64,000 bases of DNA from Ramazzottius varieornatus (Eukaryota > Animalia > Tardigrada), in assembly GCA_001949185.1 (NCBI GenBank), contig BDGG01000001.1, positions 2,931,324-2,995,323 of the forward strand. Direction: 5' to 3'. Positions 1 through 64,000 of the stretch are shown piece by piece. Position numbers and translations under genes: made by a program. The notes beneath the pieces are model-generated. The model saw only the letters and a program-made list of their open reading frames with translations, did not search any database and was not told the origin of the DNA. The stretch's first letter is position 1, and every line of letters starts with the position of its first letter.

Positions 1-2469
1 TTTGATGAAACCGTAGGCCGATGCCAGGACGAGACCGCGTCAGTGTGTGGACCGCGAGTCTTCTTCCAGCAAAGAGCTCTCAATCCAGCAAACTTTGGGG
101 TAAGATCCTTGGCAATAATATTTTGTATTTCGCTACCGATATTGATCGAACTGTTTTTAGTTTGGACAGGAAGGTGCCTCGGAAGGAGTTCCTGTAGGAA
201 TCTGCGGAGGTCGGGTAGGGCTCTTTGCGGACATCAGTAGCGGCTGCCATAACTTTTTCATGTGCCACGCGAATGGGTCTTTGGTGAACCAGTCGTGCCC
301 AGGTTCCTTGCTCTTCAACGAGAGAAGCTTCATGTGTGACTGGCCGACAAACGTTCGGTGTGGAGAAACTGCTGTTCAGTCTCAGAATCTCCTGCTGGGC
401 ATGCCTGTCGGACCACGGTTCAATCCCGTAAGCGACGAATGGTCCAGCTCCTTTTCATATTTTGAGTTCTGCCACCTCGTTCTCTATCTCATCGACTCGA
501 TAACATTTTCCACAGATAGATCCGTCTGGAAATGTGTTGTTTATACCGGGCTCTATACCTGGTTCCCTGTTCCAAGTCCCAAGTTTCGGTGAACAATCGC
601 CAAACGATCCATTTTCTCGGAGTATGACGCCGTTCCAGCTGTCACCATCAGAACAAGCGTCCATCGATTTCCCGAAGTACTCGGCCGATGGCAAGCACTT
701 GGAGCTCGCCTTGGGCTCTTCCAACCCATCAAGATTTTCTCCCGTCGACGCCTACGGTCGACCGCATCCCGGTGTGGTAGACACAAACCTTCGACTCCAC
801 CCTCAACTACCCGTCTCCCTTCAAGGTTCGAGGATGGTCGGTGAATCGTATAGTCCCTATGGATCCAGAGTAAAATGGCTTGCTCGGCGGATGACGACGA
901 CGACAACTGCAGCACCTACTACAACAGGCCTACCAACTACCACCGGCAGACCAGGTACTGAAAACATGCTAAGTACTGTATGACGATATCGCGAGCACCA
1001 GCGAAACAATTCACATTGTTATTACCACTGTTTCTTGCAGGGTGGGAAGAGGGGGAGTACGAGCCAGAAGAAGGTGTGATGCCACCGGCTGTCACCACCA
1101 CGGCCATCCCGCTTCCCGCTGCTACCACCACCCCGATCGCTGTTGTACGGTCCATGCCGCTGATGTACGACCCTCTCCTAGGTTATAGCAACCTGAATCA
1201 TCCGCTCAGCGATGCCATCAAGCCAAAGAGCAAAATACCGACGAGTACGATGGATCCCGTGAAGAGTTTCGGGGTAGACTGTTACGGAAAGAAGGGCTAC
1301 TTCTTGTCACCCGGAACCTCTTGCAAGAGCTATGTCTTCTGCAAACCTCATGGGGCTATATACTCGTTCACCTGTCCTGGTGAATACCTTTACAACGCAG
1401 AAAAAGGTTCGTATACATACTTGGGTCCATCACAGAGAATTTTGCAGGACAGTCCCAGTTTTCCCCCTCTTGTTTCAGAAATATGTGACTGGCCAGACAA
1501 TGTCATTTGCGCATCGACAAGCTCTCGTACCGCTCCGAAAGGTTCTCTCAGAAGGTGGCGACGCGCACTTGCTTCGAGCAACGTTGCGATTGATACCTTG
1601 TCGACTAGCGCTATCGGGGTAGTGGACTCCAGTTTTGTCTGTCCCAACGCTAGCGGTTATTTTGCCAACCAAGACGATAGCTGCTTCAGGTAAGTCTGAT
1701 CCTCGCACATCCAGGACATCTCTGACTTCAAAGGTGATCCACAGCTTACTGATCCTTCATTTTAGTTTCTTCTATTGTGATGAGAACCAGACTGCCACCA
1801 GACACGAATGTCAAGATCGCAACCTCCGGTTCGACGAAGCGCGCGGAGTATGCGAATGGAGCACCAGAGTTCGATGCGGTAACGGTAGTTTGACGGCCGA
1901 CTCGACCATGAGTTCGACCATCAATGTTTCCCAGAATTTCTCTGTACGTTCTTTGGAAGTGAATACAACTTATACAAGCAGTACACTTGATTGGTTTGTT
2001 CAAATCCTCGTATTGGCAGGTTGCTTCGAGTTTGCCGCACGATTGTCCATTCACCGGGTTCTTCGCTGATTTCTCATCAGGCTGTAGAAATTTCTCCTTC
2101 TGTCCGACTACGGAAGGGCCTCGTCTCATCTTTCGCTGTCCTGAAGGTCTTCTGTATGACGACAGCAAGGGAAAATGTCAGAATGCAGCGGTAGTAACCT
2201 GTACGCGACATAAACAGTCACGGTCATTCGGGGCAAAGGTAAAACTCGTTACAAGGACGCGGTTAGTATCGTCCAATGCCGACTCACCCGTTGATTGCCG
2301 AAATCAGCGGGGTCTTTTTGCTGACCCGAAAAGCCATTGCGCTAATTTTTTCTATTGTTCTCCGCAAGGCCTTAAGTTTGAGTACGCCTGTCCTGAGGGG
2401 ATGGCTTTCAATAATGCGGTTAAGGCTTGCGATGATCTACTAAATTCCAGCTGCTCTTTGATACCGTAG
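1..2469 (+). CDS. Peritrophin-like protein with at least 6 chitin-binding type-2 (CBM14/peritrophin-A) domains and Thr/Pro-rich linkers; 5'-partial, multi-exon
   Basis: Repeated C-x-G-x-F-x-D/S...C..F/Y..C......CP.G..F/Y.....CDW...V.C units (e.g. CPGSLLFNERSFMCDWPTNVRC, CPEGLLYDDSKGKCQNAAVVTC, CPEGMAFNNAVKACDD), separated by short GT-AG introns and mucin-like TTTTTAAPTTT stretches; stop TAG ends at 2469. Confidence 0.9.
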
Positions 2470-2837
2470 TTTCTTTACTTAGCTCAACCGTGAGCTGCTT
2501 GGATTTTAGAATTTGTTTATTATACCTGCAATTCGAGTAACGTCTCTTTGTGCGCTCAATAAACTGTACGTATTCAAACCGTACGTGGGAACCTGACGCG
2601 TTCCAGACTATGCACAGCAGTTCTAGTGTTGTCCAGAAAGAAGAAAGCATGACTTTCAAAGCCCTTAGTCAGTGGATTTCTCTACTATCACGAGGCAGCG
2701 TTCCACTACGGTCTTACTGTATGCGGGAAGCTGCAACAATATCTGCAGAGTCACTCGCTTAGAATCACCCTTGGATCGAACTTCCGGGTCCAGGGAGCGG
2801 TTTTGAATCCCAACACCGAATACATACCTCATTGAAT

Positions 2838-5800
2838 ATGTCTGGAGAAGGTAATCTGATCAACTTGGTACTAACCATCTGTATGCATTCACACATGACC
2901 AATCTCTTTTCAGAGCTGGACCTGGATTTCAAATATCGCAAAGGAGACCCTCAAAGATCGGCAGAAAGAACCTTCTTGACGCCCGAAATATTGGAATTGT
3001 ATGGAGAGTCCGAGGTACCTCACCCGAAAAATTTCCGTCATGAGCCGCCGGGACGAGTTTTAACTGCGGAAGTGCTGGAACTATACGGAGAGGAAGTCGA
3101 CGCAATGGCACAGCCAAAGGCCCTGGTATGGGAAAATGTCCGGGATGCCCTCAATGGTATCAGGTGAGCGACAGCTATCTGGCTCAGGAGGATATATATA
3201 TATATATATATGGCGGCCTATCCAATGGTGCGGTTTTATGCCATAGACCTCTCCTCCGAAGGAGACTGTACGGAGCGAACAAGTCATCCCAAGAGTTTCT
3301 CTCATCGTCGTTCCCTTTGTTTTCCCGTCTGAAGCACTACCAGGCTGCTTGGATTCCACGTGACATATTGGCTGGTTTTATCGTCGGAATGATTCAATTC
3401 ACTCAAGGTACCTCGTACCGACGTTCCTCAAATTACAGTGCGAAGATTGTCGGTCTTTACATTATTCGCTCCTAGTTTTCGGAAACTCTCAAACCGCCAC
3501 CGTAAGGCCGACCAGTGGTCTCAACATCTTGCTGTTTCCGGGCCTGGTCTATGCATTCATGGCCAGCTCCCTGTACAACTCTTTGGGCGGTACTACTATC
3601 GCCGTCGCTACTCTGCGGGTATCATTGGGATACATTGAAGACCAACACTATCCAGGCGGTATGAATGGAAAACACAAGATGACTGACACGGAACTGATGG
3701 ACCTGCATACTTACATCGCTCCTGGTATCGCTTTCATCGCCGGCTTCGTGCAGGTACGTCAACTGCGCTTTCCAATGCCACTGTCCACCGTAAAGATTCA
3801 CCGAAGCTTTATCCGTTCGATCTTCCAGATTGGTTTGGGGTTCTTGAAGCTGGGCTTCCTGTATGGGATACTGTCACCTAATGTGATGGAGCCGTTCTTT
3901 CTGGCCTGCTTCCTCCAGTCTATCTGCGGCAAAGTTCCATCTGCTTTCGGACTGGAACCACCTGTGATTTTCGGGTTCGCCCAACAGTTTCAGGTACGAC
4001 TCTCTGCTCCTACTCTCTGCTCGTACTCGTACCGTCACTCTGCTGCGGTACGTATCTAGACGTCTAATCATATGTGTCGGCTTCACTTTAGTATCTCTAC
4101 TTTTTCCTCACAAACCTCGGGTCTATCAACGGGTGGGAAACACTGCTGTCCTTCGCGATGGCCTCCACTGTTCTGGTCTTCAGGGAATTCTGGCAGCCAC
4201 GCATATTCACTCGTTATCGGCTGGTGGCACCGATCGAATTCATACTGTTCGTAATCTTCAGCATAATCAGCTACTTAGCCGACTTCCGAGGAAAAGGCAT
4301 CCGGGTAGTCGGAAGTTATTCGTATGGGTAATTTTGTTATCGAATGTGGACGATAATTCGTATGTACGACGGCGGCGCACCAAAGCCTTTTGCATCGTTC
4401 TCTGTAGGGTTCCTCGACCGACGGTTCCTGACCTGTCGTACGGCTGGCCGATGGCGTTCGCCGGAATTGTTTTGGCCATTGTGACTTACAGCGCTACACT
4501 AGACTCCGCCAAAGTTCTGGCCAGGAAACATGATCCTCCAGTTTCGGCGAACCAAGAGCTTCTGGCGCTCGGTGTCGCTCACGTCTTTGGCTCGTTCTTC
4601 GCGTGCTTCCCCGTTGGAGCGCCGATAGGGCGAGGAAGAGTCAATCAGTCCATGGGAAGTCGTTCACAGCTGTCGACGTGAGCATACACGTGTTTTTCAT
4701 GAGACCGAAGGAGAATGATTTTGCAAGTTCAACTCAACCATGGACAGTCATACCAAACTTTGGTTACACTGTCCGATTCATTTAAGTGCCCTGTCGTTAG
4801 TAGGGATAATGGTTGCAGGCTGGTAGCTTGTGTTTTCGCCGGTATTGTGATCGGATACGCTGGACCAGCTATCCAGTATCTTCCTCTGGTACGTCTTATT
4901 GCGCGTTCGGACTAAATGGTTATCCTGTTCTAAGTTGTACCGGCAAATTGCAGTGTGTCGTCTCGACCAACATGATTTTGTTCCTCAGCATGTCCCTCAC
5001 TGCCTTCAAAGAACTTCCCAGATTGTGGGCCTTTAACAATATCGACGCTGTAGGTACGTGATCTTAATCTGTTAGCCCAAAGCCTTACTCCGGTTTGTTT
5101 TAGGCAGTGTGGATCCTTACATTCGCTTGTGGGATGTTACTGAACGTTCAAGTTGGGTTGTTCGTGGGAGTCAGTGTATCGTTGCTAAGCCTTATCGTTC
5201 GAAGTCAACGGTAATCTATTTCTCAAAGCATTACGGCCTGAACCAACAGTGCGCGACCCTTTTTCTTCTTTGCTATACAGGCCTAAGGTTCGGGTGTTGG
5301 GATTACTGAAAGACACTCAGTGGGGGATCGCCGCGTTGAAGCACCATTCAGAAATAGTCCGTACTGCAGCTCTTTTGAAATTTGCTCACGGAACAGATTT
5401 TGCACCTATCAACCGCCATTGCTTGTTGTACAGGCAAGTGAATTACCGGGAGTGCGTATCCTGCAAATCCAGAGTCCTGTAAACTATGCCAATGCAGACT
5501 ACCTGGTTAAAGAAGTCATGAATCTCGCCCTCGAGCCATACGAAGCCAATGCTGTCCCGCCACCACTCCCCGCTACAGCGTTTGCAGACAGACGTCCGGA
5601 TGACGGCGATCCTTTTCGGCATACCACAGTCTCGGACGTTTTCAACTCCAAAGTAACACATCTCATCGTATCACGGAAACTCGCATGTTATGTTTCATGA
5701 TGTTCTAGAACCCTGCAGTTCGAGCACTTGCATACTCCCGCTCGCTTACTAGCTTGGGCTTGCGACCGCGCAAATCCATATATGATTTTCCTCAACGCGT

Positions 5801-6980
5801 TAATGGACCAAGGACGACCTTCAGCAACCCCGCAGTCTCTACTCAACCAACCCTCGGTGGCAAAAACACCGCAACCCGTGTGGTGTTAGATATGGGTAGC
5901 GTCGGGTATATAGACACTGTCGGCATTCGCGCGCTGGAGCAAATTGCGTCGGATGCAAAGATTCGCCGTGTAGAAATTATCCTTGCACAATGCACAGGTG
6001 ACTTGTTCATATCTTCAATGCTCCTCTGTACCTTAACACTCATAATACCGATACAACTCGGGTACAACTCGGTTTCGCAGCGCACGGTTACCTGACCGCA
6101 AATCTCTTCCTGTGCAGCTCTGGCGGTTCAGTATTTTTTGTTTGCCTGTAGTGGCAAGTTCTCTATGACATGTAGCTGGTGACCGCTGGCTAAACACTAC
6201 GTACGGGATTAGAAATATTAGACAAAACATCGCAAGTTGCTCGTGGTGTTTCGAAATATGGCGCAGCCCATGACGTCACGAACGATACTACCACTGGTGG
6301 CGCCGCCAAGGTGGCAAGAAGTAAATTCAATTTTTTCAGATTTCTATTTTACGCATTGCCATTTTACGCATTGCCATTTTACGCATTGCCCTGTCCCAGA
6401 AAGACTGAGCGAAGAACGATGATTGTTTGTGGTTCATGTAACGTTCATGTTTGTGCAGCGCGCAGATTAACGAAGCAGAGTGTTGTTTGTTTAGATTGCA
6501 GCAAAAAGAAATCGAAATAAGTGTAGCGAAAAGTAAAATGAAATACATTGGCGTACCCCGGTCATGTGGCGGAACATTACGTTGGTTTTGCGCAGTAACA
6601 TTCGCAACTTCACGGGGGATCACCGTGATTGGTCTATACACGCCTCTATCGTGCTACCAGCCAGTTAAAAGGCTGCGAAACTTAGTTGTACCCCCGGTAT
6701 TCTGCCAGCATGAAATTGCCCGGTATTACAAGTGTTAAGGACGAACATTTCTACAGGACCGCTGCTGAGACAACTCCAGGAGCTCGCGACCCATAAGATT
6801 ATACCCCAACGCAACATATTCCCCAGCGTGGTGGACGCTGTTGTTGAGTCTATTGGGCGTAACCGCATCAAGTCGGTTCCCGCCGATGGTCTGGTCGAAG
6901 AGTACGAGGATGATCGATTTTGGGATCTGCCTGTTGTCCCGGTTGAAGGTCTACCTGTAGTCGACTACCATCAAGACTAA
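2838..6980 (+). CDS. SLC26/SulP-family anion transporter with C-terminal STAS domain (multi-exon)
   Basis: Motifs DILAGFIVGMIQ, QIGLGFLKLGFL, NQELLALG, GSRSQLS, RPKVRVLG, PGVRILQIQSPVNYANADY, VVLDMGSVGYIDTVGIRALEQI and NIFPSVVDAV; ATG at 2838, last exon 6757-6980. Confidence 0.92.
3192..3211. repeat. (AT)10 microsatellite in an SLC26 intron
   Basis: Directly visible run atatatatatatatatatat. Confidence 0.95.
6037..6734 (+). mobile_element. Non-autonomous piggyBac-like element (698 bp) in the last SLC26 intron
   Basis: TTAA at 6033-6036 and 6735-6738; TIR CACTCATAATACCG vs CACTTGTAATACCG (12/14); subterminal IR GGGTACAACT..GTTTCGCAGC at both ends; internal remnant CPRKTERRTMIVCGSCNVHVC...CLDC resembles the piggyBac transposase C-terminal Cys-rich domain; removal leaves a typical 57-nt intron. 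Confidence 0.85.
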
Positions 6981-8639
6981 AACGCTAACCGGAATTCACT
7001 GTGCCAGACAAGTGCAGTTACGTTATGTAGTTTATGTGATATCTAGGGTCTTCCGGTAGGTGGAGTGTACTCGAACCGCAAATTTGGTAAAATTGACCAC
7101 CGCTAGCCAGTGAAGCGTTAGCCAGGAAGCCGCGTTAATCGGTAATACGTCACCGTAGACGGGCCTCTCGCCCCTATCGACGAGGGACTTCACCAGATCG
7201 TAGCGCCCCGATGATCTTGCCAACGTAGCCTCCACTTGGACCTCCATCCGGTCCCAGAGAGACGTATGTAACAGGCACATCCACTTCATTAAAACTGCTG
7301 AACTTAGAGAATGCTTCAGTAGGTACTCGAAGAACGACAAATTCTTGCCGAGGTCGCCATAATGTTTTTCCCTAGTCACACGCTCGGCATGTTCGTCCGT
7401 TATAGACTACCAAGTCGGAAACCGTGTGGTAGAGTGTACGTGGGGAGAAAGCTCGTTTTAATTAGTCAGCCTATACCGGACTTGTAAAGTTAACCACCGT
7501 TTTGCTACATGGTGCTTGATTGGTCAGTTGATTGTCGGTCCAGGCTCAGGGGGTTTCTCGTTTCGGAATTGAGAGTCTCCTGGATGCTGTGAATCCTCAC
7601 ATCGAATTCAACTGGAACCACTCGATAGCCCGTTGTTACATCTATCAATTTACTCATAAACATTCGGGCATGGCGGTGTGAAAACAGAAATGTTGGCTAA
7701 CTTTGCAAGTTCGGTGTAGGCGGGCTGACTATACACGTTTTACCTCCTAATCATTTGTTCGTTTCATGAAAATTATATCATGATAATACAGCTAGCTGAT
7801 GATCTACATTAATTTGCATTCAGAGGACCAAATGGTAGACATATCAAAGATCCCACCTTTCTTTGCCCGTATGCTTGTACTACAGCAATTGTAATTGTGG
7901 CCACTGGCCAAGAACTAACGGAGCTTACGGAGTTACGGTACGTACGATTATTCGATTAGCGACGCCGGGAATTCATCTTTAATTTCAAGGCTGGAAGGAC
8001 ATGCGGAACTTGTTGTTGCACAACAATCACACCTGGGTCCAATGTGTTTGCGGAAAATTGCGTGAAATCATACACGTTTTTTTTTCGGTTCTCGTTGTTG
8101 AGCGTTCAACGCCAATCCTTGCTATTTGACTGCGGGTGCGTCAGAATTAAAACCCGTGAGATTTCGACCCTTGGACGGACTGATGGAGACCATCGACTGT
8201 TATCGATGACGTATTTCCCTCGGAGGGGGGCTTGTTTCAGTGTCGTTGTGGTCAGGTGGTGGAATTAAGAAGAAACGTTGGAGGTTGGAATGTAATGCCA
8301 TTTACCAGGTCCTGGTTTAATCCCACCAGGGAAGACTTGCCTGGAGGCGATAACGGATTCTGACGGCCTGATATTACCTGACAAACAAGGCTAGGTTGAT
8401 TGTGCTTCTTTGTTTTGATATGAGTCATAGGGCAAAAGCAAAGTAGGCAGTCTCGCCAGTCTTTCTGCAGCCTTTGCGAAGAGTTGTTTGTTGCGCATTT
8501 TGGTGGTCGCTACTCGCTAGTTTTCCTACTTGTTTATTAACCATTAATCCATTACTTATTGCCTGTTGATCTAACCGGATTCATTCTAAACGTTCAAGTT
8601 GTTTCTACTTTCTACGGTTGGAAACCTGACCCGTAACTA

Positions 8640-10569
8640 ATGCCAGGTAGGACGGGAAGATAGCCAGATATGATAGAGACTTTCGCTTTTACGGGAATCC
8701 ATTGTCATTCCCTTGGTGCTCATTTCGATGTCAGCTTCTTATAATTTATGATGTAAAATGTTCGTATTTGGTTTCAGACATGCTGCATATCTTCTGGGAT
8801 TACACGTCGTGTCCTCTCCGCAAGTCTGCGGGAGCGCCAGCAGAAATCAGGAATTCTTTCCTGAACATAGCGAAGGATCTCGACATGCCTACAACCAACT
8901 ACAGCGCTCTTGGCATACACATCTTCACACGCAACCCAAAGGTGGATTCGATCACCAATCCCACCAAGGAAATGCTAAATGAATGGAAGATGGCAGTAAG
9001 CAGACTTAACAGAAAGTATACAAATCATATCAATATTCTTTAATGGCGTACGAATAAATATCATGGGAAAAGCGACGCCACCTATCGGCCTCACCGACCT
9101 ATGTTGAAACCGGTTTACACTGTCACGTTGTCACAGGGTATTTTCTCGTGAAGCACGTGACAAATTCCTTGATTTCTAACCGGAGGGATGTATCAACCAT
9201 ACAGTGGGTTCGCTTGTTATGTCATTAAGGTAGAAGAGTAGACGGTAAGATCGTTAGTTATTACGCATGTCACGAACTTGACCTTGCTGTTTTTAGGGGG
9301 CGAAGATCCGCTACGTGAACGACGGAGTCAGTGGATCTCTGGAATACGAAGCTCGAAAATGGTTCTACTCACTGGTGAAGAAGGCGGCTTCGTCGAACTT
9401 TCTGGTCGTCACCGGTAGAAACGGATCGTTTTCTCTGTTAATTTGAAGTTGAGAGCCTAGCACAGAATTCTTGGTTACAGGAAACCGACAGTTGTGGTCG
9501 ACGGTATTCTCGTACGATGGACGAGTTGGGTTTGGCTGGGCTGTCGAGGTTCTAACAGATGGGAAGGTGACGGGTCGCGCCACATTGCACCGCTGCGCTC
9601 CAGCGGTCATTGCAGAGGCCGAATATGAATGGGATACTGCGTTAGGAGCTGTGATTCCGTATGACGGAGAGGGTAGTGGAGAGAGTGGAGAGGACGAGTT
9701 CGACGCTATTCGCACTGCGGCGAACTTGGGTTGGCCACAGTTGTTGCACTTCTCGGTTCTTAGAGTGTACTTCACCATTATATTTTTCTCTATTGGGGAC
9801 GTAGGGTCAGGAAACAGTAGCTTTAGTGATGATGAAGACGATGAGGATAGCCCAGCCGACGTCGTTCCTTTCAGCGCCAGCTTGGACTTCGCAGGTAGCC
9901 ATAAAATTAATTTCTCCGTCCGTTGATGAAACGTAATCAAGGGCAATTGCTGCTAATCGCCTAGACACACTGCAAGTTTTTTGGGACTATGAAAACTGCA
10001 ACTTGAGAAGCACTGTCGGAATGGCGAACATTCTCCAGTCCTTCGATCTGGCTGCCGCCGACAAGGGTCTATCCCAGATGTGCATCAGTATGTTCTGCAA
10101 GCACTACGAATTTGGAGTTGTGCCGACTCAGGCCACTGTCCAGGATCTGCGTTCACTGGTACGGACTGTGCCTTGAAAGAGCATGAGGTTAGGAACCTAT
10201 TGGTATATTCTAAAGTACCTTGCTTTTCCAGGGCGTCAACGTCTCCATGGCCAACGACAACGTCCCAGAAATCTGTGACGATATGATCGTCCAGGAAGTC
10301 GCAGCGCGAGCGAAGTTCGCTATGGTTGGACCAACGCTTTTGGTCACAGGTACAACCATAAGACACTTTCGTAGCTGTATAAACTCACTTACTGTAATGT
10401 GGGTTCAGGAGACCGGAAGTTGATCAAGCGAGTCCAGGCAGCGGTGCTGAAGGCTTCACCCGGTAAGCAAGATTACCTCGGTGCCTTCGAGTTCTGCGGC
10501 AACCCTAACACCAACCCTTCAAACCGGTACTGCTGGGACCCTTCCTCCGGAATTCGTCTGCAAAATTGA
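8640..10569 (+). CDS. Tandem NYN-NYN (PIN-like, MARF1/LabA type) domain protein, 384 aa, 8 coding exons
   Basis: Exons 8640-8646, 8778-8995, 9297-9414, 9481-9729, 9805-9894, 9965-10158, 10232-10349 and 10409-10569 join in frame with GT-AG introns (1155 nt). Domain 1 is HIFWDYTSC...LVVTGNRQ and domain 2 is QVFWDYENC...ICDDMI...LLVTGDRK, with an acidic linker between them. Confidence 0.8.
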
Positions 10570-11026
10570 GGAGGTGGAGGTGGGTGTTTTGTTGCGACGG
10601 AGAGGCGAGCGGTACCCTCACTAGTCTTATCTGGAGCCGTGCGCCTCTCCCAGAATATTGTGTTGTTTTTCCTTAGTTTTTTACCCAACGTTGGAACGTG
10701 CTCATATTTCTGTACAGTATTTTCCGTATCGCACGCTTCTTATGGTAGCTTTGTTGTTATCGATATCCGTCCTTAACGAACTCCCGCTCGTTTTCGGGAT
10801 GTGAGCTCTCCTCACGTTCTTCTTACGATGGTCTTCTGTTTTGTTCACTAAGCCATGAGGTTGATTTTTTGTTGAACAAACTTGTAATTTTCCAAGGCGT
10901 ACATAAAAGCTATCACACTTCCATCCATGCACAGCTTAAAAATGAAAAGAGTACTACCAGATAAGAAAAAATCTCGAATAAAAGCAAGAAAACCAAAATG
11001 TCAATGTTCAGCCGAAGGGGGATTCT

Positions 11027-14000
11027 TCAACTGTTTGAAAGAGGAACAGCAGGAGCGCTGGCAGCCAGGACCAGCTGGTAGTTTTCCTGGATGGTCCGGC
11101 TCGGGTCCTTGGCCAGCTTTTCCATGGCTCTTCCGAACAGCGAGTGCTTGCGCGCACTTTGGGGAATATAAAGAAGGCACCGAGTAGCGGCAAGGCGTAC
11201 GGCTACCACGTTACTATCAAACAAAGGCCAGAAGCGGTCTCCAAAGTGCAGAGTGAAAGAATCAAAACTGAGAGCCGCTTTCGATAATAAATCTTCACAA
11301 AACTGAGCAAAGACTTGGTGGGACCGAAATTCGTCGTTACGTAAAAACAACTCTAGCTTCTTCGAAAAGATTTCTCGACTGGCCACGTCGCGTTGCTGTT
11401 CTATCCGCATGAAGATGGACGATAAAGCGATACATGCACTCTTCCTCACTTCCGCCGTCCTGAAAACAAACGAAAACGTTTGTACCAGTACACGACTGAA
11501 AGATCCTCGGTACAGCCACCTTTCTAGAACCTGCATACACCAAACTGGATGCCAACCACGGCTGAAGTATTTACGCAACTGTCTGAAAGACAACGCAGGG
11601 GGTTTAGACACCCTGCATACCATCGCAGCGTTGAAATGGTGCAGTCCGTTATATGCAGGTTCGCGAACGACTGCTAGATTGTATATAGACTTCAGAGGAA
11701 GGTAAATTTGACTTACCTGTCTCTAGCGAAGAACCATGCACCATCCATCAAGTTTCTCACTACGAGCTTCGGTGGAAACAAAAGGGCTAAATGGGCTATC
11801 TGCTCAGCACAAGCTTGCCGATACCGCCAGTTTCTTTCCTCATCAGGTGAAAAGAACTCACACAGCCTGAGCAAATGCAGTGGTCTAATTTCGGACGGAA
11901 GTCTCATGATGAAAGCCGAATAGTTCTCAATCATGTTCAGCCGAACACTGTCCGTGTCCTTCAGAAACTCGTTAACTAACGGAACGAGGTCGACAAGTGT
12001 GTAGTAGTGACCGATGATTTCGGCAATCCTGTAAAGATACGTATTTAAGTAGTTATTCTACAATTATAAAAATTTCTGAGATTCTTACCTTGGTAAAGAT
12101 GCAGCGATAAGTTCCCTCGCCGGCATGACATTCGATGAAGCGAGTGCTCTGTGGCAGTCATGAAGTTCTGGCCAGAACTGTCGACCAACCGTGAACGCCA
12201 CTGCCGGGAAGTCCATGGCCACTTGGACAACCACTTCCTTCTCGCTATCTTTACTCAACGACAGAAACTCTTGCAGGAACCTCACGTTGGGAAGAATGTC
12301 TTCCAAACGACTGGATATTTCCCCGGCCTCTTTCAGCTGCATCATCACAGCTATGTCTCTTCGCATATGCTTATCCACTATGAAGGGATCGATCTCGTAC
12401 GAAGAAGCGTACGGCGCCTAAAATCAACAAAAATATTCGAATCATTTTATTTGGTCACATTCTAATTTATTTTCTTCCATTTGATCATTCATTTTTTACT
12501 GAAAGATTCTGAATAAGTTGGAGGAAGTTGAGAAGGACTTACGTGACCAGCAGAGTTGCATTGAACAAAAGTTGATGTGGACAAGTCGTGTGACATAGAC
12601 GAGGTCGAGCTGACCGAGTGCGAGTCATCTGACAGGAAGTTCTCTTGTGACGGCGAGGCCTTCTTCTGGGGTGTACTGGTCGCTTGTGGTGTTAGAGTCT
12701 TGCCATCCGGTTCGTCAGGTGAGTCAGGAGCGAGAATGGTATCGCGGAAAAGCTCCGACCACTTCTCGCTCGGATCGTCGAGAGAGATGCCGCGCGACCT
12801 CAAATCTTCGGAACTGCTTTCGATGACTTGTTCTTCCAGATCCGGATCGACTATCTCGGCATCCGGATCCGCCGCCAGCACCTGTGACAAAATGCTTTTT
12901 TACTCATGGATGCTTCTTCAGAAGATTTTCGTCTGTACCAATTCCAAAACCTGCATTCTTACCTGCTTCTCGAGTTCTTCCGTCAGAATGTCCACCTGTG
13001 CATCGCTCTGCGCCACAGTTGTATCTTTCGAGCCGGAAGTTAGATTTTCGTTAGCCTCTGAGGCGCTCTTGTTCTCTGCTGGTTGATTCTTTACTTTGCT
13101 CTCTTCCTCTTCGTCCGCTTTCTCCGCACCGGCGGATTCGTCTACGGACTTTTCTCGCGCTGTCAACGTTTCATCTTTACCGTCTTCCACCTGACCATGA
13201 TCGGTTCTACTTTCATCTTCTGCCACGTTCTCCTTGTTATCAAGGTGTCCCTCACTCTCGGCCAAGGTCTGCAAATACAAACCCATCCGTTACTTTTTCC
13301 AAAGCACAGCTATTCAATTTGACTAACCTCTTCAACGATGACGGGTATCTTCTCAGTACCGACAACCGCCACCTGGGCAATGGGACTCTGCCAGTACTGA
13401 TAGCAGTAAAAGTCCGGCTTCTCTTCCGCCCTCTTCTTCCCTTCCGGTTCACTCAGAGCATGATTTAACGATGTTACGATGCCCAGTCGATTGTAATAGT
13501 TGCGTCGGGGGTGTCCAGCTACGTGTGACAAGGCCGGGCTAGACGCAACTCCACTGGGCGTACGATTATGCACGAGACCACGTCCGCGCTCTCGTCCATC
13601 TCCCGTCCCACCTTCCGACCTTCGATCGAAGTCTTCCGAATCGCTGAGGCGGTAGGCTGGGAAGTGTGGAGGAGGTACGAACTCGACGGTACCGTTGGTG
13701 GTGATGTGCAGGCGGGTCTTGGAAGGATCAGCAGAGCATGCAATAACTCGGCCAAGTCCGCGCGTTGCCCATCGACGCACCTGAAAAGATGAAAAGTTTG
13801 GTCAACTCTAGTAGTTACAGTACGCATAAGCATCAAAGATGAGCTACAGTACAGGTTCCGGAATCAAAAGACTGCTTTGCTAAAATTAAACGAGATACTA
13901 ACAGCCCGAAGCGTCTGACACTCATCCACCTGCATACCAAAACACAGCAACATGATGCAACATGATTGTGCATCGCATGTGTATGCAAGATGGGCTCATT

Positions 14001-16201
14001 CTGTTTGATTACGTTCAACATCTCAACGAAATTTCGCACAAAAAAGGGGACAAAATTTTGGAAGAAAAAATGATCACAAAGAGTATCCGAAAAGCGAAGA
14101 AGGGTGGCCATAGGGAAAGAAAGTTAACAACAATAATGGGATTTAATATGGATGGTTGATTTAGTTAGCGAACCTGTTTGGCTTGGTCGTTGATCAGGTT
14201 GGCATAAGCTGGGTACAAACTGCGGTTTGTGAACGTGGGCCATCTTTTATGACATATCTCGATGACTTGAGGAAAAACACCGGCTACTGTTTCGCGCACA
14301 TGCCACGCAAAGTCGTGCGACAAAGACACAACCTTCTCCTGTATCTGCCGGCAAGGTTCATCATCTTCGCCGAATTCTTCCGCCTGCGTCACGACGAAAT
14401 ATCGCACCACTAAAGCACAGAACCACCAGCATTAATTAATAACAATAATAACAGGGTACACGGCAATCAAACTGAAAATCAACATGAATATTTTCCGATG
14501 TTGCGCACGATCTTCAGTGTTCCTGACTGAGAGCGTGCGCCACCTGGAAGAACAATTTTGTCGAGTTTATAACCCAGTTTGCCATCTTACCAAAAGGAAA
14601 GTTTTGAGCGCAAACTTGTCGAATTTGAGCAACGTCGTGGTTGCACAGCTTGTTAAACTCTGGAACAAACAACCGCTTGACAGGTTCCGGTCCCACTTTG
14701 TCCAACAGCTTACAGAACAGATTCAGAGCGTCGATCATGAGGTCTGCAGTAGCTTCTGCGTAAAATATCTGAATGAGCAGAGGAACCACCGAAGCTGTTA
14801 TGGTCTCCCTTGTCATCAGATCCGGAGCGAACTCTACCAGCTGACCAATGGCGACTTGTGCCAACCGCCTGACATTGTAGTTGTCATCACGGATACAATC
14901 ACCGAGGAACGACATCATTCGGAGCTTCTTGAAAGACGGCTTGTACCCTCTGACGATGTTCGGAATCTGTTCGAGAAAAGCTATCCGAACTTGAGAGTCG
15001 TTGTCTTGGATGAGACGTTCGAAGAGCTTTGATGAAGCGGTGAGGAAAGCTTCGGGATCTTCTGCGTCTTTGACGAAGTTAACGTACTGCACAGCCACAC
15101 CATTTCTACGATGGAGAAAATTTCAAAACGAAATGAACCAATAAAAAGTAATTGGGAGCTCGTCAAGATTTATTTCCCAAAAGGCGCACGTCTTCAGTAT
15201 CGCTGGCCAGTTGTTTGCGCCACTCGAAAAAGTAATCTTGTCGAGTTGCTGTTCAACACAAAGAAACAAATTTATTTCTCGAAAAAGATCAGTGCCATTA
15301 AAACCTAAGAATATTTTGACATATTCTGCAGAGTATTGAGGAGAGCAGCGCAGTACCTGCAAACCATGTTAGGGTTGTCGACGTATAGCTGTAATCTTTC
15401 GATAGGAGTCATCAGGCGTTCGTCCTTTGGTTGGGGCGCAGCTGGCGGAGGTTCAACAGGATCAACAGTCTGCTCGGGCTTGATCGGTGATTGTGCCTTT
15501 CCCGACTCGCTCTGACACGTTGTTACTTTGAACCTACCTAGCGAAGGCGAAGTAGATCCGTCAGTTTTCGTGGGAGAGGAAGACAGCTGAGGAGGTGACT
15601 GGAGGTTGAGCGTGAGGGCTCCATTCGTCAAACTACGCAACCTATTTGAGCCTATAATAGAAACGTCACACTTCTTAACCTTTCGTTATGAAGAACCAGA
15701 CCCTCACTCAGACCAACCCTGATCACCTTGAGGAGTAACCGGAAGGACTTCAGTGACAGCAACAGGCTTGGCCATCGTCGAAGGAACTTCGAAGCTGATA
15801 ACCTCGTCTTCATCCTCGTCGTCTTCATCCATCACGTCATCCAGGAGTCCCGTTTCGTATTCCAGTTCATGGCTATCCACAACCGAGACTATCTTGAAGG
15901 ACGGATGGTCAGGCTTAGCTTCACTCTCCTGCTGCCGCTCTTCTTCCGCTCCTTCTTCGCAATCTCTTTCTTTCTCGTCTTCGTGGTGATCAACCACGCC
16001 GTTCACCAGTTCAGGCTTTTCTTGAGCAGGCGGTGTTTCTTCCACATTGGAAACTTCGGTGGCGCTTGAAAGGTTTTCTTTCTCGCGTTTTTTCATTTCA
16101 GCTTGTTGCGCAGGCTCGTTCACTGGGTTGTCGTGATGCTTCGCTTCTCTTCTGCTCTTGGAGGAGAACTCTCCTTGAGGTATTACATCCACATCGCCCA
16201 T
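11027..16201 (-). CDS. PPP4R1: Serine/threonine-protein phosphatase 4 regulatory subunit 1 (HEAT repeats), multi-exon
   Basis: MTPIERLQLY, DNDSQVRIAFLEQIPNI, DFAWHVRETVA, YQYWQSPI, FPAVAFTVGRQFWPEL and RNWRYRQACAEQI match conserved PP4R1 blocks; long acidic N-terminal and central low-complexity inserts; ATG 16201, stop 11027. Confidence 0.88.
15157..15247 (-). repeat. Intronic ~100-nt hairpin family, copy a (PPP4R1 intron)
   Basis: CTCGTCAAGATT...AGGCGCACG-loop-TGCGCCACT...AATCTTGTCGAG; the consensus loop reads on the minus (sense) strand. Confidence 0.75.
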
Positions 16202-17596
16202 TCTACTCCACGACCATTGGCAAGGAAGGCGTCTGTAAGAATAAAATACTTGGTCACGCAGCTGCCAGTTGTTATCACGAACTATTCATAGCTGGAATTG
16301 TGTAACCAAAATGTCAACAAATCACCAAATCAACGGTTCCCCTCGGCTTCAGCTAAATAAGTATTTTTGAATTTTGATATCAGTATTTCCCCTTGATCCC
16401 ACCTATACGTGGAACTATCTGGTAACAACTAAACCCATCAAAAGGGACAGAAGCCATAGTACAGATTCCAAGAATCATGAACAGCTTGAAGGTGCTGAAC
16501 TGATTAGTGCTGAAAGAGATCTACGAGTCACTACGAACCTTGTGACGGGATAGAACAGGCACTCGTTTTGCAGTGCTTTTGTCTTCCAGCGTGTAAGCCA
16601 ACATCCAGCACTACTATGTCCCCTGTTCCCGAAAGAGTCAGCAAAATATCCTGTCATACGTTCGATGAAGATCACGTTTCACGAATCCACACCTCTAATG
16701 GGAGCTAAATGAGATCAGCTTGTCGCCATCGGGCAGCAAACCGCTAGTATAGAGATTGCGAACGGAAGCGCACTAGCACAATCCAACACGAACAAGGACA
16801 TTTTGACGACATACGTAAACAAAGTGCGACTCTTCTAACTTTTAACACAACTCCTACTAGACCAACTTGTTCCTATGATGTCACGATGTTCTTGTGTATT
16901 GATTTCGCAGTCTTTATAATGTTTCCTGTTGTCCTATTGAGTAGGTTGATTGTCTGATCGTGGCGTACAACTGCTGAGCCACAAGCCAGCCAACGTACAA
17001 TACGAACAAGCCGATCGAATCAAAGCGTCCGACCGGAAGTCCAAATGTGCCGGGACCCCCCACTTGTTGGCAATATGGCTTTCTACCGTCTAAGGATAAA
17101 CTAATTAAAGTACCTCGGAAAGACCAAGTCGAACCGCAACTGGAAAACGCGTGACAAGTATAGGCTAATGCGATTATTGTCGACCAGGAAGTGGATTAAC
17201 CAATTACACCGCAGCTGGGTTGCTGGATACGTATACAGTAAACGCGTTGGAAGAATCGCCAGCAGGACATATGGAGACGAACTTAATACTGAAATTGCTC
17301 AGTCGATAGTGCGTCTGGAAAGAAAAATTCCGATTGGGAAGAATTACACAGGGAGGACAAACACGTTTTCCAGTCTTGTTTCTGGTCCTTCGGATCGCGA
17401 GTTCCTCGAGCCGGCTTGCGATGGTTGGCCGCCGGATTTTTAAACATAATCTGTACAGGATCCAGCTCGTTTCCTGGGGCATAATCAGAAAGTCCAAACA
17501 CTTCCTTGCGAGAACCTAGTATGTATAGCAGAAGATTCGAGTTTACTGTGCAAAGGAAGCTAGCAACCGAAGAGACAGAGATGTTGCTTTAACCTC

Positions 17597-18479
17597 TTAA
17601 CTCATTTCCGCCTCGATTTTTTCTTCCACTTCCTTCGCGTACCGGAGCTGCTCTAGTTCGAGCTCCAACAGGGCTTTTGTCTCTAATAACTACAACAAAC
17701 ACAAGTCCTTTACGGTTTGCTAACAGTTTCCGCTACAGTGTTTACATAACGCATATAGGTCTTGCTTGCCTCTTCACAGCGTCTTTTGTAATCTGAAAGG
17801 GACGATTGCAACATCCTGCAGAAAGAAGGCAAAGCGTCGGAAAACAAATGAATTCATCGTGGTTGCATCAAAAATCACCAATGCAAAAGCTTCGCATGGA
17901 AAAATATTGCGCCAGCAAAGTATTGTGAGATAAACACACACCTGTTGGAGGTTTCCGAATCATCCAACCTTTGCTCTAGGTCTCGAGCGTGCTGGAGTGC
18001 TGATACGTTTTGCGCCTTTAGAGACTGGTATTCTTGCTCCGCGGCTTTCAACCGGTCCTTTGTCCGCTTGTTCTCCTCCTGAAACAGATGGAAGTCTTAC
18101 TCGAATGCAAAACTGGACTATATATATTAAATATATTTAAAAATAAATAAATAAATAAAATAGATATATACGTAGTGTCATCACGATTTTGCACATACTT
18201 TTAGGGACAAGTTTTCCTCTTTGAGATCAGCAACCGATCCCCGTAGCCGCGTAATTTCCTGTTGACCAAGATCGATTTCTCGCTCAAGCTCCGTCTCCAG
18301 CTCTTTACTGCTATGGGCGTATTCATCCAACTCGGACCGAAGAACTTCGTGGCTGCAAACAACAGCCATTTCGACCTTGCTAAAAAATACTGGGGAAAGA
18401 AGATGGTCGGAAACTTACGAGAACATTTTTTGGACTTTATTATGGTTTCCCGTTCTTTCAGACTTACCTGGTGCGCCAT
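17597..18479 (-). CDS. Short NudE/NDE1-like coiled-coil protein (3' end uncertain)
   Basis: Spliced MAHQ|VEMAV..ELDEYAHSSKELETELEREI..|EENK..ARDLEQRLDDSETSNR|MLQSSLSDYKRRCEE|LLETKALLELEL follows the NDE1 coiled coil ([41 protein letters not shown]). Confidence 0.7.
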
Positions 18480-20112
18480 CGTTCGGCTTCTTCCCTCCAG
18501 TAGTTCTCCGATGTTAAATCTTTTCCTTGATTACGAGCGTTCAGGAAATAATCCGTCATCTTAACTTAGATCAATTTGCAGCCGGGAGCCAGTGCGCCTA
18601 CATCCAGCGTACGATATCAATGATATCGCCTTCCTGATTACAAAGTCCGACTGAAGCGCTTAGCGGTAAACTGTTAGTAACTCGTGTACGGTGGGTCACC
18701 TGGGAGGTAAACAGAACTCAGATGCATAAATTATAGATTTGAACAAGCTGTAATCGATCATTCATCGACGGTTATTATCGTAATGGGCGGGTCATTAAGA
18801 AGGCTCGTCGGCTGCTTAGCCAACGAAGTTTGACTCACAAAGTTACCTGTCGAGTTAGGATGATGAATCGCCTTAGTGATCGAGTATTCCCGTCGAAAAG
18901 ACGAGTTGAATCAGAGCGTACAACTTAACTACGATGGCAATGCTGCCGTCATAAAGTGAACAAATTCAATCCGAAGCGGCACGAGCGGTACGCAAGAAAT
19001 GCACAGTAATCATTTCCGCATTAATTGTTGATGACCAAGAGGACCGTGTGCGAGTGTGCGAGAGATCAAGCCCGAAAAGAGCGCACTTGTCACGTATGAC
19101 ATGTCGAAATAACAATCAAACAAAAAGTTACAACTGGTTCACACGATAACGACCCTTGTGTCTGCATGGCAATAAAAAGGCCGTATAGTGCTCTTATCAA
19201 GCTTCCGTCAGCCGGCGAAGCTCGACAGCTTTAACTTGGATCCGCCAGATTCTCTCGCATAATTGATTTGCTAGTACTGCCGCAATGTCCGTTTGTAGAA
19301 GCAGAAGCAGAAATACGAGCTGACAGTCAGTCACACAGTTAGAGAAAGCTTTACTGATTTAGTTAGGCGTTCGATTGATGGTAAACAATGATGGGAAAAT
19401 TGACAACTTGACATTCTGGGGTGGATACGAGGAGCACTAGTTGGGCTCATGAAAACTTTAGTGAAGTTTCAGTGCTACTGAATTTGGACAAAATCAGCTA
19501 TTTGCGGGCTAATGGAGTGGTCAGTTGGTTGTAGAAAGAGAAACAGATCTCGAGGAGACGCAGCTGTGGTGTCGCACTGCGGATCTGCGAAGCACTCAAA
19601 TGTTCGCTCCGACAGCGCGTCAAGAGGATGAGAAGTAGCAGAGCGGTGAATGGGTTGCTGGTGACTTTGGTAACTGGGCCATTCAATTAATACCAGATGC
19701 CACAACTCATCTTACTCTGGTGAACCTCAAGTATTACTTCACAGCCGTAAACTCGGACATGCCTTACGCCAGACAGCAAGTGTGGCACTCACGACGGCCA
19801 CGTTCGTCAACCAGGAAGTACGAGAAATTTCAGAAAATCAAACATATTTCTTGCAGAAGCTAAAATAATGAAGTGCAAGTGTGGAACATTTTGGTGCAGA
19901 TATATTGAAATGCGATGGACAGTCGATAACCTGTTCTAGACAAGGATTGTGGCAAAATTCATTACCTAATTAGCCAAAGTTTCAAGTAGATTACGGCTGA
20001 AGTGGAATGATAGACAGCTCGAATCGAGCACTTATCGACGTAAAAACTTTGGAAGAAGCGGACCGGAACAAAGCAAACGAGTAGCACTCTGTACCCGTAC
20101 GTTCTAGATGGT

Positions 20113-23100
20113 CTAATCAGTGTCTATGAGGTTAAACGAATGGTCGTGTACCATAAAAGCCGTGGATCCAAAAGGCACATTGCCTTTGGACGAGCGTGGA
20201 TGTAACAGTCGTTTGCATGCCGGGTCTGTGCTGGAGCTCCTAGACACGCTGGTCTTTTGCATAGAGTTTCGACGAGTGCTGGACATCTGTGATCGTGTGG
20301 TACGGCTGGAGTCCGGTGGAGGGCGTCGCTGACCAGTCTTGAGAAAGTGCATCCAGGAGTTGCGAGCTTCCTGACGTTCTAAGCAGCGGAAGATGAAGAC
20401 GAAGAAGCCTTGAAGAGAGTTCGTCAAGCAGAAGACGTACTGGAAGAGCACCCGGGCATGTGAAATGGCCATGGCGCCGAAGATCCAAGTCACTCCGAGC
20501 AGAAACATGACGGCCAGCTAGTTAAAAAAGGCTGAATGTTGACAATGTTGACCGACTACTATTATGGTGACTAACAAAGAGACAGAAAAGTTTCTGTGAA
20601 CTTACTGTCCCGTGTACTTGAGCGCCTTTGACACTTCGTTTCTCGTTTTTAGTTTTTGTGGAGTTGGCAAAGTCAGGTCGCGGCTTGCAAAGAACGAAGA
20701 CCACCATAACAAAGATGATCGTGTTGGAGAGTATAATACAAGCGAAGGGGGCTAAAAATGCGCTGTAGTATACGAATGTGTTGTGAGGAGTCAGCCGGCA
20801 TCTGCAGTACAATGAAACAAAGCTTGACGTAAATTGATATGCGGAAAATGTGATCCATAACTGAGCAAAAGCGTGCCCGGTAGTAGTTTGCTTACTCGGT
20901 CCCATAGGGAACATCTTCGTTATTGAATGTTTCGAGAAGAGCCGTAGATACCGAAACTAGCAACGGAACACCTACGACAACACAGATCTCAACAGGGTAC
21001 TCGTAATACCACTATGGAGGCTTACCCCATCCAACGAGCATTCTTTTAAGTATGAAATTCTTCGTGGTTGGGTCGAAGAAGACCTTAATCAGCAACAGGT
21101 ACATGTTGTAAGCTTCGATACCCATCCTGTGGAAAGATTTCGTCTACAGTATGCCCAGCTAATAAGTTGTGCGGTACCGGTGACGTACCACACGAAGGAC
21201 GCCAAGGAGAAAAAGTGGATTAAGGTTGACATAACGGCGCACGGAATGTCCACGCTGATTAGCGGCATGAGACCTCCGATCACGAAGCAAAGATTGAGGA
21301 ACGCAATGGCCACACATAAATTGATGAGAATTTTCCCGGCTCGATCGGCATGCAAATGTCTGCAATTTGGAATAATGGTAATATTGTCCAGGTTGTCACC
21401 TCTCCATAACCACTGCATGATAGAGATCGACCGACAGCTCGGCCAATGTTTGGCTCTAAAAAACAATCTCTAAGCGCGCACCTGAAGAATGAATAGGTGA
21501 TAATTGTTGCGACGCATCCAAAGAAGGAAAGCCCGCAGCCGATGTATGAGATAAGGGATAATGCAAACTTGTGCTCTTCCGCCACGCCTACGTCGGGCGT
21601 TGGGTCCTACACCAAAAATCCAACGATGTTCTTCGATCACCTTCGATGTTCAACTTTGATTGATCGATGGCGAACGATACTTACGAAAAGAACAGAGAAG
21701 GCTGTCATGTGGTGGGCTTGGCATTTAATCTCCTCATCATTTTGCGATATGACTGACACTCCTTTAGTGGACCAGCGGTGTCCTGTAACGCGGAAGGATT
21801 TGGTTCATTAGTGATTGAAGTTTCTAACCCCTTATGATATCAGAAACTTACTTTTTGGATCCCAGTAAACGCATCTGTACTCTAAATTCGGTGTGGGTTT
21901 CCGGAGCTTGAATGTAACGGGTTCCGACAAGTGGTCAGTGTTGGCTCCCCGGATGGTCGCCGCTATGACTGGGTTATCACCGAGACTGATCGTGGTGCAA
22001 TTAATATTCAGTTTACTAGGAGGTGCAGTGGTCTCATTGCTTAGCTTGTAGAGCTTGGTACTTTCGTAGAGAACAAAGCTCAGGCGAATGGGACTGGCGC
22101 TGGCTGAGCCTTCCCGACCCGTCATTAGAACATTCTTCGGGATGGTGAAGGACAGGTTCAGGTTATCCGGAGCCGCTGTACCGTTAGTGGAGGACTGCAG
22201 CTCTGCCATGTCTGCGGCTGAAAACTGCAGAGCGGTATCCTGGAAGTCTGACGCGACGTCAAGTAAATTGATTTTGACGTTGTTAGCTTCAATGTGCAAG
22301 TTAGACTTGTCAGCTGGCATTACGGCGTCCTTCGCGTAATTCTCAACGGAATTCGTTAACCTACAAAGAGAAATTCCGTGCGGAACACCACTGAGGAGAC
22401 GCTTCTCTTATAAGTATCGAGGAGTAATTTATTACTTTTTAGAAGAGTCGAGTGTCATGGCTGCGTCCAGCTTTTCACCTTCGACAGTCAGGACAGCGCC
22501 GATAATGTTGACCATCGACTGCGCGACCTAGCAAAAATACATGCGGGTAGGCTGAACCTGTCAAAGTACACTTCTTCCGTGTGCACTGCGGCTCGTTTTC
22601 GAATCATCGAAAATTATACCTTAACATCTCTTTTGGCAACATTCGCCATATTCTCCACTGCGCCAGCCAGCGCATTAAGTTTCTCGGCGGTTATGTCGTT
22701 AAGGGAATCGATGAGAGAACCAGCGTCAAAGTCCAACGGCTCAAGCATCACGTTAAACTGTCCGATGCTGCACCGAACCGGAAGTCCTTCTTCCGCGTTG
22801 CACGCTTTCACCCGCATAATCACCACTGTGTCAGATATTTCTTCCGGCTCTTTCAGTAGTTTTAGTTCACCCGTTCCGTTTGTAAACTCGACAAACCCTG
22901 GCGGACTCAAAGACTGAAGTTCGTATACGATAGCGTTATTGACCTGAAAATAAGACTGAAATAAAATGTTTCTGACAAGCGTTCTGCACAAGGAAGAGAT
23001 ACAAACCTCATCAGGATCTTGGTCAGTTGCGTCGGCGACCCAGACTGTATCCCCGGTCGAAGCATTCCGCGGGATATGAAGATCGGAGCCATTGGATGGA

Positions 23101-23554
23101 AAATGCGGATCATGCTTGTTGGCAGCCGTGACTATTCTTAGCTTTATGTTCTCCCGCGCATTGTCCGCGGTTTCGAGGTTGGAGACCATGACAGAAACTT
23201 CGTATATGTGGCCGTTTTGCGCATTGAGATCCTCGGTAGTCAGAAGTTTCCCGGAGTACCGGTTCATTTGGAAAGGCAAAGTATCGGACACATCGTACAG
23301 TTCGTAGATGAGACGGGCTCCAGGGTCACCTAGGTCCGTGGCGTGGAAAGAGGCTACCACTGTCTCCGCCGGCTCAAGATTCTGGATGTCGTATACTTCC
23401 TTTATTCCTTCAAACTTCACTTGACCTAGGAAAACATGGCAGATATCATCAGATATAGAACACATCCACAGCGAATCAAAGTGAATTAAGTATTGTCACC
23501 TGATGCCGAGGAGAATGACGCAAGGCTGGTCAAGAAGACCAGCAGTCGTTCCAT
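20113..23554 (-). CDS. Adhesion GPCR with signal peptide, two cadherin-like repeats, GAIN/GPS domain and secretin-like 7TM
   Basis: MERLLVFLTSLASFSSAS signal; cadherin-like ATDLGD/ATDQDPD and NKHDPHF; GPS CVYWD...WSTKG...CQAHHMTAFSVLF; TM1 ALSLISYIGCGLSFFG, ILINLCVAI, LLGVTWIFG, FCLTNSLQGFFVFIF. Confidence 0.9.
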
Positions 23555-24661
23555 TTCCTCCGTTGAACCTCAGAACGATCCTTGCCTTAAGGCGATCATG
23601 CCGCAAGTACTTCATCGAAGTCCATGGCGTGCGTGCGGAGATAAGACCAGGTCCAGATATCTTCCGCACTGACGCCTCTGTTATTTGGAGGAAAGCTACC
23701 GAATCACATTGCGTGTGCGAACAAAGACTGACAGCACGGATGGGTAGGTGGATATCGAATCAGAGGAGCCCAAACCCCGAAGTAATTTTGCAAGGGGCTC
23801 CTGGGGACCCTGCGTCACTTTACCACGGTACAATTCACGCGTCCGGGACCCCCGATTCGTGGAATTATAGGCTCTTGATGTGGCAAGGAATATTCAAATC
23901 GACGTTTTGCTGCGAAATGGTCCAAATTTCATGCGATTTATGGTAGAAGATCGCGCCGGCTTATGAATTATTTGGTTTTGCTAACTGGCAGAGCCAACCC
24001 AACGGACCATTAACGTTCAAACCAACCCCGATTATTATGCGCCGAGGAAGGGCTGCCAGGACCCGGAGCAAAGGAAGGCACCGTTGCGTGTTTCGCTCGC
24101 CATTTCAGTTTAAGGACGAAGATGTTTTGGGGAGAAATCTGCCTGGGTACAGTACCCTACGGAAGTTCGATCGGTCGGGAACCGGGATGATCGATCAGAT
24201 CCAGGAACTTGACATGGCAAGCTGCACTCAAGTTTTACGCTTGAAAACGTTTTGGATCCTCAAGGCGCCATCTGGAGGCATCGTGGCTGGTATGCTTCCC
24301 CACTTCTGTGTTGTGCGTTCGGTACTTCACCATAGAGTAATTAGTCTCCTCAGAGATATGGTTGGTGAACTGGTCATTCTGCACTTACCAGCTATCGGGC
24401 ACGAACCGAAATGAAGAATGTCTGAATCACTTCGCATATTTTTATCCAGGCGTACCGCAGTTACCGCCAGCGATAATGTGTCTAAAAATTCAAAAAAATC
24501 TGCAGCATTGCGTATCGACGTACATCATTAGTCAAGATTCAGAAACCAACAGACAGAAGTTCGCCAATTAAACGCTTATTAGGAACCAACTTACTATCAG
24601 CGAAAAACAGTTGCAGCACACGATGCATTTGAGACTGAACAAAAACGACGGACAAGTGTTC

Positions 24662-26023
24662 TCATGAGCGGTCCGTGCTTCTTAGCTTCTCCTCCACGGC
24701 CTCCTTCGATGCTTCCGATTCATCTGTGGCTTGGACGTATTTCGCTATCCCAACCAAGGCTTTCTTTAAGGCGTCAAAACTGCTCGAATACAGCATCTTC
24801 TTCTTGATTTTGGCAGTATCAGGGCACCTGAAAATGATAACAAAATCTAAAACCCCACCCCGAATTCTTCTACAATTGGGGATTCCGGAAGCCAGGCGAA
24901 CAATCTCAACAAGATTCTTTTCCGAAGTGGCGCACGTCCACAGCGTTATTAGCTGACAGCGTGAGCTACTTCAAAACCGATCTTGTCAAGTTTAGTTTTT
25001 GCGTGGGTTCCGTTTACTGCTAAACGAAAACTCGTCCTAACACCTTACCAAGACATAAGAATCAGCTTTTGCTTTAAACTCGTGGCGGCAGTTCCTTGCG
25101 TCTGGTGGTCGTATTCGTAGTCGTAAACTCCATACCGACAGTCGTCAGGTCCGGCACTCATGAGATCTTGCAGGAAGCTATCGTACTTTGCATTTCTGTC
25201 ACCCGACTTTTCCACCACAATCTGCTTCTCATCTTTGATGTAGAAGATTAGATACCTGCAAAACAAGAAACGTTAAACTTATGTACGCACATCGAGATTT
25301 CGTCCTAATAGGCAGCAAAGTACAATCAAACTCGAACTTCCGGCTGGTCTGTCAGACCGCGACGATCTTCGTCGCAAGCTCGTCTTTGATAGAACCGACA
25401 AACTCCCGACATATGGCTCAAGGATCTCGACAGCATTTTAAGTGAATCTTCTCTTCTTAGTACTTTTAATCACGTGGAAATGTACATCTCTTGACAAGAC
25501 TTTTGCCATCTGATAGCTGATACCAAGTTGATAATCATCCATAACAGGTGAGTGTGGTAATTAACGAAATTTGAGATTTTGCAAACAAGCGTAGTGACGG
25601 CGGATAACTACCTGTGTTTCCTGAGCAATGGAACCACACAAGAACTCATTTTTCCTGAATTGTGGTTTGAGAAGAAAGCGAGGTATCAGTGACAATGACG
25701 ATTAGCTTACCGGTGCTTTTTATCTCTCTTGATAGCCTCGAATTGTTGTTTGACATCGTCGGCAACACTGACCCCGGATGCCTGCAATATGAGCGCAGTT
25801 CAATAAACAGACAAAAATGAGCTAATTTTACTAGGTAAACAAAAATAGAGGACTGCGTCAGCGTCAAGGATGCCTTTTATGGTCATTGACAGTGGCGCCC
25901 AAGTTCACGCGTTCCAACACACTCGTCTATCCTTTCCGCTTCACCACATCGGCCAAACGCCGAGCCTCTTGTTCGAAGGACCTACATCCATGCAGGTGAG
26001 AACATCGAAGGAAGACTTACCAT
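24662..26023 (-). CDS. ADF/cofilin (twinstar-like)
   Basis: ATG-only first coding segment (26021-26023 or 26292-26294) plus exons 25711-25781 (ASGVSVADDVKQQFEAIKRDKKHR), 25049-25255 and 24662-24827 (WCPDTAKIKKKMLYSSSFDALKK); very close to arthropod cofilin. Confidence 0.95.
24899..24997 (-). repeat. Intronic hairpin family, copy b (cofilin intron)
   Basis: CTCAACAAGATT...AAGTGGCGCACGT-loop-GTGAGCTACTT...GATCTTGTCAAGTTT; on the minus strand the loop reads CAGCTAATAACGCTG. Confidence 0.75.
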
Positions 26024-27747
26024 CTTGAGGATTCAGCGACAATCACAACTTGCAAAACTCTGCCTTGGGATAAAGCCCCGAACAAGACCAGAATCGCAGA
26101 CGTAGTCACAAAGAAAAAGTAGAGCACGCTGCCTGCAGTGCAAAATCACACATCCGTACAGCAAGCGAAGATTTCTCTCGAGAACGTTGCGCTGGTTATT
26201 AGCGCCAGTTTAGTTAACTCCACTGCACAGCGTGACGATGACGAAGTTCAGTCAAATTTGGGTATCGTACAGATCTTCAGTCCACACTTACCATGATAGC
26301 TCGCTTGTACACGCCGAGTCAAACGATGGCTGCAGCTGCAAGTCTGTTGCTGTCCTCCACTAGTCCGTGATGAGCCGAGAGTCCAAGAGACGCGTCAATG
26401 GAGAGCGACTTGTTTCTGTCAGCAACCGTCTATTAGTGTGAAAATCTACCACAACTCGTACAGCACTGCATGAGTCGTCAGCTTCGGCCAATCTCGAAGT
26501 AAACAGTCCTTGGGAAGGAACCTTCTGATAATGAAGTCACGGATGTCCAGTTCCCCCTTAGAGATGGAAGATAAGAACTGAAGAAGAATTTAGAACTTCA
26601 GCAACCAGAGAAAATACGCTCGGGTGAAAAATTCTTCATGCTGCTTTTGTCCTTGGGGCTGCTGAGGGTAAACCGCCGCTCTCCAGAGTCCAGACGGCAG
26701 ACTGTCCAGTGTTCAACGAAACACGAATGCTGGTTTGCTGCCTTCAGCAAAATCTCGTGAGCTAAATCCAGTGTTGTTTCAATATGACTTTTTTGATTTT
26801 AATTGCACTTACGATTGACTGGAATACCACGGGCCGCAGCAATTTCAATAATGTGGGGATTCAGTCCAGCTGAATTAGTAATTACAATGAATAGGAATTC
26901 AGCTCGGTACAGCAACTGAAAATATTTAAGTTGTGGTAGTTCATTTTCGTGATTTTGATATTCATACGACTGCTACTTTCACGCACCGTAAGCCTCTCGT
27001 TTCATGCGAGTAGAATGCCCGTCAGATGTTTAGCACAAAGCATGGCACAACCAAGGCACTGTATACGGATGCGCTGACGTCAACTCGATTGTTATGCTTC
27101 TGAAACAGAGCCCTGGCGCAGTAGCTGAAACCAGTGCTGCTTCTGCACTGCACCCGGTTTCCAGAACCTGCAACTGCACTACGTCTGCAATAGTGGGCTG
27201 TTTTCCAAACTACAACTGGACTGCACTGCATTAAAAAATTAAGAGTTTCTGCCCACCAACGGAAATGCATGTAAACGTCGTTGTTTTACGAAGAATCAAG
27301 CGGAAAACGGTAGAATCGGGCCAGAAAATGCAAACCAAGACCGATTTTACTACTGTTTTCTAGCCCACAACAGAGTACTGCGATGAACGGTGCTCACTTT
27401 TTCAAAACTGCAACTGCACTGCAACTGCAATTAAGCACATTAAGTTGCCAGTCCACGTTCACATTCCCACTGTAGCGAAGGCTTGCTCCGCCCCTTTTGT
27501 GACGGGTAACTACAATTTACTTCCCGGAGCTCCCCTTATTTTCCGCAAATAAGGGGAGTCGGAATTCCGGTTAGATAGCATTGGGAAGCATGATGGTTGC
27601 CCAACTATTCAAGGTTGTGGCTCAAAAATCGATTTTTGATTTCGCCATAAATTCTTTTTATGGTGATCATTTGACATTCCTGCTCTTTGTTGTAGTATTA
27701 TTTCTTGTACAGCGTCACAGGTCTTCCTTAGGGGAAGGAAGGTGAAC

Positions 27748-28762
27748 ATGGAGGGCGAGGAAGAGTTTTCTGTCGATGCTGCATTGGCAGTGAGATCCCC
27801 AGCATCGGTGACAAGCGGAGGAGCTGCGGCCGAGTTAGCACTACAATGGGACGAGGACAGCCAAGTTCGCCTTCTTCGTCAGTATCGCACCACAGCGGAA
27901 GTTTTCGCAGGTACCGATACAGAGATGTGGAATGATATATTCCAGAAGCTCAGATCAGCTGGGATGAAGCTGAAGACTGCCCGTTCTGCCAAAGACAAGT
28001 TGACAGAAATGATCAAGGCGTTCAAGGCATCGAATCGCCTTGACGAGTGGAAATCGGGAGATCCCGGGACCTTCACAGAAAAAGAGCAGCTGTTGGTTGA
28101 GCTAGTCAACTATTCAAAGAGCATGAAGGGAAGCGTCGAAAGAAGCAGTCCGTCAAGAGGGTGCTGGAAGATGAGAAGCAGTCGCGCAAAGACAAGAAGA
28201 TGATGGACGCGACCACCTTCTGCAAGCGCAAACGTCGCTTCAATGGAGCTCGTGAGCTGACTCCTGATCCTCTGGACGGTAAGTTTTTCGAGTTTCAGGT
28301 AAGATCGCGCTGCCATTACTGAGATGGGTATTTAGGTGAAATGGCGAGAGATTGCAACAGGTATCAGATACCAGGTGCGGCACTTGACCCGGGTCAAGTG
28401 GCGTATCCCTTACGCAGGTCAAGTGGTGCACATGAAATGTGTTGCTTTTAGGTGGGAAGTCGGACGAAGAAGTCACCAATACACCAAAGCGTGAACGTAC
28501 TAGCTATAATCACATGATCAGTACTTTCTTGGACGGTTCTTCAGATGTGAAGATGAAGGAGCTGCAGCTCAAGCAGGAACAGCTGGAAGTGGAGCGTGGC
28601 CGTGAGTCTCGTCTGGCCGAAGAATACAAAATGAAGTACGATCTGGAACTAAATGAAGTACGAATGGGAGCTGACAATCAGAAGGACGAATCTAACCGTA
28701 AGCGAGATGAACTGATGGCTGCTGTCATGATGGAAGCATTGAAAGGTCTGAAGAAAGATTGA
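27748..28762 (+). pseudogene. Harbinger Myb/SANT-like DNA-binding protein, apparently frameshifted near 28125-28130
   Basis: W-spaced trihelix pattern (LQWDEDSQVRLL...MWNDIFQKL...KTARSAKDKL). Frame 1 stops at 28203, but a -1 shift continues (KRRKKQSVKR...PDPLD) to a GTAAG donor at 28279, and exon 28452-28762 is in phase with it. Confidence 0.7.
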
Positions 28763-29018
28763 GCATCGCTTCGAGATAAGCTCTACAGGTGAATTTATAC
28801 CTGCGTACTTTTCTACCTTTACCAAACGTCCTGACATTCCTTGCCTTATAGTGAAGTCAATAATCAAGGTACTCTCGCTTCTTAGACTTAATTCGTAAGG
28901 CTGTTTTTGATCAGAATTGTGTTGTACCAGATTCTATGCAAAAAACGTTTCGCGGTGCGTGGCATAAATAACAGCATAACGAATCGGAAATGCGTCACTT
29001 TTGCGGGAACCGGAAACC

Positions 29019-29110
29019 AGTTGGGCAACTTCGCCGGCCTGTAGTTGAGCAACTTTGCCGGCCTGTAGTTGGGTAATTCCGCCGGTATTTACTTAGGCAA
29101 CTCTACCGGC
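29019..29110. repeat. About 4 degenerate 24-bp tandem repeats between the transposon ORFs
   Basis: AGTTGGGCAACTTCGCCGGCCTGT / AGTTGAGCAACTTTGCCGGCCTGT / AGTTGGGTAATTCCGCCGG... Confidence 0.8.
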
Positions 29111-29271
29111 ACGTTTCGCGGTTTCGACCACGTCCAGCACACAATATAAAGATAAAACGATACTAGGCCGCGCGAGTTCAGACGGGTACTAGGATTCGCG
29201 AGACGTGTCATGTAGCCCACTATTGGATGAAACCAGGACTTCTTTCGGTTTGCGAGATATGTCTTTTGATT

Positions 29272-30463
29272 TTAATCTTGCTGGTTTTTCAAGTACTGCT
29301 CCAGAGACGGAGGCGCTACACCGAAGAAATCCGACACCTTGCCTGCATGACCGAGACAGACTCTACAGTTAGTCAAAAGTGTACCAATGGTGTATAACGT
29401 TCCGACTGGCTGCCACAGTATTTTCAAATTCTTAGAATAATCCAGAAAGGCGAACTGCTGAATGACTTCCCCGAAACCCCATTCTACAGCAATGCGTACT
29501 TCTGCCATGGCCTTGTTAAAGTCTGTTTCTTCCTCGGACAGCTCTGCAGCGCCTGCGCGAAACGGAGCTTCTAGATATTCGGAGATGGGATATGTAGGAT
29601 CTCCATAAACACGGTAAACTGCCCCGACTTCAGCCATCTTGTTCTTGAGAAGGTCCAGCAGTCCGCTTTCAGCCAGCATCCCTGAAACATAATTTTTTCA
29701 AATTGGCAAACAAGCTGGGCAAGATCGTTTTCCCAAGCGGCGCACGCTTTTAGCTAGTAGCACTGACGACCTGCGCCGCTTGGGCTAAACATAACATGAG
29801 CCAGCTACCTGAATCATGGCGTCTGCCAGGCCACGGTCCGTCCAGGTTAACAACCAATCCATTAGGCGCCATCACGGACTGGAACTTCAAGCCATGCAGA
29901 CGATAGTGGCCACTGTAGATGGTTTTCTGATCGACTTTCGGTCGGCAACAGGGACGAAAAGATCCGTCGATGAAACCCCACACAGCGCGAAGTGGTGCGC
30001 CCTTTCGTCGTACTGCTTTGCAGAAGAGAGAGATTTCTGCTGCTGTGAGCCAACACAAAACTAGGGATGTGAGAAGATGCCCGAACTTCGATTCCACGTG
30101 ACCTACAATCCAGCTGAAAGCCATTAATAACTCCGGTTTGCTTCGCCGATAAATTAGCTTGAGGGTGGTGTATCGGCTGGGATAGGCAAGTCGTCCAAGG
30201 AGAATACAAAGGATCTCAACTCCATCAAACAGTGATTTGTTCTCCAGACTAACAACATCAGGTATGCCGAAACCTTCTTTCAAGCGAGGGATGTTTTCTC
30301 GTGTGAAGCGAAACCATTCCCATACATCCGAATCATCTATCGCGTTTAAGTCAAACGGTATCCTCAGTGGCCTCTCCACCTCCGGTAGGGACAGCATCAG
30401 AACAGTTTCCTCATAAGACAAAGCTTTGGACATCAGAAGCACACAAGTTATTTTTCTATCCAT
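29272..30463 (-). CDS. HARBI1-like DDE transposase (DDE_Tnp_4), 354 aa, intron 29682-29808
   Basis: GFIDGS...YSGH...GRRHDS|GML...YGDPTY...RIAVEWGFG; the two exons (655+410 nt) join in frame with an intact D-D-E triad. Confidence 0.92.
29708..29784 (+). repeat. Intronic hairpin family, copy c (transposase intron; right arm truncated)
   Basis: CAAGATCGTTTTCCCAAGCGGCGCACG-loop(AGCTAGTAGCACTG)-GCGCCGCTTGGG. Confidence 0.7.
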
Positions 30464-31970
30464 GGTTCAAGCGTATCCGCGAAGGAAAATAAGCTTCGGA
30501 GAAGAAGAAAATATCGGAAGCAAACTCAATTTGCTTGTTCAGCCTAGCTGCAGGAAAGTTTAGCGTGCGTGATAACTTAACCTACAACGAAATCTTCACA
30601 TACGATTCCGGTCCCGCTTGTTAGCTACAGTTGGAGAGTGAACGGGGACTGGCAACTTAATGTGCTTATTTTCTCACCATTCTGGCGACTGCAGCTGCAC
30701 TGCATTGCAGTAAAATGCAGTGGAGTGCAGAACGTGCTGCATGTTGCAGGGCTCTATTTTGAAAGTCTCGCGCGTACGCCATCAAAAAAATGCCTCAGTA
30801 CTTAGCACAGTGTACAAAATAAACCCTTAAAAAAGGGTGTTAGATGGAGCCAGATGGATAAAGCCAATGTCATTTGCGCATGCAGCAAAATATAATTCTC
30901 ATTGGCTGAGTTGTAAATGAGCTCAAGCTGCAGTGTTACGCCCATTTTAACGGTTAACTTTGTCGTACACTGTAGAGGGAAACGATCCAACTTGAATGTA
31001 CGCTGAAGCACCGCGCGTGGTTTAGGGCGCTGCACAGTGAGCATCGTGCTGCTCACCATGGTGCGACATGCACATACGCACATATATTCGCCCAATCAAG
31101 CGCCAAACACGCGTAGAAACTCCGACACTCAATGCACCCATGTGCAATTCATCGCGCCATTTTGCGCAAATTTGATAACTCAAATTGTCACATGCTCAAT
31201 TTCGATTACCAATTACAATTTTGTTCTATTTTCCGACTTTCACTATAATTCTAATTAATATTCAAACTGTCTAGCTTAGAATTCTCAATTCCAATTGTCA
31301 TATTAGAAGTCGAAAACCGTCGTTTTTGGCCATTTTCAATTATCAATTGTAATGATCGAAACAACACTGACCAAATCTTCCACGAAAACGCAAAAAAGGG
31401 TTGTGCAGCGCACGAACTTGGATGAGTTTTCTGTAAACACCTCGTAGAAAGAAGGCGAAACGAGCTAAATAGCTCCGCAGGACTGCAGTGCCTTGCTTGA
31501 TTTTCCTGCAACTCAGCAAGTAACCGCCCAAAATGAATCTTTCCCCTTAACGAGTCAGCAACCCAGGGGATAGACAGCCGAAATTGACAACTAACCCTCC
31601 CAAAAACGCTACGCTTGCCCAATCAGCAGAATACGAACGGAGCCGTAATTTATCGCAACTTCTGTTATCATTCCTGTAACGTTTTCGCAACGACCTGGAT
31701 TTTCTCGTTTTGCTCAATGATCGGGATCTTATCTTACTTTCTTCTTCCTGCTGTATGCGTTGTTCCTTATCTATCTACTTACGATCCTATCCTGATTGTA
31801 TATTCACGGCATCCACATCTGGTACAGGAAGGGTAGCGCGGGTGAGTTCGTTCTTTCTGTGTGTGTCATGCGCCAGTGAAGGTCCTTGTGCGAGTGGGCA
31901 ATCAGCGTCAATTACACTCTTCGCAGGGTACAATATGCCAACTTGGCTAGGACGAACCTAACGCAACATC

Positions 31971-34900
31971 ATGGCCGGGCCAGGCAGACTCGGCCTGGGG
32001 TTCGTAACAAGCGATCGTCTTCAGGAAGGTGCCGGAAGTGAAATGAACAGAAGTAACAGCGGGAGCAACGACTTGGCAGCTGGTAAATGTTATGATAGTG
32101 TCTGCGACTGTTCAGTGGATGCAAGTGCAGCATTTTCGGGTGATGAGCTGGACCGCGATTGATAGTGATATACTACAGGTGCGAAGCGTAGCCCATTCAT
32201 CGGGTTGTTTTGGGACATCGAGAACTGCGCGATTCCGCCTTCTAAGAGCGTCAAAGATGTCGTCACATTCCTTCGCCAGAAATTCGTTCTACAACCTGGA
32301 CGCAGGGAAAGAGAATTCACCGTGGTCTGTGATACTAGGAAGGAAAGAACAGCTGATGAGCTAGGAGAACAGCAGGTCGGTTATAACTTGCGTTCTTTTT
32401 GTTGATGTTGATCACAGTATAGGTCAGTTTTAGCCACTTGTTGAATACATTAGGTTCACAGTCTGTCGTTTCTCGGATTGTCGCATGCTGGTCGTTAACT
32501 TTGTAGGTGAACGTGGTGCATATCCAAGCAAGATCCAAGAACGCGGCAGACGACCGACTACGCACCGTCATGCGCAAATTCTACGACACGCATAATCCGG
32601 GAGATGTTTGCCTGTTGATTTCGGGTAAGCTTCTGTCTACCGGCAGTGCGAGGTAATTTTACTGTGTTGTTGTCTGTCTATAGGAGATATCAACTTCCAG
32701 GTCGGTGGACTATGCTACTCTGAGCATCTCAAGTTCAGAATATCTTGAGGCAATGGCTCCCCATACTACAGTACCATTCTCCAACTCCACACCATCAAAG
32801 TTTTCCGCGTACTATCTTCTAATTATCGCTATTTACTCCACCAGTTGCTCCGTCTACTATCGGAGCTATGAAATTTTGGTCGGCCGATCTGTTTCGAAAT
32901 CATCGACGCGCAAGGCTTGCAACGGCAAAAAAAGACCTTTACAAAGGAGGGCATGCTATGATGATGGGACTGGCTTTACGTGCCTCCTTTGTAACTACTT
33001 GTAAATGTGGACTATTGCGCCGTGCCGCCCCAACTCGTGGTTGAACTGTGCGCAGAATATGCAGCAATTCCCGCCGGTGACCTGGTCCTGGACCGCAGGG
33101 GACCCGTAGTGGGTGGCAGTAAGACTGAGCTAGTTCAGAGTTCACATTGGAGTTAAATTTTTAGAAAGACACGCGAAACTAACATCTACGTAGTACTCGT
33201 AGCAAAAGGTAGTGTCGAAGGTAGTACGCGGAGCCTTCTGGTAGTGCGTAGCATTTAGTGTAGTGTACGGTAGTGCGCGGAGTATTTAGGTGGTGCGGGT
33301 AGTATGCGGAGCCATTACCATATCTTGATCTCGCCTGAGTTCTAATATGATGTGCAGGAAACCTTGATGACGGGAAAGCTGGACAAACAGCTCCGTATTA
33401 TCGTGCTGCATCCAGGAAGAGCCAACGACAACTTCCTTCAGTTCACCGACGAGGTCTACTCGTTCGAAGATCTGATGGATCAAGTACCTGATGCAGAGAA
33501 GAAAGTCTATGCTGTAAGTTCCTCAGTCTTTATTCCTGTACAATTCATATTTTCAAACGAGAGTCTTTGTGGGTTGCAGAACCATGATTTCAACAACACG
33601 CTGTACGTCGCGAACCTTCCTCCGACATGGGACATGGACAAGCTACAAAGGACTCTTCGGAGCAAGGTCGAGATGCTTGGGGGAAGGGTAACTGTGGATA
33701 AGGCCAAACGCCTAGCCATGGTTCGTTTCGCCAACCCCAGCCAGACACGAAGGTAAAGAAAGGTAGACTTAGGCTAGGACGTTGAACAAATCTTCCCGAC
33801 TGATGTCCACTGTTTGTGTGCCTGACAAACAAACTCGACCAGATTGTTTTCCCCCAGTAGCGCATGTTAGAAGCCGATAATACTGAGAAAACGCGCCACG
33901 TGGAAGAACGATCTTGCCGAGCTCTCATCTAATCTTCTGTAATGGTCCTAATAGTTCATTCTTCTTGGTTTCTTTTCGACAGAGGTTACGCTAAGATGCG
34001 GGATGAGGATATTGGTGGCTACATCACCCAGTGTTCTTTTCACTCAAAGTCCGAGTTGGAAAAAGAGCGACAGCAGAATGAAGGCATTAGATCAGCGGCC
34101 CCCCGTCATCACCATAACAGTGGTAACAGTTGGCAGAACGGCTACAGTCCACCCAGTGGCCCTAGTCAACTCGCTGACTCCATGTCAGAGCTGCATGTGA
34201 CCAACGGGGTCCCAACTCAAGCCCAACGAGGGATCTTCGCCAGTCACAAACGAGACGACAGTCTCAGTTACTCAGCGGCGTTGGCTGGCCCCAGTGGAGC
34301 GAACAACGTAGTATCGCATGTAAGCCAAGGACTGGAACCAAAGGTAGCGCAAGCGCCGCAGCCCGCAGAGCCATTCGCGCTGAAGAAGACTAAGACTCCC
34401 GGGTTCTTTGAGCGATACTGGGATCGAGAAACGCTGAAGAATGTCTCCGTACAGAATACAGGAAACCGATCGGGAGATGAGGATACACCAAGAGTGAGTC
34501 TTCTCAAACGAGAGCCTCGGTCAGCGCAAGGGTTCAACTTGGGAGTTTCAAAGTCGTCAGCTGGCAACGCAGGAGGTAATTACATTCGTCTCATAACTTG
34601 TGAGCTCGGCGAACAAACTTACTTGTTCAGCCAGATCGTTCCTCCAAGTGGCGCATGTTGTCAATCAATGACACTGAAAGCATCCGCCACTTGGGAAAAT
34701 AATCTGGTCGAGATTGTTTTGCCAAGCTCCACTTTGTGCAGAGTTTTTCAAACAGTCTGCTGTCAAGTTCTAATCATGTAGTTTCAACCAAGTTTCAATC
34801 GTGTTGCCTCGTAGATGGTTCTTCTAGCGGCGGGATGGAAAGTGAGACAAAGTCCCGACAGAACTCCGGAGGCAGTGAAGGAGACCATCAAGATTTGGTT

Positions 34901-37900
34901 GACATGTACATTGTCAACTTGGAAAGCAGCATTGAAGAGCCAGAACAGTACCTGGAATTGTTGAGCATGGTAGATGATATCACCGATTCCGACGTAAGTC
35001 TTTGTGGTATACGAAAGCGATGATTATGTCCTGCTTTGGAAGCTCATCAGACAAACTCAGCAAGGTTGTTTTCCCCACTGGCGCACGTTGTAGAGCTAAT
35101 GCTTGAAAGCGTGCGACTCTTTGAGATTCCATCTGCCAAGTTTGTCTGGTCATCTGGTTGTTGTCCAGAATTTTTTTATCTACTTATTGATAGAATGAGA
35201 CATTGACTATTCGGAAAGCACCCAACAACGTGACGTACGCTCACTTGGCCGTGACTGCAGAGGCCGCCGTGAAGCTGAAGGATCAGCTTGACGACATGAA
35301 CTTCCATGGTCGTGTCTTGATGGTCACTGATGAGTGCCCGGAAGTTGAATCGAGCAGCCCGTCAGGCCCAGAGCCGGAATATGTCCAGAACCATGACTTT
35401 GTCTCCCAAATACGCAAAGAAAAGGACAGTAGTGGTGGATTGAACCCTCTCAAGTAGGTCACGATAGTCTTTGATGATTAGTAGCCATTTTACTTCTGAC
35501 AGCAGATGAAATAGAAAATTTGGTTTGATTTTAGACAAGCTGTCATTCGAGTATTCAAGATGGCGAAGAAGGATGAACTGGCTTTGATAACTCTGCTGCG
35601 CTCGTTCGAGAAAGAGTAAGGCTCTCCATTCCATGTCCGTATACCGTATAGAGTTCGATTACGAATATTCTTATTAGGTATGATCAATCGCTGGATTTGA
35701 AAACATTGCGCGCTATGTCTGACATCGTTCGTGAGAGAGTACGGGATGCAAAGAAATTTATGCAGCTGAACCCGGAAGCTAAACGTTGGGATGCCGAGAG
35801 GGAAAGAAAGGTACGTGAAAGCTTCCTATACTGTGCCTCGATTCTTTCATCCAGCTTTAATGCTGACAACGAAATTTTTTGTCCTGTGAAATTCAGAACG
35901 GTGGGGAGGTGCTACCGTTGTCCTACTGCATCAAGCACTGTCCCGGAGGTTTCATGAACGGTGTTTGGGCTAAGAAGCTGTATGAGCCGTTGAAGCTGTA
36001 CCACGTCTCCAGTGGGTTCTTTGCGGAATCCGTTACGCAATTACTGAAGAAACATCAGAACTGTGTACCGCTGAACTCGTAAGTTTCGCACTACCCTTTC
36101 TTATGCGATGTAATGCTGACAAGGGGACTACGCCAAGCGGCGTATCCTGATGATCAAACCGACTAAACAGAAAGATAGAGGAGAGTTTGGCGCACAGTTT
36201 GAGCTGTCAAACTACAGTAGTCCAAATGCAAATCCAGGAAGATTTTGCGGGATCCGGCACTACCGGCTCCAAGTTGCTGCAATGACGCAAAGCTCTTCGA
36301 CTGGTAATCTTGACTGGCTGCGAACTGTCCACCCGATCAGCTGGTTTGTCATGTTATGACCCGATAGCATGCCATCCTGCGCGCACAACGTGCCGTGGTA
36401 TACCGTTCTGTGACTGGATGTCGAAACAGCTGATCAGGTGAACAATTCGCAGCCAATCAAAACTACCAATCAAAGCTTTGCGTCATTGTAGTAACTTGGA
36501 GCCGGTAGTCCCGGATCCCACAGAATCTTTCAAGATTTAATATTTCGATTAGTTTGACAGCTCAAACTGTGCGCAAGACTCTCCTCTATCTTTCTGTTGG
36601 GTCGGTCTGGTCGTCAGGATGCGCTGCTTGGCGTAATCCCTTGTGAGTCTTTGTCTGTTTAAAATCCTGACAAACTCGACAAGATCGAGTTTCAAAGTGG
36701 CGCACGCTTATAGCCAATAACACCGCGGACGTGCGCCGAGGTTGTCGAGTTGGTCTGTCGAGCTCCCACTTGGTAGTTTAGCAGAGCGAAACTCATTTTA
36801 GGTTCTTGGTGTGCTATGAGGAGTTTTACAAAGACGAGTTGAAGGAAGTGGCACAGAATGACAATACGAACCGGAAGTCGGGTGTTTTTCTCGAGCACCT
36901 TCTGTTGGCTGTACCGGATGTTAGGATCGTCAGGCGACCAAATGGACCACGTCAACTTGTGCTGGCCGGACCCAACGACAAGATTAGTAAGGATGTTCGA
37001 CCTTGAAAATGATATGGTATTATAGAGAGCACGAACGAGCCTACGTTGGCTGTTTTTGCAGAGCCAGGTGAGAATGCGGCCAGAAGTGGTATCGGTGCCG
37101 GGGTGTCTTCCGGTGTAGAAGTTCGGAAAGTGTTGGAGTCACAGCCACGTGCTGCGATGCATTATTCGAACTTGGCCGACGCGCTTCGTCAATGTGGAAT
37201 ACTTTGCGAGACGCGCGGAGACGATTCCGAAACCGTACTGGCTCTTGTCCAGCAGTCATCGGCTGACTTCGAGGTAAATTTATATTTTCCGGAAGTTTTA
37301 TTTGCATGTTCTTCGACTGAAATATGTTATCCATTTCCATTATCACAATTTATTGGACCAAATGTTTTTTTGATCGTATAGGTTATTGGATTCGGTGCTG
37401 AACGAGTTGTGACGTTGAGTCATGCGGCGCAAGTACGACGCTTCTTGGCTCTGGTTGACCAAATCAGGGTTCTGTGCGAAGATGAGAAGATTACCGAGGG
37501 CAACATCGACACGCTGTTCGAAATGGCAGGGCTGAAGAGCTCGGAGAAGCATACTTTCGATGTGGCGGACTTCGGGGTGTGTGAAGTTGAAGACCTACTG
37601 GCGCACATCAGCGACGCACCGCAGTCCGTGGCAGGAGCTGTAGGGAACGCTGGTGATCGTACTACATCAGCTCGCACTGACGGTGAGTATACTTTGTAAA
37701 TTTCTTTTACTCATTCTAGTATGGGGTGACACCAGCCCGTTCAAGCAAAGTTGTGACCACGGATTATTCAAAATTGTCGGATAATTCACGATGAGACTCT
37801 CGGGCCTAACTTTTAGGCTACGGGTGAAAGCCCTGTCAATAAGCTGCTAGAATCAACCGAAAACGAAGGTACCCTTGGCTGCCGAGAAGGGACCGTATGG

Positions 37901-39387
37901 GTGAGGGTCGAATGTGAGCATTAACTCTTCTTCGTTAAGTTCAAGTTTGCTAAAATCCAGCGTGACTGATTCCACTCAAGCTATAGCGCGTGCAGTACCA
38001 GATCAGATTCGCTATCGTTCTGCATTAGCGAATTCGTTTCGTTGACTCGAACAAAAATTTTTGAAGTAAAAGGCTGTTTTGGGAGCGTTGGAAAAACAAC
38101 GAGAAAACATGGGTCTCTACACGACTGCTCCCGCCGAGCCTTGAGCTCTTCTGATCGGTATTTCGACTACGGTAGTTCGATTTGGGATGTCTGGTACTTT
38201 TGTGAAAGGGTAAAGTTGGGGCTGTCGGAGCAGATTAGGAATAACTCTCAAAAACCGTTAATAGAAGAGAATCGATTCTTGAAAGGGTGGTGACAAGTTT
38301 GCTTGAACGGACTTGTATTTTGTAGTTTGATATGCGTCCGGTGTGCAGTCCATGTGTAGCGCAATGATATTCATAATTGAAGCCAAACTCGTCGTTCTGT
38401 GAATTAGTTCTGTTCCGTCTTTTTGTGAATGTGTTCATGTCCTTACATCGACGATAACTTTTGCGGCTTAAGGCTGTTCCTGTGTAGTCTAATCTATCTA
38501 TTGTCACGCAGAATGTGAGGAACCTGTGTACTCTCTATTCCGTTTTGCCGAAGAGGCCAAGAACTTGCTGACGAAGCAACCGGGCTATTCCGAGGATTTC
38601 ATCAAGTTTCCGCAGAAGTTCCGAAAGCTTTATGGTCGCGAACTGAAAAATCGCAGTTACGGCTACGAAAAGCTGTCCGACCTCTGCGAAGCTGTTGACG
38701 AGATATTGGAGGTAAAAGAAGACCGTCCTTGTTCCCCCTAAGTGAACTGAATATTATCCTACGGTTTTCCCTGTTGCAGGTGGTGCCTGTTCCTGGAACA
38801 AAGGACCGTTGTGTGGTGCTGAAGATGGACGAACGCTACAAGCATCTGAGGACTGTGGTGGATCACATCTTCCGCGAAAAGAGCGAAATGTCGCAAGGGG
38901 CGTTTAAGGAAGAATTTAAGCATGTCGGATGGGAGTTCAAGCCGGAGCACTATGGGTGTGAGGCGCTGGAAGAAGTTCTGTACAACCTTGGAGACGACAT
39001 CAAGGTGAAAATTCGAATCAGTGTTGTCCTTTCGATTGCTGACTTTCGTGGTTCCCTGCCGCAGGTGGAGCGGAGTCGACGCAAGTTGTTGTTGGTGAAA
39101 CGTGGATTGAATGACTCGATGGAAGCTCAAGGGAGCGTGACGGAGACGGACAGCGAATCTAGCGTGAGTATTTCTTCGGTCTTCCTTCAGCGGGGGAAAT
39201 GCATGTATATTATGGACTCGTAGAGGCTTCGAGTAAGATATGATGTTTCCAGGCATCGATCCCATCGGCGAGTCCAAGCAGCAGCAGGAATTTAAACAGG
39301 ACGGAGGACGCGGAACCGGAAGTGAACTTGACGTCGATTCAACCATCCATTTCGTCTACTCGCCTAGCTATGAATTTTGGTCAGTAA
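31971..39387 (+). CDS. MARF1: MARF1/Limkain-b1 (NYN + 2 RRM + LOTUS/OST-HTH repeats)
   Basis: LFWDIENC...KNAADDRL...LISGDINF NYN domain; RRM LYVANLP...VRFANP; second RRM; LOTUS-like GVFLEHLLLAVP, FAEEAKNLL..YGYEKLSDL and YGCEALEEVL; C-terminal RLAMNF resembles the MARF1 LAANF tail. Confidence 0.9.
32749..33319. mobile_element. Merlin-like (or MULE-like) MITE, 571 bp, in a MARF1 intron
   Basis: Perfect 9-bp TSD ATATCTTGA (32740-32748 and 33320-33328); TIR GGCAATGGCTCCCCATACTAC vs GGTAATGGCTCCGCATACTAC; GTAGTR subterminal repeats. Confidence 0.85.
33830..33923 (+). repeat. Intronic hairpin family, copy d (MARF1)
   Basis: CAAACTCGACCAGATTG...AGTAGCGCATG-AGCCGATAATACTG-CGCGCCAC...GATCTTGCCGAG. 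Confidence 0.75.
34610..34722 (+). repeat. Intronic hairpin family, copy e (MARF1)
   Basis: CCAGATCG..CCAAGTGGCGCATG-ATCAATGACACTGAAAG-CGCCACTTGG..AATCTGGTCGAG. Confidence 0.75.
35048..35148 (+). repeat. Intronic hairpin family, copy f (MARF1, degenerate)
   Basis: CAGACAAACTCAGCAAGGTTG..TGGCGCACG-AGCTAAT..TGAAAG-CGTGCG...AAGTTTGTCTG. Confidence 0.7.
36120..36643. mobile_element. Foldback MITE with ~180-bp imperfect TIRs in a MARF1 intron
   Basis: CAAGGGGACTACGCCAAGC...TGACGCAAAGCT is mirrored by AGCTTTGCGTCA...GCTTGGCGTAATCCCTTG; TGA flanks both ends (36117-36119 and 36644-36646). Confidence 0.85.
36669..36752 (+). repeat. Intronic hairpin family, copy g (MARF1)
   Basis: GACAAACTCGACAAGATC..AAGTGGCGCACG-AGCCAATAACACCG-ACGTGCGCC..TTGTCGAGTT. 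Confidence 0.78.
37732..38315. mobile_element. Degenerate Tc1/mariner-like MITE in a MARF1 intron
   Basis: 29-bp IR CCAGCCCGTTCAAGCAAAGTTGTGACCAC vs CAAGTCCGTTCAAGCAAACTTGTCACCAC; TA follows the right end, while the left flank is CA. Confidence 0.6.
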
Positions 39388-39902
39388 AGCTTAATCTTAA
39401 TTGTCCTTTAGCACTAATTAATCTGCAATCTTGAACGTATCGTGTTTTTCGTACGAGTACATTAATCGTTTTGGACAGTATCAAAATATATTCGTAATGG
39501 GCCAGTAATTATTAGACTATAGTTTCACGTTCTTTTTTGTTACGAAAGGAAGTGAGCTGCATGTTTCTTTACCACACTGGCTTCAGACGTGTAGTTTGTG
39601 TCTCAGTTTTTAATCGCTTTGTGGGTGTGAGATTCTTGTTGTGTCGTAATGGGCGTTTGAAACTTGGGCAGACAATCAAAAATTAATCTTTCAGTATGAT
39701 TCGATGGTGTCATCAGGATGACTTCTTGGCTCAAGACGCCTTGATCGCTCACGAGCAGACTATTACAGACTAGAAAGTTGGGTGCGCGAAGCCTTCTTTT
39801 CGGTGGAGCGTGGTTGATACCCCGCGCGATGATTGTGTGCTTTGGGTGAGATCCAAGAACAGTTCACGAAGAACCGGAAGTACAGTACCATTTAGCCACA
39901 GT

Positions 39903-39909
39903 ATATAAA
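39903..39909 (+). promoter_or_regulatory. TATA box of Kazal gene 1
   Basis: TATATAAA about 110 nt upstream of the ATG at 40015. Confidence 0.5.
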
Positions 39910-40014
39910 CTTCGTTCGGAAGTTACTTTTCATTTACTTTTCGGGGTCGAAGTGAAGCGGACTGTCGAGCAACCTTGAGTAAGTGCTGCTGGTAATTCTC
40001 TCCCGTTGCTGAGA

Positions 40015-41161
40015 ATGTCGGCCTGGGGTTTATGTTTACTTGCTGGGTTTGCCGTTGCTTATCTTTCCGGTAAGTGGAAAATCTCGAGTCTCAGTCATGT
40101 TACAGTTTTCATTTCGGCGTGTTCTAACTGAAATTGTTTTCGTTGCAGCAAGTCGGATTAACGCCCAGGTTGATTACCCGAGAACTCCGACTCAAACCTG
40201 CAACTGTCCACTGGACTTCCGTCCAGTATGTGGATCGAATGCCAAGACCTACAACAACGCCTGCCACCTTCGTTGCGAGCTAGCATATACACCCGGTTCG
40301 ATCCTTCTGTCTTTTCTTCCCGCGTTGCAGAGATGTGCAGAAATTTTTTCTATGAAATTAATATGATGTGGGAGGTGGGCAAACAAACATGGTCGTTATC
40401 TTGTGAGGCGCACGCCTCCAGTCAATAACAATGAAATCGTGCGCCACTCGAGAGAACGATTTTGTACGTTTGCTTGCCCATCTCCAACGTACTATTCTTA
40501 TGCCTAAGTTCACGTTCTCTTCCAGGTTTGATGCAGCTGAGCGAGGGTGTATGTGGGTCGAATTCGCAAGTTGTTGGCCCTTTCACTTCTGGAGTATCTC
40601 CTTCCGGCGTCGGCTACCCGTATGGAAGTCAACCTGCCTCAACGTACCCGGGTTACAGCGACTACGGCTCGACATGCTCTTGGGGCTGTCCCGCAGTATC
40701 GGTCGGATCGGTATCTGGTCAGCCCAACTGGTCCAGCACCTACGGAACCAGCTTTTACGTGCCGTATGTTTCTGGCTACTCGAACTCGTCTTCATTGTCT
40801 GGTTGTAATTACCGTCATTACAGACCTTACGGAGGGGGTGGAGCCGCAAGTTCGTTGTATGTAGCGTCCAGTAACACACAGGTCTGCGACCATCGCGGGA
40901 ACGTCTACGCTAATGACTGCTTGTAGGCAACCAACCTTTACATTTGGGTTTTATTTCGGCTTGCTGTACGTCTTTTCTTGCAGGTACTATCGGGCGGTCT
41001 GTGAGGCCGAACGACGACAAGACTTCCTCATGAAGAGAACTTGCACGGCCGGAGTTACCAGCACCGTCTACGAAGGTTTCAACCCGTCCCGGTACCGCAG
41101 CGGGACTCTTCTGGCTAACGAGGTAGTCACCACAACGACATCAAGACCGGTACCTGGGTAA
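40015..41161 (+). CDS. Secreted Kazal-type protease inhibitor domain protein 1
   Basis: Signal MSAWGLCLLAGFAVAYLS; CNCPLDFRPVCGSNAKTYNNACHLRC...EGVC; Tyr/Gly/Ser linker; second partial Kazal VCDHRGNVYANDCL|YYRAVC. Confidence 0.85.
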
Positions 41162-41731
41162 AAGTAATCGGAGATCTTGCTCATTTTATACTCTTACGTT
41201 CATACCACTGTTTTGATACTGTCTGAAAAGATACGTCGACCGCTTCTTCGGCATGAGACACATCGATGAAACTTCCGTAAAACCTAGAATCCGTTTCAGA
41301 AGAATGTGAACTTACACGTAGTTTATGGTTATGATCCGTGAGGCTGTTGGTAAAATCAGTCATTCGTACGCCACTTCGCCAGTTCTCCGTTCATAAAACT
41401 ATCGAACCAGAGATTATTTCCGAAGAAACCTGGTTACAGTTGTATCACAGAGACCTAGTTAGACACAAGATATCCGATGTCCCGTTGTGTATGGTCAGTC
41501 TCGTTCGCGATACAGTGCCACTCGTCTTTTAATCTTCTTTCCACATCTTCGACTACAATCGTTTTTCCTCTGCAGTGGTTACAATCTACGTATATCGATT
41601 CAGATTTTTCCTCCTTCCATCCGCCAAAGTCGCGAAGAGCCGGGGGAACTCGCACGATTATCCGGTAGATCTTTGTCTGAGTACCCTACAAAGGTTCTCG
41701 CAGAAGAGTTGCGGAGAAGGCGAGGGAATAC

Positions 41732-43622
41732 ATGCGGATGGAATTCGCCATGGACATACTTAGGCTTGGGCTAGTGATCTCCTGTCTTATAGGTACGTGC
41801 AATACGAAATCAGCTCTAATAATTTAACTGTTGTTCCGGAATAATTTAATAATTTGACTGGAACGGCGGGGACTACCTACGGGCTGATCATCTAATTGCT
41901 GTAGGGAATGCTGCGGTATGGGGGCAATCGGGGAGAGCGCGGCAACGATCTTCTCAACCACTCTCCAACTCTCGCGATCGGTCGTCAAACCAAAGATTCT
42001 CAAAGAGTCAATCCGTCCAGAATAGACAGCTGAACCCTACTCCCAGGCTTGCACCAGCGCCTCCGCCTTCACAACCACAAGTCCAACAGCAACTTCCGGT
42101 CCAGCAGCAAATGCTGCAAGATAACCAAGCTGCCAACATGATCCGCCCATTAAACTTCCAGCTACCTCCTACCAACATGTTTCCTCAAGCTACTCCTCTT
42201 GCCTTCAACTCTCCAAACGAGATGAGTGTCAGTCCCATGATTCCACAGATCTCCATGATACCAGCAAACTTACAACCACAGCAGCCCGCAAGTTTCCCGT
42301 TTGGCCCACTATCTATGAACGGTGTGAACCCAGTGGCGCCCCAACAACGTCAATTCATGCAGTTCATGCAACCAAGCTTCACAGGTGCCCAAATAAAAGT
42401 AGTTAAAATCTAAGGTTGTTGTCTAAAATATATTCACCTTGGTTCTACAGGTAATGGTTACGGAGGACAGAACAACGAATTTGGTGATGTCCCATCGAGT
42501 GGCGCCACCTATTCCGGTTTCGGGGACCCGTACGGTGGCGCTCGGGACGGGGAAGGTGACGGGCTGAACAGCATCTACAGGTCGTCGTTTACTGATGTCA
42601 ACACCATGGAACGTAATGCACGTTACGGAGGATCTTCCGGTGGATCGAGCAATGGGTACGCGTACCCCGCCATGGGCAATACCTACGCAAGTCCAGGCTA
42701 TGGTGGCAGCTACGGATCGGGTCAAGGAAATATGAACTCCGTGGAGTGCCTGTGTACTACGGACTACATCCCTGTATGCGGAAGTGACGGAATCACTTAC
42801 ATCAACCTTTGCGATTTCCGGTGCGCGAAACAACAGGGACGTGTGGTATCCTGTAAGCCAGCACTGAGACTTTCGTCAAAACAAGAAAATCTGTTTCAGC
42901 GTTGAGCCATGTTGAACCTCTCTTTGTAGCTGTAACCTCTAGAAGAGGGGAGTGTGCCGGTACTTCGACAAACAACAGCATCGGTGTCAGTTGGGAAGTG
43001 TACAATAGCCCTTACTATCGGCCAGGAGACCCTTGGTGAGATAGATCACGGAAATATTCACGAAATCAGCCCAGTGTTTTCAGTTATCAGAAATTCTAAT
43101 TTTGGTCTGTTTGGTTTCAGCAATTGGAAATGCTACAAGGGTACCTTGACCGTATGTGACCAAAATGGCGTTGTCTACGTGAATGCATGCGTGTTTTGGA
43201 AAACCAACTGCCGCAATGGAGGAACCTTGACAGTGACTCCGTGTACAACCACAGCCAGCGGTGCTATGGTTCTCGACACCGACAGTACTGCCACAGCTAC
43301 CGGTGGAGGCATCATTTCCGCCGGCGGAAATTTTGTCGGTGGATCCGCTAGTGCCATTACAGTGAGGGGTCCTTCTGACAGCACCGTAATTACCATTAGT
43401 GAACCAAATAGCCAGAAGAAGTTTGACTTTGGCGGGCCTTTCGGTGAGTTTCCCAGTGCAGAAAAGACTAGCACAACGACCGCTGCTAGTGCCGCTACGA
43501 CCGCCAGCGATGCGTTCGTGTTTCCTTCGGCGAACGGAGATGCGGTAGTGTCATTGAGACAGAGCGACGGAACCGATCCGTGGTCAAGCAGCAACAAGCA
43601 GGTCGTCATTCGCCAACGCTAA
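41732..43622 (+). CDS. Secreted Kazal-type domain protein 2 (Gln/Pro- and Gly/Tyr-rich N-terminus, Thr-rich tail)
   Basis: Signal ..MDILRLGLVISCLIG; CLCTTDYIPVCGSDGITYINLCDFRC..RRGEC; second unit VCDQNGVVYVNACVFWKTNC. Confidence 0.8.
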
Positions 43623-43885
43623 CAAGACCTGTCACGTATGATAAACTACATCCTTACCTCGTCCAGGTCAACATCATCGACCTACTCTTCTTGACTTAAT
43701 GACAACCATTGTAATTCAATGAACTATTGTTTCGCGGGCGAAACTACTGAGATTTTCTGATTCTGCAAACATGTCATAATAAATTTACCCAATCCAAAAG
43801 TTATGCAACTGGGTTTTTACTTGGATCAAATACGCTATCAAAAATTGGGAAAGAACAAACAATTGAGAAACGTTTTATGAACTAT

Positions 43886-45718
43886 TCAATAAATTAAGCC
43901 TTGGTCTCGACACTTGCAAGACGCTTGGCAAGCTACCACCCAAGGATCGTTTGGTTGAGCGGTGCATTTCCTGGTATTAGGTATCAATGCCGGGAACAGA
44001 GTTGGGTTACTCGGTGCCGGTTTATCACAGTTGCTGTAGACGTTCTGGAACGGACAAGGATTCGCTGCAAAGACGAAACTATGCGTATAATTCCCATTCC
44101 CACATGCTCAATACAGTACGAACATACTGCAGAGTCCGTCATCGCACGTAGAGCTCCCCAGGCCGCCACATTTCCCGCATACTCCGCCATTTGCCGAGTT
44201 CCCGAATAGGTAAGGGGAGCAAATATCTCCGCTATTTCCTCTGCAATGTCCAAACATGATTTTTCGAACTTGAGCAACATCATCGATCAGCACGAAGTTG
44301 CATGACGGAATGTACTCACGGAGGTCCATAGTTGCAAACGAAAAAGTTACCGACAGGGTTCGGACAATCGGCGAACCCGCATCCTATCTGGAAGCTGGTC
44401 GCTGTTCAAGTAAAGTATGACGGATCAGTACTAAAATTCGAGGAGCTGCAACAGCTCCGTGCCGTAACGTACCCCATACATCCTAAAAAACATCAGAAAC
44501 GACTTGCGGGTGAGGAAAGTCGCTGTTGGTATTGAAGGGCGAATTCGAAATGACTTTGTACCTGCGTGAAATGTCCAATCAATTCGAAGTCCACGCAGGG
44601 ACTTTGGCCGATGGTAAATAAGTTGGCTTCCTGGTCCCACAACTGAAACGTGCGATTCCAGCTTTGAATTCCGTTGCCGTTAGCGATGTTCTGACCCGAA
44701 CCGTTGAACACTGTAACCAGAAGGAATACAGTAATGTATGACTCAAAGCCTACCCAGGCATTGAATCATAGTGTGGCACTAATTTAGTTTTGACTGCGTT
44801 TCTCAACAGGAAGCCGGGAGCGCCATAACGCACAGCTGGTTGGGCGGATATCTGGTCCGTGGATATTCTGACACCGGTTCGCCCAGTCCTGAGCCACCTG
44901 GGCCGCTTTGCCATCCCACTGCATTTTCAATATATTTGCCCCTCTTTGTTGCCGTCGAACATTATTGATCAGTGTCAATATGAGCTGCTGGACGTTCGGG
45001 CATGATGTGTCGAGCTGTCTAGAGCACTGTGATGATAGGGTGGTGGTGGCTGGAGCCTGCGTAGTGGGAACCGGTGTTGGAGCCGATGTCGGTGCCGCTG
45101 TCGTGGTTGTGGGAGGAGCCGTGGGAGGAGCCGTGGGAGGAGCCGTGGGAGCTGGTGTTGGCGCAGCCGTCGATCTCGTGGTGGGAGGCGCATTCGTGGA
45201 AGCCGGCGTTAGTCGTGTGGTAATGGCAGGAGTCGGTGATGGCGTTGCCCTAGTAGGTGATGGTGCCGGGGCGGAAGTGGAAGTAACGGGACCGTTCAAA
45301 CTGTTCCCCTGAGCCAGGGAGCCTAAAGAAAATACGTACTACTTCTTTTGGTTCAGTCGCTAAATTTGGCTGAATGAGAGAAAGCGGTCTTACGATAGCA
45401 GCAGAAGTTTCCTTGGAAAGCCAAACAACCGACCGTGGAAGCGCTGATCTCGAGCTCGGTACATAAAGTGTCCAGAGTGGTAAGATCGGAGCAGAATCCC
45501 GGTATTGTCAAAGTTGGAAAAACATCTGGTCTGCATGGCACAAAAGTTACCATAGACTGTCTATCAGCCAGTTTGGAGACCCGTTGGTCAAACAGAGCTT
45601 TCAATTCAGAATTGTCCGTCAAGGTCTCCGCGCCGGTACCATGGGATAGAGTATTCCATATCAAAGCAAACGCGAAAACGATACTTTTGAAAAGTAATAC
45701 AGGACGTTTTAGCTCCAT
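43886..45718 (-). CDS. CAP/SCP-domain protein with an N-terminal 6-Cys module, Thr/Pro mucin linker and CRISP-like hinge plus ICR/ShK-like C-terminus
   Basis: INNVRR..GANILKMQWD..AQDWANRC, GQNIA, IGHFTQ, FFVCNYGP, C..C...CDDGLC|NPC..YSNC...CQASCKC..LIY*. Confidence 0.9.
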
Positions 45719-46096
45719 TCTCGAACTACCCTATTTTAGAACACGAACGGAAGTCGAGCTTTTTGAGCGACTTGCATGCATATGGCTCAAATCGATCTTG
45801 TTCTTTTCTCGTTCAGTCAGTCACGTCTTTGATATCGAGACGAACAGCATCAATTATTTGTCCATGCTGCCGATCGCGTTTTATGTTAAACTTCGAGTTC
45901 GCTGTATAATAAAGAGACTAGGTGTTTTTTATACTACTTTTAGTTCTTGATTCGTGTGAAAAAGAAGCAAAGCCCTACGAATCATCACCACTGAACTGTC
46001 TCGGACGTTGTCCGTGTAGCCACCTACAGCTTATTTGGATTTTCGAACCATAACAAAAGCGGATGAAAACATCGTTGGCACGTTGTGTCACCCTAA

Positions 46097-46351
46097 CGAG
46101 GGAACGGACAGGACGATCAGACACCGATCTTCGCTTTGATGCTTCCACCTGATNNNNNNNNNNNNNNNNNNNNNNNNNNNNNNNNNNNNNNNNNNNNNNN
46201 NNNATGGCTCCACGCTTTCAGGATTTTCTCCTGCTTCAGGGAGGGGTTCACAGCATCTCTTCCTGATTTTTATAGTAAGCTAAGAAACCTACCCATCAGG
46301 TGGAAGCATCAAAACGAAGATCGGCGTCTGATCGTCCTGACCGTTCCCTCG
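46097..46351. mobile_element. Foldback/MITE with IRs of at least 57 bp spanning the assembly gap
   Basis: CGAGGGAACGG..CTTCCACCTGAT is mirrored by ATCAGGTGGAAG..CCGTTCCCTCG; TAA on both flanks (46094-46096 and 46352-46354). Confidence 0.75.
46154..46203. other. Assembly gap (50 N)
   Basis: Run of n. Confidence 1.
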
Positions 46352-47141
46352 TAAGTAGTTTTGAATGCGATATCATGCTACAGAGACAAATAGTTCACGC
46401 AGATGAGAATTCATCTGACCGCAAGGAAATCATAGATATGATTTTCTCCAAAATCATCTTGGCTTCAAACCGCCGACTTGGTAGATTTCGTTGTTGAACC
46501 TTCGCGATGTTTTCATACTCAATTATGGTCAAGCGGCCTTGCATGAATTATGTTCAAGGCAACAGCTTTTACATACGATTCCGGAAAGCTACGGGGAGTC
46601 GTCAGCTCTTTGACCTCAGCTTCATATGGCAGCTTCGCCAAATCAGATAACTAGTGTCTCAGATTTGGCAGGCGAGAATATTGTAATTTATTAAGACTAA
46701 TCAAAAAACGATTTGAGCAGAGCTTCGTTACATGCTTTTGCATATTTCCGTGCATGAAATACTAATACCATGTGTCAAAATGAAGATAAACAAATGACAT
46801 TTCTGATTATTTAACCGGCGTTTCCGCCGGCTGCGCATGTCTGGAACTCACCAGTTATGCGTAAATGGGGATTAAGCAACCACAAAGTTGTAAGCTTCTC
46901 GTGAATAATTGCCGGAACAATGTCCAATCTCTTACGGCTAAACCGCCACTTGACACGTTGGCATCGGAGGACAAAATGTTTTGTCATCGATAGATTGCAT
47001 ATTACGAATTTGACGGTAGGATAAAAAGGCTAGAATCGCTCATGCGAGTGAGAAGTTGAACAATCAGAGACTTATGGTTTGCCATTCGTTCAGGAGTTTT
47101 TAGACTCGACGTTGATCTTGTGCTCCCGACCAATATCAATC

Positions 47142-49043
47142 ATGATGTTACCTCTGCTTTGTCTAGCCTTCGTGGCCCATATGCAGTTTACGGTAGGAAT
47201 GATCTTCCCAGGTGAGCAACTTGTCATGACACGCCCTTGATTGCCCGTTCATTTGGCTCACTTGCATGTTGGAATTGCGGTACTGATTCTGTATCACAGG
47301 TTCGAGGTTCCGCCCTTCCAGAATCCTGTCTCGTCTGTGGGATGATGAAAGTATGTCAAGTATGTCCAGACCGCACAATAGTGCGCAAAGGTTCTTGATG
47401 GATGAAACTCAGAGACGGCCTGCGCCATCGATGAGGGCGGATACTCGCATGATGAGCTGTATACCGGATCAATTGCCCACACTTCAGTTTCCGGGAACCT
47501 GCGTCGAGGACAGCCGACTTGAAGCAATGTGTTCGGAACGGGAACTCAGCGCGTCGAAAGACTGCACTGACGGAAGCTTCTGTTGTTACTGTAAGTATGT
47601 ACCGAAACAAAAATCAGTCAAAAATCGATAAAATTCAGTCAACGGAAAGAATCACACAAATGCTAAATGTATTAACACTCTGCGTACGACCGTCCTCTTT
47701 GTGTATATAATCACTCAGTTTTATTCACCTCCCAGTTTTAGCTTTTGGTCTTTCGGGTCTGGGTCTTTTTTTTCGCATGTACCTCGGTCCTCTCACCAGA
47801 GCACAACTGATGACCAGCGGTCAGCAAAACCCCAGCACGCTGGAAAATTTTTCTACGATTTCGGGTGGTTTTGGTGACATTTGGTGTTTCGTCTCTTCGC
47901 GCGAGACACGTGCACGGTATTCGCTTAGAAAAAAACTGGAGCACTGGGGACAGTCTTATCTACCGAAGCCGAGCCTAGGATAAATTTTGTAGTCATCAGT
48001 GCGGTCAGAAGAAAATCAAGACGACCAGTTTCCTGCACGGGATCGAACCCTTTTGAGAGACGGCGTTTATGGCCTGCCCATTATCCAAATTTTGAGATTT
48101 CGAAAATTGTCTATTGGTTGGGCCAGGCTCCGCAACACGGTACCTACCAATAGAATTCCTGTATATTCAAAGAGGACGGTAGTATTCTGCAAACATGAAA
48201 ACGATCGTGCTGAAAGTGTTAATGACATAAAGCTAAAATCTCGCCACCCAAGTGTGAAGGCCTTGTAGCTCAGTTGGTTAGAGCGCCGTGCTAATAACGC
48301 GGATGTCCACGGTTCGATCCCGTGCAGGGCCAACCTTTTACTCTTTTGTAAAGGGAGATGTATATGTATATTTTGTAGTCCCCGTTTCGAAAGGGAACTT
48401 CCTGATTCCACAGAGCATCGCGGATAATATTAACGCCATTGCTGCTATCGGCTTCGTTCGTCAACAAGCTCAAGAGCCGGCGACCCAAGCACCAACCCAG
48501 CCACCCCCGCCGCCTGAGACAGAGGCTCCCACTCCTGAACCTACTGCAGATCCCGCGCCTCCACCTCCTCCTCCTGCTCCCGTGCAAGTCAAAGCTCAGC
48601 TCGGCGATACCTGTAGTGGCCCGAATGATTGTCCGGACGCTGGAACAAGTTGTTTTAATGGTCGTTGTAATTGCTGGGCTACTCAAGGGTTCTCCGCAGA
48701 AGAACTCTGGGTAAGTGCAGGAAGAACCTTGTATCTTTTCGATTAACCTCTGATAGTTTCGTTTGATCGTACTGTCGACTTTATCTTTATCTGAATATAT
48801 ATTTACTACATCACTTCGACTTTCTTGTTTTCTAGTCTTGCACTGAGGACCATCACTGCCAAGTTTTCTTCCCAGGCCACGTGAGTTTCATTCTTGGGCC
48901 ATGAGATACACCGTTGAATTTACGAATGGGGGAAGGTTGATCAACGATCTTTCACGTTGTAGGTGTGTCGATCTAGCCAGCTATGCAACCAGTTCCGAGG
49001 AAAACTGGGATTCTGCCAGCCTCTAAGTTCGATCAAGAACTAG
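47142..49043 (+). CDS. Secreted protein: 6-Cys module, Pro/Thr-rich linker and C-terminal Cys-rich (EB/EGF-like) region
   Basis: Signal MMLPLLCLAFVAHMQFTVG; exons join in frame through CIPDQLPT...FCCY|FPVS...PPPPPAP...CSGPNDC..CFNGRCNC|SCTEDHHC|VCRSSQLC..GFCQP; stop 49043. Confidence 0.75.
48032..48049 (-). pseudogene. 18-nt fragment of the tRNA-Ile T-arm/acceptor region
   Basis: CCTGCACGGGATCGAACC is an exact reverse complement of part of the tRNA at 48259. Confidence 0.5.
48259..48332 (+). tRNA. tRNA-Ile(AAT), intronic
   Basis: GGCCTTG acceptor stem pairs with CAGGGCC-A; A-box TAGCTCAGTTGG; anticodon arm CCGTG-CTAATAA-CGCGG; T-loop GGTTCGATCCC; TTTT terminator just downstream. Confidence 0.95.
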
Positions 49044-49455
49044 AAAGTGAGTTTGTCGGCGTGTTGTGCTGCTGTTAGCTTAGCTGGATGTACTCTCCGA
49101 TTTTGCAGCGGAAGTTTTATACTGATAAGTTTTGTACGTGAAGCAAAAGCTGTCCTGTCATGTGATACAGTACTGTAAACCTTGGAAAACGGAAAACAAA
49201 TGCGACGAAAATATCAAAAAAAGGTTTTTTTCTTCCTTGTTTAATTGTTGTTGAATAAATTTTGCTGGTGACGTATCGTGCCGAATTTTTCTTGATGATT
49301 GGGTTACGTTTTTCTACGCTGAGCAATTATTGCGATTAAACATGCGCGACAAAAGAGGTAAATTGCAGCATGGAGAAGGCATCAAGTAAAAAGTCTGTTG
49401 CATGAATCTGCAACCCGAACAAAAACAGAACCTCGACGCATGGGAGTAATAACAT

Positions 49456-49501
49456 TGGCCCTGCACGGGATCGAACCGTGGACAATCCGCGTTATTAGCA
49501 C
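49456..49501 (-). pseudogene. 5'-truncated tRNA-Ile(AAT) copy
   Basis: Reverse complement GTGCTAATAACGCGGATTGTCCACGGTTCGATCCCGTGCAGGGCCA equals the 3' 45 nt of the intact tRNA with one inserted base; the D-arm/A-box is missing. Confidence 0.85.
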
Positions 49502-49832
49502 CTCCTGCCGGAGAAGCAGAAGTGCTTCGATGCGGCACTGTCAAGGCTGTCTGTTGATTGAATTGATTGCGGAAGCTCGATGAATAGACAAAGAGGACAT
49601 TCAGTCATTTAATCGTTTTATCAATCTTTTCTTGAAAGCCTCCGCTATACGCTCGTGGAGGATCCATCTACTACCTCTGGTGCTCGAGTACTAACTGATC
49701 GATGGGGTGACTGGAGTTCTTGATGGTACTGGCAGGTCTCGTGAACGGCGACTTTGCAAGGTTGCTCAGGCTGAAAGATTCCACGCGATCAGCGAGTTGG
49801 ACGTAAACGCTTGAAGACACCATCGTACCAAT

Positions 49833-52677
49833 ATGCTCCTTACGGACGTCGAGGATCTTCTGTGTAAGTGATGATGCATCGGTAGAACAGTACCGTGAGT
49901 CTGCAGAAGGTTAGCCCGTGTGCTTTGTAGTTCGCTTGACCGACCCTCGGACCTCTTCTCGGGAGCAAGATGTGGAGACTGACTTTATCAAGGCAATCCA
50001 GTCGGATAACGCTGTGCTAGCTCATTCCCTCCGGACATTAGCTCACAGAGTGCAATCACCGTGCGAGCGAGAAGCCATTAACGCACTTGCAGTAAGCGAT
50101 GTCTTTTAACCGCAAACGATCCGGCTAGGATAAGAAGTATGTCGATGGAAGCTGTGAGTATTTCTGTTTGAAGACTCTGGACAATATCGCGAAACGTGGC
50201 GGTCGGGGTGTGCAATCAGAATTGGGCAAGTTTCGCTTCTTGAATGAGCTGATCAAAGTTGTGTCTCCCAAGGTAAGTATCACAAAGCAGTCTTCTCCAG
50301 TGTTGTTGTTTTGGAGCTTGAAAAGTCCGCTGTACTAAGTAGTTTGTTGAAGCGTTTCCTGTCAACCGGAAGTGATATTGAGCCATTTCTATTGTAGTAT
50401 TTGGGAGATAAGACAACAGATGCCGTGAAGCAGAAGGTGATCAGCCTTCTCTTTCATTGGAGCCAGATGATGCGTTACGAGCAAAAGGTGGTGGAAGCGT
50501 ACAATATGTTGAAACAGCAAGGCATCGTGAAGGACGATCCCGCTTCGGCTGAACCACCTCCTCCGCCTCCTGCAGCCAGACCAAAAAACCCTATCATCGA
50601 AGATGAAGAACGCGCTCGAGTGAGACATCTTTTAGCTGTTTCTAGTCGAAATGGTCCTTATGTGTCGGGTTGCAGTTACTGAGGAAGCTGCTGCAAAGCC
50701 GCGAGCCTGCCGATATGGTCGCCGCGAATCGCCTGATCAAAAGTATGGTGCGTGAAGATGACCAGCGCATGGAGAAAATCATCCGTCGTCATTCCGACCT
50801 GATCCATATAAAAGAGAACGCTAAGCTGCTGTCCGATATGCTGAAGCAATACTCGCCTGCCAGCAGCTCGTTGCAAGAACGGGAGATCATGCGACAGCTG
50901 TTTGACTCCTGTGAGCTGCACCGACCAAAGGTTTTCAAGCTGGCTGCCGAAATGGCAGAAAACACCAACACGGAGACTGAAGATGGGCCTAGCCTTGGTA
51001 AGGACCCGTTATTAAGTCCGAAATAAGGTAATCAATAATCTCTGACTATTTCAAAGCCGACATTCTTTCGACGAGTGACGAGCTGACGGAAGTGATCGAA
51101 CGGTACCGGTCCCTCGGTCTTGCAGCCGAAAAGTTCGACGGCCGAAAACCTCACGAAGGTGCTCCTGGTAAGCGAAACTCGGTGACATTCTGGTGGTTTC
51201 TGAAGACAGCGGGAAAGATTTTCATCATAACCTTCACGGAAGTAAGGTTGTCTTTTAGCTGCATTGGTGTCTTTTGACGATAAGACACCTGGACCCTCGA
51301 CTTCTCGACCTTCCGCGCCACCTTTAAACAACAGCCCTGCTGTTCAGCCCACAAGTTCTTCCAAAGATGACGTCTTGTCCTTGCTCGAAGACGTCTTCTC
51401 AGATCCGGACACTCATTCAGCTCCGACGTTATTCCATCCCACACCTGTCCATCCTGTGCCTGTTCTGAACGGGTCAAAAATGCTGACAGCTGCCCCCATG
51501 CAGCCGGTCACTTTCCCACCGGCGATGTCTAACATATCTCGGGCAAACGATAGTCAAAATGGCTCGGGTAACTAAACCAGAGCAATATCATGCTAATTTC
51601 TGAACAGCAATCGAGAGATGTGTCATGTGGAAGTTCATCGCTTGTTGTTTTTCCAGCCCAAACGCCAGCGGCCATGGAGTCCCTCTCTTCCAAGCCGCGC
51701 GGTCTTGTTGACTTTGACGACATTACGAATAACTTCCTGGGAATGAATCTGGGAGATGCCCAGTTGAAGAGTCGATCCTTCCACGCTGCACTAGACACGT
51801 AAGTGTATGATGTGATGGGGAAAGTATCGCTTTAGTGTGTTGATTTTGGCTGTAGGAGACCCAAAGCAACTCTCAGTGAACTGCAGCGTGTCCTTCCTGC
51901 AACAAGCGATCTGTCGCCCAAGGGACATCCGAACAATGCAGCTCGATCAAGTTTCTCTCGCGACGAGGAACTTTTAGACTCTAATCCATTCCTTGCTTCT
52001 TCCTCTTCTTCAAGAACAGACTGCGTCAAGATGGCACCAGGTGGACTCAATAGCGCTTCGATCAATCGAGGATCCATCGGTGACATCTCGGTTTCCTTAC
52101 AAGACATCCAGCCCGGTACAATCGTTCATATTTCAAAGTATTGTTAATAGTCTAATTTCTGACAATTTTTCAACCATTGCAGAACCAGTGGAACCGATCC
52201 AGATCTACAACCAGAACCAACTCAACATCGTGCTGTATCGCACGAAGAACCGGCCAAGAGAAGACTGCGTAGTTTTCGTCGCATCTGCCAAAAGTTCCAA
52301 CTCGACTCTCGTCAAAGACTTCACTCTTTCCTTCTTCGCATCAAAGGTAAGAAACCGAGGAAAATTTGTCAACAATAAGAGTAATGGATGTTTTTCATTC
52401 ATCGATCGCTCAATAGGGCACTCAAGTAAAGATTCAGCCCACAACCTCTTCTGACATTCCTCCTTACAACCCAATCTTTCCGGCCGGCCCTGTTAGTCAC
52501 GTGCTGATCGTTGCCAGCGAAGCAAAGGTAAGTTTGGGTTGCTCTGCTAGAAAAGCTAAAGTGAACGGTTTTCGTCTCTTTTTGCAGCATCCTCTTTCCT
52601 TGCAATATCAGGTGGACTATACCTTGAACAACCGGGCGTACTCTGACAGTGGAACCACACCTCCTTTGCCCGTCTAG
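49833..52677 (+). CDS. GGA: ADP-ribosylation factor-binding protein GGA (VHS-GAT-hinge-GAE)
   Basis: LAHRVQSP.EREA..AL, ELGKFRFLNELIKVVSPK|YLG, AYNMLKQQGIVK, AANRLIKSMVRED, LQPTTSSDIPPYNP; the hinge contains LVDFDD (clathrin-box-like), DEELL and NPF. Confidence 0.92.
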
Positions 52678-53045
52678 ACTTTTGTGTGACAGGCTAGTCA
52701 GATCGATCGAGATGAAGTCGATACTTGGTGATTTCGTGTTGAATTTGGCAGCATTTCCGGTACGCATGTTGAGCTATGTAGTGTTTGATTTGATCTAGTC
52801 ATACAAGTGCAGTCGAAGCAATCGTATAGTGGAGATTTATTTATGATTATGATTTGAGGGAGGTAACGCGACATTACATTTTGACAGTTTTTCAAGTTTG
52901 ATGGATTTGATAGTAAATGTAAATCGGAGGACAGAATATCAACGTGGTTGTTTGAACATACAGTAAACGCGTTACGTCATAATCAGCTACATACATAGGT
53001 ATCACCGGTTTTTCATCCAAAATTTGTTATCACTATATCAATAAA

Positions 53046-53684
53046 TTAGCTCGTAACGAGGTCCACTGTTAGAAAGCCCTCCTTGGATAGGATCGCGGTT
53101 GCCGTTGTTGGGTCCACCGTTGCGGGTAGAACAACTTCTCGGTAGCAATCTTGATCTTTGCATATCGAAGACTTGTCATGGGGTATCACACAAACTCTTA
53201 ATTTATCATCCACAATCTGGACAGTGAGGTCTTCCGGTTGAAGTCCAGGTATCAGGTCGAAACTGTAGCGAATATTATTTCGACGGTTCTTTGCGTTTCC
53301 ATCGTGCACGTCGAAGCCATTGGTAGTGCGATATCCGCTTCCCGGGTGTCCGTTCTTGCTTGATTTGAGTATTCCGGGTCGTCTGGCAGTTGATGTCGTC
53401 CTTGTTGAAACTCCGCTCGTGAGTGTCGGTATCTCCTTGTCTTCTTGAGAGAAGTAGGTGGTGGACGTTGACTTTGTGATGGACTTCTTCGTTTCCAGGA
53501 AGGAAGATTCCAGTACGTCTTTTTTGGGGCCCACTGAAACGAGGGGGTCCTTCAGGTGTAAGGCGATTTCCGCTTTGAGTTGCGCAGCTTCCTTCTCCAG
53601 TTGCCGGCGGATCGCTTCAAAGTCGACCGGTTCGTGCTTGGTAGAATGTCCGTTCGTGAAGGTTTTAGTCTTTGCGGAAGTCAT
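53046..53684 (-). CDS. Small heat-shock protein-like (alpha-crystallin domain), intronless CDS
   Basis: C-terminal FDLIPGLQPEDLTVQIVDDKLRV...YREVVLPATVDPTTATAILSKEGFLTV; ATG 53684. Confidence 0.8.
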   Translation of the reverse strand: MTSAKTKTFTNGHSTKHEPVDFEAIRRQLEKEAAQLKAEIALHLKDPLVSVGPKKDVLESSFLETKKSITKSTSTTYFSQEDKEIPTLTSGVSTRTTSTARRPGILKSSKNGHPGSGYRTTNGFDVHDGNAKNRRNNIRYSFDLIPGLQPEDLTVQIVDDKLRVCVIPHDKSSICKDQDCYREVVLPATVDPTTATAILSKEGFLTVDLVTS

Positions 53685-54593
53685 GGTAAGAGATATCTGT
53701 AGCTGGGCGGAAGGATAAAAGCCCAGCCGGGACAAGGAAGCACGTTCGTGGTGGATCGATGGGAACCTTGAAAACTCGAAAACGTGACGAGCTTGGAACG
53801 AACAATGTTTCTCACACTCTCAGCCGCCTATTTTTAGCGTGAAGCTGTGAATGCATTGTTGTTTACTTATTCGCTCATATCAAGCTACAAATCTGCTGTA
53901 TTGCAATTTCACCGCAGAATACACCCGTGCTTATTCAACTTGATCTTAGATTTGCTTTGGCGCGCTTCAACCATGCATTCGATCAAGCCTCGTGGAAAAG
54001 ATGGTACTCGCCGAGGCAGCTTTTATTGCACACCATAAAGAACCACGTCAAATACCTTAAGTACCACAACCTTACTGATGATTATACCTACGTGAGTGAT
54101 CAAGGTTCCCCAACACAAGAACCACATCGAAACACTTTCCGCTGCGTAGTTCGCTGCAGGAACCGTACATCTTGACGCGTTGTTACATGCAGCCGGGTGG
54201 TCAACCTAATTAGCGAGACTTTTCGTTGTTAATTTGGCGTGACGGATGCGATGGAAGGTCGTGCAGAACAAATTATCGATCGTACTCCGATGGATTGAGA
54301 TGACTGTGCGTAGGTTTTCATTCCGCCGAACAATAGCTCCTCAACAACCCAAAAAAATTCTTTTGAGGAACGAAAGGGAGTTTTCGCAGTGCGACCTCGT
54401 GACACGTAAATATTTGAAAAGATCAGGGTCAAGATATGATGGACTATACTTGATTATGTGCTATACTATTCATGTAGAATAAAGCCATTCTCCTAGGTTT
54501 CTCTGTTGCACAGTAGAAGTTCGGAACGAAGAACCCAGTTACGAAGAAATATAGCAGTGGTATATTCCCACGGCCACGTCCGTGCTCGTTTGG

Positions 54594-54599
54594 TATAAA
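54594..54599 (+). promoter_or_regulatory. TATA box of the secreted Cys-rich gene
   Basis: TATAAA about 90 nt upstream of the ATG at 54683. Confidence 0.5.
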
Positions 54600-54682
54600 T
54601 GCCAGATGGCCGAGACCGTGCGGTCCATTCTTATTTTGTTTTCCATAACGCCATTTGCCAAAATCTTGGACCAGCTCTAAAC

Positions 54683-55538
54683 ATGCATTCGTTTTGGTTT
54701 TTTGTTGCTGTTTTAGCTGTCATGGGACTGGCAGCTGCCCAAGACTTCGGGATAACCTGTGATCAGACTGGACCGTCGAAGTGCACCAAGCCGGCTTTAG
54801 ATTACTTCATCCGTCGATATGAGGATCGCAAGACCAATCCACCGACGGACGAACGATGGTCCAGGGACATGCTGAAACAATGCCAGTAAGTTTTTTATGC
54901 TAACCAGAACTAGGAACGTTAAACTTTATCCCGTTCCCAACTTCCGGTCTTGGGTTGTTCGCAATCAGAAATTACTATGGAGCATATCTTATCTGAAACG
55001 CTTTTGGCTGCAGGCTGGATGACACCGGACGCAAGTGCCTGATCACTTTCGCTCGCAAGTGTCTTCCACCGCAACAAGTCCAGCAGATGAACTTGGATGT
55101 GAAGCAGAACTCAACGTGCGAGGAGAAGGTGGATCGTCTGACCAAAGGGTGCAAGTCAAATTCCTCGGTATGGTTCAGGACCTGCGAGAATCCATTGGTC
55201 GAGCGCCTGCACTCTTTCCTGACCATGACGCCGCACACAGTGCCACCTGCGCAGACGGAAGTGCAGCGTATTCATACTCAAATTTGCTGGTACGAGATCC
55301 GCGAATTGTAGTTTCAACAAACGTACCAACAGATGGTACCGTTCAATCGAGTTCACCCTCCAGACAGATTCATGGTTTCTTTTGCAGTGAAATCGACCAC
55401 TACAATACATGCATAATGGAAAAAGCCAAGCAAGAATGCAACGACTTTTCCACCACGATCTTCCAGCATATCATTTCCGACATGCGAGGCTCCTACCAGT
55501 GTGACCCGCGGAACACCTTTTCTGGGATCCACTGCTAG
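54683..55538 (+). CDS. Small secreted Cys-rich protein of unknown family (3 exons)
   Basis: Signal MHSFWFFVAVLAVMGLAAA; exons join in frame (..KQCQ|LDDTGRKC..TQICC|EIDHYNTC..GIHC*). Confidence 0.75.
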
Positions 55539-55887
55539 AATTATCAACAGGTCAATGTTGTCAAATGCTTTATCGCTGTTTCACAAAGAATATTACCACG
55601 AGATATGGTTCTTTTCATAGATCTTTCAGCTAGAGTTTTCTTTCTCCCCATCTACGCTGTGCGACAATGCTAGACAGCAGCTCGACCACCTTGACAGAAA
55701 CCGAGAAGTTCAAAGTTATCATAAAAAAACAAACGACAGAAATTAAAACAAAGTCGGCATCGATTTTCTGACAGATAGTCCGCATGCTCAAAATATGGCG
55801 AGAAGACTAGGATAATGTGATGGAATGAGATAGACTACAATAAAAACAGCTATTCGTGTTGGGAAGGCTGGTGATCCGCAAGATCCC

Positions 55888-57452
55888 TCATGGCTTGGCA
55901 ACTCGCCCCATGAAAGTAATGAGACGTGTGGGTTCATGGCGAATGGCAAACAAGAACGGATGGTCCGCGCGGAACTCCACCGGCTCCCGTTCTATCACCA
56001 TCATCCGCGTCATCATAATGGCCGTGGCTGCTGCAGCTTCTGTCCCCTTCTCATTCACTTCTGCATTTACAAAAAGCTGAGTGTATAGCACGTACAGCAA
56101 TTCTGGACATGATAGTAAACGACAGGAAAGAGGATGTTCGACATACCAACGAACGCCTTATGAACGGCGCCCGAAACGGATAGTCCGCCATCAGCGATGC
56201 CGCTCAGGTCGGCGCTGGCAAACAGGGTCTGAATGCCCATTTTTTGCAAGACATCCACCAGATCATACGACTGCTCCAGCTTGAAACGAGGAAGTCGAAG
56301 GTGGACTTTTCGGTTAGCCGTATTCTGGTACAAATGCTTCAGGGTCTGCATGTCGAAATGGCGCTCAAGATCCGCCAGTCCATTCTTGTTTTCGGGTAGG
56401 AGGACCAGCATGGACATTTCGCGCTGTTTGTACGGGATGACCGCCACCTGGAACCTCGGTACCTTGCCTGCCTGCTCTTGGTCTTCAAAGTTGTCGTAGT
56501 AATGAATCTTCTTCGTGATGTACATCATGTCAACGTCGCTTTCCCCGCCGCCAGCCGTAGCGAACTTTTCCTTCTTGGTGTCCGACTCGGAAAACTTGTC
56601 CAACCAGTCGGCTTTGAAGTAGATGGCGTTCACTAGAACCATCAAGGTGTGTGCGTCGATGGAGCCAGATGCCAGCAGATCTTTTATTTTGTTGTTCGTC
56701 TGCTTTTCCACCCACTGGTTAATTTCTTGGCGAACTCCTTCAGTGTTTCCCTGGAAGTCCACCTTTCCGACCTGCAGCGTCCAAACAAACGCAGTCAATC
56801 AACCAGCTCAAGATCGGCGTTTTGGCCGGGCAAACAAAAAGACATGACCACGTGATAACAGTCATACTTTCAAAGACAATGTATACGCTCACGTCAGTCA
56901 CGTGTCCCGTACAAGATTTTGCACTTTCCAATACGACACAAGTCGGGTTCGATTGATTATTAATTGGTGCGACAGACCACAATTTCTTTTCAATTTCCGG
57001 TCATTGTTTTGGTTTTTTTCTGGAATCTGGATGATTGATCGACCAGTGTCCATCTTGGTCCTTACCTCGCTGTTTAGCTGTGAGATTATGGTCTGCTCGA
57101 ACTGGGGCTTCAAGGTAAGATCTTGTCGAACGTAGGCCTTGTTGGCAAGCGCGAGTTGGTACGATGCTTCACCACTATCTTCGTCTTTTCCAGGTACAAA
57201 GACACGGAGCACCTCTTGATAGGCCGCCAGAACATCTTCCCGCTCCCCTCCGAACGACTTGCTCAGCTGGAGAGCGTGTTCGATTTCCTTCTTTGTCTCG
57301 TTGTTAGCTCCGACGTACACTAGCAGAAGAGCCGAGGATATGCTCAGCGGGGAAAGGAAGATGTTGTCATGGCTGGATTGCGAAGCGATCACTCCGTAGA
57401 GCTTCAACGAGAAATCATCCAGCGAAGCGCGCAGATTCTCCAGGTTGTCCAT
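55888..57452 (-). CDS. Intracellular (no signal peptide) inhibitory-type serpin
   Basis: [48 protein letters not shown], hinge [21 protein letters not shown]; ATG 57452. Confidence 0.95.
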
Positions 57453-58310
57453 GTTGGTTGCAGGAAGGAAGACAGATGGTAGTAAGGTCGGATAGATGAG
57501 GGAAAGGCAAGTCAAAGTCAGATATGTTTTTGGCTGCGGTTTCAAGCTGAAAAGTTCGAATGTTGACAGACTGCGTGATGAGCACAAGCGACTCCTTATT
57601 CACAACCGGTTCACATACAGCGAAACTCGGTGAATCATCGAAATGATGGCTCATAAAACTGAATGAATGGTTTTTTTCATTGCAGTCGCTGGTGAAGATG
57701 TGCACGTCTGGGCAAAGAAATTATAGACTTGGCAAAGTGGAAATTTGGCTTCCGGCCGAGGCATCACTGATGACGGAATAAACACGTGGACAGGTTTCCT
57801 GGGTCGTCTCAAGTTCTCTCGACTGACTCAAGCGAACAAGCCTTCGGTAGCTTCCGCCGTTCCTAAACTCGGTACGTACAATTGGTGAACACTTGAATGG
57901 TACAATGTGTCTCCTGTAGTACGTGCTCGGCAAGTACGATAGCACTGTTTATTAATCTTCGATCCTGAGTAGGTCCCTCAGTTCGCACCTTAGCGGGCTC
58001 AGGAACGTTCGATAGCGCGCTCGGTGTCGTTTTTACCTCTGGTGCATTGCGCGCACTGAAGAACCAGCACTGCGCATGAAAAGGAAACGTTGTAATTTGT
58101 ACAAAAGGTTAACAAGAGCAGAGATGAAAACCGAACAATAAAGGATTTCTGCCTAGGCAAGGTTATCTTCAAATGTCCAACAATCTGGTTTAAGGAAGAA
58201 CAAGAATCTGAAAATTCGAAGAGATACAGTAGCACTGACAGGGCACGGGTCCGATCACATGGCTCTGATCTACTAAAGTAATGTACCATCAGCAACCATA
58301 CTTCTTATCG

Positions 58311-60921
58311 TTACTCCGACCTAATGTTTATACCAACCTTGGTTTCCGCCGTTGTAGTAGTTGGTGTAGAGGTCGGTTTCGATGGACCAGCTGGGAAGAC
58401 GGGTCGGTCAGAGTCGTCGTTATTACTATTGTCACTCGAAGCGTCGTTTGAGCTGTTGCCGTTATTCATGCTGGTTTTGTTGTCATCAGAAGGCTGTTGA
58501 GGCGCCGGAGGTTGAGGTGGGTTGTTTCCTAGAGATCACGCTGTTTCTCAAGACTTACCGCATATGTTTTCAGGTGGCAGGTGTGCTTACTTGGGTTGAA
58601 GCCTCCGTCACCGGGAATGCCGAAGTTGCGCTGAGGTCCCTGGAAACCTTGAGGACCTAGTGGGCCCCCGAAGCTTTGTTGGCCTGGGAAGCCAGGGCTG
58701 CTGCCACCGAATGGCGAACCGCCACCACCGAACGGAGAGCTACCACCACCGAAAGGGGAGCCACCACCCATCATCGGATTAGAACCCATGCCTGGATAGC
58801 TCGAACCTGGATGAAATAAGGTGAACAATCTTACCCGTAGACTCGTAGCCTGACTTAGTGGTTACGGTACTGACCTTGTCCCATCATTCCAGGATAACCG
58901 CCCATCTGTCCGCCTCCATATGGGCTGGACATTCCGGGCATTCCTCCCATTCCGGGCATGCCACCTCCTAGCCCGCCATATGGTGACTGACTGGGACTTG
59001 CGCCAGGGAAGCCACCGCCAGGGAAGCCACCGCCAGGGAAGCCACCGGCTCCGCCTGGGAAACCGCTACCTCCGAATCCGCCACCGGGACCGGAAAAGAC
59101 CTGGGAAGGAGTGTTCTGCATGAAGCTGGTGGGAGCCGCGAAAGGATTCTGAGCACCAGAGGCGCCACCTAGGTAAGCAGATAAGTTTGGAAAATTTATC
59201 CCGTCTCTAACACGATACGAAAGGTCTCAAATCTGATGTATTTCTGAGAAAAAAGTTTGGAGGAAGCGTACCTGCGAAGGGACTAGTTGAGCCGGAGAAT
59301 GGACTTTGAACCGATGAGAAGGGGTTGGGTGCGGAAGAGCCATAAGGACTTTGAGCTCCAAACGGACCACTAGAACCATAAGGTGAAGCAGCCCCGAAAG
59401 GACTAGAAGCTCCTGTTAGGCTATTTGAAGGTGCTGAGGGACTGAGCGAGAATCCTTGTGGGTTCTGGCTACCAGCAGATGCTAGCTGAGATCCTTGGGA
59501 CTGAAGTGCTGCTTTCGTGGCTTGGCCAGTCGTTCCGCCCGCTGCAGTCTTGGAGTTGCCTTTGTTCAACAAAGCTGCCCATGGATCGTCAAAAATGGAG
59601 CCTATGCCTCCAGCTCCAAAGGTTTCCTGCATGTTCTGTTGGTTCTGCTGCTGTGGGCTTTGTAGGTTCGGCATGGGTTGAGGTCCGCCTTCTTGACCAC
59701 CAGGTCCACCCGGTCCGCCGCCAAATCCTCCTGGAGGTCCTTGCATCATCGGGTTCATCATACCTCCTTGACCACCAGGTCCTCCACCGAAGCCCCCCGG
59801 AGGTCCCTGCATCATCGGGTTCATCATACCTCCTTGACCACCAGGTCCACCCGGTCCGCCGCCAAATCCCCCTGGAGGTCCTTGCATCATCGGGTTCATC
59901 ATACCTCCTTGACCACCAGGTCCTCCACCGAAGCCCCCCGGAGGTCCCTGCATCATAGGGTTCATCATTCCACCCTGGCCGGGTTGCTGCATCATTTGAG
60001 GGTTCATCATGCCTTGTCCTCCTTGCGGCATCATCATAGGGTTGAAGCTAGAAGGCTGGCCTTGGAACTGAGGGCCCATCATGGGGCTTCCTTGTTGGCC
60101 ACCGAAGCCTCCAGGTCCCATCATAGGGTTTCCCTGTCCACCGAAACCTCCCGGTGGCATCATTGGGTTAGACTGACCACCGAGACCCCCGGGTGGTGGC
60201 ATCATGCTCATAGGATTGCCTTGACCGCCAAAACCTCCAGCACCCATCATTGAGCTCTGTGGGGGACCTCCGAGACCACTCATCATGGGGTTTTGCATGG
60301 ACTGTTGCGATGGTCCGGCAAACTGCTGGCTAACAAATTGCTGGGTCGGTGTTTGCTGCGAACTAGCTGCGGAAGGTCTTGCTTGTTGACTCTTTTGCGC
60401 GTTAAGAGCCACATTTATACTAGAAGATATTATTGATCAATCACCCTTCAGAGTTTTTAACTAATCAGTTTGAAAACGAACGAAGAAAAATTTTGTGAAA
60501 TTGGAGTACAAAGTGAACTTACTTGTTGAATGGTGTCGCGCTTCCAGAGAATCGAGGGTTCGTTTGGGTGCTGGCAGCTCTTCCTTCTCCTAGGTATGCG
60601 CTATATCGGCTAGTAGGCTGATATCCGGTACCGCTGGTGCCATCGTACGCGGGAAAGTTCGATCTTGCTTGAGCAAAGTTGGGCGAGGTACTTCCTGCCG
60701 AATATTGACTTGGGTACTGAGACCGTGCAGTCGGGGTGGAGTAATAATCTGACACGGATGCTGTGGCGGCAGGATACTGACTGGTGGGAGAAGGGGCAGG
60801 CGCTGCACGGACTCCAACTAGAAAACAATTCGTCTAAAAATGATCGATAAAATTGCCAAAATATTTTGAAGTAAGTCTTACCGATTATCACAGAAAGTAA
60901 TATTCCCAAATACTGGTCCAT
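58311..60921 (-). CDS. Secreted Gly/Pro/Met/Gln/Phe-rich low-complexity protein (multi-exon; 3' end approximate)
   Basis: Signal MDQYLGILLSVII|VGVRA; in-frame exons rich in GGF, SPFGG, PGGGF and MMNPMMQGPPGGFGGGP. Confidence 0.8.
59692..59975 (-). repeat. Coding tandem repeat: alternating 66- and 75-nt units forming a 141-nt higher-order repeat (x2)
   Basis: GGQGGMMNPMMQGPPGGFGGGP(GGP) x4; CTTGACCACCAGGTCCACCCGG recurs at 59692 and 59833. Confidence 0.9.
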
Positions 60922-62340
60922 TTCCAGGCGGAAGCGGGAAGTATGTATCCGGGCAGCTCGTGGCTGCGATCGGTGGGAAAGCGACGACCAGTATCCGGGT
61001 GATGTGGTGCGTTTAGGTGCCACGTAAAAATAATGTGATTAGCCGTGTCTTGTTCTGACTGCGATGGGGCGAACGATTCTTTCCGTTATGAATCTTCTTC
61101 TCTCAAATATCAACAGCAAATATCTTTGGTGATGACAGTGATATTTGCCGGTGGGCAGTCATTTTCTGGTTTTGTGATGCGAAGGCCAGCCGGATGGGGT
61201 CATTGCCGCAAAACGGTCGATCTTTCACCTCGAAGCTTCTCTACGAGTGAGTCGATAAGGAACTTTTCATTTCACGATGTCCGTCACATCACGATATGAT
61301 TCTTGCTTTCACGGACACTGAGAATATCAATAGCTCACCTCCGGATACTATGCGAAGCGTTCGCTTTGCATGAGGTCCGCTCATTGAAAGAGGCTTTGTT
61401 GTACTCGTACTGTAGGCTTGGTCTTATTACGAAGTACCCTAATCGGACTACTTCTCGTGAATCATGTTCATAGACGTCTACTCCGTGAAATGTGGGCTAA
61501 TTGCGACCACTGCCAAAATACGACTGAAACGTCGAAACGTTAGTCAAAAAGGCTTGGCCAGTTGTCGAACACTTCTCTGAATCCTTCTGTCCAAAATGGC
61601 AGAAGGAAACGATCGAAGAGCGAACTCCCGATCGATCGCTTCTTTCAGGTTTGTTAAACGATAATGTGCCCGTAAAAAGGCGTATTGTCAACGAAAATTC
61701 TGACGAATAATGAGAGAGCTAAGATGATGTGGTAGTGCTTTTCTCTTTGACGCGATCTTAATGGAGGTTTTTCCATCGGTTGTTTTTCTGTGGACCGCGA
61801 TCAGTTGTCAGTTTCTACTTTTCTAACCGAGATGGTAGATTTCTAGCGTACATTTCTGGTGTACTAATTGAAACACCCATGACCAAAGGAGCACTGGGGC
61901 AGTGGCGACACACGACCCACTCTTCTCATGAAACCAGTTACTAGTTTGAACTGCGAACGTCAGAATACTTGCGGAGAAACAGGTTATGTACTACGCACTT
62001 GTCAATCATTTGGAAAACATTCCCTCAGCAAGTGATGTGCAACGTCGACACAAATTATTTGCTGAAACTTTGCTGCCTTCTGGCAATAAACTCAGGCTCA
62101 TCACTCATTTTCGCTTACCGCTTTCTCTTTGGCAAAGCCCCATTGTTATTCGACATACCGGCAGCGGAAAGTGACACAAAGAACCGGACTTAATATTAAT
62201 AAACTACCGGTGATACGTAGACCAGGGGGAGAATCGAACACATTCATCTCCAATACCACCAGGCTGTGCAAAAGTCAAAGCATTCAAACATGAAACATTC
62301 TGTAGGTCCAACGAACAGCAGATGAAAACATTACGGTTTT

Positions 62341-63762
62341 CTAACTTCTTTGTCCTCATTAGACAAATGGTCTAATATCGTTTTGGCTTCGGTCGGACTG
62401 AAAGTCCATGCGATATTCTCCGAGTCGACGTGCGGGGCGGGACATCTGTAAACGATAAACACAGTCAATACACCGTCAAAACCAGTCTCATGACAGCGCT
62501 AAGTGACTTCATGGCATCTCTGTCCCAATGTTTTGCGAATATGTTCCGAAAACGGAAGCCCGGCGGACAAACTCGACAAGGTTGTGTTTTCTAAGTGGCG
62601 CACGTTTCCAGTGTTATTGGCGGTAACATGCGCCACTTGGGAATGATCTTGTCAAGTTTGCTGGCACGCAGTCCCAAATATTTCAAAAACACATACTTTT
62701 ATTTCTTTTTCAGAGTCGAAAATCAGAGGTATGTTTCTGTCAATGTTTCTAACAAACCTTTCTCCGCTAGGACATGTTGCCGGCGAATCTGCGGTGGAGA
62801 ACTTTACACAGTCTTTACAGCACCGGAAGCAGAATCTGTGTTCTTGGACACTAGGGCACTGTATGTAATTTGCGTTGTCGATAACTTTATGGCACAGCCT
62901 GCATTTCACTGCAGCGGGTGGAGTTCGCGACGGCGGACTGGACAACTGCGGCCTGTCCACCCCGTTGTGTTGGGAGTCGTTAGAGCCACGCTTCGAGCCA
63001 TACGTTCCACGGGGCGGTATAGGCGAGTTGTTTCTTTGTTGTGCTTGTAAATGCTTTTGATGGGCGTTGGCTAATTCCGAAACCTGCGAGAGCAAGTTCA
63101 CATTTTAGGTCTGCATAAAGAGATAGAAACCAAATTAACATCCATTCCATCGTAAAAAACAATCCAGAATAAAAATGTGAAATTTCCGCGATAAAAGGTG
63201 TGAAAGATTTTGACTGAAATTTTGAACTCTTGAATGATCGACGGTTAGAATACCTGTGAGTGGACGGCTGCTGACATGGCGATAAGAGGGTTCTGTGTTA
63301 GTAGCAGTTCGCCATTGGCATTCGTATCTGCGTTATCTATCCTTAGAGCTTGTGGTAGATTCCCGTGCATGTGAACCAGTTCTTGTAGTTCTTTGTGCGG
63401 TGGTCTGGAAACTGCAGAGGAAGCAGGGTGAGGTGGTGGATGTTTGGACCACCGATTGCTGGATATCGTGGCGGGTAATGAGCCGCGTCGAGGACTGTGT
63501 TTGGGGGACGAAGCGGCGCCACCGCTCATTTGCATGGACAGGGCAGACGTCGAGAACTTCCCGTCATTGTGGAAGCGGTCGTTAGGGTGGTCGTGACTGG
63601 GTTCTTTGGGAGTGTACTCGGGGTGTCTAGGCTGGTGGGACGGCTTTGGTTCTGGTCTGCTGGGAACGACGAAGGCACCTTGTATGTCCCCTATTGTTAC
63701 AGGGGGAACGGCACGAGGCTCCGAGTTGAAATAGTAGGCTCGCTTCATCCGCCGTGTCTGCT
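62341..63762 (-). CDS. IRF2BP: Interferon regulatory factor 2-binding protein (IRF2BP)-like, 5'-partial
   Basis: C-terminal RING CRLCHKVIDNANYIQCPSVQEHRFCFRC...CPSGE|RCP...WTF; the exon start EQTRRMKRAY matches the end of the N-terminal zinc finger (ETARQLKRAH), whose exon presumably lies beyond the window. Confidence 0.85.
62566..62661 (-). repeat. Intronic hairpin family, copy h (IRF2BP intron)
   Basis: GACAAACTCGACAAGG..AAGTGGCGCACGT-loop-ACATGCGCCACTTGG..GATCTTGTCAAGTTTG; on the minus strand the loop reads GCCAATAACACTG. Confidence 0.8.
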
Positions 63763-64000
63763 CTGCGATTCCAAAAAGTACCGATCAGAAATCATTGAAA
63801 GAAGCCTAACCGACCACGAAATTCTCGGTTCTTGTTTGCATCAAAACTCCAAAGTTGGTCGTGCAGCATTCGGAGATATTGCTTTCGACGCTGCCTTTTT
63901 CCGAGGAAAATTCCTGTCCAGCACCAGCTGAACAGGCATTTCCGTCACGCAGTCTTTTCTTTTGAATTTTACTACCCACCGATCATCCATTCGATTCTTT

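What the first reader, a model, noticed from the sequence alone, without database searches (positions are those of the whole stretch)
8640..10569. Stand-alone double-NYN ribonuclease gene (pseudo-nuclease plus intact nuclease) derived from the neighbouring MARF1
Seen: an 8-exon, 384-aa ORF, not visible as a whole in the ORF track, consisting of two NYN domains joined by a very acidic linker (GEDEFD...DDEDDED). Each domain has the exon layout of the NYN domain of the MARF1 gene 22 kb away: a phase-1 intron before FWD, a phase-0 intron before (G)VNV/GAKI, and a phase-1 intron inside (S/T)|GD. The middle exon is exactly 118 nt in all three cases (9297-9414, 10232-10349, 32507-32624). Domain 2 keeps the motif residues (FWDYENC, ICDD, TGD), whereas domain 1 has lost most of them (FWDYTSC, no DD, TGN). 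Established: MARF1 NYN is a PIN-fold RNase acting on mRNAs and retrotransposon RNA, and it is targeted by its RRM/LOTUS domains. Inference: local duplication released the NYN module from its targeting domains and fused it to a catalytically dead copy, giving a pseudo-dimeric RNase or a MARF1 regulator, possibly in RNA defence or stress-related decay. I do not recognise this architecture as described.
Basis: partly seen in the sequence, partly recalled or inferred. Interest (0 to 1): 0.82.

Follow-up and report, generated by a model that had tools for sequence, protein, structure and literature searches.

The report
Tardigrade gene with two NYN-like halves
This is a real, already deposited but unstudied gene of the tardigrade Ramazzottius varieornatus: a very diverged MARF1-type RNase (NYN) module was duplicated head-to-tail, the second copy keeps most catalytic residues, the first has lost them but is still conserved, and it is not a recent copy of the MARF1 gene next door.

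Summary
Eight GT-AG exons at 8640-10569 (+) encode 384 aa, identical to the deposited protein RvY_01039-2 (GAU88321.1, auto-named "NYN domain-containing protein"). A second deposited isoform retains the in-frame 75-nt intron 4.

- **Two halves:** they are homologous (28% identity over 121 aa, E 7e-12) and share all three intron positions, so this is an old internal tandem duplication.
- **NYN assignment:** probable, not proven. Pfam finds nothing. Support comes from the FWDxENC / DD / (S/T)GD motifs and spacing, weak pairwise and profile matches, and a low-confidence model.
- **Catalytic residues:** half 2 keeps D235, N238, D308/D309 and D333 but lacks the beta2 aspartate. Half 1 keeps only D10.
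- **Conservation:** half 1 is 68% conserved in fragments from a second, unnamed organism.
- **Origin:** "copied from the neighbouring MARF1" is not supported. There is no DNA similarity. MARF1 has an extra intron. Three other stand-alone NYN-like genes share the intron layout, and they are at least as similar to half 2 as MARF1 is.

Verdict: an uncharacterised tandem variant of a known domain family, of modest interest. Earlier scan notes cover other stand-alone NYN genes in this genome, not this one.

The parts
8640..8646 (+). Exon 1: start codon plus 4 nt (M-P and the first base of D3). A phase-1 intron follows.
   Evidence: It matches the N-terminus of deposited P0001.
8778..8995 (+). Exon 2: first part of half 1 (beta1 FWDYTSC through alpha2). 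It ends in phase 0.
   Evidence: The ENA fragment P0005 is 68% identical, with FWDYTSCPLRKSA invariant.
9297..9414 (+). Exon 3: the 118-nt middle exon of half 1 (GAKI...LEYE...VVT-G). It has E91/Y92 where the catalytic DD would be.
9481..9729 (+). Exon 4: N116 (in place of the SGD Asp), the C-terminal part of half 1 with the conserved HRCAPAVIA.AEYEWD block, and the start of the acidic linker.
   Evidence: The ENA fragment P0011 is 68% identical and also has N at this position.
9730..9804 (+). Intron 4 (GT..AG, 75 nt, in frame, no stop). It is retained in the deposited 409-aa isoform and adds 25 mostly hydrophobic residues to the linker.
9805..9894 (+). Exon 5: acidic linker (SDDEDDED...). It ends in phase 1.
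9965..10158 (+). Exon 6: first part of half 2 (FWDYENC with D235 and N238; the beta2 region FCKHYE has no Asp).
10232..10349 (+). Exon 7: the 118-nt middle exon of half 2 (GVNV...ICDD with D308/D309...LLVT-G).
10409..10569 (+). Exon 8: D333 (the SGD-type Asp), the C-terminal part of half 2 with the YCWD...G motif, and the stop codon.
32179..32700 (+). Comparison only, not part of the gene: the NYN exons of the neighbouring MARF1 (32179-32375, 32507-32624, mini-exon 32684-32700). The domain continues at 33358.
   Evidence: Exon A matches Pfam PF01936 at E 0.0025. The exon joins are confirmed by the tardigrade transcript-derived protein P0013, which matches NYN at 1.8e-11. A LOTUS domain lies at 38526-38738.

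Best explanation
RvY_01039 is a genuine, transcribed tardigrade gene for a 42-kDa acidic protein with no signal peptide. It consists of two very diverged MARF1-type (NYN.1, PIN-like) modules joined by an acidic disordered linker.

It arose by an old internal tandem duplication of a four-exon NYN unit. It belongs to a small set of degenerate, domain-only NYN-like genes in this genome rather than being a recent offshoot of the adjacent MARF1.

Most likely (inferred, not shown), the C-terminal module is the only candidate metal-dependent endoribonuclease site. It has D235, N238, D308/D309, T331 and D333, with E276 possibly replacing the missing beta2 Asp. The N-terminal module is a conserved non-catalytic partner that binds RNA or a protein, or positions the active module. 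In that role it would replace the RRM and LOTUS targeting domains of MARF1.
For: **Gene model.** It is identical to the deposited proteins. Two isoforms in an annotation built from Cufflinks RNA-seq models merged with ab initio models imply transcript support (PMC5034306).

**The halves are homologous.** E 7e-12, with all three intron positions and phases matched.

**NYN relationship of half 2.**
- The only PDB sequence hits are the MARF1 NYN domains 6fdl and 5yaa, aligned from FWD to DD, though at E = 2.
- BLASTP against the tardigrade MARF1 protein P0013 aligns aa 232-333 with 47-144, bringing FWD, DD and GD into register, E 1e-3. P0013 itself matches Pfam NYN at 1.8e-11.
- hhalign of the stand-alone family profile against P0001 gives 83% probability, E 9e-6 over 108 columns. 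The same profile against MARF1 gives 89%, E 2e-6.
- Shuffle z-scores are 6-11.6.
- Language-model nearest clusters are PF01936 for both halves, at 0.87-0.88.
- The AF2 model with a shallow alignment gives a beta-alpha-beta-alpha-beta-alpha-beta-alpha-beta order for aa 231-347. Foldseek's top hits are the MARF1 NYN domains 5yaa and 6fdl, E 5e-4 to 3e-3.

**Catalytic residues.** These are defined in PMC6217404 (D178, D215, D246, D272, N181, S270) and PMC6294520 (D358, D426, D427, D452). Half 2 keeps all but the beta2 Asp, although it is only about 23% identical to the tardigrade MARF1 NYN domain.

**Half 1 is conserved.** It is 68% identical in fragments P0005 and P0011 from another organism, including its substituted motifs FWDYTSC and the N of TGN.
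Against: - Pfam PF01936 does not match the whole protein or any exon, even at E <= 10.
- Exon-level profile searches of the PDB found nothing.
- Both AF2 runs are low confidence (mean pLDDT 36 and 38; half 2 about 50-62). The second used an alignment containing NYN relatives, so the Foldseek result is partly circular.
- The beta2 Asp, whose D215A mutation abolishes mouse MARF1 activity in vitro, is missing. The aligned residue is K273, H274 or Y275 depending on the alignment.
- I saw no read-level RNA-seq data, no expression data and no biochemical data.
- Whether the orthologue also has half 2 is unknown.
Confidence: 0.55

Rival explanations
1. One reading: a local DNA duplication of the NYN exons of the MARF1 gene 22 kb away released the nuclease module from its RRM and LOTUS targeting domains and fused it to a dead copy.
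For: - Both genes lie on the same strand of the same scaffold, 22 kb apart.
- They share a phase-0 intron and a phase-1 intron at aligned positions.
- The 118-nt middle exon is identical in length in MARF1 and in both halves, whereas the stand-alone paralogues have 145 and 151 nt.
Against: - There is no nucleotide similarity between the loci.
- Half 2 against the window's MARF1 first exon aligns only over the motif.
- At domain level, SW is 55 (z 6.0) to MARF1 against 53-75 (z 6.2-11.6) to the stand-alone genes on other scaffolds.
- The stand-alone genes share the same three intron phases, so the layout is a family trait.
- MARF1 has a fourth intron after GDINFQ that this gene lacks.
- The first intron is offset by 5 codons.
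- An orthologue in a second organism shows the gene is old.
Confidence: 0.15
2. Both modules are catalytically dead. The protein would be a pure pseudo-nuclease that binds RNA, or competes with or regulates MARF1 or decapping factors.
For: - Both halves lack the beta2 Asp, which is indispensable in mouse MARF1. Both carry K/R-type residues there (FCKH, FTRN), so the loss predates the internal duplication.
- The related stand-alone family has also lost a catalytic Asp, with AGS or AGG in place of SGD.
- The NYN.1 cluster is known to include predicted inactive members (PMC5499597).
Against: - Half 2 keeps D235, N238, D308, D309, T331 and D333 despite about 23% identity to MARF1 NYN, while half 1 lost them. 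This asymmetry suggests selection on the acidic pocket.
- E276 lies 1-3 residues from the beta2 position and could substitute.
- The human MARF1 acidic patch as defined in PMC6294520 (D358, D426, D427, D452) is fully matched.
Confidence: 0.3
3. It is not a NYN protein at all. On this view the FWDxENC, DD and GD matches are coincidental in a lineage-restricted protein of another fold, or the locus is a decaying or mis-annotated gene.
For: - There is no Pfam hit.
- The PDB sequence hits are at E = 2.
- The profile match at exon level covers only 14 columns, and the middle exons show no signal.
- The AF2 models are of low confidence.
Against: - Three motifs occur in the right order and spacing: D235 to D308 is 73 residues and D309 to D333 is 24, against 68 and 26 in mouse MARF1.
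- The intron positions are shared.
- The hhalign match covers 108 columns at E 9e-6 to a family that itself matches MARF1 NYN.
- The only two PDB sequence hits, out of 177,635 sequences, are the predicted family.
- The frame is intact over eight exons, and an orthologue is 68% conserved.
Confidence: 0.08

Closest known systems
NYN domain of MARF1 / limkain-b1 (Pfam PF01936; NYN.1 cluster of Matelska et al. 2017; structures 5YAA, 6FDL)
   Same: It shares the FWDxENC start, the DD at the start of helix 3 and the (S/T)GD at the end of strand 4 in the same order and spacing, a domain length of about 155 aa, and two exactly shared intron positions. Half 2 keeps the acidic patch D358/D426/D427/D452 as defined for human MARF1.
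   Different: - It is only about 23% identical and is not detected by the Pfam model.
- It has no RRM or LOTUS domains.
- The module occurs twice in tandem.
- The beta2 Asp (mouse D215) is absent in both copies.
- Half 1 also lacks the Asn, the DD and the SGD Asp.
Tardigrade stand-alone NYN-like proteins RvY_14279, RvY_14872 and BV898_01040 (Hypsibius exemplaris), plus a third locus at C1:2660177-2660541
   Same: These are small domain-only proteins of the same genome and phylum with the same three intron phases. They are undetected by Pfam and have a degenerate catalytic set. Their similarity to half 2 (hhalign E 9e-6) is on a par with their similarity to MARF1.
   Different: - They have a single module behind a disordered N-terminus.
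- They keep the beta2 Asp/Glu and a DDD but have lost the SGD Asp, the opposite pattern to half 2.
- Their middle exon is 145-151 nt, not 118.
- Within the family they are 67-90% identical, but they are only about 20-27% identical to RvY_01039.
Plant stand-alone or expanded NYN.1 paralogues and DNE1 (NYN + OST-HTH)
   Same: They show that the MARF1-type NYN module exists outside the MARF1 architecture, with both predicted active and inactive members (PMC5499597; bioRxiv 10.1101/2021.10.01.462782, by title and abstract only).
   Different: They belong to a different kingdom. No tandem NYN-NYN arrangement is reported there, and DNE1 keeps OST-HTH targeting domains.
Inactive PIN-like partners such as SMG5 and Utp23
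   Same: They are precedents for PIN-fold modules that lost the acidic residues yet are retained for binding (PMC6294520 for SMG5; PMC5499597 for Utp23). This is analogous to half 1.
   Different: They are separate polypeptides of other PIN subfamilies, not an intramolecular tandem. The resemblance is functional analogy only and was not tested here.

Membership tests
NYN domain, MARF1 type (PF01936 / NYN.1) | A match to the Pfam PF01936 profile at or above the gathering score (24.2 bits) | tested here: not met
   There were no families at E <= 10 for P0001 or for any single exon. As controls, the window's MARF1 exon A scores 18.8 bits and tardigrade MARF1 P0013 scores 45.2 bits.
NYN domain, MARF1 type (PF01936 / NYN.1) | Significant sequence relationship to bona fide NYN domains | tested here: inconclusive
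   For half 2: BLASTP to P0013 gives E 1e-3 in a single comparison; hhalign to the stand-alone family gives E 9e-6 and 83% probability; PDB phmmer finds only the MARF1 NYN domains, but at E = 2. Half 1 is linked only through half 2 (E 7e-12).
NYN domain, MARF1 type (PF01936 / NYN.1) | Four conserved catalytic Asp (mouse D178, D215, D246, D272) plus N181 and S270 | tested here: not met
   Half 2 has D235, D308/D309, D333, N238 and T331 but no Asp at the end of beta2. Half 1 has only D10, plus E91 at the D246 position.
NYN domain, MARF1 type (PF01936 / NYN.1) | PIN-like alpha/beta/alpha fold with a parallel sheet | tested here: inconclusive
   AF2 gave pLDDT 36 with a single sequence and 38 with a 9-row alignment. 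Half 2 reached 50-62 with the expected strand-helix order. Foldseek's top hits were 5yaa and 6fdl at E 5e-4 to 3e-3, TM 0.44-0.54. The alignment contained NYN relatives, so this is partly circular.
MARF1 orthologue | NYN followed by RRM and multiple LOTUS/OST-HTH domains | tested here: not met
   No RRM or OST-HTH was found in P0001. The true MARF1 is the separate gene at about 31971-39300, with NYN and OST-HTH hits.
Tardigrade stand-alone NYN-like family (RvY_14279 type) | GRPARVFWDLENC start, DDDLYEQ, LLIAG and a VYEYS.TKGI tail; 67-90% identity among members | tested here: not met
   Only distant similarity was found (SW 53-75, against 598-684 within the family). A profile search of the window's own genome with the family's first exon, aligned together with MARF1's first exon, does not pick up RvY_01039.

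The most novel reading that the evidence does not exclude
A tardigrade-lineage RNase in which a dead NYN copy, rather than RRM or LOTUS domains, supplies substrate or partner recognition to a live NYN copy in the same chain. This would be an intramolecular pseudo-dimeric PIN-like nuclease acting in mRNA or retroelement RNA decay, an architecture not described for the NYN family.
Probability: 0.2. Interest if true: 0.6.

Novelty: new variant of a known kind. Interest (0 to 1): 0.35.

Why it matters
If half 2 is active, this would be a minimal MARF1-type endoribonuclease paired with a conserved pseudo-nuclease module in one chain. That would make it a compact system for asking how PIN/NYN nucleases acquire specificity without separate RNA-binding domains.

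It also shows that tardigrades carry several NYN-derived genes too diverged for Pfam: this gene plus at least three stand-alone ones, each missing a different catalytic Asp. That points to repeated conversion of a nuclease fold into something else.

As it stands, this is one uncharacterised, already deposited gene. It has no expression or phenotype data and no demonstrated link to stress tolerance.

Tried and rejected
**Searches that found nothing**
- Pfam on single exons and on the whole protein.
- PF01936 six-frame search of the window's own genome. This is uninformative, because even MARF1 was missed.
- phmmer of exon 6 against 1.84 billion representatives: only the gene itself. I later realised this cannot show relatives above 50% identity, since they share its representative.
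- Two word-indexed searches with P0001: only the gene itself. These were limited to proteins of 211-672 aa, so they missed the short orthologue fragments.
- Exon-pair profiles against the PDB.
- Paralogue search of the window's own genome with P0001: only the gene itself.
- Two scans of JGI metagenomes.
- Literature searches for tardigrade NYN, RvY_01039 and tandem NYN, and the supplements of two tardigrade papers.

- Single-sequence AF2 failed, with pLDDT 36.
- A first mixed alignment of P0001 with MARF1 exons was too scattered to use.

**Ideas rejected**
- Recent local duplication from MARF1 (see rivals).
- A phylogeny of the modules. With three roughly equidistant groups and no outgroup sequences to hand, it would not be informative.

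Full report
**Source and method.** The window is Ramazzottius varieornatus scaffold C1:2931324-2995323. The organism was first suggested by an earlier scan note and then confirmed by the names of the matching deposited proteins. It is a tardigrade contig, not human.

Once the database returned the deposited full-length protein, I made all whole-protein searches with its id (P0001). One local script concatenated exon coordinates only to test equality with the deposited proteins, and printed coordinates and True/False. For the paralogues and MARF1 I worked by exon until deposited or transcript-derived proteins (P0004, P0006, P0013) were available.

**Observation.** The eight exons are 8640-8646, 8778-8995, 9297-9414, 9481-9729, 9805-9894, 9965-10158, 10232-10349 and 10409-10569. 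All have GT-AG introns.

Their product is identical to GAU88321.1 (RvY_01039-2, 384 aa, UniRef "NYN domain-containing protein"). Retaining the in-frame 75-nt intron 4 gives GAU88322.1 (RvY_01039-1, 409 aa).

The R. varieornatus gene set was made by merging TopHat/Cufflinks RNA-seq models with GlimmerHMM predictions (PMC5034306). Two isoforms and a 7-nt first coding exon therefore point to transcript support. That is an inference, because I saw no reads.

**The two halves.** Residues 1-180 and 222-384 align at 28% identity over 121 residues, 47 bits, E 7e-12. The Smith-Waterman score is 104, z 17.9. All three intron positions fall at aligned residues with the same phases. There is no nucleotide similarity between the halves. 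This is an old internal tandem duplication of a four-exon unit.

**Is it NYN?** Direct profile evidence is negative. Pfam finds nothing in the protein or its exons, and exon-pair profiles find nothing in the PDB. The indirect evidence all points the same way:
- The only two PDB sequences reached by phmmer are the MARF1 NYN domains 6fdl and 5yaa, aligned from FWD to DD, but at E = 2.
- BLASTP of P0001 against P0013 aligns aa 232-333 with 47-144 and puts FWD, DD and GD in register, E 1e-3. P0013 is a transcript-derived N-terminal MARF1 fragment of a related tardigrade that Pfam does call NYN, at 1.8e-11.
- A profile of the tardigrade stand-alone NYN-like family matches P0001 227-340 at 83% probability, E 9e-6, over 108 columns. 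The same profile matches MARF1 at 89%, E 2e-6.
- Shuffle z-scores are 6-11.6.
- Language-model neighbours of both halves are PF01936 clusters, at 0.87-0.88, which is a lead only.
- AF2 failed with a single sequence (pLDDT 36). With a 9-row alignment the mean pLDDT was 38, but half 2 reached 50-62 with a beta-alpha-beta-alpha-beta-alpha-beta-alpha-beta order. Foldseek then ranked the MARF1 NYN domains 5yaa and 6fdl first (E 5e-4 to 3e-3), followed by FEN, Utp24 and VPA0982 PIN-like folds. Because the alignment contained NYN relatives, this shows consistency and is not independent proof.

I put the NYN.1 origin of both halves at about 0.85-0.9.

**Catalytic residues.** Mouse MARF1 needs D178 (end of beta1), D215 (end of beta2), D246 (start of alpha3) and D272 (end of beta4). 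N181 and S270 are also conserved (PMC6217404). The human paper defines the patch as D358, D426, D427 and D452 (PMC6294520).
- Half 2 has D235, N238, D308/D309, T331 and D333, so it matches the whole human-defined patch. It has no Asp at the beta2 end. The aligned residue is K273, H274 or Y275 depending on the alignment, and E276 follows.
- Half 1 keeps D10 only. It has TS in place of EN, E91-Y92 in place of DD, N116 in place of the beta4 Asp, and no beta2 acid.
- Both halves have a basic residue after beta2 (FCKH, FTRN), so that loss predates the duplication.

**Origin.** The neighbouring gene is a true MARF1. Its first NYN exon matches PF01936, it has a LOTUS domain at 38526-38738, and its exon joins are confirmed by P0013. 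It is not identifiable as the donor, for these reasons:
- There is no DNA similarity.
- The first exons align only over the motif.
- MARF1 has a fourth intron after GDINFQ (mini-exon 32684-32700) that this gene lacks.
- A motif scan of the genome found two more FWDLENC genes, on scaffolds C10 and C11. These are RvY_14279 and RvY_14872. An earlier scan note led to a third, on C1 about 270 kb upstream.
- The C10 and C11 genes have the same three intron phases. They keep the beta2 acid and a DDD but have AGS or AGG in place of SGD.
- Half 2 is at least as similar to them (SW 53-75) as to MARF1 (SW 55).

The equal 118-nt middle exon, against 145 and 151 nt in the stand-alone genes, is the one feature that favours a MARF1-like ancestor. 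The three groups look roughly equidistant. Without outgroup sequences a tree would not resolve them, so the origin remains open. A recent local duplication is rejected.

**Distribution.** My early "only itself" results were artefacts of 50% clustering and length filters. A profile search recovered two short ENA gene calls on a contig of 6,321 bp:
- P0005 is 68% identical to exon 2, with FWDYTSCPLRKSA invariant and the same exon end.
- P0011 is 68% identical to exon 4, with N at the TGN position and HRCAPAVIA.AEYEWDT conserved.

An orthologue therefore exists in a second, unnamed organism. MARF1 and stand-alone-family fragments are also found in ENA assemblies; one of these is almost identical to Hypsibius exemplaris, which suggests another eutardigrade. 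Half 1 is under constraint in spite of its dead active site. Whether the orthologue also has half 2 is unknown.

**Mechanism.**
- *Shown:* one gene, two homologous modules, an asymmetric catalytic complement and a conserved half 1.
- *Inferred:* half 2 is a metal-binding, possibly active endoribonuclease site. The retention of five pocket residues at about 23% identity, while half 1 lost them, argues for selection on the pocket. Half 1 acts as a non-catalytic binding or positioning module.
- *Main rival:* both halves are dead, because D215A abolishes mouse MARF1 activity.

MARF1 NYN is monomeric in solution, so an intramolecular pseudo-dimer is speculation.

**Comparison and verdict.** The module is a known kind (NYN.1). 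Stand-alone and predicted-inactive NYN.1 proteins are known (PMC5499597). The gene is already deposited and auto-named. I found no paper describing a tandem NYN-NYN protein and none on this gene. I classify it as a new variant of a known kind, with interest 0.35.

Noticed in passing
G000:C10:~583300-584600 (-) (L016) and G000:C11:~407200-408060 (-) (L017): Two stand-alone NYN-like genes, RvY_14279 (244 aa) and RvY_14872 (232 aa). They have GRPARVFWDLENC, a beta2 Asp/Glu and a DDD, but AGS or AGG in place of the SGD Asp. They are undetected by Pfam. There is a 244-aa orthologue in Hypsibius exemplaris (BV898_01040) and ~90% identical proteins in Logan assemblies. They are candidate pseudo-nucleases conserved across eutardigrades.
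   Followed up: partly
G000:C1:2660177-2660541 (+) (L018, L022-L024), about 270 kb upstream of the window: A third member of that stand-alone family, with GRPARVFWDLDSC (the EN of the ENC motif replaced by DS). Its first NYN exon is split into three small exons. I reached it through an earlier scan note.
   Followed up: partly
window:29272-30463 (-): Two adjacent ORFs of a PIF/Harbinger-type DDE transposase (DDE_Tnp_4, E 1e-6) lie about 1.5 kb upstream of the MARF1 start. ORFs at 27742-28762 (+), with no Pfam hit, may be its Myb-like partner.
   Followed up: partly
window:32684-32700 (+): MARF1 has a 17-nt mini-exon encoding (G)DINFQ, followed by a 657-nt intron. The join is confirmed by a transcript-derived protein from a related tardigrade (P0013).
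   Followed up: yes
window:9730-9804 (+): Intron 4 is 75 nt, in frame and free of stops. Its retention is a deposited isoform that inserts 25 mostly hydrophobic residues into the acidic linker. Whether this is regulated or is noise is unknown.
   Followed up: partly
window:~3500-6980 (+) and ~11027-16200 (-): The flanking genes read as an SLC26/STAS-type anion transporter upstream (my reading of the ORFs, not tested) and a HEAT-repeat protein downstream on the opposite strand (Pfam HEAT only at E 0.006).
   Followed up: no
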